From Anolis carolinensis (taxonomy: Eukaryota): a stretch of 64,000 nt of DNA. The notes under the pieces were generated by a model that did no database searches, was not told the DNA's origin, and saw only the letters and a program-made list of their open reading frames with translations. Each line of letters starts with the position of its first letter. Positions within the stretch are counted from its first letter, which is position 1. The DNA lies in the NCBI RefSeq assembly GCF_035594765.1, contig NW_026943820.1:5774647-5838646 (forward strand). Reading direction: 5' to 3'. Positions 1-64,000 of the stretch are shown piece by piece. A program made the position numbers and the translations under genes.

Positions 1-672
1 TATATATTACGATTGTAGTATCAGTTTATATATTCCAACTGTACAGGTAAATACATATGATTCAAAATTGTCTCAAATCTAAATTGGGTTTAAATAAACC
101 TGATGATTGACCCTAACTCCGTTCCTGTCGTTTACACAATGAATAATGGTAGACTTATGTATAGTATCAATATCAGTATAACAAACCACGTATATTTCAA
201 TGTCCAATTCTAACATATATAATTATTGGTACACAAAGTAGTCTTATTAAAGTCTTGATAATATTCTCAAGGTTTGTAACGCTATTCTTCCAAATCAATT
301 ATTCAAAGTAAATCAAAGTTCCATGTCAATAATAACAAAGGATAACTCCCTGGTTAAAGGAGTATGTTGGTGGATTCCAGAGTCTATACAATATATGGAT
401 CCTGGAGATAATGTGGTCAATCAAATCTGGTTGATACAACAGGTCTCCCAGGTATGCATCCAGTTTCGGCGACCTTCTTCAGGTAGACCTTCTTCAGGTA
501 ATCCTGGAGTTCCCTGTGTTTGCTTTGGGTAGCATGTCCTGTTGCTCTAATGTCTTATCTATGTCCGTGGAGGATCCTTACATGTAGTATTCTACCTCAG
601 GTTGCGAGCCAAATAATATGATACTACAATCATAATATATAAGTGACTATATACTTCTAAAGTATATAGTCA

Positions 673-981
673 CTAAGTGCGTTAAAGCGCTGAGCTGCTG
701 AACTTGCAGACTGAAAAGTCCCAGGTTCAAATCCCAGGAGCGGCTTGAGCGCCCGCTGTTAGCTCCAGCTCCTGCCAACCTAGCAGTTCAAAAACATGCC
801 AATGTGAGTATATCAATAGGTACCGCTCCAGCGGGAAGATAACAGCGCTCCATGCAGTCATGCCAGCGGCCACATGACCTTGGAGGTGTCTACGGACAAC
901 GCTGGCTCTTCGGCTTAGAAACGGAGGTGAGCACCAGAGTCAGACATGACTGGACTTAACGTCGGGGAAACCTTTACCTTT
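673..981 (+). mobile_element. Sauria-type tRNA-derived SINE
   Basis: B-box-like GGTTCAAATCC at about 725, a body shared with other copies in the window, and a 3' ACCTTT-repeat tail. Confidence 0.8.
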
Positions 982-1024
982 TATATCACTTTAAAAGTAT
1001 ATAACTATAACATAACTTACTTTA

Positions 1025-8922
<7,898 letters not shown>

Positions 8923-9174
8923 CGCCGCTTCTCCTCAAGACCGGGCCCGACGCTGGCCGGGCGCCGCCATTGCCCACCCACAATGCCCCGCGCCGGAAGC
9001 CGCAATCACGGAAGAGACACTGACGCGCGGGGGGAGGCGGGACTTCCGCCTAAAGGAGTGATTGACAAAACCAGCCCGGAAGAGAAGTTCCCTGCTGTCA
9101 ACATTACATTTCATCAGTGGGTTTTAAATTGTTTTTAAATCGGTGTGGCCTCTATGCTTATTAATACAGTAGAG

Positions 9175-9903
9175 CAGGGGTCCCCAAACTAAGGCCCGGG
9201 GGCCGGATGCGGCCCTCCGAAGTCATTTACCTGGCCCCTGCCCTCAGTTTTATAATATAATATATTGTATATACATATAATATTGATAATAATATTATAA
9301 TGTAATACAATATAACACTAATAATAATACCATATAATAATATTAATTATATATTCTATATTACATATAATATTACTAATAATATTACAGTATAGTGGTA
9401 TAGTTCAATATAGTAATATATAATGCTAATATAGTTCTATGCTAGTAATATAATATATTGTATGTACATATAATTTGTAAGCCACTCTGAGTCCCCTTTG
9501 GGGTGAGAAGGGTGTGATACAAATGTAGTAAATAAATGCAGTAAATAATAAATAAATAAATAAATAAATAAATTTTAGGCTTAGGCTCACCCAAAGTCTG
9601 AAATGACTTGAAGGTACACAACAACAACAACAACAACCCTAATTAACTTGACTATCTCATTGGCCAGAAGCAGGACCACACTTCCCATTGAAATCCTGAT
9701 AAATGTATGTTGGTCAAAATTGTTTTTATTTTTAAATATTGTATTGTTCTTTCATTGTTGTTGTTGTTGTTTTTGCACTACAAATAAGACATATGCAGTT
9801 TGCATTGGGATTTGTTTGTATTTTTTTCAAATGATAATCTGGCCCCTCAACAGTCTGAAGGATTGTGGACCGGCCCTCGGCTTAAAAAGTTTGAGGACCC
9901 CTG
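9175..9903. mobile_element. hAT non-autonomous transposon
   Basis: TIR CAGGGGTCCCCAAACT / AGTTTGAGGACCCCTG. 8-bp TSD CAGTAGAG at 9167-9174 and 9904-9911. Confidence 0.9.
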
Positions 9904-10003
9904 CAGTAGAGTCTCACTTATCCAAGGTTCTGGATTGTCCAACGCATGTTTGTAGTCAATGTTTTCAATACAGTGTGATATTTTGGTGCTAAATTCGTAA
10001 ATA

Positions 10004-10324
10004 CAGTAGAGTCTCACTTATCCAAGCTAGACGGGCTGGCAGAAGCTTGGATAAGCGAATATCTTGGATAATAAGGAGGGATTAAGGAAAAGCCTATTAA
10101 ACATCAAATTAGGTGATGATTTTACAAATTAAGCACCAAAACATCATGTTATACAACAAATTTGACAGAAAAAGTAGTTCAATATGCAGTAATGTTATGT
10201 TGTAATTACTGTATTTAAGAATTTAGCACCAAAATATCATGATATATTGAAAACATTGACGACAAAAATGGCTTGGATAATCCAGAGGCTTGGATAAGCG
10301 AGGCTTGGATAAGTGACTCTACTG
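10004..10324. mobile_element. Tc1/mariner MITE family 1 copy nested, inverted, in another copy of the same family (outer element 9167 to about 10432)
   Basis: TIRs with TA duplication. The outer element reads AAATTCGTAAATA before the insert and resumes CAGTAATTACT after it. Confidence 0.88.
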
Positions 10325-10497
10325 TACAGTAATTACTGCATAGCATTACTGTGTATTGAACTACTTTTTCTGTGAAATTGGTTCTTAAACATGTTTTGCT
10401 GCTTAATTTGTAAAATCATAACCTAAGTGAGACTTTTTTCTCTTTAGATAATAAGTTCATTATATTATTATTGTGTAGGGATAGTAGTAATAAAACT

Positions 10498-11252
10498 TTA
10501 CTGCTGTGAGTTTTCCCAGTTGTATGACCATGTTCCAGAAGCATTCTCTCCTGACGTTTTGCCCACATCCGTAGCAAGCATCCTCAGAGGTTGTGAGGTC
10601 TGTTGGAAACTAGGCAAGTGGGGTTTATATATCTGTGGAATCTTCAGGGTGGGAGAAAACTCTTGTCTGTTGAATATCAGGTGTGAATGTTGCAACTGAC
10701 AACCTTGATTAGCATTTAATAGCTTTGCATATTCAAAGACTGGCTGCTTCCTGCCTGAGGAAATCTTTTGTTGGGAGGTGTCAGCTGGCTCTGGTTGTTT
10801 CCTGTCTGGAATTCCCGTTTGCAGTGTTGTTCTTTATTTACTGTCCTGATTTTAGTTTTTAATACTGGTAGCCAGACTTTGTCCATTTTCATGGTTTCCT
10901 CCTTTCTGTTAAAATATTCTGCATGCTTGTGGATTTCAAATGCTTCTCTGTGTAGTCTGACATGGTAGTTGTTAGAGTGGTCCAAGATTTCTGTGTTCTC
11001 AAATAATATGCTGTGTTCAGGTTGGTTCATCAAGTGCTAAAAAAAGTTGGCAAGTGCTACGTTCAGCAGAGGATAAGAGGGATCCTCTCACCTCTGCAGG
11101 AATCTACCGTATCCCATGCAGCTGTGGACAAGTCTACAGAGGGACCACCAAACGCAGCAATGCCCAGACACATATCAAGGAACATGAAAGGCACTGCAAA
11201 CTAATTCAACCAGAGAAGTCAGTCATAGCAGAGCACTTGATGAACCAACCAA
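10498..11252. mobile_element. Penelope-like retroelement fragment (GIY-YIG endonuclease C-terminus plus pLTR) with internal inversion
   Basis: ORF 11054-11290 has GIYRIPCSCGQVYRGTTKR...IKEH (GIY-YIG). The continuation ILDHSNNYHVRLHREAFEI...FNRKEE is on the opposite strand. Confidence 0.85.
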
Positions 11253-12008
11253 CCAAAGGGCCTGAAGCTGTTGGGAATGGTGGGAGTTGAAGTCCAAAAC
11301 ACCTGGAGGAGGGCCCAAGTTGGCCCATGCCTGGGGTAAATCCATGATGATAATAATGTAGGTTTATGCACTATAAAATGAAAGGAAGTCAGGGTCCCAA
11401 GTCTCTTTGGAGCTGCGTATATTCCTTCCCCCGTTTCTGAGTCCCAGACACACTGCTTCCCAAATGGGGCCCTTCAACCATCAACCACACTGTGTTTGAG
11501 CCAGGAGGCAAGCCCTTTACTGAAACATCCACCAAGCTGAAAGGCCTGAAGGACAGAGTCTGCCTTTGGGGACAGGGAAGCGCTGGTCTCTGCAGAGTTT
11601 ACTGCCCTCCCTCCAAATATTGTGTCCAAGGCTCTTGGCTGCAACATGGCCCCACTGTCCCCTTTGAGGCTGCCAAGAGGGAAGAGGAGGCACCGATATG
11701 GCTGACTGGATGGCTCCTCCTGAACCCCACTGCCTCCATGGATTCCTCTGCGCTTTGCACTCCCCCCATGATCTCTGATCAAAGATGCTCAGTCCAGTCT
11801 GCTCAGATGGGTCAGTCTTGGCTTGTTTTGGGCCAGAAGCCACAGGTTGCAGGGCTCCCATCTGGTAGAGGCTGCCAAAGTGAAGAACGAGCACTTCTTC
11901 CGCAGCACAGGCACTTCCACAAGACATGCAGCAGCCAATCCGCCAGCTTCAGAAGCCCCTGCTTGACATCTGGGCCAAAAGGCCTCCCTGGGTCCACAGC
12001 AAGACTCC

Positions 12009-15000
12009 TCAGAGGCGGTGGTCCGCGCCCACGGCCTCCTGGACACTCTGGAATCCCTGCTCCCTGGGCAAAGCGGAAGGAAGAGGGGATGAGCCATGGC
12101 TGACCTCCTTTAGCAGAGGCCTGGCCCTGCATGCCCTCCTCTTGGATTATCCATCCCTGGGACATGCGGGGAAGGAGGAGGGAATGTCAGTTGGAAAGAC
12201 AAGTCAGAGAGCAAAGGTCTGAGGGCAAGGCAGAAGGCAGGGATGGGAAGCCAGGAGAGCAAAAAGTAAAGCAAAGCAGGGACAGGAGCAGTTCTCTTCT
12301 CTGTGCTTCGACAGGGCCACTGGGGAGAACAAGGCCATGGAATTGGGGCTGTGGGAGAGGGGTGAACCTCTCCATGGCCCCCTGCCCACATCTAAATGCA
12401 GCTGCCTTCTGTGATCCTCATATATTCTCCCAGCCGACCACCAACCTGATTCCCCAACATCCTCCCCAGACCACAGCCAAGCTAAAGGCACCTAGCAAAA
12501 CCCTCAAGGACAGTGTGACCCCCCTCTTGCTCCTGCTCACCTCAGAAGCGCCGCCAGCTCCTGCTTCACAGCCCACACCACAGGTGGCCCCTGGTAGGCC
12601 AAGGCTGTGTAGAGTTGCACCAAGGAGGCCCCCGCCCGGATCTTCTCCAAGGCGTCCTGACCACTGCAGATGCCTCCCACGCCAATGATGGGCACACGTC
12701 CTGAGGGAGAGGGGGCAGCAGGAAGGAGCTACGTGAGAGAGGCAGGAAGCCTCTGGTAGCAGCACCTCCAGCCTCCCTGGTACCCGCCGCTTACCTTTGG
12801 TAAGGGCATACATCTCACGAACCGTCTCAGTGGAGAGCGGGCGCAAAGGAGGTCCACTCAAGCCGCCCACCTCATCGCGATGCGCCCCATGCAGGGAATC
12901 TGGCCGACTCACAGTGGTGTTGGTGACCACCAGTCCGTCAACACCCAGCTGGGAAAAAGGACCGGAGCACCATTAGAGGGGTCCCTTCTCCTTCGCACTT
13001 TCCAATCCTGTAGAGAGCCCTCACTTCCCTTTAGAGTCACACAGGCACACCCAGCCCAACCCACGCAAGCCATCTCCAGGCTCAAGGCCCATCACCTCGC
13101 AAACAACGCTAGCAATGTCCCGCTTCTCCTGGGCCGTGAGGTCGGGCGCAATTTTCACCAGGACAGCAGGCTTGGGCTCCGCAGGCAGGGCATCTCTTTC
13201 GGCCAGCACCTGGGGCGGGAAGAAGGGCACACAGGGGCTGAGGGTCAAAGCACTAGAAGCATAGTGCCCACTCCACACTACCTCCTCTATTCCCTTCCCT
13301 CCAAAGCACAAACCCAGGAGCCAGGAAACCCTCTTGGGAACAGAGCAGATCCAGAGAGTCAGGAGGGTGGCCAAGGAAGTGGGAAGAGGGGTTGCCTTGC
13401 CAGGAAGGGGCTCCCTCTCTTGTGGGGCACAGCCTTATGGACCTCTGCAGCCCCTCAGCTGGGAGACAGAGAGGCAAAGGAGGAGACTCAAGAGAAAGAG
13501 CCACAGGCAGTGGGCCCAAAGTCCTGGCAAGGGCTCACCTTGCCTAACAGAAGGCGGAGCTCGGCTTTTCCCTGCAGGTTCCGCAAGCCGGGTGTGTTGG
13601 GGCTGGAAACGTTCACTACCAAGTAGTCAGCCAGTGGGCCCAGCTTCTGGACTCCGGCTACATAGTCTGCAGAGGCGTCCACTGAAGACTTGTTCTTGCC
13701 AAGGTTAATTCCGAGAAGCATGCCCTCTAGGGAGAGAGAGGGAGAGAGCGGAGTCCTGCTCAAAAGGGCCAGCCCAGGATGGCCGAGGAAGGTCCTGGGG
13801 ACGCAGCATCGCCCCAGAATCAGCAGACCAGTTTAAGAAAGGGAGTCAGCTCCACTCCCGCAGGCTACCCTTAAACACCGAAGGCTGCCATCCAGGCCAC
13901 CTGCATCCTTCGTTGTCTCCTCACCTTTGCGAAGGCAATGCTGGGTCTCCTGCCGAGCTTGAAGTCGCTGCTGCACAGCCGCATGGCCCTGGCTGTTGAA
14001 TCCATACCTGAAGGACAGCAGGGCGGCGGGTAAGGGGAGCAGCCAAGGGCCAGCCCCCTCCCCCCGCTCCACTCCCTTGTTGCCCAGCCCCACCTGTTGA
14101 TAATGGCCTGGTCCTGGCCGAGACGGAAGACCCTGGGGCGGGGGTTGCCCTCCTGGGGCTGCGGGGTGACACTGCCCACTTCCACGAAGCCAAAGCCCAG
14201 CCCAAAGAGGCCATCCACCGCCTCCCCATCCTTGTCGAAGCCGGCTGCCAGACCAAGGGGGTTCCGGAAGCGCCGCCCAAAGACCCTTGCCTCCTAAGAG
14301 CAAGAAGGAGAGAAGATGAGCGCTGCAGGGCACAGGCTCCTACCCAAACACAGACTCATTCTGGGATGAAGGGGCAGCCTAAGCCCGCTTCTCCTCCACC
14401 CTGCCCTGTGACCCACCAAGGTGCTGGTACCCTCCTCCTCCTCCTTCCGAGGCCGCAATGGCCGGAACCCGAGAGCCAGGAGGCGGAGGGCCAGTCCATG
14501 GGAGGCCTCAGGGCCCAGTGCCCACTGCAGGGCCGGCATCAGCTGCGCCGCATAGAAGTCCCGGTCCCCGGTCACTACCAGGAAGGACGCCAGGAGTGTG
14601 CCGCCGCCACCCAGCACCAACGAGGCCTCTTTCAGCCGACGCTGTGGAGAAAGAGAACGAGTTGTTTATTTACTAGCCATAGACCATGACATCAAATAAT
14701 ATACAACTTCTAAAAGGACAGTATACACTTTCCAATATAAACATTAAAAACTATTCTATCAACTAGCTCTTTCAAATTACAGTAGCAGTGGCAATCTCGG
14801 TATGCATGGTAACAATAACCAAATCTAATTTGTATTATCCCAAACTGTTTCCATTTTCATTTCTAGCTTCCACTGTGGACTTTACAAATTTAGCTCGGAT
14901 TTTTTGGGCTGCAACTGCAAATGTGGCAACCTTTAATGAAAAGTGAAAAAAGTCCAGGTGGAGGAGGGGGTCTGCAGGAGGTCCTGGGCCCAGCAGCCCG

Positions 15001-16347
15001 CCCCCAAGAGCCTCCTCATGGATCCAGAAGAATAGCATTCATTATACACTGAATGCACTGAGTAAAGCTGACTGCTAGATTATTACAGGCATAGCATTCT
15101 GGACATCCCAGTTGCACAGTGGCTTAAACCACTGAGCTGTTGAACTTGCTGACCAAAAATTCAGGGAGTGGGGTGAGCTCCCGCTATTAGCCCCAGCTTC
15201 TGCCAACTTAGCAGTTCAAAACATGCAAATGTGAGTAGATCAATAAGTACTGCTCTGGTGGGAAGGTAACAACGCTCCATTCAGTCATGCTTGCCACATG
15301 ACTTTGGAGGTGTCTATGGACAACGCCGGTTCTTCAGCCTAGAAATAGAGATGAGCACCAACCCCCAGAGCCAGATACAGCTACCCTGTTTCCCCGAAAA
15401 TAAGACAGTGTCTTATATTAATTTTTGCTTCCAAAGATGCTCTAGGTTTTATTTTCAGGGGATGTCTTATTTTTCCATGAAGAATTCACATTTATTGTTG
15501 AACAAAAAATGAACATGTATTATATACTGTACAGTAGTTATCATCACAAACCAGCATAACCAGACAAACTGTGAATCCTATCAAGAATTTCTTGTTATTG
15601 CCATTATTTCCATGTACAGCAATCTATGGTACGTTCATTTACCGATCTTGCATGCTCTGGTGTTCTGTTCAGCAGGCATGCTTCCAAACAAAAACTTTAC
15701 TTTCAGGGGAGGTCTTATATTTAGCAATTCAGCAAAATCGCTACTGGGTCTTATTTTCTGGGGATGTCTTATTTTTGGGGAAACAGGGTAAGCTTAACGT
15801 CAGGGGAAAACCTTTACCTTTAATAGCATTCAAACACACGGCCTTTATTGGCACACAACAACAGAATCACAACCGCAGGCATATACAAAAAGTCACAGAT
15901 AAGATGGGAAACATACTTAAAAGTTACTAATCTCAAGAATAAAAAGAGTTGTTCAAAAGATACGGAATTGTGTAACACCCTAGAAGTGATGCACTGAAGA
16001 AACAACTAGAAGAGAAGGTGAGTTTTCTGGGCCATGTTCCCGCAGCATTCTTTCCTGACGTTTCGCCTGGCATCTTCAGAGGTTGTGAGGTCTGTTGGAA
16101 ACTAGGCAAGTGGGGATTATATATCTGTGGAAAATTCAACCAAGCTTTGGAGCTGAAAGGCTATTAAATGCTAATCAAGGTGGCCGGGCCAACTTGGACC
16201 CTGCAGGTGTTTTGGACTTCAACTCCCAGCATTCCTCACAGCCTCAGGCCCTTTCCTTTCCTTGCAGGGTCCAAGTTGGCCCATGTTCCTAGAAGAGCAT
16301 TAACTGCTAGAAGCCGAAGAGAAAAGCCTCACCCAGAGCGGCGCCAT
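12009..16347 (-). CDS. DHODH: Dihydroorotate dehydrogenase (quinone), mitochondrial
   Basis: 9 exons: 16333-16347, 14417-14641, 14094-14293, 13925-14007, 13539-13726, 13096-13209, 12795-12948, 12541-12700, 12009-12063. Motifs [53 protein letters not shown]. Ends GADHRL*. Confidence 0.97.
15110..15822 (+). mobile_element. Sauria-type SINE interrupted by a Tc2-like MITE (15384-15788)
   Basis: SINE body and ACCTTT tail flank an insert with TIR CCCTGTTTCCCCGAAAATAAGAC and TA flanks. Confidence 0.8.
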
Positions 16348-16560
16348 GTCAGGGGACAGGTAAGAGAGAGGCACTTGAGAGTCGTTTCCGGCGGAAGCTG
16401 CCCGGAACAAAGGAGGCGGGGCGCCTCTGGGGAAAGGCAGATCGAGGGGCGGGGCTTAGTCGCCTTAGGGGCGGGGCTTCCACTATTGTCTTGTGGCCCC
16501 GCCCCCGCTTGGTTCTGCCCTTTGCCAATTGGACATAACTGCACCCCGTCTCTGAGCGGA
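16330..16560 (-). promoter_or_regulatory. DHODH promoter (small CpG island)
   Basis: Tandem ETS-like TTCCGGCGGAAG/CCGGAA, GGGGCGGGGC GC boxes, and CCAAT at about 16526, upstream of the ATG at 16347. Confidence 0.75.
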
Positions 16561-17335
16561 TCTCCCTTTGGAAATGAATGACAATCCTAACCTTATTAAA
16601 AAGGAAACATGATGTCTTATCCATTTTGGCAAATGTCAATCTCCATGAACATTTTGAAACCCACCTGTCAAGAAAAGCACGACCTTGTTAGAAGCCAACC
16701 CTTTGAACAAGGGATCTTAATAAGCATTGATGTCATGGCACACAGGTAACTCGGCTGTTAGACTGAAGAACCGTGTCTTTGAACTGCCAAGGACAAAGAC
16801 ATGCCACTATATAAAAAAAAATTGGTTAGCAGAGGATGGTTGATTCTTTGCAGTTGTAATTGCCCGAAATATATACACGCCCTTGAAATCTCTCAGTTTA
16901 AAGTATAATACTGTAAATAAATAAATAAATAAATAAAATATGCACCCAGAGATTAAAAAAACCAAAGTCTTCTTTGAAAAATAACATATGTTGTTTACTA
17001 ACAAACAAGTTGTATTAATTCACCATACAGGCACATTTCTTATTTTAGATTCATTTCTAGATAGGATGGACTGTGTGATGAGTATCATTCTTAATCAATA
17101 GTCCATAGTCTTTAGATAAAGTTGTACAGCCTGGAATTTGAATAGTTCCACGTTTGCTCTGTAATTTCTATGGTTGTGTGTTCATTTAAGATGTTTTAAA
17201 TAATCGTTTTGCTATGTTTAATAATGTAACTTGTATTGTGCTTTAATTGTACATCAGACTAATGTTCTTAGGGCTGGTCCCCATGTGAGCTGCCTCGAGT
17301 CCCTTTGAGGATATGAGGGCGGGTTATAAGAAATA

Positions 17336-17336
<1 letters not shown>

Positions 17337-17384
<48 letters not shown>
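17337..17384. repeat. (TTA)n microsatellite (LINE tail)
   Basis: Direct. Confidence 0.95.
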
Positions 17385-17464
17385 GCTTACTGAAGTCCAT
17401 AAGTCATACTTCCCTACTGAAGTCCAAACACCAACATGCATCCACCTCCACTGAGGTGGTAAAC

Positions 17465-17855
17465 AGACACATCAGAACAGTAAATAAGGAACAACACTCT
17501 GAAAACAGAGGAATTCTAGACATGAATCAATCAAGGGCAGCTAAAAACTCTGAACAAAGGATTCCCCCAGGCCAGGAGCTGAAGGTTACAAGGTCATTTA
17601 ATGCTAATCAAGGTGATTACTTACAATATTCACATTGGCCTCCAACAGACAAAGAGTTCTTTCCCTCACCATGGACCTTCCACAGATATATAAACCTTCC
17701 TTACTTAGTTTCTCCATATACCTCACAACCTCTGAGGATGCCTGCCATAGATGTGGGCGAAACATCAGGAGAGAATGTTTCTGGCACATGGCCATACAGC
17801 CCGGAAAACTCACAGCAACCCCGTGATTCTGGCCATGAAAGCCTTTGACAACACA
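17465..17855 (+). mobile_element. Penelope-like pLTR/3' fragment
   Basis: Same sequence family as 10498-10870. Contains CTGAGGA...GAAAC. Confidence 0.8.
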
Positions 17856-18429
17856 GATACATCCACCTCCACTGAGGTGGTAGTAGACACGTCCACCTTC
17901 AAAAGACTGGAGTCCTGAGCCTGAACATGCTCAGTACAATCACAAAAACATGCTCAGTACAATCAACAACCACCGGCTGTCAGGAATAGTGGGAGTTGAA
18001 GTCCAAAACACCTGGAAGGAGGGCCGAAGTTGGCCCATGCCTGCTTTACAATAACTCCTATTATAAAATACAAGGAGAGATGAAAAAAAGAGCAATGACT
18101 CACTAAACAAACAGTATTGAAAGGGTTTCCTAGACTGATATATGATATATCAGCTGATTGAATTGTGTGGAATGTAAAACGACAATGCCGCGGGATATTT
18201 GTTGTTCTCTTTAGGCAAATATCTTACGTCAGAACCTACCGGTGTATCTGTGGTTAAGAAAACTATGGATAGCAAGCTGTATCTGTGGCTAATAGCAAGG
18301 AAGCGAGAAGATTATGCCGAAGGAGTTTGAAATCTGTAGAATATATTGTTGTTTTGGTCGGCGGGTTTGAGGAGTTTGTATTGGTAGCGTATGGAGTCTT
18401 TATTCAAAGATTTCTTTATTTCATAATTA

Positions 18430-19712
18430 CTGTATATACTCGAGTATAAGCCAACCTGAATATAAGCTGAGACACATAATTTTACCACAAAAAAACTGGG
18501 AAAACATTGACTCCAGGATAAGCCGAGGGTGGTAAATTTCAGAAATAAATATAGATACCAATAAAATTACATTAATTGAGGCATCAGTAGATTAAATGTT
18601 TTTGAATATTTACATAAAGCTCAAATTTAAGATAAGACTGTCAAACTCTGATCAAATCATTATTCTCATCTTCTTCAATGTAAATGTGCTTATGTAGCCT
18701 TTTAATAATAATAGAGTAAAATAGTACATGTGATAATAATAATAAATACAGGAAAATAATACATGTAATAATAAATAGAGTAAAATAATAAATGCAATAA
18801 TAATACAGTAGAGTCTCACTTACCCAACATTAACGGGCCAGCAGAATGTTGGATAAGCGAATATGTTGGATAATAAGAAGAGATTAAGGAAAAGCCTATT
18901 AAACATCAAGTTAGATTATGATTTTACAAATTAAGCACCAAAATATCACGTTAGACAACAAATTTGACAAAAAAGTAGTTCAATACGCAATAATGCTATG
19001 TAGTAATTACTGTATTTACGAATTTAGCACCAAAATATCACGATGTTTTGAAAACATTGACTACAAAAATGTGTTGGATAATCCAGAACGTTGGATAAAT
19101 GAGTGTTGGATAAGTGAGACTCTACTGTAATAAGATCAGAGTGAAATAACAAATGTATTAACAATAATAATAATAATAATAGAGTAAAATAAATGTAATA
19201 CAGTAGAGTCTCACTTATCCAACACTTGCTTATCCAACGTTCTGGATTATCCAACGCATTTTTGTAGTCAGTGTTTTCAAAACATCGTGATATTTCGGTG
19301 CTAAATTCATAAATACAGTAATTACTACATAGCATTACTGCGTATTGAACTACTTTTTCTGTCAAATTTGTTGTCTAACATGATGTTTTGGTGCTTCATT
19401 TGTAAAATCATAACCTTTTCCTTAATGCCTCCTTATTATCCAACATATTTGCTTATCCAACATTCTGCCGGCCCATTTATGTTGGATAAGTGAGACTCTA
19501 CTGTAGTAGCAACAATAATAGAGAAAAATAATAAATGTAATAATACCAATAATAATAGAGAAAAATAATAAATGTACCATATATTCTTGAGTATAAGCTG
19601 ACCAAATATAAGCCAACCAGGACCCTCACCTGAGTATAAGCCGAGGGGGGTGGGACTTTTTCAGTCTTAAAAAAAGGGCTGAAAAACTAGGCTTATACTC
19701 GAGTATATACAG
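18430..19712. mobile_element. Tc2/pogo-like element carrying two nested mariner MITEs (18806-19127 and 19201-19503, opposite orientations)
   Basis: Outer TIRs with TA. Each inner element has both TIRs and TA duplications. Confidence 0.88.
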
Positions 19713-19980
19713 TAATAAAATATTTATTTTGGGGGAAAATAATCCTTTGAGTCTCCTTGAAGAGGAAAAAGCAAGGAATAAATGCTACGATCACAAACCC
19801 TTTGCAAATGCGACCCCCGGGTGCTGACCCGCCACTCTGGGTAAGAAGCAAGCTGCCAGGGCTTTGCAGGGCTGGGCTTGTGGGGCTGCCTGCCCTGATT
19901 TCCCTGGGCAAACAGAGGCAATGCCAGGCAAAGGCAGGGACCCGGCTTGCTTCCCAGCCTCTCCCCAGAGAATCCAGGCA

Positions 19981-22900
19981 ATGGGGTGGCTGTGTCCGTC
20001 CCCTGCAATGGGGCAGCTGCTCCTGACCCTGGGGACCCTGAGCTGGGGGGCCGTGCCCTCGGTGACCATGCCTGGCACAGTGATGCAGGAGGAACCCAAG
20101 AGTCTACAGGGAAGAGGAGGAGGAAGCCTCATTGCAGGTCTAGGTGAGTCTAGAGCAGGCATGGGCAAACTTCAGCCCTTCAGCCCTCAAGGATCCACGG
20201 TGGCGCAATGGGTCAAGCCATTGTGCTGGCTGAACTGCTGACCTGAAGATCTGAAGTTCAGCAGTTCAAATCCACAAGATGGGGTGAGCTCCCATCTGTC
20301 AGCCCAGCTTCCCATGCAGGGGCATGGGTTAAACCTGCCTTGGGTGCTTAGGTTGTCTTCCAGTGTGACAGAAGAGAGTCGGGCTTGATGGCTTCTGGGG
20401 TTTCTTCTACACTGTCATAAAAAATACAGTAGAGTCTCACTTATCCAAGCTAAACGGGCCGGCAAAAGCTTGGATAAGCGAATATCTTGGATATTACGGA
20501 GAGATTAAAGAAAAGCTTATTAAACATCAAATTAGGTTATGATTTTACAAATTAAGTACCAAAACATCATGTTATACAACAAATTTGACAGAAAAGCAGT
20601 TCAATACGTAGGAATGTTATGTTGTAATTACTGTATTTACAAATTTAGCACCAAAATATCACGATATATTGAAAACATTGACTACAAAAATGGCTTGGAT
20701 AATCCAGAAACTTGGATAAGTGAGGCTTGGATAAGTGAGACTCTACTGTACACATAACCTGCTTTGACCTGGTTTATATGGCAGTGAAGACTCATATAAT
20801 CCAATTGAAAGCAGATAATAATGTGGATTATCTGCTTTGATCATGGCAATGCCGCAGTGGCGCAATGGCTTAAACCCTTATGTCGGCTGAACTGCTGAAC
20901 TGGAGATCTGAAGGTCAGCAATTAGAATCCGTGAGACAGGGTGAGCTCCCGTCTGTCAGCCCCAGCTTCCCATGCGAGGACATGAGAGAAATAATAGTAA
21001 TAATACTTTATTTTTCTATCCCGCCACCATCTCCTGGGGACCTGGCAGAGGCTGGGCTGCAGGGCAGAAACCCCAGGGAGGGGAAAAGAAGGGGAGTTCA
21101 TGGGGCTCAGGAGGAATGCTGGGGTGGGCTGCAAGCTCCTCACAACCTCTCTCCCTGTTTGCATACAGACATGGGGGCCATCTGGGAGGCCTTGCAAGAT
21201 GTGGCCCCTGGGAACTGGCAGCCGGTGAGTGAGGACCACCCACTGCCACTTGCAACCTGGCCAGGAAAGGGGAGGCCAAGAGTCCAGTGGGTGGGGGATG
21301 CCTTGGTCCTCCCCTGAAGTGGGACCCCCACCACCACCACCACCACAACATAGGACCTCTGTAGCCCAACAACCTTTACGCTGTGCTCCTCTCTCTCTTT
21401 CTTTCTGCAGGAGCTGGTGGAGCGGCTGGCCCTTCCGGTGCCTGAGGACAGCCCCTGGGGTGCCTCCCAGATGGTAGTGGTGGCACTGGGCTCTTGGGGG
21501 GGGGGGGTGGACAGGGGAACTGAGCCCCAAAGCCAGAAGATGTGAGGAGTCCTACTCACATGGAGCTCCTTCTTTAAAGGAACCCCCAGTGGTGGGTGGG
21601 CAGGGGGTGCAGCAGGAGGCATAGTGGGCATTGAGTCTTTGTGTCCTGCTGATGAAGGTGTATTGGGAAAATACTTGTATTGGAAACTATATATTGAATG
21701 TAATCATATTAGAAATAGGAACAGGAAAATATGTAATCACCAGCAGATTGTGTGCACATAGCCCCAAAAATACACTCTACCTAGCAAATAACCGTCTTCC
21801 CATAAGCAGAGACCAAAGTTCACCCTAAGTGCCAGAAACATATGTCAAATGTCAACAAGAATAGATAAAGCTCCATGTTAATGGACAAAAGACAAGGCTT
21901 TTGGGATGTCAAGATAAGACCTGGCACCATGTAGGAGTGCTAATGGCTCCTTAAAAGCTAGAATAAGGGGGAATTCCTCAATTAATGGGAACCCCTGAAA
22001 GCCTAGATAGGAATTCCTTCGATAAGGCCTAATGGAGGGTCAGAGGTCTCGAAAGTAGCCTATATTTTAGGAAAATGCAAAAGTAGCTTTTAGTAAAGTG
22101 CAAAGTAAGACTTTTTTGACACTAATTGGTGATGGATAATGCCTATATGACGTAGGTAGATGGAGGGAAAATGGTATAAAAGAACCTGTGTTTCTTTGTT
22201 CTGTACCTTCACTTTCCTGATTACAGGAGAAGGTCCTTCTTATTGCTTATTCTCTCTGGCCAGAGAGAATAAACGTCTTTTTCTACAGCAACTGGAACTC
22301 TCTTTGTCTCATTACCTCAAACCTTTGTCCCTGGCTGGCTCACCAAAATGAAATGGCAGACAAAGGTTTGAGGTAATGAGACAAAGAGAGTTCCGGTTGC
22401 TGTAGAAAAAGACAGTTATTCTCAGTGGCCAGAGAGAATAAACATCTTTTTTTACAGCAACCGGAACTCTCTTTGTCTCATTATCTCAAACCTTTGTCTG
22501 CCATTTCACTGCCAGGCAGAGGAGCTGAGGCTGTTCCAGGCGGTGAGTGAGCATCTCTTGCAATGGAGGAATCCAAGGCTCCAGGCCTCCTCCACTCCTC
22601 ACCTGCGCCTCCTTGGCCTCCTAGCCATCCATGGCAGCAGCCGCCTACTCCAGGCCAGCCTCGGACCCTGCTTGCCAGGAGTCACAGGTAGTGCCCAGGT
22701 GAGGAGGCCATGTGCAGGGGTTGGGAGAGAAAAATGAGGGCCCTGGGGAGCACCTTGATGAGACAAACTGATGGAGGGGGTTTCTGCTTCTGATGCAGGA
22801 ACAACAGCAGTGGCGCAAGTCTCTGGTGGGATCCCTGATGGGAATTCTCAGGAGCTTGGAGGCAGCTTTGCAAAGTGGACTGCGAGATGGCAGGACCGCC

Positions 22901-25900
22901 TTTGCCCTGGAGGCCCCTCTCCTGAGCCTCTCCCTGCGCAGGTACCAAACAAGGAACCCAGGAAGGGAGGAGAATGTTTGGGGGGGGGGGAGAGTCTTCA
23001 GCTGGAGATCCAGTCACAGCCCTGGGCTCACCATCACCACTGTGCTCTGCCCCTCCATGGTTCCCAGTGCTTGATGACTGGCCCTTGCTCTCTCCCGTGC
23101 AGGTTGACCTTCTCTCAACTGGGTGCTGCCGAGCTGTCCTTCTCCAGCAGCCCCTGGGCAGCCAGGGTGGTCTTGCCAGAGCTGAGTGCCTTAGGCTCCT
23201 TCCTGCCGCCAGAGGCCCATGTCGATGTGCAGGTCAGAGAGGCACCCTTACAGAAGGAAAGGGAAAGGGTCTCAGTCCCAGTCAGTGGAGCAGAAATTGA
23301 CCCCATCTCCACTTCCAAAGGTCTGCTGCTGGGACTCCCAACAGAACTGCAGCTAAGCGATTCCTTCCGTCTTTGTCTTTCTTCATCCAGATGGGGAGCT
23401 TCTTGGGGAGCCCCTTCTTCCCCTCAGATCCCTCCACACAGAGGGAGGTCACAGGCACCGTGGCTGAACTGGACCTTCGTGTCAGGGGCACCGAGGTTCG
23501 GGTCAGCAACCTGACTGCTCCTGTCCAGGTATGGCCAGGCCCATTGTGGGTGGGGCGGTTCACCAGGGCCCTTGCCTGGGGTGGAGAAGGAGGCAGGAGA
23601 CCCCACAGGGTCTGGAAGAGACAGGCTGGAGGAGGCAGGGGCCAATTTTGGCCCTCTCTCTGGGTGTTTTGAACTTCAAATCTCACAATTCCTAAGGCTG
23701 GAAGGACCAAAGTTGACCCATGCCTGAGTTGGAAGCAGGTCCAGAGGCACTGTGGTTGGCAGCCCCTCTGACTCTTCTTGCCACACTCTGGCTCTAATGC
23801 TCTTCCCAGTTTGACCACAGGCTCCCCATTCAGGGCAAGGGCCTAGCGGACGCTGGGAGCCTCACTTTGGTGGTCTCTTTCTATCCCCGACAGATCTTCC
23901 TGCCCCAGACGTCGCCTGCTGTGGACTGGGGCCCTGTTCTTTCTGTCTCTCCTGGGGAATCCCTGCTGCTGACAGTGAAAGGCTGGTGGGGAGGGGGCTC
24001 CCTGGGTGTCCACGCTCATACACGCCCCCCACAGCCCTTGGGACTTTTCCTCCTGCAGTGGAACCAGCAACGTCTACAGCCCAGTGCTGTTGATTCAGGT
24101 ATAGGGATGGGGCACTGGAGCCAGGAGAGCCGCTGTCTCAGACCAAAACCCGGCCCAACTACAGTGCGGATATCTGTGAGGTAGGTGGGAGGGTGGAATC
24201 ATGAATAAGAAGAAATACTGAACACTAACCCTGTTGGTGCCCCCTTGCAGATGGCTACTCCTGGCTTGTGGGGCTGGAGGTACTCCGGGCCCATGGGGGA
24301 GCCCCCCGTTTTCTGCTGGTGCCGCTGAACCTCTCTGCAGAGGCCCCTCCAGTTTCCATGCGCCTCAGGGCCTATGGAGTCCAGTGCCTCTCCTGGGACC
24401 CCTCCAGTGCCCAGTGGAGAGCGGAGGGCTGCAAGGTGAGTCTCTTGCTCTCCCAGAACGGCCAAACCAGCTCCTCTGGGGAGAGACATTCCTTGCGTAT
24501 AACTGTGTCCCCTATCCCTCAAAATAGAAGAGATAGACTCTGTCCTATATCTCATTTCCCACTTTGAAACACTTTCCAGCTGCCGGAGAGGGTCTCTTTA
24601 TCAGGCTGAAGGTGGGTGGGTGGTCCTCCCTTTGCACCATGTGCAACCCACCTGGGCAGGGGCTCCTCTAGTGCTGCCCTTCCCATGGGTGCTATGCCGC
24701 CGCTTCTTCCTCCCCTTTGCAGGTGGGGCCCCAGAGCCGCCAGGAACCAGGAGGCCACTGCCTCTGCAGCCACCTCTCTGTCTTCGGAGCCTCCTTCTGG
24801 GTGGCACCTGTCCAAATGGACCTTGTGTGCACAGCAGAGTACTTTGGGCGTGTGAGCCAGAACCCTGTCCTGGCCATCCTGCTGGGTGTTCTCTATGGAC
24901 TATTCCTTGTAGGCCTGACCTGGGCCTGCTGGATGGACACACGAGAGCCGGCCCAGGTAGGGGGCTGGTATAGGGTAGGAGAAAAGGGCAAGGGGTGCAG
25001 GTGGCACGGTACATGACCCCAGGGCTGCATGGGCCCAAGACTGCCTTGACCTCCTCTGTGGCAGCTACAGTGTGGCTAGCATCCCACTACACCAGACATG
25101 GGCCAACTTCAACCCTCCCTCCAGGTGTTTTGGACTTCAACTCTGTTAGGAATTCCTAACAGAGTTGAACTCCAAAAGACTTGGAGGAAGGGCCGGAATT
25201 GGCCCTTGTTTGCACTATGCCCACCAAAGTCCTTTGCCTGCTTTCCCATTGCCCTGAAAACATCCCTAAACCTTTCTCAGGTGGGAGCAGCTCTGCTGCC
25301 GGAGGAGGACCCCTGTGCCCAGTATGTCTACCTGCTCTCCGTCACCCTGCAGGAGCCCCCCGGACCCGGCAACAGCCCCAGGGTGAGAGTTGCGCATTTT
25401 CCCAGGAGGGCTACGTGGAAGGGGTTCCTCAGTCGGATGCGCCACTCATTCTGCCCCATTTCCTTGCCCACTGCCAGCTCTCCATCAGCCTCCAGGGATC
25501 CTTTGGCACCAGCAAGCCCCGCCGCCTTCCTTGTCAAGGCACTTTCCTGCTGCGTGAGCCCTGTCCACTGGGGGAGCTGCAGGGCATCTGGCTGTGGCAA
25601 GAGAGCCTTGGAGTCCCACAGAGGCCCCGGTCAGTCCTCCTGGCACCTAGATGGAGAGTACAGGGGGGGGGGGGGGCAGGGCAGGGGCATCCAGTGTCTC
25701 CAAAAGAATAGGACCGGGTGGAGATGTATCCTGATTCAAATCTGGCAACTTGTGAGAGTTGTCAGAGCAGCAGACACATTGCAGCTGGAAGAAGGAAGCC
25801 TTTATACTTCTTTTGGGGTGCTGGACAGGAGACTCCTCCTTCCCTTAAGCCTTGGCCCACTTATCTGGGGCTTTGGGAGCTGGGAGCAACCATACTCCCA

Positions 25901-28600
25901 CAGTTTCAAGCAGGGGCTCCTTCCCCAAATGGCACCCCATGGGAAGCACTCGCCCTCCTCTACCTATCATTGTCTTCTTCCCAGGTATGTCTCGGGTATT
26001 GCAGTGTGGGACCTTCCACAGAGGAGGCACTTCCGCTTCCCTTGCAATGCCTGGCTTGCTGCAAGAGAAGATGGGCTGAGCACCCCCCAACACTTCCCAA
26101 CAGCCCCCCCGGAAGAGCCATTCTGGTAGGTGGGATGTGAAGGCACCTGGATGTGGCCTCTCCTTGGATCCAGGACAGGATACAGTGAGACCCACATAGG
26201 AGGTGGACTCAGCTCCCATCAACAAAGGGATTGAGTGCCGGGGTTCCCCTGGAGAAGGGGACCTGCCTCCTATGCTCCCTGCCCCCCTGCAAGCCCTCTA
26301 TTTTGCTCACTCGGGGTGCCTTTCTTACAGGCCTGTCTTCCGGCAAAGGGCCCTGAGCGGCCTCTGGGAGGAGCACACTGTGCTGCTGGTCCTGCGCCCA
26401 CCCCCGCGCAGCCCCTTCACCCGGGCCCAGCGCCTCTCCTGTGCTTGGAGCCTCCTCCTGTGCTCTGCCCTCATCAGCCTCATGTTCTGGGAGTCTCCTC
26501 AGGGAGACAGCACTCCACTCCTCTTGGATGCCGGTAAGAGAGATGGAAGGAGAGGGAAGCAGCCTTGAAGGGGAGAAGTTTGGGGAGGACTAGGTGCCCC
26601 CAAAAGGAAGGAGGAAGGCTCCCTGAATGTAGGGAAAGGGAAGGAAAGGGGCAGAATGAAGGATCCATCGCCTTCCTCATTTGTCGCACAGGCAGCGTCT
26701 TCTCTCTCTCCTGGAAGGACGTCGTTATTGGAGTCCAGAGCGCCCTCCTCGCCTTCCCCATCAACTTCCTCGTGATCTTCATCTTCCAGCGCTCCAAGAC
26801 TTGCAAAAGGAGACGGGGTCCCGGCCAGGGTCCCCCTACCATGCCCAGCGCCCCCAATGATCTCACCAGTCTGCAGGCCGTTGTGCTTGAGGTGGGTACC
26901 TGAGTGAGAGGGCAGAGCTGTGGGGCAGGGCCAGGATCCACTGCATCTATGCTTGCACCCACCCTTCAACTGTGAGGATTCCTTGAGCGCCTTAACAAAT
27001 GCAGCCCCCACCCACCCATTAGGTGTTTCCTTTGGTGACCCCACTGTGCAGAGGCAAAACTTGCTCTGGGGTACCTCTCCTGCTCCTCAGTGGGTTTTCT
27101 TGGCCGTATTCCTATACCATCATCTTCCAGAGTAGGGCAGATGCACAACGGCTGGCCTTGTGGGTCTGGAGTCCCAGTGCCCTTGGCACCCTCTTCCCTC
27201 CTGCCACCAACTTCTCTGCCTCTCTCTCATAGCACCTGCGTTCCGCTGTGGAGGTTCTGAGCAGAGGGCCGGAGCAGTCAGAGCCCCGTCAGGCGCCCCT
27301 TCCTCCCACTCTGGGCTTTGAGGAGCTACTGCAGTTGCTGCACCATTTTATCCTGGGTGGTGGCAGAGGTGGGACAGCAAATGGAACTGCCCGCACCTCA
27401 TCTGCATGCCATGCGCCTGAGGCTCCTGCTTACTCCTCTGACTGTGCACAACCCAGCATCCTGCCTGGCACAGCAGGGCCCACCACTGCCCCCTCCTCAC
27501 TACATGAGACCTACTGCACCCGCTTCCTCCTCCTGAAGCTGCAGCGTGTGGAGCGGCTCCTGGAAGAAGTAGGAGCAGGGTGCCCTACAGAGGAAGGTGC
27601 CCTGGCCCTGCAACGGGTGCAAGAGATGGGGGCTGCCCTGGCCAAGCGCCTCCCAACTGCCCAGCCATCCTGCCGCAAGTAAGTAGCCATGCCAACAGTT
27701 GGGCTTGATGGACCGGTGGCAGTCATGGTGAGCGTGCTCCAAGGACCTAACCCTCCTCCTCCTTTCTCAGCAGATGGTGTCAGTGGAGATTGCCCTGGTG
27801 GGGATCCCTGGTGGGCTGGGCCCTCTTACTCTCTCTCAATGCAGCCTCCGCCTTCTTCATCCTGCTGTATGGCTTCCATTATGGGAAGGAGAGCACCGAG
27901 CGCTGGCTGGTGTCCACAGCCATCTCCTTAGGACAGAGCCTACTGGTCCTTCAGCCCTTCAAGGTATCCTCTACGCCCCTCCGTGTTCTGATGTATGCAG
28001 GAGGGGGCAGCACCTTCAAGATAGGAAGTGGAAGCCTGGGGCCACCTGCCATTTTCCCTTTCTGGCATCTACTGTCAGGGAGCCCAGGGGACTGGGGGCT
28101 TCTCACCACTTCTGCAAAGCTGCTCTCTCCCCACACACAATCCACAGGTGGTCTGCTTTGCCATCTTCTTTGCACTGGTCTTGAAGAAAGCGGAAGAGGA
28201 AGAACCTGCTGTGGAGGAGTCCCTTGACCAGCTGGAAGAAAGGTGAGAAGGAGGCACCCCTTTGCACACCTGTGGAAGGAGAGATGGGTGGACAGGCAGA
28301 AAATGAGGAAGCCTCCAGTGGGGGAAGCCTTCTGCCAGGACCTCCCTCCAAAAGCGTCCTTAGGAAAACAGATGAAGCTGGAGGCCTGCTTCCGATTGGG
28401 GAAGTGTCTCCTGTGGAGGCCAATCTCTCCTTCCTATGTCCATGCAAAGAGTGGATGGAGCAATGAAAGAGGGGAGAGGGAGGCACTTCTCTGGGAATTG
28501 GGGCCGGAGCAGAGGCACGACTGGGGCACTGGAAGTGGCTCCCCACCTGAACCTCTTCTTCTGCCTCCTTTGTGATTACAGGCTGGGCTCTTTCCAGTGA
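19981..28600 (+). CDS. Polycystin-1-family (PKD1L2/PKD1L3-like) paralog lacking the channel domain: signal peptide - GAIN/GPS - TM1 - degenerate PLAT - TM2-5; about 1016 aa
   Basis: 19 phase-compatible GT-AG exons: 19981-20143, 21169-21224, 21411-21473, 22516-22698, 22799-22941, 23103-23232, 23391-23528, 23894-24098, 24251-24435, 24723-24956, 25281-25382, 25478-25629, 25985-26125, 26331-26533, 26692-26891, 27233-27678, 27771-27963, 28148-28242, 28582-28600 (3051 nt, no internal stop). GPS CLSWDPSSAQWRAEGCK/VGPQS...CLCSHL|SVFGAS; FPCNAWLA; SPFTRAQRLSC; FPINFLVIFIF; LPWW...FFILLYGFHYG...QPFKV. The first three exons and the last exon are the least certain. Confidence 0.8.
20427..20748. mobile_element. 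Tc1/mariner MITE family 1 copy
   Basis: Both TIRs present, TA flanks. Confidence 0.9.
21650..22508 (+). mobile_element. Solo LTR (retroviral/LTR retrotransposon) with rearranged 3' end
   Basis: TGA...TCA ends, 4-bp TSD CTGC (21646-21649, 22509-22512), TATAAA 22175-22180, AATAAA 22268 and 22437. Confidence 0.8.
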
Positions 28601-28883
28601 AGAGGACTGCCACCTTCTCAGGACCCCAGTCTCTAGACCTGAGCCCACCAAGCGCCTCCCCTCCTTGCCGGAGCCCATTCATCCATTGCCCCCCCTCCAC
28701 ACCCTCCTTGCAGCCGACTTCCACCTCCCTCTGCCCTGAAGAGGCCTCTGGACTCTCAGAATCAATAGGATAGGATAGCACAGAGTGCAGGGACTGATAA
28801 AGCACCTCCACCTTGTGACTTGGTCTCCATTGGCTTGCAGGGCTTGAAGTGGATAAAAGATAAAAGACACTTGCCTATCCACC

Positions 28884-29170
28884 GCCTTCATGACCGGACT
28901 CACCTTTGGACACTTTACGGGCTCGGGGGAGGAGGATGTGAAGTATCATTTGTGATCGGCAGTGAAACTCTTTCTCCATGTTCCAGAAGTATTCTCTCCT
29001 GACGTTTCGCCCACATCTATTGCAGGCATCCTCATATACCTCACGACCTCTGAGGATGCCTGCCATAGGTGTGGGCGAAACGTCAGGAGAGAATACTTCT
29101 GGAACATGGCCATACAGCCCGGAAAACACAACAACCCTGTGATCCCGGTCATGAAAGCCTTTGACCACAC
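28884..29170. mobile_element. Penelope-like pLTR fragments in inverted arrangement
   Basis: 28975-29034 is the near-exact reverse complement of 29051-29110. Same family as the other Penelope copies. Confidence 0.8.
29047..29087 (+). ncRNA. Minimal type I hammerhead ribozyme motif in Penelope pLTR
   Basis: CCT-CTGAGGA-T-GCCTGC-(loop)-GTGGGC-GAAAC-GTC-AGG: core CUGANGA and GAAA, helix II with G-U pairs, GUC cleavage triplet, CCT/AGG helix I. Confidence 0.65.
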
Positions 29171-29474
29171 AATAATAAATTCTTTCACCAAAGGATGTTC
29201 ACTTGTCTATTTGTTCTTTACCAATTACTTTGTAGTAGCGAGGAAGGCAGTCTCATTCCTGTCCACGCTCTCCCCATTGTGCACATGCTGTGTTGCCCTT
29301 CCTGGCTGGACGGGTGTGGACAGTGGCACACCCTGTTTGGTAAACAGACAGCACTCCCATCTGGTTGCTGCACCTGCTCATCCTCTAGGTGTGCCCCCCT
29401 TCAAAGGACACCAGCCTTTTGTCTGCTATTCTTTTTATGACTTCCCCAATTTTTCAGAGGTGGGTAAGGGAAGG

Positions 29475-29480
29475 TATAAA
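29475..29480 (+). promoter_or_regulatory. TATA box of PKD1L3
   Basis: GGTATAAAAGG about 65 nt upstream of the signal-peptide ATG at 29540. Confidence 0.6.
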
Positions 29481-29539
29481 AGGCTGGCCATCACCTGCCC
29501 ACCTGCTTTCCTTCAGGGCAAAAAGAGGGAGGCATAGGG

Positions 29540-32500
29540 ATGTGGCTGGCCCTCCTGCTGGGAATGCTTGCCTCCTCCTGCGGGGCACTGGACACCCCTT
29601 GCCTCCCGACTGGGGGAAAGACCTGCCATCGCCTGCTGTGGACCCCCTGGCCCCTCCCTGCCACCTGGTCCTGGTGCTGGCGCCGTGGGGGCCGCATCCT
29701 CCCTCTATGGGGCCAGCAAGCAGAAGAGGCCTTCGGGAGCCAAGTGGCAGGCGGGGGCAGGATCAGGCCCCAAGAACAAGAGCAGCATCCACCGGGTGAG
29801 GGGTCCCCGGAGCTCTGGGATACCCCACTGGTGGAGGGGAGGGGGCTTTCAAAATCATTGTCCCCCCAAAATACAAATCGTTTCTGGGGAACAAGAGCAC
29901 TGGGCAACTCCCACTGTTCCAAGGAGGGTTTCCCAGGCCCTGATGGGGGTGGGGGGCAATGGGCAGCCAGCCTGGAAAAAGGGCAGTCAGACATCTCTTC
30001 CTCTCACAGCTGGGGCCTCTTATTCCTCCTCCTCCTCCTCCATCGGGTGCCAGGCTATCATCCGGTTTGGGGACCGCTTATGGGGCAGGAGGGCAACCTG
30101 CTCGCAGAAGCGCTTCTTCATCTGCCAGACGGGTGAGCCCACTTCTTCACACCGCTCCTCTAGACCCACCTCCATGGGGCCAAGGTCTGGGGGGCAGGTG
30201 GGGCATAGGCCCTGACTGCATCGGGACCCAAAAGGGCAAGGGAGGAGGGATGGGCCTTTGACCTCTCCTGATGGAGAGACACTTTTGAAAGGGGCCCCTG
30301 CTGAGCTCTGCCCCCTGCACCCTAACCCTCTCCTCAGGACCTCCCAGGATACGGAGAGAAGTCTCCAACCCCCAGCGAAGGGTAAGTACGTTTTGGAGAA
30401 AGTGCTGAGATGGAATCAGAGGAGGGGGTACCCACTGCACCCACCCCTCATTTGTCTCTCTATCCATCTCTCGATTCCTGCTGATCTCTTTGGTTGAGGG
30501 GCCCTGGTGACCCTGCCCCCTCCCTCTTACCAGCGTTCAAGCTGTCTGAGACTGAGCTGCAGACTGAGACCCCCATGGAGGAGAGCCACACCTGAGCCCG
30601 ACATCCTGACCGTGGGGCCAACAAGCCCCCCTCCAGGCACACAGGAGGGGACAACAGAGGGAGGCTCGTGGCCCAGTGCCAGCCAGGCTCCGGACGGCAC
30701 TCAAGCCCTCCCTTCCACGAGGAAAGAGCTCCACACCACCAGGAAGGAAATCCCCAGCCAGCAGCCTGAAGCGGATCCCCACTGGCCTTCAGGTGCCCCC
30801 CGGGAAGCCTATATCAACCAGACAGAGCCCAGCACCCATCCAGTCATCCAGGTCCAGACACACCAATTAGAAACATCCTCTTCAGCTGCCACAGGGGAAC
30901 CACTGCCGAGAGGAACAAGCAGGTCATCCTTGGAGGAGACAGAAAGCCCAGACCCGGGACCCTCCACCCTCAGTCCTCAAGACCCCTCCCCTGAGGAACA
31001 GGCACAGGTAGTGAGAAAGGGACAGGGGCGTCACCCACCATGTCAGGAGGAGGCTGAGACTGGCCTCTGAGTGGGAGGAGATCCCTCATCCACCCCCCAA
31101 CTGATCCTCCTTCTCCCCCCCCCCCTCCCCACAGGCCCTGGAGAGAGAACTGGGCCAGTTCAGCGAGTCGGTGGCTGAGGAGTCCTCACGGGGAAAAGCC
31201 CACCAGCTGAAGGACCTGACCAGCTCCCCTTCTCTGCTGTCAGAGGCAGCCCAGGTACCAGACAAGGATGGAGGATGGCCCCTTTATGGCTCCCCCCTCT
31301 CTGCATCTGCTAGGAGATGACTCACAGCTTCCTTGGGGAGGAAGCTCTAGATCAGTGATTCCCAAAGTGGGCACCCTGGTGGGCACTGCAGTGATCCAGG
31401 GGGGCGGTGATGGCACCTATTAGGACATGGGGACGGGGCCAGGGGGCAGGGCCTCTTCCCAAGTGCCGGAGACAGGGCTGAGCATCTGAGGCACCTGTTA
31501 GGACATAGGGGACGGAGCTAGAGGAGTGGGTGTGGCTTCTTCCCAAGAGCCCAAGACAGGGCTGAGCCTCTATACCTCTCCTGAGAGGCCTTTTAGGACT
31601 AAAGGGCAGGGCTAGGGGTGGGGGCGGGGCCTCTTCCCAAGAGTGCGAGACAGGGCGGAGCCTCTGTATGCCTCCCCTGAGGGTTTTACATTTTTACTCA
31701 GCATTCACTTACATGTACATGCATTCATCCTCATACATACATCACCATTTCTCCATTCTTCCTCCATGAAGAACATCTCTTAGGCCAGACTGCTTCCTTG
31801 CAAATCTGCCAATGGACAGTTCCAAAATCCTAAAACGCCAAAAAGAACATGACTCCAAAACACACTCTTTTCTCTTCCCTCGTACAAAAGAGGCAAGGGA
31901 CCAGACTGTGTTCCATTGCAGATCGGCCACTACCAAATACATACACTATCTCTGTCCTTCCCATGGAGCAGAGCATAGTGGGTGACCAACTTGCTGTCTA
32001 TCACAATTTTTGAATTGTAATAAAGTCACTTATATAGCAATATTTCTTCTGATATTGTCCCAGAGTTGTAAATTACTGACAGGTTGTTTGGCCAGCCTGA
32101 AACATTATGGCTTCATCTCAGTTTCCTGGCAGATGTCGACTCTGCATAATTGGTGTTGATTCTCAAGAAGGAATCTTGTAAACATTTCCTTAATAGAGCC
32201 ATTGTCTCTGATTAATGTAAACACGTTGTTTTCCCCAAAAAGTTCATCAAGTCAGCAATGTAAACAGTTAAGAAATTTGTCACAGTTCTTATCAGCACCT
32301 TTTAATTAAGTTCAGCAAGCAGGCAGTTAGTCATTGCAGGCCTTAAGCTTAGATTTGTGTCTTCACACTTTATCACTGTTACTCATTTCCATGATATAGC
32401 ACTTTATGAAACCTGTCCCCGCTGGTTCGCTTTTAATTGCTCTGATTTTATCTACTCGTATTTTAATGTATTATCCATTATATTATTTTGTGTATTGTTG

Positions 32501-35500
32501 AAATGTTTTAAGTTTTGTCAAATATGTTGTGTCGTTGTTCGGGCTTGTCCCTGTTGTGAGCCGCCCCGAGTCCCTTTGGGGAGATGGGGCGGGATATAAA
32601 AATAAAGTTTATTATATTATGTTATTATTATTATTATTATTCAGCCAAATTAGGCCCCATCCATACAACTAATTCATACCCATATATCATATTTCTGTGG
32701 CACCTGCCTTAGCAATGAGTCGCCTAAGTAACTGTCTTCCCTGCAGGCCTCTGCCAGCCGGGCCCTCCTATCCCTGAGCACTCAGCTCCTTAGAAAGCGA
32801 AAGAAACCTCGCAAAGTTGGAGTCTCCGCTGCCTCTGACCGCCCTGTGGGCAACCCCTGGCAAGACCTCTTTCAGACTCTGGGCAACCTCCTCCAGGCCA
32901 TGGATAACTCTGACGGGGGACACAAAGAGGTGCTGAGCTGGAGTTTGGGGCAATGCAGGGTGGAAAGGGGAAGCAAGGCAACTGGGCATCCTGAGGGGGA
33001 TTGGACTCCCTCCATGGCCCCCCTGTCTCTCCTTGGCATTAGCCCCCGGCCTCTGTTTTCCAGGGAGAGGTGGCCCTGGAAGATACGCTGGCCTCCCTGC
33101 CCCTTATCCAGAGTGGGCTCCTGATTGGCTGCCCCGGAACACAGACGACGACTGTGGCCTCTCCAGCACTCAGCACCACACTCAGCAGGTGCTTCTTGGG
33201 GTGGGGATGGGTCAGGGGAAGGGCACGCAATGGCACCCAAATGACTCTTTTCCTCCCCCCTCCGTCCCTCCCTTTAGAGCCACCGCGACCTCCCTGCCCC
33301 AGAGCTCCTTCGAGGTACCTGAGCCGAGGCCCGTGAGTGTCACCTTCCCCTCCAGCCCAGCGTTGGAGACCCTGATGGGACCAGAGAGCTACGTCCAGGT
33401 CCGGGTAAGTACAGACCCCCCCCCCCCCAATCAAGATTCCATGCCTTCAACTGCTGGCAATACACTCCATTTTCTGTCCCCTCCTTCCCCCACTTTCTCC
33501 CTTTGCCGTCAAATTATTCAAGTTGCAGCAAGTTGAGTTTAGAATTCAAAAACTCAATGAACAGACAGGGAAGAGGAAGTTGTACTTACCCAGAGTGTCA
33601 GGCGGTGGTCCAGCTCCTGTCTGGAGCACTCTTCTTCCCAGAGGTGATCCAACAATGAGGCGAATTAGGCGGTTGACTATGGCGCAGACCATGCAGGGGC
33701 GCTGTCAAGGCGGCGGTGGACGGGTGGCTGTGCCTTCTGCTGCCGCCGCCACCAGTATTCATCAGCAATTTGTTTGGGGGGGGGGGGTCGCCAAAATTCG
33801 GGAGGGGCGCCAAAATTCCGGTCGCCTACTCCCGAAAATTACATTGGGACGGCTCTGCTTCCTCCTCAATACCTTTTTCCATCTCTGCTACACTTTTCCC
33901 GGTTTCCATCTATGAAATGGAGGGTAAAGCAGCAGGGGCTGTTGGAGGGCCTCTCTTTGCTCCTTGGCCCCATGGGGAGGCATGGTTGGGGGCTGGTGGC
34001 AGGCAGGCCTCAGCATCACCCCTCCCTTGCTCTGCCCCACTCTTCTCCAGGTGGCCTCCTTCGCACTCAACCCCTTCAGGCAGTTGAACGGAAAGCCAAT
34101 CAGAAGTGTAGCCAGTGTGGCTCTGGCAGCAGAGGAGAACGAAACAGCAGAAGAGCAGGCCCTCCATGTCCAGGGCCTCACAGAGGAGATTGAGGTGGGG
34201 GTGCCGATGGAGTTCCCGTGGAGGAGCCCTTCTTGGCACAGCCGATGAAGACCAGGCAGTGGGCTGAGGGTGGGTGGATCTCCTTGAATGGAAGGGGATC
34301 GCCTGGACCCCATGATTAGAATCAAGAGCCTTCCCTGGGTGACATCTGCCCACTTTCCTCTCTTCAGATCAGAAGGGCTTTGGGGTTGAAATAGTATTCA
34401 CAATTTCCTAGTAAGGGGGTATTGTTTTATTTCTGTGCAAGCCGATTTAACCCTTTGTTCATGTTGGACAAGAGCTCACCTGCTTTGGCACCTGGGCCTT
34501 CTGGGCTTGTGCATGGTAGGGAGCAAGAAAGCGGGGAGGAGGCTTTGCTTAGAGAAGGGGGCAATGGGAGGAGAGGGGAGGGTCACCTGGGGGCTGACCT
34601 TTTCCCAGATTGTGCTTGGCGGAGAGGCGGACGGTGGAGAGGCCTCTGCCATGAGCAGCAGCATGGCTGGTTTGGGCGCTGGGCTCTTCAGCTTGGAAGT
34701 GAACATCACATCGCTGGAGGACGCCTTGTTGGTCTCTGTCAGGCCCCAGGTCCCACTGCAGATTACCCTACACCTCTTGGGACCCCCAGGATCCAAAGGA
34801 AACGGCAGTGGCAGCCTCCTCAACACCACGTTCCCTGAGGGCCAACCAGAAGAGGGTGAGATGGCAGGGGAGAAAGGGGCACTGTGGTTGGGAGGCAGGC
34901 GGAGAGGGGGCAGAGGGGCAGATGGATGCAGGCAGCAGGGGGCAGCAGAGCTGGGAGGAAGGGGGATTGTTGGTGCCGCTCTACTGTTCTTCTCCATGAC
35001 CCTCTTCTCCTGCTCCAGAGACTGCCTCTGTGTGGGTCATTCCCCCAGAGAGCCTCCGCTGTGGCCTGGGCACCTACTTCATCTCTGGAGAGGTCACCCC
35101 TGTGGCGAATGCCTCCTGGAACCTCTCAGTGGGCATCCTCAGCAGTGGGTGTTACTACTGGAACAGCCAGGACCAGGCCTGGAAAACCGACGGATGCCGG
35201 GTACGGAGTGGGGCCAGCCAGGGAGAGAAGGATAATGTGTTAGTACAGGGGGCAGGGCAGGGCAGGGTTCCATTTTCTGACATGGCCACTGCCCTTCTCT
35301 GCCCTGTCTACAGGTGGGTCCCCAGAGCTCATTGCTCCGTACCCAGTGCCTCTGCAACCACCTCAGTTTCTTTGGACGCTTCTCCCTGGTCCTGCCGCAC
35401 GTGATTGACCTCCGGCGAACGGGGCTCCTCCTGAGCAGAGTGGGTCAGAACCCAGCTGGAGTGGCCCTTCTCAGCAGCCTCTTGTTGGGCTATCTGGTTG

Positions 35501-38500
35501 CCCTCATCTGGGCCCGATGGAGGCAGAGGGCAGACGCCCGGAAGGTGAGGCCAGAGGGCCAAGCACCTCGACCCAGAGGCAGGAAATGGTCTCGGGCTTG
35601 ACACATACCATGTTGCTTTCCTTCTGCAGGTGAGGGTCCTGGCCCTAGCAGACAATGACCCTGGCGCCCAATTCCTGTATTTGGTGCAGGTCTTCACCGG
35701 CTATCGCTTTGGTGCAGGAACCTCCGCTCAGGTGTGGGAGGGAAGGAGCTCTTTCTCATGGCTGCTTTGCACCCTCAGGGACTCCCTCCTCCCTGCAGAA
35801 TTATACAAAAGCCACCTCTGCTTTGACGGATCCATACATCCCATCCCTTCTGCCTCCAGGCCGTCCTGACCCTCTATGGGGCTGAGGGACGGAGCCGCCC
35901 CCACCTGCTGCAATGCTCAGAGGCCTCCAGAGGCCTTGAGCGTGGTGGGATGGATGCCTTTCTTCTGGCCACTCGCAGACCCCTAGGAAACCTCCATGCC
36001 GCCCGCCTCTGGCACAACCAGACAGGATCCAGTCCCAGCTGGTACGTGGTGCCTAACCAAGAAGGGAAGCTGTGACAGGACCCAAGGCAGGTGCGGGGGG
36101 TGGGGGGAGCTGGGGCCGTTGGGTCTTGCAGGATGTCAGGGAACCCCTTCTTCATCTACACCCAGGTTTGTGCGCCACCTGGTTGTCCGAGACCTGAATG
36201 TGAGGAGGAGGTGGTACTTCCTGTGCAACTGCTGGTTGGCCTCAGACATGGACGATGGGCAAGTGGACAAGGTCTTTGTGGCCGCTTCACAGGAGGAGCT
36301 CCTGTCCCGACGGTAAGGACCTTTTTGCAAAGTATAAAGAAAGTCTTTGGCCATGCGCAGAAGGACTTTCTGTCACCACCTGGCCCTTGGGAGCATGGTT
36401 CCAGGTAGATTGAGCGGGGTGGCACACATCCAGAGGATTGGGAATGTATTGGGAGGTATATGTGCCTCCCTTAGTGGCCTCTCTTCCTCTTCCCCCCCCC
36501 CCCCCACTTGCAGGCACCTCTTCTGGGCTGGGCTGGTGGGAAAGCTGACACAGGAGCACCTCTGGCTCTCAGTGCTGACCTGCTCCATCTGGAGCCCCTT
36601 CACCCGGGTTCAGCGCCTCTCCTGCTGCCTTGCCCTCCTCCTCTGCTCCATGCTCATCAACATCATGTTCTGGAAGGAGGCCCCGAGGGATGACGAGCCT
36701 TCGTCGGAGGCGGGTGAGGAGCCCTCAGCCAAGGTCCTTGATCACAGGACCTTGGCTGCCCCCTCCCACACACTTCACCCTTCTGGGGGTCTGCAAGGGG
36801 TTCTCCTTGTCCCCTCCTTGTCCAGTTGTGTCTTGCAGCAGAACAAGGCCCCTGACCCCTCCCCCCTGGTCCACAGAGCCCTTTGTGGTGACGTGGAAGG
36901 AGCTGATGGTCAGTGCGCAGGTTGCCGTTCTCATGGTGCCAGTGAACCTGATGGTTGTCCATGTCTTCAAACTGGTCCACTCTCCCCTTGGGCCCCAGCA
37001 TCCTCCCAGCACCAGGCCCCCCTGTCCTCCACTGCCCGCTTCACCAGTGGACCCACTCACACACCTGCAGCAGGTGAGACACCTCCTTTGACTTCTGGAA
37101 CAGGGAAACACTTGAACTCCTGTCCTCCCTCCATGCCCTCCCTGCTTCTAGAGGTGATAATTCCCCAAAGGCCCACCTCATTATGGCTCCACTCTTTTTG
37201 CTTGAAGGGAGTCCTGCGTGTTGGCACGGTAGGGACCATAAGCCAGAAAAATAGTAAACTATTGCCTATGTAGCTTTGCCTCTACATATGTCCCTCCCTT
37301 CTTGGGGGCTGGTGCCTTTCTCCAGAAAGTTCCAAGACCAAAAGTTAGCTTGAAATCAACAAGTGAGCTCACAGGTATCACTTATGCCAAGTAGGTGTGG
37401 AAGGTGAGGAAGACCCTCAGCCATTGGTTGATTTTAGATAAGCTGAGATATACATTCTTTGTTGGCTACGCACATGTTGTGATGGACATTTGCATATTAC
37501 GGACCCATTAGAGTGGGTGCCTACGGCTGTTTGCCTTATCATCAGCTGTGATAACAATAAAAGGCTTGTTTTATTGCTCTCTTGGAATTCTCTCCTTTAC
37601 TTCCCCTCCGGGCTAGTCTCCAACAGCACCACCCTTTTGAAATCAAAAATATGAATTTCAATTAGCCATCTTTGCATTTCTTTTCCAGCAAGTGCCTGCA
37701 CTTCTTCATACAATTACAATGTATTTAGTAGCAGTGCTTTGAATCTGTTCTTAGCATCATATTAGGACCAAGCCTTTGCTGAATCTGCGGCAGGGTGAAG
37801 CTGTTTGTTTTCTCTTCTGCTTCTGAGGGACCAAATGCCTCTTTTCTCAGGAACTGATTGAGACGCTGGGTTTCCTCCTCAAGAACATCCTTTGGCAGCA
37901 CAGAGAGGCAGGTGGCTTCCCAGGGGCCCTGCAGCAGGTGCCGGAGCTGGTGGCCAGCCTCTGTGCCCTCGTCCGGTCTCACCTGCAAGCCTTGGAAGAC
38001 CCAGGAGGCCTTCTTCAGGGAAATGGAGCCGGATGCAGCCCCCTCCAGCCCAGCCCAGGCATGTGCACACACCGCCACACTTCCAGCACTGGCCTGGACC
38101 CTGGTGGCCGGGAGGATGAGCATAAGACTCCAGCCCCATGAGCTTTTGCCCTTCTCCTCATTCCAGAGAGGTCCCGCAGCCTCCATAGCTACATCTGCCT
38201 TGTGGTGAAGGACCTGGAGGCGCAGCTCCGTAACCTGGACTGGTGCAGCCTTCCAAAGCCCTACGACTACCTCCATGCTGCAGACCAGCTGCATAAGCTC
38301 TGGAAGAACCTGGAGCAGCACCTGCCACCATTTGTCGTGACAGCCACCCCCTCCGTGGGGTCCAGGTACAGATGCTAAAGGCAATGGGCTGTCCTCTGCC
38401 ACACACCTGAGTGCCTGGGGCTCTCTGCTCTGAGGGAAGACTTGGGAAGCTGTGACCCTCTTGGCGCTTGTTCCCATGGAAGGCGGTGGTGCAGCTTCCC

Positions 38501-41500
38501 TCTCTCATCTTCTCCCTCCTCCTCCTCCTCCTCTTCGGCAGCCCCTTGGGATGCTGCAGCTGCTGGCCCCGGAGCAAGAAAGGCAGCCCCACAAAAGGAG
38601 ATGCAGCCCAGGAAGTGCCGCTGGCTCCACCGCCATCGCTAACCTTCCCCGACTACTCCCGCTGGCGTCTTCCCAGCCGCTGGGGCTTCCTCTGCTGGGG
38701 CCTGGTGGGCACCCTCAGCTTGGCCTCCGCCTTCTTCACGGTGCTCTACAGCCTCCAGATGAGCCGGGAGAGGGCCAGTCGCTGGGCCCTCTCCGTTCTG
38801 CTGTCCGTGCTGCAGAATGTCCTTCTCATGCAGCCACTCAAGGTGGGCTCCCACCCAAGGAGCACCTGCTCTAGCCAATGGCTCAATGATGGAGGGCTGT
38901 GGCCACAGAGCACCCTCCTCTGAAGCTATACTTACTTCAGGCCCCATGAAGTAAGAGGGAGCAGGATGGGGGCTGGTGAAAACCTCATGTTCATCTCCCC
39001 ATCGGCAGGTGCTAGTCCTGACCGCTCTGTTCTCACTGATGCGCAAGAAGCAGCTCTGGGAGGACGAGGGGCAGGAGCGTCGGCTGCACCAGGCACTGGG
39101 TGCCCTCCTTGCAGGTGAATGGGCTCAAAAGGCTCACCTCCATGGCATCCCACCCCTATCTAACTTTTAGCACAACACCACACGTACGATGTCATAGGCA
39201 TCACTGAAACCTGGTGGGATGACTCCCATCACTGGGATGTAGCCATTGAGGGCTATAACCTCTTTCTATGATTCTATTCTTGGACTCAGGGTGGGAGGCT
39301 CAGGGCCAGGGCTAGTATTAGCAGAGGACCACTGGCCTCAAAAGACTCAAGCCATTGAAGCCACTTAGCCTGACTGCTCCTCCCTGTTTGCCAATCCTCC
39401 AGAGAGACAACACTACCCACCAACCTTCCAGCACTACACTGGCCCTCTGCCCAGGCCGCCTGCCCTCAAATCCACTGCAAGAGCCACGGATCGGACCCTG
39501 AGAGAAAAGAAGTTGTACTCCTGGCTCTGGGAGATTGTGGGTGAGGAGTGTAAAGGGAGGGAGGGAGACATAGTTGCCCCAGGGCCCCAAGTGAAGGGGG
39601 ACATTCTTTTGGCGAGAGCAGCCGTGAAGATGACCCCCTTCTTGCAAGGCCCATTTCCTTCTCCTTCCATCACAGGGCAGCTTGTCTTCCTGGCTGTCCT
39701 GATGACACTCAGCTACATTGAGAGGAGCCCTGAAGACTTCTACTTGAATGCTGCCCTCCAGAGGAGGCTGACCACTGGGCTGGCCGAGGTCCAGACAACT
39801 ACGCAGTTCTACTTCTGGGCCTCAAAGACCCTGGTGCCAGCCATTTATGAGGACGACGAGTCTCAGGGAGCCGGGGGAGACCCAGCAACAGGTGCTGAGT
39901 CAGAGGTGGAGGTTTAAAGTGGGGAGGGAGGGAGGCCAGCCCTTTACAGCAGAGCCCCATACATGTGCATGCACACGGGCCTTCTCTTGCGCCCTGTCAA
40001 ATCACTGTTAACAGTATGCCCGTATAGTTTGATTTGCAGAGTGCGGAAGTTTGTAAGCCCTTATCCTGTTGAAGATATAACAGCCCTTTCTTACTCTGTG
40101 TGTCCCTGAACTCAAATCCTGATGAAGGGACAAAAACCATGAGTCAGCTGTGCTTTAAAGCAAAAACTGAAAGTAGTTCAGTCACTTAAGGATAGCAAAA
40201 ATACAACACAGTTCATAGCAATTTTCATCACATTGAAAGGCAAACAAATACTCTCTCCTTGAGAACACGTAGGCAGGGAAACATAAACAGTTCAATTTTT
40301 TCCTTGCAAAGTGGTCCACGATGCCCTTGACTGGTGCCATGAGATGAATACTCACTCCTGGCTTTTCAGTAGCTTTCTTCAGCTTTCCAGCTATATCAGC
40401 ATGCAGCAGCAACTTGTGGCTACACCAGTTCCTTAGGCGATCCCTCATAGTTCAAGGAGGATTGTCTTCCATCTTTGGTGTCTTGGGGTGGGTTCTTAGG
40501 TGGCTGAAGAGACCTATTCTTCATCTGCATGTTCTCCTGCTACACCAGTAGCTAACAGCCAACACCCGTGGCTAGCAGTCAATACCACCAGCAGTGAGCA
40601 ACTAACCCACAGATTGTTGTATGCCTTAGGCTTGGTAACACGCTCATCCAACAACTACTCTGCTCCACTATTGTTAAAGACTCTGATCCTTATTATGACT
40701 TAGGAAAAGTTTGTAGTAACCTCTGAGTATCAACACACCCCTCTGCCTTCTTTCGGTGTCTGTTCCCCCCCCCCCCTCCTTCCCCAGGTTTGGCCGCAGA
40801 TGGAAACTCCCTCCTGGTGGGCAGCGTGAGATTGCGGCAGATCCGGGCAAAGAAGGGCAACCCCAACCCCTGGCTGCCTCTCTCCCTCCGCCAGGAGATA
40901 AAGGCCCCTTCTGCCCGCTCTTGGGGCCCTCCTGGCCTAAAGAGGGAGGGGCAGGGGCAAGAGGGGGGGCCCTGGGAATTCCAGAGCGAGAGCACCTTGA
41001 GGGAATACCCCGTCTGGGGCAGGTTTGCTCTCTACCCTGGAAGTGGTTACGTGGCCCATCTGGGCACCAACGCAAGCCATGCCCAGAGGTGAGTGGCATC
41101 CCTGGAGCTGGCATTCTTCTGGAGTGGCATTTCTCCCTCCCTGCATCCACAGTCTCTGAGCACTAACTCCTCTCCCAGGACCATCCATCAAGATGCAGGT
41201 GGTAGGAGTGTTGGTCCCCCAATTTCTCTCCCTACTGCTGTCTGTTGCCCCCAAGAACTCAACGGGACCACTTGAAGGTGCCACATGCCCAAGAGCAGTT
41301 GTGGGGGCCTCTGGTTGAAACAGCCCAAGCCCAAGGCTCTGCTTTCTGTCCCTCCCTCCCCAGGGTCCTCTGGTACCTGATGCGGCAACGCTGGCTTGAC
41401 AGGGAAACACGTGCCATCTTTGTGGAGCTAGTGGTCTATAATGTGAACGTGAATCTCTTCTGCTCCATCACACTGATCCTGGAGAACAACGGAATAGGCA

Positions 41501-43346
41501 TGGGAAGGGGGGCAGTGGGAGGGAGGGAGCTGAGTGGGATGCCTCCTTTCCAGCTTCTGCTCAGTCCCTTCTTCTGCCCCCCTTTCTACGGCAGGGGCCC
41601 TGCAGAGCAAAGCGGAGCTGCGCCTTCTGCGCCTCCTCGCCAGTGGCCGCACTCTGCTCCACTTGGCCTTGGCCCGGGCCGCCTTCCTCGTCCTCCTTGT
41701 GGGCCAGGCTTTTGTGCAGGTGAGGCCCCAGGTCAAGGTGGCATCTCCCATCAGCCCCTTCCAAAATAGGGCCAGGGGGAGGAGTACCGGTCACCCTCGA
41801 AAGAGACTGCACCCGTTTGAGCTGCCCACCTTCGCCTTGCTGCCTATCTCTTATCTGGTGGGGCTCATGGATTCCTCCCTCTTGCTGCCAGGGCCGTCGG
41901 ATGATACGGCAGAAGTGGGGCTACTTTGGCAACAAGAGGAACTTGCTGGACACGAGTGCCCTCTTGGTGGGCCTGGTCGCCTTCGGCCTGCAGTTCAAGA
42001 GGGCTTTCCTTGCCTATCAGATCCTTACGCAGTACCGCCAGAACCGCCGCCGGTGAGTCTCAATCAATACTTGGCCCCCTCCTGCCAAGAGCCCCAGGGA
42101 CAGACCCCCACCACTACCCCCGAGGCTTGTTGGAGGGCTCTCACTCTCCCCACCTGGTCAAAGGGACTCACTGGCTTTTCATCTGCTCCGCTGCAGGTTC
42201 ATCAGCCTCTACGAAATGGCTGAGGTGGACGCAGCCATCACCTATCTGATTGCCTTCCTATTGGCCTTGGCGACCGTCAAGCTGTGGAACCTCCTGCGCC
42301 TCAACGCCCGGATGCAGATCATCACACAGACGCTGCAGGCTGCCTGGGAGGACCTCCTGGGTTTCCTCCTGGTCCTCTTGGTGCTCCTGGCAGGGTACTC
42401 CATGGCGGTAAGACACTGGTCGGACAATGAGGAATCCAAGGGGGAACTGGAATGGCGGGGCTGGGAGTGAGGCCAGCCTCCTCCATCTGACTGTGCGTCC
42501 CTGCTTCTCTCCCTCCCCGCATGTGCTTCTTGGTCCATCCCTAGTGCAACCTCTTATTTGGTTGGAGCATCTTGGACTACAGAACCGTCTTGGACTCGGC
42601 CGTGACCATTGTGGGCCTCCTGATGGGAATCTTTGACTATCAAGAGGTGAGTGAGGGCCTGACCTTCCCTCATGTTCAGTGTTGGAAGCAAGGAGTTAGA
42701 GCCAGGCTGGCCCTGAGAGACCCTCACCTCCAAACTAAGAAGGAAGGCCTGACTCTGAGCATCCATGGGAAGGAGACTTTGGATGATGGCTAGCCCGCTG
42801 CCTTCTGCCTTAGGTTGTCGCTTTGGACCCTGTCCTGGGCTCCCTCCTGGTAATCTCCAGCATCTTCTCCATGGTGTTTGTCACCATCAACCTCTTAGTC
42901 TCGGTCCTCTTGATAGTCTTTGGGAGGAAGATGAAGGCTGCCAAGGTAGGTACACCTCAGGGCAGGCTCCAGGGCTGCCATGCCTCTCTGCCTCATTCCT
43001 CCTTCTCTTTGGGCTGCGCTCTGAGGGAGAGTGCTGCTCTCAGAGGCCAAAAGAACAATGGAGGGCCTTGGGAGAAGCTGCAGAGACACCCCTAGGGGCC
43101 ATGAAAGTTCAGCCCTGTGTAAACAACTGAGGGCCAGCTCTTCCTGCCAGGAAGCCAAGACCCACTGAAAGTGGCCCTCCTGCACCACAGCCAGGTCTCA
43201 GTCCAAGCTCAGGGTGCGCACCTCTCCCTCCTCCACAGGCCAGCAAGGAGGAGTCGATGCTACAGCTGATTCAGCTCAAGATCTCGCTCCTCTTTGGCAT
43301 TAAACAACAGATGCTGCCATCTGCTCCAAAGGAAACCCAAGACTGA
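29540..43346 (+). CDS. PKD1L3: Polycystin-1-like 3 (C-type-lectin-like, S/T/P stalk, GAIN/GPS, PLAT, 11-TM with TOP and TRP-like channel region); about 1841 aa
   Basis: 31 exons: 29540-29795, 30010-30132, 30338-30381, 30534-31007, 31135-31254, 32747-32929, 33064-33188, 33278-33404, 34051-34194, 34609-34855, 35019-35200, 35314-35544, 35630-35731, 35860-36041, 36166-36312, 36514-36713, 36877-37073, 37851-38058, 38167-38365, 38542-38842, 39009-39114, 39403-39540, 39676-39891, 40788-41088, 41364-41497, 41595-41719, 41892-42052, 42197-42407, 42545-42646, 42814-42945, 43239-43346 (two donors inferred as GC). Motifs CLCNHL|SFF, TGYRFGAGTSA, WYFLCNCWLA, RLRQIR, WLDRETRAIFVE, NLLFGWSILDYRT..SAVTIVGLLMGI. 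Syntenic position between DHODH and IST1. AATAAA at 43493. Confidence 0.9.
39166..39280 (+). mobile_element. CR1 LINE micro-fragment (endonuclease piece joined to 3' terminal repeat)
   Basis: Encodes YDVIGITETWWDDSHHWDVAIEGYNLF, followed directly by CTATGATTCTATTCT. Confidence 0.7.
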
Positions 43347-43492
43347 AGCCATGTTGTGGTCAATGGCCCTTTTCTGGTTGTGGACAGCCAGACTTCCCTG
43401 CTCTGCCAGAGCTCTTGTCCTCACACAGAACAGAAACTGGATTTGAGGGTTAAAGCTTTGGGGGTCTCTGTAGCCACTGCTGCTCTTTTCTC

Positions 43493-43734
43493 AATAAACA
43501 AGAAACCTGCTTTGCTGCCATTTGTCTCACAGGCCTTTTCATGGCTGGCTCACTTCTCCCTTTGACAAGCAAGGAGCCACTGCATGAAGACTCTTGGAAG
43601 AAGGGGCCCTGGAAGAAGGGGCCCTGGAAGGTGGGGCTGAACCAGGGACCCTTACCTTCCTGACCCCTCCAATGTCAAAGCAGTTCCCAGCAGACCGGTG
43701 AACGTGGATGGACAAATGATTCCTCAACTTTATT
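43493..43734. terminator. Convergent polyadenylation signals of PKD1L3 (AATAAA 43493-43498, +) and IST1 (43729-43734, -)
   Basis: Canonical hexamers downstream of each stop codon. Confidence 0.7.
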
Positions 43735-44490
43735 TAGAATCAACAGAGAAGGTACAAACCCACCAAATTGTCCCCGAAAAACCTTGTGAAATGGTTACAT
43801 ACGATGTGTTATCATACAGGAAAGGAAAGGCTGCCATCCTCGACTGGGCCTCTGCGCAGGCTGGGCCACAGGGGACCAAGCAGCAGGAGCGGAGCCACAG
43901 CCACAAAAACAGCCCAGGATTAGGCTGGGGATGGAGCAGGAGCCGGGGGACAGGACCCTGGAGAAAGGGGGGACTCCTGGGGTCCCATTAAGGCAGCGCC
44001 AGGGCTCTCTGAGGCGGGAAAGTGTGCCTGTCCCCCATAAAGTACACCGAGCAGCAAGAGTCCCAGCCCCAGAGGAGATGGCAGGGTGGGACCCCCATTC
44101 CCCAGCACCTTTCCCCACAGAAAAGTCCTAAAGGCCCCAGAGGGCTCCCTGAGAATGCAGCAGGGGGCCCAAGGCAGCTCCCTGCCCCCCTCCTCCACAG
44201 CATAGTCTCAGGCCACAGAAAGAGGGAGGGCGGGCATCTGTCCACCAAGCTGCCAGGCCTCCCCAGCTGCCTTCCCGCAGAGAGCACAGCTTGGCCGGGG
44301 CCTGGAGGTACCTCCTGCTCCATCTCCAAGAGGCAGAGCAGCAGGAATCAGAGAAGCAGAAGGAGTGCAGAGATGGCGCTGGGTGTTAAGAGGAGCAGGG
44401 AAACGCCAGAAGAAGAGAGGAAGAGGAGAGAGCCCTGTCGAGAAGGAGGAAGGGCCAGTCCGCACCACTCAGCTGCCCTCCAGGCCCCTC

Positions 44491-47400
44491 TTAGGTCTTC
44501 TTCTTCAGCTCCTCAAACCTTCGAGAGAGATCATCGAAGTCTATGTCTTCGGAGGCCGAGCCGGCAGAAGCAGCGGGAAGGGTGTCTGGCACCGAAGGCA
44601 GCTCCGGCAGCACAAAGTTATCCCCCGAACTGGGTGCGGAGGCTGGGGGCCGCGCTCGGGGGGCTGGCTTGGGGCTGGGGCCTGGAGAAAGGAGGGAGGT
44701 CGGGAGGTCGGAGAAAGGGGCTGAGCCAAGGGCCAACCGGTAAAGTACTCCCGCTCAGAGAAGAAGGCCCTGATCTGAGTGAAAGAGGGGCTGCAGGTGA
44801 TTCTGATGAGGGAACGGCTGTCTCATGCTCCCTCTACCCCCCGCCCTGAAAGGAGCATCCTCCAAGGCCCAGCTTTTCTCTCTTCTGCAGTCACGGCATA
44901 TGCTTCCCAGGCTCACACGCCACTTACCTGTCACCTGTGGTGGTGGCACGTTCTTGTTGTCAATACCCACATCATCGATCTAGAAGAGAGAAACACATCA
45001 GTGGGAGTCCTTCCTTGTCTTTTCAGGGAATCCCTTCCCTGTCCCACCTCCAACTGTTGGGGGAGGAAAGCCAAAGACCCCTCTGTGAGGTGCCTGGTTT
45101 TGCCTCAGTGGTACGCCCACCCGCTTGGTTCTGTCCTTGGAATTAAAACTATTCCTAAGTGAGAAGGATGGGGTTTGGTGGCAGGAAGTGTCAGAAATAT
45201 TAAAAATTAACTAGGTATTATTAATTACAAAAATGGGAGTCAAGAACTGAAAGGGTTAATCAAGTGAGTGTCGTCCTGAGAAGAGTGAGTAGGCCGAAGC
45301 CTGTTTGTTAGTGGGCCAAAGCTAGTTTCATCCTGAGGAGTGAGAGAAGCCTCAGTGTGAGAAGGCCTGGTGTGAGAAGCTTCAGTGAGAGAGACCCCAG
45401 GTTGAAGGCCTCGTGTGTGAAGCTCCTGTGTAAGTTCAGTGTGAGGAGGCTCTGTGAGAGTGAAGCTGTTTATCTGCATGTGAAAGAAGCCCAGTGTGGA
45501 AGCAAAGAAGGAAGTAGAGTCTCACTTATCCAAGACTCACTTATCCAATGCATTTTTGTAGTCAATGTTTTCAATATTTCGTGATATTTTGGTGCTAAAT
45601 TCGTAAATACAGTAATTACAACATAACATTACTTCATATTGAACTACTTTTTCTGTCAAATTCGTTGTATAACATGATGTTTTGGTGCTTAATTTGTAAA
45701 ATCATAACCTAATTTGATGTTTAATAGGCTTTTCCTTAATCCCTCCTTATTATCCAAGATATTCACTTATCCAAGGTTCTGCCGGCCCATTTAGCTTGGA
45801 TAAATGAGACTCTACTGTATAAAGAACATTGTGTTGTGGAAACCTTGTTTTGTAAATAGCACAATCATATTATTTTGCTATAAAGAAAATCATTCTAAGA
45901 AAGATGTAACATTAGTCTGTGCGTTTTTGTTATTTTTATCACTTTTGGCTACTGGTGCTGGGTCCGCTTGCTGCTAGTAAGTTACTCTGTTGTACATTTA
46001 TGGGAGGGTCTTTTGTTAATAAGTCCACTCACCCAACAGGAATGGGGTACTCTTCTTGCAAAGTCAGGAAAACATGGAAGTAGAGGCACCAGACACCCCA
46101 TGCATCCCTCCCCAGCAGGAAAGCCAAGGCCTCCCAAAAGCTGTTACTTACGGATTCGTAGGTGGGTGGAGTGGCTGGGATCTGCGGAGGGCGAAGGCTG
46201 GTGAATGGCTGGTAGGTGCCCACAGGGAGCCCATTGAAGTTCTCCTGTAGGAAAAAGGCCGGATGAGATCCCTTGGAGGCAAATCATCTCTGGGAATGGA
46301 CAGAGGGGCTGGTGGGCGGGAGGGAGAGTCCCAGGACCCCAACCGCTCTGGAACTGTTCTCCTGCCGAAACACCCGGACCTCCCAAAGTTTCTTACCGGT
46401 GGTCCCATTGGGGCTGGGAAGGAGAACGGGGGAGCCGGAGAGGGCATAGGCATTGGCATGGGCAAAGGCATCGGTGCAACTCCGTCAGGGCCAACCAACG
46501 GGGCTGTAAAGCCTCCGCCACCCCCTCCGCCCCGGCCCCCTCTCTTTGGGTCATCCACAAATCCCACGTCGATCAGGTCACTCTCCGCATCTGCAGGGGC
46601 CTCAGCCTGCAGGAAGAGAAGCAAGGCCCAGGCCCTGAGCATATGGGGGAACAGAAGACATGGCCTTCACCCTCTGCCAGCGGAACAACCCTTGGCCCTC
46701 GCTCACCAAGACCACGGAGTCCGGCTCGTAGGGCACGTTGTAGTTCTTCGCAATCTCAATCAGGTACCTCTCCACTAGGATTTTGGGAGGGGCCTCGACA
46801 CTCAGCTTGTGCATCAGCTGCAAAACAAGGGGTGGCGAGGACAAAGGAATGAGCTGGACTGAAAAGCCAAAGAACAAGACCTCTAAACCAGGCCTGGGCC
46901 AACTTTGGCCCTCCCTCCAGGTATTTTGGGTGTTAGGAATTGTGGAAGGAGAAGTCTAAAACACATGGAGGACCGAAATTGGCCCAGGCCTGCTCTACAC
47001 TCAGCTGTGCAGCTCAACAAATGCCCCCACACAAAGCCAAGGGCTCATCTCTAAGATGCACAAAGGTGCCCCCCCCCCCCGCCCCGTTCCCCAATCAGCA
47101 GAGCCTGGTGCCACTCACCCTGTCGTTCACTGTCCCAATCTGGTTGGTGCGGCAAAGCTTCCCGTATTCTTTGCTATACTTGGCACACAGCTGGTCCGCC
47201 ACCTGGACAAAGATACACTGCTTAGGATAGGGGTATTCTAAGGGGGGAACTGCAAAGAGTCGGAGACAGCAGGACTAGAACCAGTCTCCTCATCTGCTGA
47301 CTGCTTCCCTGAAAAGGGGAGGAACTCCCCGCTCCCAAACTGGACCCCTCTCAATCTGTCAAGATTTTTAAGTTACACAGCATTTCTTTAAGTGATAAAA

Positions 47401-50400
47401 AGGATCAGAGTCTCAGGCTTAACCACAGGTGTCATTGTAATTGGCGTGTGGTGGCTAGTGCTGACACTGTAGTATATACATTGTAGTAACCCTGAGCTAC
47501 TTTGATGAGGGTGGATGAAGGTTTGAGAGTTGATGAGGAGGATTGTAGAGACAGAGGTTGTAAATATTGTATCAACTGTGTTCATAGTGCTGCTGCAAGT
47601 AAAGAGAAAGACCTTTCGGGTTGCTGTGAGTTTTCCGGCTGTATGGCCACGTTCTAGAAGCATTCTCTCCTCTTCATCAAGTGCTCTGCTATGGCTAATA
47701 GACCTTACAACCTCTGAGGGTGCCTGCTATAGATGTGGGCGAAACATCAGGAGAGAATGCTTTTGGAACATGGCCATACAGCCTGGAAAACTCACAGCAA
47801 CCCAATATTCCAGCCATAAAGACCTTCGACAACACAGGAAAACCTTCCTTTTTTGTGTGTTCTTGCTCCTGAAGAAGACGGCTACAACTACCTGAAGGTA
47901 TCTGGCTCCTTAACAGGAACCAATAGAGTTCCTTCTGCTCTTATAGGGAAAGTTATAGCTGCATAGAACCCCTGACGCAGTCTACTCACAATCTTGAGCT
48001 CTGCCACTTCTGACTGGAGCCGGGGAGCTGCCCAGATGAGGGTGGAGATGGCTTCCGCCAGGCCAGAGTCCAGCTCCCTGCAGGATGGGAGAAATGCCTG
48101 ACTCAACCGCGGAGGAAGGGGCAGCAGGGCTCAAGGCCCATTCAGGAAGGAGCCCACCCCTCGGTGCCTTCCCTTCTTTCCTCCCTCCCTGGCCCTTACT
48201 TCATGGAGTGGATGAGGCCAAAGCGGGCCAGGAGTAGGTCGCAGTAGAGCTCCAGGATCTCCATGGCCTCCACCAGGTAGTCCTCCCGGATGATGTGCTC
48301 CACCCGGATGCGGGCTCGCTCATCTTTCCCGGCCGAGAGGTAGTCCGCAATCTCCTTCCGGGCCTTTTGGGCCAGTTCCGCTGCAGGAGAAAAGGGGAGG
48401 GGGTCTCTCAGGGAGGGGAGGGGCTAGCAAACCCCATCCATTTCCTTCCAGTCTGAATGACAAATGTTTAATCTTATGCCTCTTATGTTCAATCTTTATA
48501 TTGTGTATTTCAATATGTATTTTGCGGAAATATGTTTTAATACATGCATTGTAAAGAATGCCTTTAGATCAGGCAGGTTAGGAATGGTGGGAGTTGAAGT
48601 CCAAAACACCCAGAGGACCAAAGTTTGCTCATGCCCGATCCAGATGAATGTTTGTTTTAGCAATGTTTTAACCCGCCTTGATCTCAAGGGCCTCCACAGC
48701 CAACCTTTAGACTCTTGTTGGCTCATAAGTGGAGATGCGTTTAGACAGGTAAGTTCGACCAGAACAGTTTAGGGCTGTACAGGCCAAAAGGCTATAGCTC
48801 CCACTACTTAGGAAACACCAATGGTTCTTCCTCCAATGACAATGCAGATTATAGAGCATACCAATGTTCTCCACAAACACCATACTGTCCACCACCACCC
48901 AAGTGAAGGCTTTCATTCTAGATTTTTGTTTTGCCTCCACCACAGACATCCCAGTGTCCCTTGCTCTCTCCATCTCCCACATTAACAGAATTTGCATGAC
49001 ATTGCCCATTGCCACTTCCATAACCCTTTACTATTCTTTTCTATAGTACACAGCAAACAGAGGAATTAATCAGCAACTGAACATACTAATAATAATAATA
49101 ATAAACTTCATTTCTAACCCGCCGCCATCTCCCTGAAGGGATTTGTGGCAGCTAACAAAATACAGCAAAATGCCACATGTAGAAAACAGATAAATATAAA
49201 ACGATAAAACCGTAGAATTACAATGACACACATACAGAATTAAAATGTCAAACATTAAATTTCATAAAATGTAGTTACAGCTGCGGATAAAAACAACTTG
49301 TTTCGACTGACACAGAATGCACAGAACATAGATATAAATGCTAAGTGACTGGCAATCAGTTCTGGTTGCTGTCCAAACATTTTCAAATGCCAGCTGGGAA
49401 AACCAAGTTTTTAACTCTTTCTTAAAAGTATTGTAGTGTAGGGGCTTGCCTAAGTTCCCCAAGGAGGGTGTTCCTGAGCCGGGGCACCACCATCGACAAG
49501 GCCCTCTCTCTCATCCCCACCAACCGTATTTGAGGCGGTGGTGGGACTGAGAGAAGAGCCTCCCCAGCAGATCTCAATGTTCACGCCAGTTCATATAAGG
49601 AGATGCAGTCTCAAAGATAGGTTAGACCCGAAGCATATAAAGCTTTATAGGCAAACACCTGGAGCCTCTGGTGGCACAGCGGGTTATTTATTGTGGTTTA
49701 TTTATTGTAATATGTTTTAACTGTTCTTCAGCTTAGAAATGGAGATGAGCATCAACCCCCAGAGTCGGACACGACTAGACTTAATCTCAGGGGAAAACCT
49801 TTACCCTACCTAGATAATCACCTGGACTTTGAACTGGACCCGGAACATTAGAGAGATTTGGGGAAAATTCACCATGAGTTATAGGAATTGTAAGTACAGT
49901 GCTAGGATGTTATTATTACTATTACTATTACAGTAGAGACTCGCTTATCCAAGCCTCTGGATTATCCAAGTCATTTTTGTAGTCAATGTTTTCAATATAT
50001 CGAATATATATTCAAGAACTGAAAGGGTTAATCAAGTGAGTGTCGTCCTGAGGAGAGTGAGTAGGCCGAAGCCTGTTTGTTAGTGGGTCAATGCTACTCT
50101 CATCCTGAAGAGTGAGAGAAGCCTCAGTGTGAGAAGGCCTGGTGTGAGAAGCTTCAGTGAGAGTGACCCCAGGTTGAAGGCCTCGTGTGTGAAGCTCCTG
50201 TGTAAGTTCAGTGTGAGGAGGCTCTGTGAGAGTGAAGCTGTTTATCTGCATGTGAAAGAAGCCCAGTATGGAAGCAAAGAAGGAAGTACAGTAGAGTCTC
50301 ATTTATCCAAGACTCGCTTATCCAAGGTTCTGGATTATCCAATGCATTTTTGTAGTCAATGTTTTCAATACATTGTGATATTTTGGTGCTAAATTCGTAA

Positions 50401-50765
50401 ATGCAGTAATTACTACATAGCATTACTGGGTATTGAACTACTTTTTCTGTCAAATTTGTTATATAGCATGATGTTTTGGTACTTAATTTGTAAAATCATA
50501 ACCTAATTTGATGTTTAATATGCTTTTCCTTAATCCCTCCTTATTATCCAAGATATTCGCTTATCCAAGCTTCTGCCGGCCCGTTTATGTTGGATAAGTG
50601 AGACTCTACTGTATTACAATTACTGTTGTTATTATTGTTATGATCCCGCTCCCTCTTTCCCAGGAGCCCAGACTCACTCTTTTTCTTCTCCAGCAGCTTC
50701 AGCCGGTTGATGACCAGGCGGAGGTTGACGCGCAGGCGCTCGGCCTTGAAACCGGAGCCCAGCAT
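44491..50765 (-). CDS. IST1: IST1 factor associated with ESCRT-III; 365 aa
   Basis: 9 coding exons: 50678-50765, 48200-48380, 47990-48077, 47119-47202, 46707-46817, 46397-46606, 46152-46244, 44928-44979, 44491-44681. MLGSGFKAERLRVNLRLVINRLKLLEKKK, PMPMPMP tract, FVLPELPSVP (MIM2), DIDFDDLSRRFEELKKKT* (MIM1). Confidence 0.97.
45189..46038. mobile_element. Probable solo LTR containing a mariner MITE (about 45513-45817)
   Basis: TGT...ACA ends. Near-TSD GGAAG/GGAAT. MITE TIRs inside. Confidence 0.6.
47615..47835. mobile_element. Penelope-like pLTR fragments (inverted pair)
   Basis: Family similarity to the other copies. Hammerhead core mutated (CTGAGGG). Confidence 0.75.
49085..49640 (-). mobile_element. 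L2-clade LINE 3' fragment
   Basis: Minus strand has ORF2 C-terminal remnants (RERALSMVVPRL..., FKKELKTWF) and a (TAT)n tail. Confidence 0.65.
49931..50611. mobile_element. Composite element: MITE left arm + LTR fragment (50012-50288) + complete MITE (50289-50611)
   Basis: Outer TIRs with TA flanks. The internal 277 bp is nearly identical to 45240-45512. Confidence 0.75.
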
Positions 50766-50779
50766 CCTGGGGGTCTTCC

Positions 50780-51540
50780 TGGCAAAAGAGGGCGGGGCGT
50801 CAGGACAAGGCCCCACCCCTTCCGAGGCCCCACCCTCGGGCCTTGAGGGCCGAAATGACTGACTGTCCCGAGCTCGGCAAGAAGGAGAGGCGGGAGGAGG
50901 CCCTGCTAATCCCGGCCTAGGAGACCCGAGGCCTCCGAAGCTCTCCCGCGGAAGGAAGAAGCCCAGAAGCCTCCCTCCGCGGCCTTGTGTTTCTACCGAA
51001 GCCTGCCTACCGGAGTGACGCGCTTCCCCGGCCTCGCTGTCTCCTCAGGGGCTTCCCGGTCCCCTCCGCCGGCGGAAGTGGCGTGAGGCGAATGCGAGGA
51101 CCTTTGTGCGGAACTACTTTCTCGGCGGAGGGAGCGGCCTTTTTTCCGTCCTTCTCTTCCTCCTTCCGGGTAGGCGGGGCTAAAAAGGGACGTCAACTTC
51201 CGGGAGCGGTGCTCCGCTCTGTGCGGCCCGTGCGGCGCCTGGGCTGGCGCAGGAGGGTTCCGCCCTGGCTGCGCGGCCGGGAGGGAGGGGCTGGAGATCC
51301 CTCCCGGGCCGGGGACCGCGGAAGGCGCCTCGCTGGGCCCCCGAGCCTGTTCTGCGCCGCGCCGAACCCGACGGCGCCATCTTCCCTCCCTCTTCCCATC
51401 CCTTCATCCCTCCCCGTTTGGCCCTTTGTCTTCCGGGGCGGCGCCTTCTTCGCCGAGGGGGGCCTTGACACCGCCGTGGCTCTGGGGCGCCCCTTCGGGG
51501 GGGAGCCATGTCCCGGAGGAAACAGACCACCCCCAACAAA
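50780..51540. promoter_or_regulatory. Bidirectional CpG-island promoter shared by IST1 (-) and ZNF821 (+)
   Basis: CpG-rich. ETS-like CGGAAGTG (about 51073), ZNF143-like ACTACTTTCTC (about 51113), YY1-like CGCCATCTT (about 51375). Divergent 5' splice donors at 51010 (-) and 51170 (+). Confidence 0.8.
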
Positions 51541-54500
51541 GTGCCCTGTGAGTCTGGGGGTCCCTACCCTCGCGGGGAGGGGGCAGGGATAAGAAAGGAA
51601 GCCCCGGAGCAGACCCCCCTCCCCACAATTGGGTCTTGGCTTCTCTGGGCCCCTCTCTCCCATCCCTTACCCTCTTTAAACCCTATGAGGAGCGGCTTAA
51701 AGAGCTTGGCATGTTTATCCTGCAGAAGAGAAGGCTGAGAGGAGATCATAGATCAAGATAAGAAAGGAAGCTCAGGAGCAGACCACCCCCTCTCCCCACA
51801 ATTGGGCCTTGGCTCCTCTGGGCCCCTTTCTCCCATCCTTTCCTCTCTTAAACCCTATGAGGAGCGGCTTAAAGACTGGGCATGTTTATCCTGCAGAAGA
51901 GAAGGCTGAGAGGAGATCATAGATCAAGATAAGAAAGGAAGCTCAGGACCAGACCCCCGCCCCTCCCCACAATTGGGCCTTGGCTCCTCTGGGCCCCTTT
52001 CTCCAATCCTTTCTCTCTTAAACCCTATGAGGAGCGGCTTAAAGATCTTGGCATGTTTATCCTGTAGAAATGAAGGCCGAGAGGAGACATGATGAGGGCC
52101 AGGGATCAAGATGTGAGGGGGGGGGGGGGGGGAAGTCATAGGGAGGAGGGAGAAAGAGCAAGCTTGTTTTCTGCTGCCCTGGAGACTAGGACACAATGGA
52201 ACAATGGCTTCAAGTGACAGGAAAGAAAGAAGATTCCACCTGAAGATTAGGAAGAATATACAGTAGAGTCTCACTTATCCAATGTTCTGGATTATCCAAC
52301 ACATTTTTGTAGTCAATGTTTTCAATGCATTGTGATATTTTGGTGCTAAATTTATAAATACAGTAATTACTAGGTTAAAGGTAAAGATTTTCCCCTGACG
52401 TTAAGTCCAGTTGTGACCGACTCTAGGGTTGGTGCTCATCTCCATTTTTAAGCCGAAGAGCCGGCGTTGTCCGTAGACACCTCCAAGGTCATGTGGCCAT
52501 AGGCATGACTGCATGGAGCACCGTTACCTTCCCGCCGAAGCATGTTTTTGAACTGCTAGGAACAGTAATTACTACATAGCATTAATGTGTAATGAACTAC
52601 TTTTTCTGTCAAATTTGTTGTATAACATGATGTTTTGGTGTTTGTCAAATCATAACCTATTTTGATGTTTAATAGGCTTTTTTCTTAATCTCTCCTTATT
52701 ATTATTATAATTATTATTATTACATCACTTCTACCCCGCCCTTCTCACCCATCAGGGGACTCAGGGCGGCTTACAATATAAACATATACATCAGAAAAAC
52801 AGTTTACATCAGATTTAAAAGTCTTTCAAAATTAAAAAATTACAATAAAAATTAAAATATATATTAATAACCTGCATAATTGTACATTTAAATATAAATT
52901 TAAGGCGCTTTATCCAACATATTCGCTTATCCAACATTCTGCCGGGCCGTTTATGTTGGATAAGTGAGACTCTACTGTACCTCGCAATCTCTGAGGATGC
53001 CTGCCATAGATATGGGGGTTTTTTTTCGTGTCAGGAACGACTTGAGAAACTTCAAGTCACTTCTGGTGTGAGAGAATTGGCCATCTGCAAGGACGTTGCC
53101 CAGGATGTTTTACCATCCTTGTGGGAGGCTTCTTTCATGTCCCCGCATGGAGCTGGAGCTGATAGAGAGAGCTCATCTGCACTCTCCCCGGGTGGGATTC
53201 GAACCTGGCAGCTTTCAGATCACCAACCCAACCTTTAAGTCACAAGGCATCCACTATGCCACCGGGGGTGAAACGTCAGGAGAGAATGCTTCTGGAACAT
53301 GGCCAGACAGCCCGGAAAACACACAACAACCCCATGATTATGGCCATGAAAGCCTTCAACAACACATTAGGAAGAATTTCTTCACTGTGAAAGAGAGCAG
53401 TTCAGCAGTGGGGAGGCTTTGAAACAGAGGCTGGATTGCCATCTGTCGATGGTGCTTTTTTAAATTCAGATTAAATTCAAAGATAAGGTGTGGGAGGATA
53501 TAGGTAAGGAAAGGAAAGAGAAGAATAGGGGGAACATGATAAAGATAGAAAGAAGCAAAGAAGGAATTTTAGGTGAGGGTTGGTTGGGGTAGGGTAATGA
53601 GGGTAAAGATTGTTTTGGTCTTCCGTTTTCTACTTTTCCTGGTTATATTTAAGTATTTAATTGTCTTTTCTTGTTTGTTGGTCACCATCGTAGTTTGAAT
53701 TCACCGGTTTCTCCTTTTTGTTTCTTTCAATCCGTTGCTAGTTTTCTATATGCTTCATATTTTTTCCAGTCAGTTGTCGGTGGTGCTTTGAATGCTAGTT
53801 TCCTGCTTCTTGGCAGAATGGGGTTGGACTGGATGGCTCATGAGGTCTCTTCCAACTCTTATGATTCTATAATTTTTCTTTCCTTTTCAGGGGAGCAGGT
53901 CTTTGCCGGCCTGGAGGAGCACACCTGGCAGGCGGTGATGATGAAGCGCGACCTGAGGGGGCTCCTCCTCCGGGGCCAAGCGCCCCCCGCCCCGCCCCTC
54001 ACCGGACCCCAGAGGGACCCCAGCAGCGCCAGCAGCGGCACCGCGAGTGGAAGTGGGTCTGCTGGGTTCCAAGGTGGGAGTCGGGCTTCCGTTGCAGAGG
54101 CAGCGCCCTGAGCCCATGGCGGTCTCTTCCAGGTGACAGTGAAGAGGAGGAGGAGGAGACCCCACAGGAGGAGGAAGAGGAGGAGGAAGAATCCCACCAG
54201 GAAGACGCAGCCGGCCCCACGGAGGCCATGAAGAGGGAGTTGCCGTCCGCGGAGCAGCTGGGGCTCCACAAGCAGGTGTGACTTGGCTGCAGTGGTCTAC
54301 GCCATAGATACATCTAGATTGGATTGCTGCAACGCACTCTACATAGGGCTGCCTTTGAAGATGGCCCAAAAACTACAACTGGTGCAAAAGTCTGCAGCCT
54401 GTTACTAACTGGAGCTAGTTACAGGGAGTGAACAACACCTTTACTAAATAATAATAATAATACAGTAATAATACATCACTCAGTCCTAAACACTTGGGAA

Positions 54501-55051
54501 GTGTTTGACTTGTGATTTTGTGATACAAAATCCAGCATATAGATCTCGTTTGCTGTGTCGTACAATGTCATTATGTCAATAATAATAAAATATATATAAT
54601 GATAATTATATATTATAATAATCCAGCATATCTATCTTGTTTGCTGTGTCATAATAAAATAATAATAATAATGTTTATTTATATCCTGCCACCATCTCCC
54701 CCGGAGGGGACTTGGGGCGATTCACAGAAATGTCAGATACAAAACAAAACAATGTACAATACATCAATAAACAATAACATGCACCAATTATAATATATAA
54801 GGTTTATTCAACACTTTACTCCCAGCCCTATAATTTTAGTTTTGCACAAGTCCAGGCCCTGCCATCTCTAATCCAATTATGCCTATCATATCCCTGGTGG
54901 AGGCTGGTTTTGATACATTTTTAGGATGTTTTTATACTTTATTTGTTTTAAATGTTTTAATCAGATTGTTTACATTATGTTGTATACTAATATGTTTTGG
55001 GTCTTTTTTTGTTTATGCTGGTCTTGGTCTCCATGAAAGCCACCCCGAGTT

Positions 55052-55101
<50 letters not shown>

Positions 55102-57005
55102 GTATGACACAGCAAACAAGATAGATATGCTGGATTTCGTTTCACAAAATCACAAGTCGAACACTTCCCAAGTGTCTAGGACTGTGTGATGTATTTTCCG
55201 ATGATGCACGCAGATCCCAGTAGGGTGGCCTTTTGCAATTGGCAGATCGTAATTTTGTCAATGTCTATTGTTTCCAAATGCCGGCTCTTTCCTTAGCCAT
55301 CCCTGACTCTCCCGCTTTGCTTCCAGGTGGGCTTCGGCACCAGCCAGGACTCACTGCTGAGCATCTCCCGGTGCCCCCTTTGCCAGATGGAGTGCGGAAG
55401 CCGGGAGCAGCTAGTCAGCCACGTCTATCAGGTATTTGGTGGAGCCCTGAAGATACCCTCCCTCTCTGCAAGAAAGAGCCAGCTCTGGCTACAGATGGAT
55501 GGGAAGGCCTTGAAAAGAACCAGGAAAACTGGGGGAATAAATGTGTGTAGAATATGTTCTTGCTGACTGCCTCCCTCCTACTCAGTGGCCAGCAAGAATG
55601 GCAGTTGAATTATACAATGAAAACATAGCTTTTATGGCCTCTGAAGCCTCCTAGGGCCCAATTTTTTGGAGGAGAAATGGCTTTGGAAAAAACATAAAAA
55701 AACATGTCCCCATTTTTTCCAGTTTTTGTCCAGGCCTTCCCCTCAGCCCTGGCTCACCTCCCGTCCCGCACCCCCATCAAGTCCCTTTAGGAATTGCAGG
55801 CCCAAAGGTCAGGAAACACCAGGGTTCTGGGGGGATAAGAGCTTGCAACCACACTCCTTCTCTCCAGGACACTCTACCTCCCTCACAGCTTGGTCTCCCT
55901 CCCTTGCAGCATACAGCGGCCGCAGTGAGTGCCAAGAGTTACCTCTGCCCTGTCTGTGGCCGGGCACTGAGCTCCCCGGGCTCCTTGGGCCGGCACCTCC
56001 TCATCCACTCTGAAGACCAGCTCTCCAACTGTGCAGTCTGTGGGGCCCGCTTCACCAGCCACGCCACCTTCAACAGGTGAGAAACTGCGGACGGGGACAA
56101 GAGGGCGAGATTCCCTGGCTTTGTAGGAATGGAACGGGGCTCCCCTCACTCAGAGGCTCAGTAGGCAGGACAGGTGAGAAGAGCTGGGAGTTGAAGCCCA
56201 AAACACCTGGAGGGAGGGCCCAAGTTGGCCGAGGTTTGATTTACACTGAGGAGGAGCCTCAGGGGTCGGATGAAGAGAGCAGCAGAAGGCAGCTGTAGAA
56301 GTCTGTACCAGGCCTTTGCCCCTTGTCTTCCGCAGTGAGAAGGTGCCAGAAGTGCTGTGTGGAGATGCCCTGCCCATCCCACTTCCCGAGGGCTCCTCCG
56401 AGGCCCAGGAGAAGGCCCCTACCGGAGATCCTGCTGCCCCAGGCCCAGCGGTCTTCCCCGCAGGCCTCCTCCTGGTCTGCAACAGCTGTGTGGCCTACCG
56501 GAAGCTGCTGGAGGCCCAGTCCCCCGGAGTGCGCAAGTGGGCCGTGCGGCGGCAGAATGAGCCCATGGAGGCCCGGCTGCAGCGCCTGGAGCGGGAGCGG
56601 ACAGCCAAGAAGAGCCGGCGGGACAGCGAGACACCCGAGGAACGGGAGGTGCGACGCATGCGGGACCGGGAGGCCAAGCGGATGCAGCGTCTGCAGGAGA
56701 CAGACGAACAGCGAGCGCGCCGGCTGCAGCGGGACCGTGAAGCCATGCGCCTCAAGCGCGCCAACGAGACCCCCGAGAAGCGGCAGGCCCGGCTCATCCG
56801 GGAGCGCGAGGCCAAGCGGCTGAAGCGGCGACTGGAGAAGATGGACATGATGCTGCGGGCTCAGTTTGGCCAGGACCCCTCAGCCATGGCTGCTCTGGCC
56901 GCAGAGATGAACTTCTTCCCACTTCCCGTGGGCGGCATGGAGCTGGATGGCCAACTCCTGGGCAAGATGGCCTTCGAAGAGCCAAGCGCCAGCGCTCTGC
57001 ACTAA
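51508..57005 (+). CDS. ZNF821: Zinc finger protein 821 (C2H2 fingers plus STPR domain)
   Basis: Exons 51508-51547, 53891 to about 54046-54073 (donor ambiguous), 54133-54275, 55327-55431, 55910-56076, 56336-57005. MSRRKQT.PNKV, CPLCQMECGSREQL..H, CPVCGRALSSPGSLGRHLLIH, ETPEEREVRRMRDREAKR repeats. AATAAA at 57161. Confidence 0.95.
51588..52090 (+). repeat. Three tandem units of about 170 bp, each made of intronic sequence plus a CR1 fragment
   Basis: Units start at 51588, 51757 and 51928 (GATAAGAAAGGAAGC...CCCTATGAGGAGCGGCTTAAAGA...). Confidence 0.9.
52261..52977. mobile_element. Mariner MITE family 1 copy with nested Sauria-type SINE (about 52372-52560, -) and LINE tail
   Basis: TIRs with TA. 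SINE tail (AAAGGTAAAG) and body lie inside. Confidence 0.8.
52980..53364 (+). mobile_element. Penelope pLTR interrupted by a minus-strand tRNA-derived SINE (about 53019-53263)
   Basis: CTGAGGATGCC...GATATGGGGG | poly-T ... GGATTCGAACC ... | GGGGGTGAAACGTCAGG. Confidence 0.7.
55052..55101. repeat. (TAT)n microsatellite
   Basis: Direct. Confidence 0.95.
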
Positions 57006-59884
57006 AACCCTCCAAAAGCCCCGGACCGTTGCAGGGGGCCCTTTACATTGGAGCTGCAACCTTTTGTTGAGGAGGGAGGGCGCTGGGGTGGGAGGGGCAC
57101 TGCGGCCTGTGAATTGGGAGCAGACCACAGCCCAGGTGGGACTGGGGTTGCAGCCGAGATAATAAATTAATTATACTTGCTCTGGTCAAGACCTATCTCC
57201 TGCATTCATTTCTGGGTGCCTCACTTTAAGGAGACAAATTGGAGCAGGTTCAAGCATGGAAATCAAAGCCTTTGCAAGGTGAATGGAAATGGGCAGGTTT
57301 AGCTTGGTGAAGAGAAGACTGAGGGTGACATAATCACATTTTATATATACCTCAAGGGTTGGCATGAGGGTCTGTGGGGGGGGGGGTCTGTTTTTGCAGC
57401 CTCAGAGGATAGGAGTTAGTGCTATAGCTTTTAAAGTCACAGGAAGGGGGATTTCAACTGAACTTTAAAGGAAGGAACATTCTGACCAAGTGGTTTGGCG
57501 GTGAAACCGAGTGCCCAGGCAAGTGGAGAGGCTCCCTTTTCCCAAATACGTTCAGAAGAGGCTGGGCAGGGCTGTGCCCTGAAGTCCTGGAGGGGCAGCA
57601 ACACTCCATGGCATGATTAAGAAGCAGACACAGCAAGGTAAAAGCTATAGGCTTATAATTATATAGATATATAGATATATGCATATATACTGTTTACATG
57701 GTCAACAAGTTAAATGCAGTATCTGTAAGAGCATTAACAATAAAAATACAATCTGTGTGTACAGAGACTTTAAATGGTAAAACAGGGAAAGGGATCTGAC
57801 TCAAAGTACAAATATACAGTACAAATTGATTTATTTAAAACAGATACAAAAGAAGCACAACAAAATAGATTATCCCCCTTGGACTAGTAATGCTTCATTA
57901 AAGGGTAGATGGGAGAGACGGGGCCGGGCAGGCGGCTACTCCTAAGGCTTGGCCTGGGATGCAGCTGGGGCTCCTGGTGCACTGCACACACATTTGCACG
58001 TGGGACTAAGGTGCTTGCAAGGGGCCCAGGCGGGGAGCGGGGGCCACAGCATTGCCTTCTTTCCTTGCCTGCCTGCCTGCCTTCATTGTGGAGTCCTGCA
58101 AAGAAGCTGCTGGGCTGAGACCAGCCCAAGAGCCGCTTTGGGGCCCCATGGGGAAGGCACTGCTGGGCAACGGGTTCACTGTAGGATCAGGGAATGACTT
58201 ATTGCTCTGGAACATGGGCTCCTGACCCCCCGCCCCAGAAAGAACAGCAGCCCAGGCCCCTCTGCTGTGCATGACAGCAACCCGATTTGTGGCCAGGCTG
58301 ACTCTGGCCCTAGGAGAGCAGCAGCCAACCAGCAGGACAGAAACAATACATTGTCTCTGTGGATCAAGTCAAGAGAAGGCTGCAAAAAAGGGAGGAGGGA
58401 CAGACTTATTCCAGCACCTCCAGCCCTCAGTCTTACTTGGCCCCAAAGGAATAAAGGAAGGGACTTTCCAACACCCCCACCTCTGTTCTCCTACCTCTAT
58501 CTCTCAGCCAGAGGAGGGGCAATGATACAGGTAAAGACTTAAGGGCCACCTGGGAAGATGTGGAGGAAGGCGGCCAGGAGGTGGGCAGCCACAGACAGTG
58601 CAAAGTGCCAGCGTCAGAGACGGCACGCTTGGAGAAAAACACAAAGGGGGTGCAAATGCCTCCTTTTCCCTGGTCCCAGGTGAAGAAGCCAGCAAGGTCC
58701 CAGGAAGGAAAGCCAAGACCTCCTTTGCTTTTTGTACAGGGCTGTTCAGAGAAGCTGTTGCTTTGAGATGCTCTGAAGAAACAGCAGGACCTGAGGGGAC
58801 ACTCTGAGGCAGGCAGGGGCTGTGCTGGAAAGCTGGTACAGCACCTCAGGCTTAACTGCCAGCCATCTCAACGTCTTCCAAATTTTATTTGCCTCTCTCT
58901 GCAAACAAGTGTGCCACTCTCTCCGGGGGAGGTCTTCCTCTCTGTAGAATGGGACCATGGCATTTCCTGGCCTGCATTCGGCCCTTTCAGCCCTCCAGTC
59001 AGGTGGCATGGTGGTCCTGCATTGCATTCCCAATGGCCAGCAGCCAGGAAGGCAGGCTTTCCTTTCCTGATGTTGGGGACAGAGTGGCTCTGTTTCCCAG
59101 AGGGACTAATGGCTCTACTTGGATGATAAGGGTCCAGGATGAGAAAAGACCTGCTTCAAAGAAGTCACCAGCAGCAGGAGCCCTCCTTACAGCAGGAAGG
59201 GACTGCCACTGCACCCAAGGAGGGGAAGGGCTCTGCACACAGACAGGGAGCCTAGAGAACCCAATTCCTGTATAGACAAACAATGTGGATGGGCCCTTGG
59301 ACACACACACACAGTCTCTCAAACCCGCCTGCTTTCTGGATCTGGCTCCCACCCGGCTGCAGGGCAGAGGCAGCATGCTTGGAGCGAGACACAAAGGGGC
59401 AGCGGATATCACCTTTTCCCTGGTCCCAGGTGAGGAATTTGCCCAGCAGTCTCTCCCTGGGGAGGAGCATGAGCTTCCTTGACTCAGGGCTGCTGTCAAA
59501 GAATCCAAAGCAGTCCAGGGCTTCCCTGCTGCCTGAGGATAGACCTGGCCCTCGCCTGCTCAGACTCCCTGCAAGCGCCTGGTGCAAGTGCTTCTTCTCG
59601 TAAGTAAGCCAAAGGCCTAGTAAAGTGCTTGTGTGAGGAGGGGCCTTGGAAGTTTTCCCCCTGCTCCCAGAAAAAGAGCAGCAAGGGCTCTCCCACCTGC
59701 GTCTGCTCTGACCCTTGACCTAAAAACCGCCCTGCTGGTGGAAAAGGGGGTCTCTGTCAGTGGAATGCATTGAGGCACATGGCTGCAGGAAAGGCTGGGT
59801 GGGGCCCAGGGAGGTCTGAGCACAGACCAGGCCAGAAGAGGCCTGGTTGGGCTTTGCAGGGAAGCAATGGAGTTCTCCAAAGGG

Positions 59885-61765
59885 TCACTTCCCTGCATTA
59901 GAGCGGCCCTCGATAGACAGCTTGACCTCCTGAGGAATGAAGGAGGGGCGCAGGAGGGGCGGCCCAAGAGACTCCTCCCCAAGCCTCTGTGGGCCGGGGC
60001 CTGCCCAGCTGAGTGCAGAGACAACAGGGCTGAGCTGAGAGACCTCTGGGGAGGGCCCTCTCCCCACCCCTCCCAGCCCCGGAGGGCTCCTCTCTGCAGC
60101 CGGGACCCCAGAGGGCTCCCGTAGAACACCCTGCCTGGCGCAGCCGGGCCTCTCCCCGCCCTCAGGGCTGGCAAGAGGAGCCGGGCGGCCGTTGAGACCC
60201 TGGAGACTGATGGAGACGCAGACGTCGCCCACCTGGAGGCCATGGCAACGGAGGGCGAAGAGCCGGGCGGTCCTCTCAGGGCTGCAGGAGGACCAGCCCT
60301 GACCATAGACAAAGAAGGGGTGCTCGGGGGGCACATCGATGCTCACCTTGCTCTGCTGCTCCCCCACTACAAAGTGCAGCGTCACCAGGCCTGGCCAGGT
60401 ACTCTCCCGGATGTCCACCACTGTGCTGGAATCTATCTTCAGGCCGCCACTGGCCTCCGCACTGCGCACAAAGTCCTGGGTCTGCAAGTCCTCCACCCGT
60501 TTCAGTTCCCCGGTGGCCAGCTGGATGATGGCCCCCTTCATGAAGTGAGAGGGCAGATGGCCCTGAGAGCGGGGGGTACACTCTGCCGCCCCTGCCTCTA
60601 GGCTCGGTGACCCCGGGATGCTGTCGCAAGCAGCCGGACGGAAGGGGCCCAGCTTCCCGTTGGCCATCGCTGGTCCCACAAGCATCTCCCCAGGACAGAG
60701 CTGCTCCTGCTCCTGCTCCGAGGGCCTTCTGTCAGCCGCCGCAGCCAGAGCTGCTCCTGAGAGGTTCCTGGCTGAGTCTGCCTTCTGTCCATGGCTGCTG
60801 TGGGAGAGGTTCAGTGGGCTCGGGTCGCGTCTCTCTGAAGTGGAGGCGCTGGAGTGGCCCTGGAAGGCCAGCACCCCCACCACCCGCTGCACCTCCAGGT
60901 CTGCCTCTGGGCTGCTTCGCTGAGAGGCCCCCAAGGCCTCCGCCCTCCCAGCCGCCAGAGGAAGGACTGCCGAGATCGGACCGTTGGTGCCACAGTGGAG
61001 GGCTGCTGGGGACCACTGTTCCTTGGCCTCGCCTTCCTGGACATGAAGCCCATTCTCTGTGGCTTCTTCGGGGCTGAGGTGGCCCTCCCTCAGGGCTAGC
61101 TCTGGACCCAGGCTGGCCACGGGGGCCTCAAACGCAGTGTATCCCGGGGGCAGGTGGGACACCTGGTAGTAGACGGGAATCCGGCCCTGAGCCTTGTTGC
61201 CAAACGCCACCTGCGCCGCTCGAGGGCCAGGGTCCTCCTGGAGGAGGGGCACGAAGGGCACCAAGTGGGGCGGTGCCTGGAGGCCGGCGGTGGTGGGCAG
61301 CAGGTGGCCTGGCAGGAAGCCCTGGGGAGCATAGGGCAGTGGGAAGGGCCCCCCCAGGAACTGCAGCGGGGCGGGGGGCAGCTGGGCAAAGTGCACCTGC
61401 GGGAAAGAGGCCCCGGGGGCCTGGAGGAAAGGCGAGGCCACACCCCCGAAGGCTGAAGAGGAGGAGGAAGTGGGGGGCAGGGCACCCAGGCTCAGCACCG
61501 CGGAAGGCGGCGGCGAGGGGAAGGCAGACACCTTGTAAAGCAGCCCATACTGGTCCAGCGTCAGTCCGGCCTGGACACCACCACTCCATGGGGAGGAGGG
61601 GGAAGCCGGGGCCTGACTCCACTCAGAGGGGGGCCCTCCCTTCTCAGCTGCTGTGTGGGGCTCCTCAGTGCTGCTGCTGATGGTGGTGGTGGGGACAGTA
61701 GCTGGGGGGAGGTCCCGCTTCTTCGGAGGGAGAAACTCCTGACCCCGCTCCTGGGCCGCCCGCAT
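59885..61765 (-). CDS. ATXN1L: Ataxin-1-like protein (AXH domain), single coding exon, 626 aa
   Basis: ER.QEFLPPKKRDLP N-terminus, AXH domain PSHFMKGAIIQLATGELKRVEDLQTQDF...EHPFFVYGQGWSSC, C-terminus RPSFIPQEVKLSIEGRSNAGK. Splice acceptor at 61809-61810. Confidence 0.98.
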   Translation of the reverse strand: MRAAQERGQEFLPPKKRDLPPATVPTTTISSSTEEPHTAAEKGGPPSEWSQAPASPSSPWSGGVQAGLTLDQYGLLYKVSAFPSPPPSAVLSLGALPPTSSSSSAFGGVASPFLQAPGASFPQVHFAQLPPAPLQFLGGPFPLPYAPQGFLPGHLLPTTAGLQAPPHLVPFVPLLQEDPGPRAAQVAFGNKAQGRIPVYYQVSHLPPGYTAFEAPVASLGPELALREGHLSPEEATENGLHVQEGEAKEQWSPAALHCGTNGPISAVLPLAAGRAEALGASQRSSPEADLEVQRVVGVLAFQGHSSASTSERRDPSPLNLSHSSHGQKADSARNLSGAALAAAADRRPSEQEQEQLCPGEMLVGPAMANGKLGPFRPAACDSIPGSPSLEAGAAECTPRSQGHLPSHFMKGAIIQLATGELKRVEDLQTQDFVRSAEASGGLKIDSSTVVDIRESTWPGLVTLHFVVGEQQSKVSIDVPPEHPFFVYGQGWSSCSPERTARLFALRCHGLQVGDVCVSISLQGLNGRPAPLASPEGGERPGCARQGVLREPSGVPAAERSPPGLGGVGRGPSPEVSQLSPVVSALSWAGPGPQRLGEESLGPPLLRPSFIPQEVKLSIEGRSNAGK

Positions 61766-62354
61766 GGCGCCGACAAGGAGGGGAAGCCTTCCTGCTGCTC
61801 GGCCTCAACTGCAGAGAGAAGGGCACCATTAGGGAGGGAATTAATAATAATAATAATAATTAACTTTATTTCTAGACCGCCCTCTCTCCCCAAAGGGACT
61901 CAGGGCAGTTTACAGACACAAAACTAAAAGAGAAACATTCAATGCCTCAAATGAGTACGGACATCAAAATAATACGATAATGCACAGTAACAAAAGTAAG
62001 CTTACAACAAAAAATTAAGCACTGAGAAGCAAAAATAAAAAATAATCCAATAAGACACAGTAAACTAAAACATGGGTAAAACATTACAACATATACACTA
62101 AAAGTAATAAAGATACAATTACATTTAAATGGCTTTCAAATGGTTCATTTCAGATGTATCATAGCAGCCATAAAATACAAGTGGGTTAGCCAGCATTCCA
62201 ATAGATTAAATTTATGTCCTAGTCCTCCTCCTCTCCATATGCTAAAGTGCATAAATGCATTTTCAGAAGTTTCTTAAAGGAGAGGAGGGTGGAGGCTGTT
62301 TCTATTTCTTTAGGGAAGGAATTCCTGAGGCGGGGAGTAGAGAAGAGCAAACCA

Positions 62355-62900
62355 CGGACCGTGCTACACCTCTATTCCACCTTGGCCAAACCAAACCTGG
62401 AATCATACTGTGTCCAATTCTGGGCACCATAATTTAAGGGAAGATGTTGACAAGCTGTCCAGAGGAGGGCGACTAAAATGATCAAGGGTCTGGAAAACAA
62501 GCCCTATGAGGAGCGGCTTAAAGAACTGGGCATGTTTAGCCTGCAGAAGAGAAGGCTGAGAGGAGACATGATAGCCATGTACAAATACGTGAAAGGAAGT
62601 CATAGGGAGGAGGGAGCATGCTTGTTTTCTGCTGCCCTGCAGACTAGGACACGGAACAATGGCTTTAAACTACAGGAAAGGAGATTCCAACTGAACATTA
62701 GGAAGAACTTCCTCACTGTGAGAGCTGTTCGGCAGTGGAACTCTGTCTCTGCCCCGGACTGTGGTGGAGGCTCTTTCTTTGGAGGTTTTTAAGCAGAGGC
62801 TGGATGGCCATCTGTCGGGGGGCTTTGAATGCAATTTCCTGCTTCTTGGTAGGGGGTTGGACTGGATGGCCCATGAGGTATCTTCCAACTCTATGATTCT
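62355..62900 (+). mobile_element. CR1 LINE 3' fragment
   Basis: ORF2 C-terminus LESYCVQFWAP / [32 protein letters not shown]...[10 protein letters not shown]; ends CTATGATTCT. Confidence 0.9.
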
Positions 62901-62904
62901 GACC

Positions 62905-63195
62905 ACTGATAAGCTGCTGAATTTGCAGACAGAAAAGTCGCCAGTTCAAATCGAGGGAGAGGAGTGAGCTCCCGCTGTCAGCTCTAGGTTCTGTCAACAT
63001 AGCAGTTCAAAAACATGCAAATGTGAGTAGATCTGGCAGAAAGGTAACGGCATTCCATGCAGTCATGCTGGCCACATGACTTTGGAGAAGTCTACGGACA
63101 ACGCCGGCTCTTTGGCACAGAAATGGAAATGTGCACCAACCCCCAGAGTCGGACACGACTAGACATCATGTCAGGGGAAAACCTCTGCCTTTACT
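62905..63195 (+). mobile_element. Sauria-type SINE
   Basis: Same family as 673-981. Confidence 0.75.
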
Positions 63196-63370
63196 ATGAC
63201 CACCTACCACAATGCAGCCTAAGCCCTGACACATGCACAATGGAGGACCTTCTTATAGCAACATCAGAGGCACCCCAAGTAACCAGATTTTGGTCAAAGG
63301 ACATTTATATAATGCCAAGTTTTTTTACTTTGTTTTTGTTTTAAAATACATTACAACTTCTAAATAAATA

Positions 63371-63696
63371 CAGTAGAGTCTCACTTATCCAAGCTTTGCT
63401 TATCCAAGCTTCTGGATTATCCAAGCTATTTTTTGTAGTCAATGTTTTCGATATATCATGATATTTTGGTGCTAAATTCGTAAATACAGTAATTACAACA
63501 TAACATTACTGCGTGTTGAACTACTTTTTCTGTCAAAATTTGTTGTATAACATGATGTTTTGGGAACTTAATTTGTGAAGTCATAACCTAATTTGATGTT
63601 TAATAGGCTTTTCCTTAATCCCTCCTTATTATCCAAGATATTCGCTTATCCGAGCTTCTGCCGGCCCGTTTAGCTTGGATAAGTGAGACTCTACTG
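63371..63696. mobile_element. Tc1/mariner MITE family 1 copy
   Basis: Both TIRs present, TA flanks. Confidence 0.9.
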
Positions 63697-63720
63697 TAAA
63701 TACAGTTTGAGATCCCACAC

Positions 63721-64000
63721 CCTGGTGAGGGAAGGGGAGCTGCCTCCTGACTGGACATGGGCAGGCCTTCTCCTCGCTCCTCCTGCCCCCCCTCGGCCTC
63801 TCTCCCCGTCTCTCACCCGCCTTCCTCCTCTTCCTTTCCGCCCCCGGCGCCGCCACCGCTGCCTCCGCCTCCTTCTTCCCCGCCGCGGCCAGGCTCCTCC
63901 ATCCCGCCGCCGCCTCCGACTCCTCTCGGGCCTGGGCCCGCCCTCGGCCTCTCTCTTCACGGAGCGCCGGAAGTGCGTTATAGAAGGGCGCGCAAGAGAG
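63721..64000 (-). promoter_or_regulatory. ATXN1L CpG-island promoter and non-coding first exon
   Basis: CpG-rich. CCGGAAGTG at about 63967. Minus-strand donor G|GTGTGG at 63720. Confidence 0.7.

What the first reader, a model, noticed from the sequence alone, without database searches (positions are those of the whole stretch)
19981..28600. Intact channel-less polycystin-1 paralog (GAIN-TM1-PLAT-TM2-5) in tandem upstream of PKD1L3
Seen: 19 exons with canonical GT-AG sites splice into an uninterrupted ORF of about 1016 aa with its own signal-peptide-like start. It has a complete GPS motif and five TM segments, then an acidic tail and a stop (…DQLEER-LGSFQ*) at the point where the S1/TOP/channel half should begin. 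Intron phases match the neighbouring PKD1L3 from the GAIN region to TM5, and two exon lengths are identical (183 and 102 nt), yet the proteins are very divergent. This suggests an old duplicate kept in frame rather than a fresh fragment. Established: the vertebrate polycystin-1 proteins (PKD1, PKD1L1-3, PKDREJ) have 11 TMs and contribute a TRP-like subunit plus a C-terminal tail to heteromers with PKD2-family channels; human has one such gene at this locus. Inference: a possibly undescribed 5-TM, adhesion-GPCR-like autoproteolytic receptor or modulator, paired with PKD1L3 and perhaps chemosensory in role.
Basis: partly seen in the sequence, partly recalled or inferred. Interest (0 to 1): 0.9.

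Follow-up and report, generated by a model that had tools for sequence, protein, structure and literature searches.

The report
Channel-less polycystin-1-like gene beside PKD1L3
The lizard window holds a real, intact gene for a "half polycystin" (sensor half and five membrane helices, no channel half); public databases already list it under a wrong name, and it proves to be an ancient sister of the PKD1L3 gene rather than a fresh discovery or a decaying fragment.

Summary
Nineteen GT-AG exons (19981-28600, + strand) splice into an open frame of 1015 aa, or 1016 aa with a NAGNAG acceptor. The product has a signal-like start, a complete GPS motif (CLCSHL|S), five hydrophobic helices, an acidic tail and a stop 26 codons after TM5. 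A full 11-TM PKD1L3 ortholog starts about 940 bp downstream, and DHODH lies upstream.

The window is Anolis carolinensis. RefSeq already models the last 620 aa with the same stop, named "polycystin-1-like protein 2". Proteins of about 1000 aa with GPS and PLAT but no channel domain are annotated in other lizards, frogs, a salamander, a caecilian, sturgeons, bichirs, gar and many teleosts.

A maximum-likelihood tree puts them in one clade (97/100), separate from PKD1L3 (96/97) and from true PKD1L2. Sturgeon, frog and lizard carry both genes in tandem, so the duplication predates the split of ray-finned and lobe-finned fishes. The fish copy was noted in 2017 as a "partial pkd1l3" remnant and set aside.

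dN/dS is about 0.44 and the 19-nt terminal exon is conserved, which argues for a maintained gene. I could get no RNA evidence. Function is inferred: an autoproteolytic membrane receptor or scaffold that cannot be a pore subunit.

The parts
19981..20143 (+). Exon 1: ATG, signal-peptide-like start (MGWLCPSPAMGQLLLTLGTLSWGA...)
   Evidence: Donor is GT. It is homologous to the N-terminus of the Sceloporus 1002-aa model. No C-type lectin follows, unlike in agamids, frogs and fish.
21169..21224 (+). Exon 2 (56 nt)
   Evidence: AG/GT sites, phase 1. tblastn match to Pogona P0003.
21411..21473 (+). Exon 3 (63 nt)
   Evidence: AG/GT sites. Aligned with orthologs.
22516..22698 (+). Exon 4 (183 nt), start of the helical part of the GAIN-like region
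   Evidence: AG/GT sites. P0001, P0003 and P0004 cover the whole 183 nt. My first 27-nt version was wrong.
22799..22941 (+). Exon 5 (143 nt)
   Evidence: AG/GT sites. Aligned with orthologs.
23103..23232 (+). Exon 6 (130 nt)
   Evidence: AG/GT sites. Orthologs 53-56% identical.
23391..23528 (+). Exon 7 (138 nt)
   Evidence: AG/GT sites. Matched by orthologs.
23894..24098 (+). Exon 8 (205 nt), GAIN beta part
   Evidence: AG/GT sites. Matched by orthologs.
24251..24435 (+). Exon 9 (185 nt), first half of the GPS motif (C..W..W..C)
   Evidence: Pfam GPS E = 0.065 on the exon alone. RefSeq model P0188 starts inside this exon. Same phase as gene B exon 35019-35200.
24723..24956 (+). Exon 10 (234 nt): GPS core CLCSHL|S at 24759-24779, stalk, TM1 at 24867-24923
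   Evidence: Cys, His and Leu are invariant in alignment A1. Hydropathy peak 2.33. Begins at the same residue (VGPQS) as gene B exon 35314-.
25281..25382 (+). Exon 11 (102 nt): start of the PLAT-like domain
   Evidence: Same length and phase as gene B exon 35630-35731. No Pfam hit on the exon alone.
25478..25629 (+). Exon 12 (152 nt): PLAT-like, 30 nt shorter than in gene B
   Evidence: Lizard copies lack about 9-10 residues of PLAT.
25985..26125 (+). Exon 13 (141 nt): end of the PLAT-like domain
   Evidence: PLAT reaches the Pfam cut-off in Sceloporus (32.6 bits) and scores 78-85 bits in fish orthologs.
26331..26533 (+). Exon 14 (203 nt): TM2 at 26434-26490, conserved PPxRSPFTRxQRxSC motif
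   Evidence: Hits polycystin-1 chain 6a70_B at E = 0.0044. Finds 123 family members among 1.84 billion proteins.
26692..26891 (+). Exon 15 (200 nt): TM3 at 26721-26795
   Evidence: Hydropathy. Same phase as gene B exon 36877-37073.
27233..27678 (+). Exon 16 (446 nt): TM3-TM4 loop, with 81 in-frame nt where lacertids have a 92-nt intron
   Evidence: Lacerta has two exons here, of 145 and 220 nt. The alignment shows a 27-aa insert. RefSeq P0188 keeps the insert.
27774..27963 (+). Exon 17 (190 nt; alternative acceptor at 27771): LPWW motif, TM4 at 27808-27864, first part of TM5 from 27940
   Evidence: 70-75% identical to other lizards. NAGNAG acceptor.
28148..28242 (+). Exon 18 (95 nt): rest of TM5 (28148-28180) and acidic tail KKAEEEEPAVEESLDQLEE
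   Evidence: The acidic cluster is conserved from fish to lizards. The exon ends in phase 2, whereas the homologous gene B exon ends in phase 1.
28582..28600 (+). Exon 19 (19 nt): LGSFQ plus TGA stop
   Evidence: A 19-nt terminal exon with a near-identical acceptor context (tgtgattRcagGCTG.GCTC..TCCAGTGA) is present in Podarcis and Lacerta. RefSeq P0188 and Sceloporus P0141 end at the same place.
29174..29179 (+). Only AATAAA between the stop and gene B: candidate polyadenylation signal
   Evidence: Its use is not shown, because no RNA data were available.
29540..43343 (+). Neighbour, gene B: the full PKD1L3 ortholog, with signal peptide, C-lectin, S/T-rich stretch, GAIN/GPS, TM1, PLAT, TM2-5, TM6-11 and pore
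   Evidence: tblastn with Phrynocephalus and Phrynosoma PKD1L3. Lies in the PKD1L3 clade, 80% identical to Phrynosoma.

Best explanation
This is a bona fide, conserved protein-coding gene of Anolis carolinensis. It is the squamate member of an old vertebrate gene family that arose by tandem, probably partial, duplication of the ancestor of PKD1L3, before ray-finned and lobe-finned fishes split.

Shown:
- It encodes only the N-terminal module of a polycystin-1-like protein. The order is signal peptide, GAIN-like ectodomain with a cleavage-competent GPS (HL|S) and a conserved stalk, TM1, a PLAT-like cytosolic loop (degenerate in lizards), TM2-5 and a short acidic cytosolic tail.
- It has no TM6-11, TOP or pore domain and no coiled coil, so it cannot take the place of a channel subunit in a PKD2-type tetramer.

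Inferred:
- It is self-cleaved at the GPS like other family members.
- It works as a non-pore membrane receptor or scaffold. The ectodomain and stalk would act on the outside; the PLAT loop and the acidic cluster would act in lipid binding, sorting or partner binding on the inside.
- It works either alone or as a trans-acting partner or competitor of PKD1L3/PKD2L-type complexes.

In squamates the gene evolves fast. Iguanians have lost the lectin domain, PLAT is shortened, and an intron has been taken into the reading frame. It is still under purifying selection.
For: Gene model:
- 19 GT-AG exons give an open frame of 1015/1016 codons.
- RefSeq P0188 (Anolis carolinensis, 620 aa) matches residues 397-1015 at 99.7% identity and has the same stop.
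- Sceloporus P0141 (1002 aa) aligns from residue 50 to the last residue at 64% identity.

Family:
- Exon 14 alone finds about 1000-aa relatives.
- NCBI lists such models in lizards, many frogs, Lissotriton, Microcaecilia, Huso/Acipenser, bichirs, gar and dozens of teleosts. Their precomputed Pfam domains are GPS, PLAT and sometimes Lectin_C, with no PKD_channel.
- My own Pfam scan of 9 orthologs gives GPS and/or PLAT, plus one weak Lectin_C, and no channel domain.
- A profile of the family hits polycystin-1 6a70_B at E = 2.7e-53 over TM1-PLAT-TM3. It also hits LOX PLAT domains, C-lectins and adhesion-GPCR GPS/GAIN regions.
- An AF2 model of the Sceloporus ortholog (pLDDT 71) shows GAIN-like, PLAT and helical membrane parts. 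Foldseek hits LOX PLAT, latrophilin and BAI3 GAIN domains, and PC1 8zkt.

Phylogeny (careful ML tree):
- The channel-less clade has support 97/100 and a species-tree-like topology.
- The PKD1L3 clade, which includes the sturgeon copy, has 96/97.
- True PKD1L2 is separate (99/96).

Tandem pairs:
- Podarcis has separate A and PKD1L3 genes 1.5 kb apart.
- Phrynocephalus has DHODH-A-B.
- Pelobates and Acipenser carry both halves within fused models.

Constraint:
- dN/dS between Podarcis and Lacerta is 0.44-0.45, falling to 0 over TM4-5.
- In four public datasets there are 8 synonymous and 10 nonsynonymous variants, no stop, and every indel is intronic.
- The terminal 19-nt exon and its acceptor are conserved between iguanian and lacertid lizards.

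Against a chimeric transcript: joining exon 18 to the gene B exon after TM5 is out of frame.
Against: - The runs that hold the locus gave contigs colinear with the genome, with introns and no splice joints.
- RefSeq models only the 3' 620 aa in Anolis, so exons 1-8 rest on homology with Sceloporus and on open frames.
- The PLAT region gets no Pfam hit exon by exon in Anolis and is below or near the cut-off in other lizards.
- dN/dS of 0.2-0.45 and pN/pS of about 0.4 are high for a membrane receptor. The squamate stem branch is long (0.91 changes per site).
- Some public models fuse it to channel exons (Amia P0017).
- Function is wholly inferred. Nothing here shows cleavage, localisation or partners.
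Confidence: 0.8

Rival explanations
1. It is a decaying remnant or pseudogene. On this reading, a partial copy of PKD1L3 is being lost, as England et al. 2017 proposed for the fish 'partial pkd1l3', and the open frame in Anolis is residual.
For: - It lacks the one domain shared by all accepted PKD proteins.
- In Anolis the lectin domain is gone, PLAT is degenerate and an ex-intron is read through.
- dN/dS is 0.44 and variants run 10 nonsynonymous to 8 synonymous.
- Variant density in exons is not lower than in introns.
- No RNA evidence was obtained.
Against: - A frame of about 1000 codons with the same architecture and the same end is kept in lineages that split more than 400 My ago.
- dN/dS is well below 1: about 97 nonsynonymous against 69 synonymous differences where neutrality predicts about 3:1. 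This is my estimate.
- The TM4-5 region has dN = 0 between two lacertids.
- All 18 introns keep GT-AG.
- No stop or exonic indel appears in four datasets.
- The terminal micro-exon and its acceptor are conserved.
Confidence: 0.1
2. It is not a gene of its own but the 5' part of a longer transcript. On this reading, exon 18 splices onward into the channel exons of the downstream gene to give an 11-TM protein, or A and B are read as one giant protein as in some public models.
For: - Fused models exist for Phrynocephalus (2765 aa), Pelobates cultripes (2401 aa) and Acipenser ruthenus (2675 aa).
- An Amia model joins A-type TM1-5 to a channel half.
- The gap between the genes is under 1 kb.
Against: - Exon 18 ends in phase 2 and the gene B exon after TM5 starts in phase 1, so the join is out of frame.
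- Gene B has its own signal peptide, lectin, GAIN and TM1-5.
- After five helices the chain is cytosolic, so a fused gene B ectodomain would lie on the wrong side of the membrane (inference from topology).
- The Phrynocephalus fusion reads through non-homologous intron and intergenic sequence.
- NCBI and ENA models in Podarcis, Lacerta, Sceloporus, Pogona, Anolis, many frogs and many fishes stop after the acidic tail.
- England et al. found no channel sequence at the teleost loci.
Confidence: 0.05
3. It is a lineage-specific, recent duplicate of PKD1L3 that happens to resemble the short fish genes. In that case truncation would have happened independently in fish, frogs and lizards.
For: - The gene lies next to PKD1L3 with identical intron phases.
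- The branching order of the A, PKD1L3 and chondrichthyan clades is unresolved (66/41).
Against: - The A clade includes fish, amphibian and lizard members with 97/100 support, and its topology follows the species tree.
- Anolis A scores 412-426 bits against bichir short forms but only 174 bits against a lizard PKD1L3.
- The shared KK-acidic tail straight after TM5 is absent from PKD1L3.
- Sturgeon has both types.
Confidence: 0.03

Closest known systems
PKD1L3 (polycystin-1-like 3), the downstream neighbour and sister gene
   Same: - It sits at the same locus between DHODH and ZNF821.
- It has the same domain order from the ectodomain to TM5.
- Intron phases are identical from the GPS exon to the TM3 exon.
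- Both have the GPS motif CxCxHL(S/T)xFG.
- Both have the conserved TM2 motif and a WW/W motif before TM4.
   Different: - The finding has no TM6-11, TOP domain or pore.
- It ends 26 codons after TM5 with an acidic tail and its own 19-nt stop exon.
- Identity is only about 27%.
- It falls in a separate clade.
'Partial pkd1l3' of zebrafish, other teleosts and spotted gar (England et al. 2017, PMC5318412)
   Same: - The paper describes a protein of about 1083 aa with lectin, GPS and PLAT, no polycystin-cation-channel domain, lying next to dhodh.
- Teleost, gar, Amia, bichir and sturgeon proteins of this build fall in one clade with the Anolis gene.
   Different: - The paper treated it as a PKD1L3 remnant on its way to loss and did not analyse it further.
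- Here it coexists with a full PKD1L3 in lizards, frogs and sturgeon, so it is a paralog, not the PKD1L3 ortholog.
- The zebrafish sequence itself was not in my tree. Cyprinid relatives were in the hit list.
PKD1L2, the name RefSeq gives these models
   Same: It belongs to the same PKD1L2/PKD1L3 subfamily and shares the lectin, GPS, PLAT and TM1-5 homology.
   Different: True PKD1L2 (Peromyscus, Triplophysa, Electrophorus) forms its own clade (99/96) outside the group of A, PKD1L3 and the chondrichthyan sequences. It has 11 TMs with a channel domain. The RefSeq name is a best-hit label.
Sea urchin REJ proteins with fewer than 11 TMs (Gunaratne et al. 2007, PMC1934368)
   Same: These are PKD1-family members that keep lectin, REJ, GPS or PLAT parts but lack the cation-channel domain. 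Only 4 of the 10 SpREJ proteins have one, and their TM counts run from 1 to 11.
   Different: They are an independent echinoderm radiation with REJ domains and different TM numbers, so the resemblance is not orthology.
Adhesion GPCRs
   Same: Both have a GAIN-like domain with a GPS autoproteolysis motif and a stalk directly before the first helix.
   Different: The membrane part is five helices homologous to polycystin-1 TM1-5 with a PLAT loop. It is not a secretin-like 7TM bundle.

Membership tests
Polycystin-1 (PKD1-like) family | GAIN/GPS autoproteolysis motif directly before TM1 | tested here: met
   - The motif C..W..W..C..CLCSHL|SVFG is present, and its Cys, Trp, His and Leu positions are invariant in 32 relatives.
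- Pfam GPS is weak on exon 9 alone and scores 20-42 bits in orthologs.
- The family profile hits adhesion-GPCR GPS/GAIN regions, and Foldseek hits GAIN domains.
- Cleavage itself was not tested.
Polycystin-1 (PKD1-like) family | PLAT/LH2 domain in the first cytosolic loop | tested here: inconclusive
   - There is no Pfam hit on Anolis exons 11-13 taken singly.
- The closest ortholog, Sceloporus, reaches 32.6 bits against a cut-off of 23. Lacertids get no hit. Frogs score 42-54 bits and fish 78-85 bits.
- The alignment shows a loss of 9-10 residues in lizards.
- The joined Anolis protein was not scanned.
Polycystin-1 (PKD1-like) family | TM1-5 module homologous to polycystin-1 | tested here: met
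   - Exon 14 matches 6a70_B at E = 0.0044.
- The family profile matches 6a70_B at E = 2.7e-53 over TM1-PLAT-TM3.
- There are five hydropathy peaks.
Polycystin-1 (PKD1-like) family | Eleven TMs with a C-terminal TRP-like channel half (PKD_channel, Polycystin_dom) and a coiled-coil tail | tested here: not met
   - The stop comes 26 codons after TM5.
- No PKD_channel or Polycystin_dom is found in 9 orthologs or in the precomputed Pfam of the short-form hits.
- The PDB profile match does not extend into the channel half.
PKD1L3 orthologs | Groups with PKD1L3 of other species in a tree | tested here: not met
   Gene A lies in a separate clade (97/100). Gene B of the same window is the PKD1L3 ortholog (96/97, 80% identical to Phrynosoma). 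No mammalian PKD1L3 was in the tree.
PKD1L3 orthologs | Position next to DHODH | tested here: met
   DHODH exons lie on the minus strand at about 12.4-14.3 kb of the window. DHO_dh lies upstream in Phrynocephalus. Genes A and B share this feature, so it does not tell them apart.
PKD1L2 orthologs (RefSeq name) | Groups with mammalian and teleost PKD1L2 | tested here: not met
   The PKD1L2 clade (Peromyscus, Triplophysa, Electrophorus) is separate, with support 99/96.
Ray-finned-fish 'partial pkd1l3' (England 2017) | About 1000-1100 aa, lectin/GPS/PLAT, no channel domain, beside dhodh | tested here: met
   Architecture and synteny match. Fish proteins of this build are in the same clade. Anolis lacks the lectin domain. 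The zebrafish protein itself was not fetched.
Adhesion GPCRs | Secretin-like seven-helix bundle after the GAIN domain | tested here: not met
   The gene has five helices with a PLAT loop, homologous to polycystin-1. Only the GPS/GAIN part matches adhesion GPCRs.

The most novel reading that the evidence does not exclude
The channel-less protein would be a functional stand-alone 'polycystin-1 N-terminal module', conserved for over 400 My. After GPS cleavage, its stalk and five-helix/PLAT unit would signal or traffic on their own, or would dock in trans onto PKD1L3/PKD2L1-type channels to tune them. That would make it a natural separation of the receptor function of polycystin-1 from its pore function. 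Its loss in mammals, and perhaps in turtles and archosaurs, would explain why it was overlooked.
Probability: 0.3. Interest if true: 0.75.

Novelty: new variant of a known kind. Interest (0 to 1): 0.55.

Why it matters
**For nomenclature and family history.** Vertebrate polycystin-1-like proteins are described as 11-TM proteins that supply one subunit of a PKD2-type channel. This gene shows that many vertebrates (ray-finned fishes, amphibians, squamates) keep a second gene type. It encodes only the GAIN-TM1-PLAT-TM2-5 half.
- It corrects two labels: RefSeq's 'PKD1L2' and the literature's 'partial pkd1l3 being lost'.
- It places the duplication that separated this gene from PKD1L3 before the origin of bony vertebrates.

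**For polycystin biology.** It offers a natural test of what the N-terminal membrane module, the GPS cleavage and the PLAT loop do without a pore. That question is hard to isolate in PKD1 itself.

**Limits.** The gene models already exist, mammals seem to lack it, and no function or expression is known.

Tried and rejected
**Steps that gave little or failed**
- Pfam exon by exon gave almost nothing: GPS at E = 0.065 and no PLAT. Single exons are too short.
- My first model had exon 4 as 27 nt and exon 11 as 101 nt. I corrected them to 183 and 102.
- I first set the gene B exon at 35314 to 234 nt. The donor is at 35545, so it is 231 nt (and reading).
- Two homologous-protein searches, with P0004 and with alignment A2, returned only 8 hits each. 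Low-complexity words filled the candidate list. Restricting the words to residues 400-760 of a frog ortholog worked.
- The look-up of encoding contigs had no record for Sceloporus P0141 or Pogona P0140, so dN/dS for the nearest relative of Anolis could not be computed.
- RNA evidence: no listed holder is on record as RNA. The four runs I laid gave genome-colinear contigs with introns and no exon-exon joints. In X10 some pieces coincide with exons 14 and 17 and the 3' UTR, but it also holds intron 10 and lacks exon 16. Nothing can be concluded from this.
- A DNA pattern for the terminal exon was mistyped (one N too many) and found nothing. The comparison was done in a script instead.
- I did not find the terminal micro-exon in the Phrynocephalus locus with simple patterns.
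- I found no in-frame GT-AG intron that would remove the 81-nt insert of exon 16, from reading the sequence.
- The search of earlier findings gave nothing.

**Not done, by rule**
- It was not handed to the database, family or fold tools. Those were run on single exons by reference or on orthologs' ids.

Full report
**1. What is in the sequence**

Reading 19700-29400 and listing stop-free stretches let me rebuild the gene model independently. After two corrections it has 19 exons on the + strand, from ATG 19981 to TGA 28598-28600. Exon 4 is 183 nt, not the 27 nt I first took. Exon 11 is 102 nt.

All 18 introns are GT-AG, and the CDS is 3048 nt, or 1015 codons.

The product has these features:
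- a signal-like start;
- a long ectodomain;
- the GPS core CLCSHL|SVFG (24759-24779), preceded by the C..W..W..C pattern;
- five hydrophobic segments at aa 471-489, 667-685, 710-734, 927-945 and 971-989;
- a tail reading KKAEEEEPAVEESLDQLEER-LGSFQ*.

The only AATAAA before the next gene is at 29174.

The joined protein was assembled only inside scripts from window coordinates. It was not handed to the search or fold tools, which were given single exons by reference or orthologs' ids.

**2. Surroundings**

A tblastn of the model against the window finds a second, diverged copy of the GPS-to-TM5 region at 35.0-38.9 kb. Guide proteins show this is a complete gene (gene B) on the same strand. It has:
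- ATG at about 29540, a signal peptide and a C-type lectin;
- an S/T/P-rich stretch;
- GAIN/GPS, TM1, PLAT and TM2-5;
- TM6-11 with the TOP domain and pore, ending at about 43343.

Upstream on the minus strand lie DHODH exons (about 12.4-14.3 kb) and DHX38-like exons (about 1.2-1.9 kb). Downstream is a ZNF821-like frame at 55.6-57.0 kb. From my own knowledge, this is the neighbourhood of human PKD1L3 at 16q22.

Intron phases of the two genes are the same at every junction I curated from the GPS exon to the TM3 exon (1,0,0,0,2,2,1,0). Only the 102-nt exon has the same length in both. The other pairs differ by multiples of three.

**3. Identity**

Exon 14 alone hits polycystin-1 in the PDB. Against 1.84 billion proteins it gives 123 hits. 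The best hits fall into two groups.
- Proteins of about 940-1084 aa: Pogona, Podarcis, plaice, Erpetoichthys and Rhinoderma.
- Two very long proteins, from Phrynocephalus (2765 aa) and Pelobates (2401 aa). These match twice and are fusions of an A-type and a B-type gene.

All carry automatic names such as 'polycystin-1-like protein 2'.

A later search returned RefSeq P0188, 'polycystin-1-like protein 2 [Anolis carolinensis]', 620 aa. It equals residues 397-1015 of my model at 99.7% identity, and the single difference is the NAGNAG choice. So the window is green anole, and the 3' two thirds of the gene, including the terminal micro-exon, are already annotated. The 5' third (exons 1-8) is supported by the 1002-aa Sceloporus model, which aligns from residue 50 to the last residue at 64% identity, and by the alignment.

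**4. The family**

A search with the conserved core of a frog ortholog lists models of about 1000 aa whose precomputed Pfam domains are GPS, PLAT and sometimes Lectin_C, never PKD_channel. They come from:
- at least 14 anuran genera;
- Lissotriton and Microcaecilia;
- Huso and Acipenser, bichir, gar and Amia;
- dozens of teleosts.

No turtle, crocodilian, bird or mammal short form is among the 120 rows shown. The bird and mammal rows are full-length PKD1L2 or PKD1L3, apart from two partial bird models without a channel domain that match only about 29% of the query. Only 120 of 298 hits were shown, and lizard copies are too diverged to appear, so this is not proof of absence.

My own Pfam scan of nine orthologs gives GPS and/or PLAT, with a weak Lectin_C in plaice, and no channel domain. 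PLAT scores fall from 78-85 bits in fish to 42-54 in frogs, 22-33 in iguanians and agamids, and nothing in lacertids.

A profile of 14 members hits polycystin-1 6a70_B at E = 2.7e-53 over TM1-PLAT-TM3. It also hits C-lectins, lipoxygenase PLAT domains and adhesion-GPCR GPS/GAIN regions, and nothing in the channel half.

An AlphaFold2 model of the Sceloporus ortholog has mean pLDDT 71. It shows a helical-plus-beta GAIN-like ectodomain, TM1, a beta-sandwich, then helices. Foldseek returns PLAT domains, latrophilin and BAI3 GAIN domains, and PC1 8zkt.

**5. Phylogeny and age**

I cut the GPS-to-TM5 region from 40 sequences, splitting the fused models:
- A-type from lizards, frogs, sturgeon, bichirs, Amia, Albula and two teleosts;
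- B-type/PKD1L3 from lizards, a newt, frogs and sturgeon;
- PKD1L2 from a rodent and teleosts;
- two rays, a lamprey and six invertebrate outgroups.

The careful IQ-TREE run gives these results:
- The A-type clade has 97/100 support (ultrafast bootstrap / SH-aLRT), and its topology follows the species tree.
- The PKD1L3 clade, including the sturgeon B copy, has 96/97.
- The rays form their own clade.
- These three groups sit together, sister to true PKD1L2 (65/96), and the order among the three is unresolved.
- Anolis A pairs with Sceloporus (71% identity in this region). Anolis B pairs with Phrynosoma PKD1L3 (80%).

The sturgeon model P0166 contains an A-type unit ending in the acidic tail, followed by a complete B-type unit. 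The tandem pair is therefore at least as old as bony vertebrates.

Teleosts and gar seem to have kept only A. England et al. found no channel sequence at the locus. From my own knowledge, mammals have kept only B.

Mammalian PKD1L3, PKD1, PKD1L1 and PKDREJ were not in the tree.

**6. Prior knowledge**

England et al. 2017 (PMC5318412) describe a zebrafish sequence of 1083 aa with lectin, GPS and PLAT next to dhodh. They report similar sequences in other teleosts and in gar. [quoted passage not shown]

A 2024 catshark paper names two extra chondrichthyan genes pkd1L4.1 and pkd1L4.2, lying outside the L2 and L3 clades. Their relation to this family is open.

Sea urchin REJ proteins show that channel-less PKD1-family members exist elsewhere.

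I found no paper that recognises the tetrapod gene or its coexistence with PKD1L3. The search covers open-access text only.

**7. Is it maintained?**

I mapped the Podarcis lilfordi and Lacerta agilis proteins exactly onto their loci. They have 20 and 21 exons, and the last exon is 19 nt in both, as in Anolis.

The acceptor context and the exon itself are nearly identical between lacertids and the anole: tgtgatt[a/g]cagGCTG[G/T]GCTC..TCCAGTGA.

dN/dS values:

| Comparison | dN/dS |
|---|---|
| Podarcis vs Lacerta, whole gene | 0.44-0.45 |
| Same pair, N-terminal 150 codons | 0.87 |
| Same pair, codons 601-750 | 0.17 |
| Same pair, TM4-5 | 0 |
| Anolis vs lacertids (dS saturated) | 0.2-0.4 |

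In Podarcis the A gene and a 1767-aa PKD_channel gene are called separately, 1.5 kb apart. In Phrynocephalus, DHODH lies just upstream.

Variants seen in four public datasets of the same species are 8 synonymous and 10 nonsynonymous, with no stop, and all indels are intronic. That gives pN/pS of roughly 0.4 by my estimate.

This is weak to moderate purifying selection, not neutrality. The rate in squamates is clearly raised, with a stem branch of 0.91.

**8. The 3' end and the chimera question**

No RNA evidence could be had. None of the runs that hold the locus is on record as RNA. The four I laid gave contigs colinear with the genome across introns, without exon-exon joints.

The case for a stop after TM5 therefore rests on four points:
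- the conserved terminal exon;
- the same end in independent public models of five lizards;
- the shared KK-acidic tail in fish, frogs and lizards;
- frame logic. Exon 18 ends in phase 2, whereas the gene B exon after its TM5 starts in phase 1, so a homologous join reads out of frame.

Topology adds a further argument. After five helices the chain is cytosolic, so a read-through into gene B's lectin/GAIN ectodomain, as in the fused models, would put it on the wrong side of the membrane (inference).

**9. How it most likely works**

Shown: the protein keeps the GAIN/GPS, the stalk, TM1-5 and, outside lizards, a good PLAT. It lacks everything that makes a polycystin-1-like protein a channel subunit.

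Inferred from established knowledge of polycystin-1 and adhesion GPCRs:
- It undergoes autoproteolysis at HL|S, with the N-terminal fragment staying attached.
- The stalk may act as a tethered ligand on the helix bundle.
- The PLAT loop and the acidic cluster face the cytosol, for lipid binding, sorting or partner binding.
- It cannot line a pore. It may act alone or in trans on PKD1L3/PKD2L-type complexes.

Which of these holds is unknown. I give the identity and architecture about 0.8-0.85, and any specific function much less.

**10. Verdict**

The gene is annotated under a misleading name, and its fish ortholog was dismissed as a remnant.

The new elements are its status as a separate ancient clade, its tandem coexistence with PKD1L3 in tetrapods and sturgeon, and the evidence for constraint. 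Interest is moderate.

Noticed in passing
window 29540-43343 (+): This is the complete PKD1L3 ortholog. It has a signal peptide, a C-type lectin (29546-30137), an S/T/P-rich mucin-like stretch (about 30500-31070), the GPS motif CLCNHLSFFG (from 35314), PLAT, 11 TMs and a pore/S6 region (42545-42972). It is 80% identical to Phrynosoma PKD1L3 over the GPS-TM5 region.
   Followed up: partly
window 1230-1880 (-), 12420-14300 (-), 55655-57002 (+): DHX38-like and DHODH exons lie upstream on the minus strand, and a ZNF821-like open frame lies downstream. Synteny with the human PKD1L3 region is therefore conserved.
   Followed up: partly
window 28960-29130 and 25100-25299: These are two very high-copy repeats, with summed contig depth of 1e4 to 1e6 in all four runs. 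The first is an inverted-repeat element between the stop of gene A and the ATG of gene B, just before the only AATAAA. The second lies in intron 10.
   Followed up: no
window 27233-27678: Exon 16 of the anole corresponds to two exons (145 + 220 nt) and a 92-nt intron in Lacerta and Podarcis. The anole keeps 81 in-frame, stop-free nt there (a 27-aa insert), and RefSeq P0188 keeps them too. This looks like an intron taken into the reading frame.
   Followed up: partly
window 27771/27774: Exon 17 has a NAGNAG tandem acceptor. The RefSeq model uses 27771 (..SCRNRWCQW.., 1016 aa). Using 27774 gives 1015 aa.
   Followed up: yes
P0001, P0002, P0166, P0017 (public proteins); L003:3001-44237: Public models fuse the two tandem genes in Phrynocephalus forsythii, Pelobates cultripes and Acipenser ruthenus. 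An Amia calva model joins A-type TM1-5 to a channel half. These are likely annotation artefacts and would mislead domain counts for the family.
   Followed up: partly
window 20180-20300 and 20850-20960: Two tRNA-like SINE copies (..ggtggcgcaatgg..ctgaactgctgac..) lie in intron 1 of gene A, with further dispersed repeats in introns 1 and 3.
   Followed up: no
window 25655-25668: A poly-G run in intron 12 varies in length between public datasets, with 3 or 4 bases missing.
   Followed up: no
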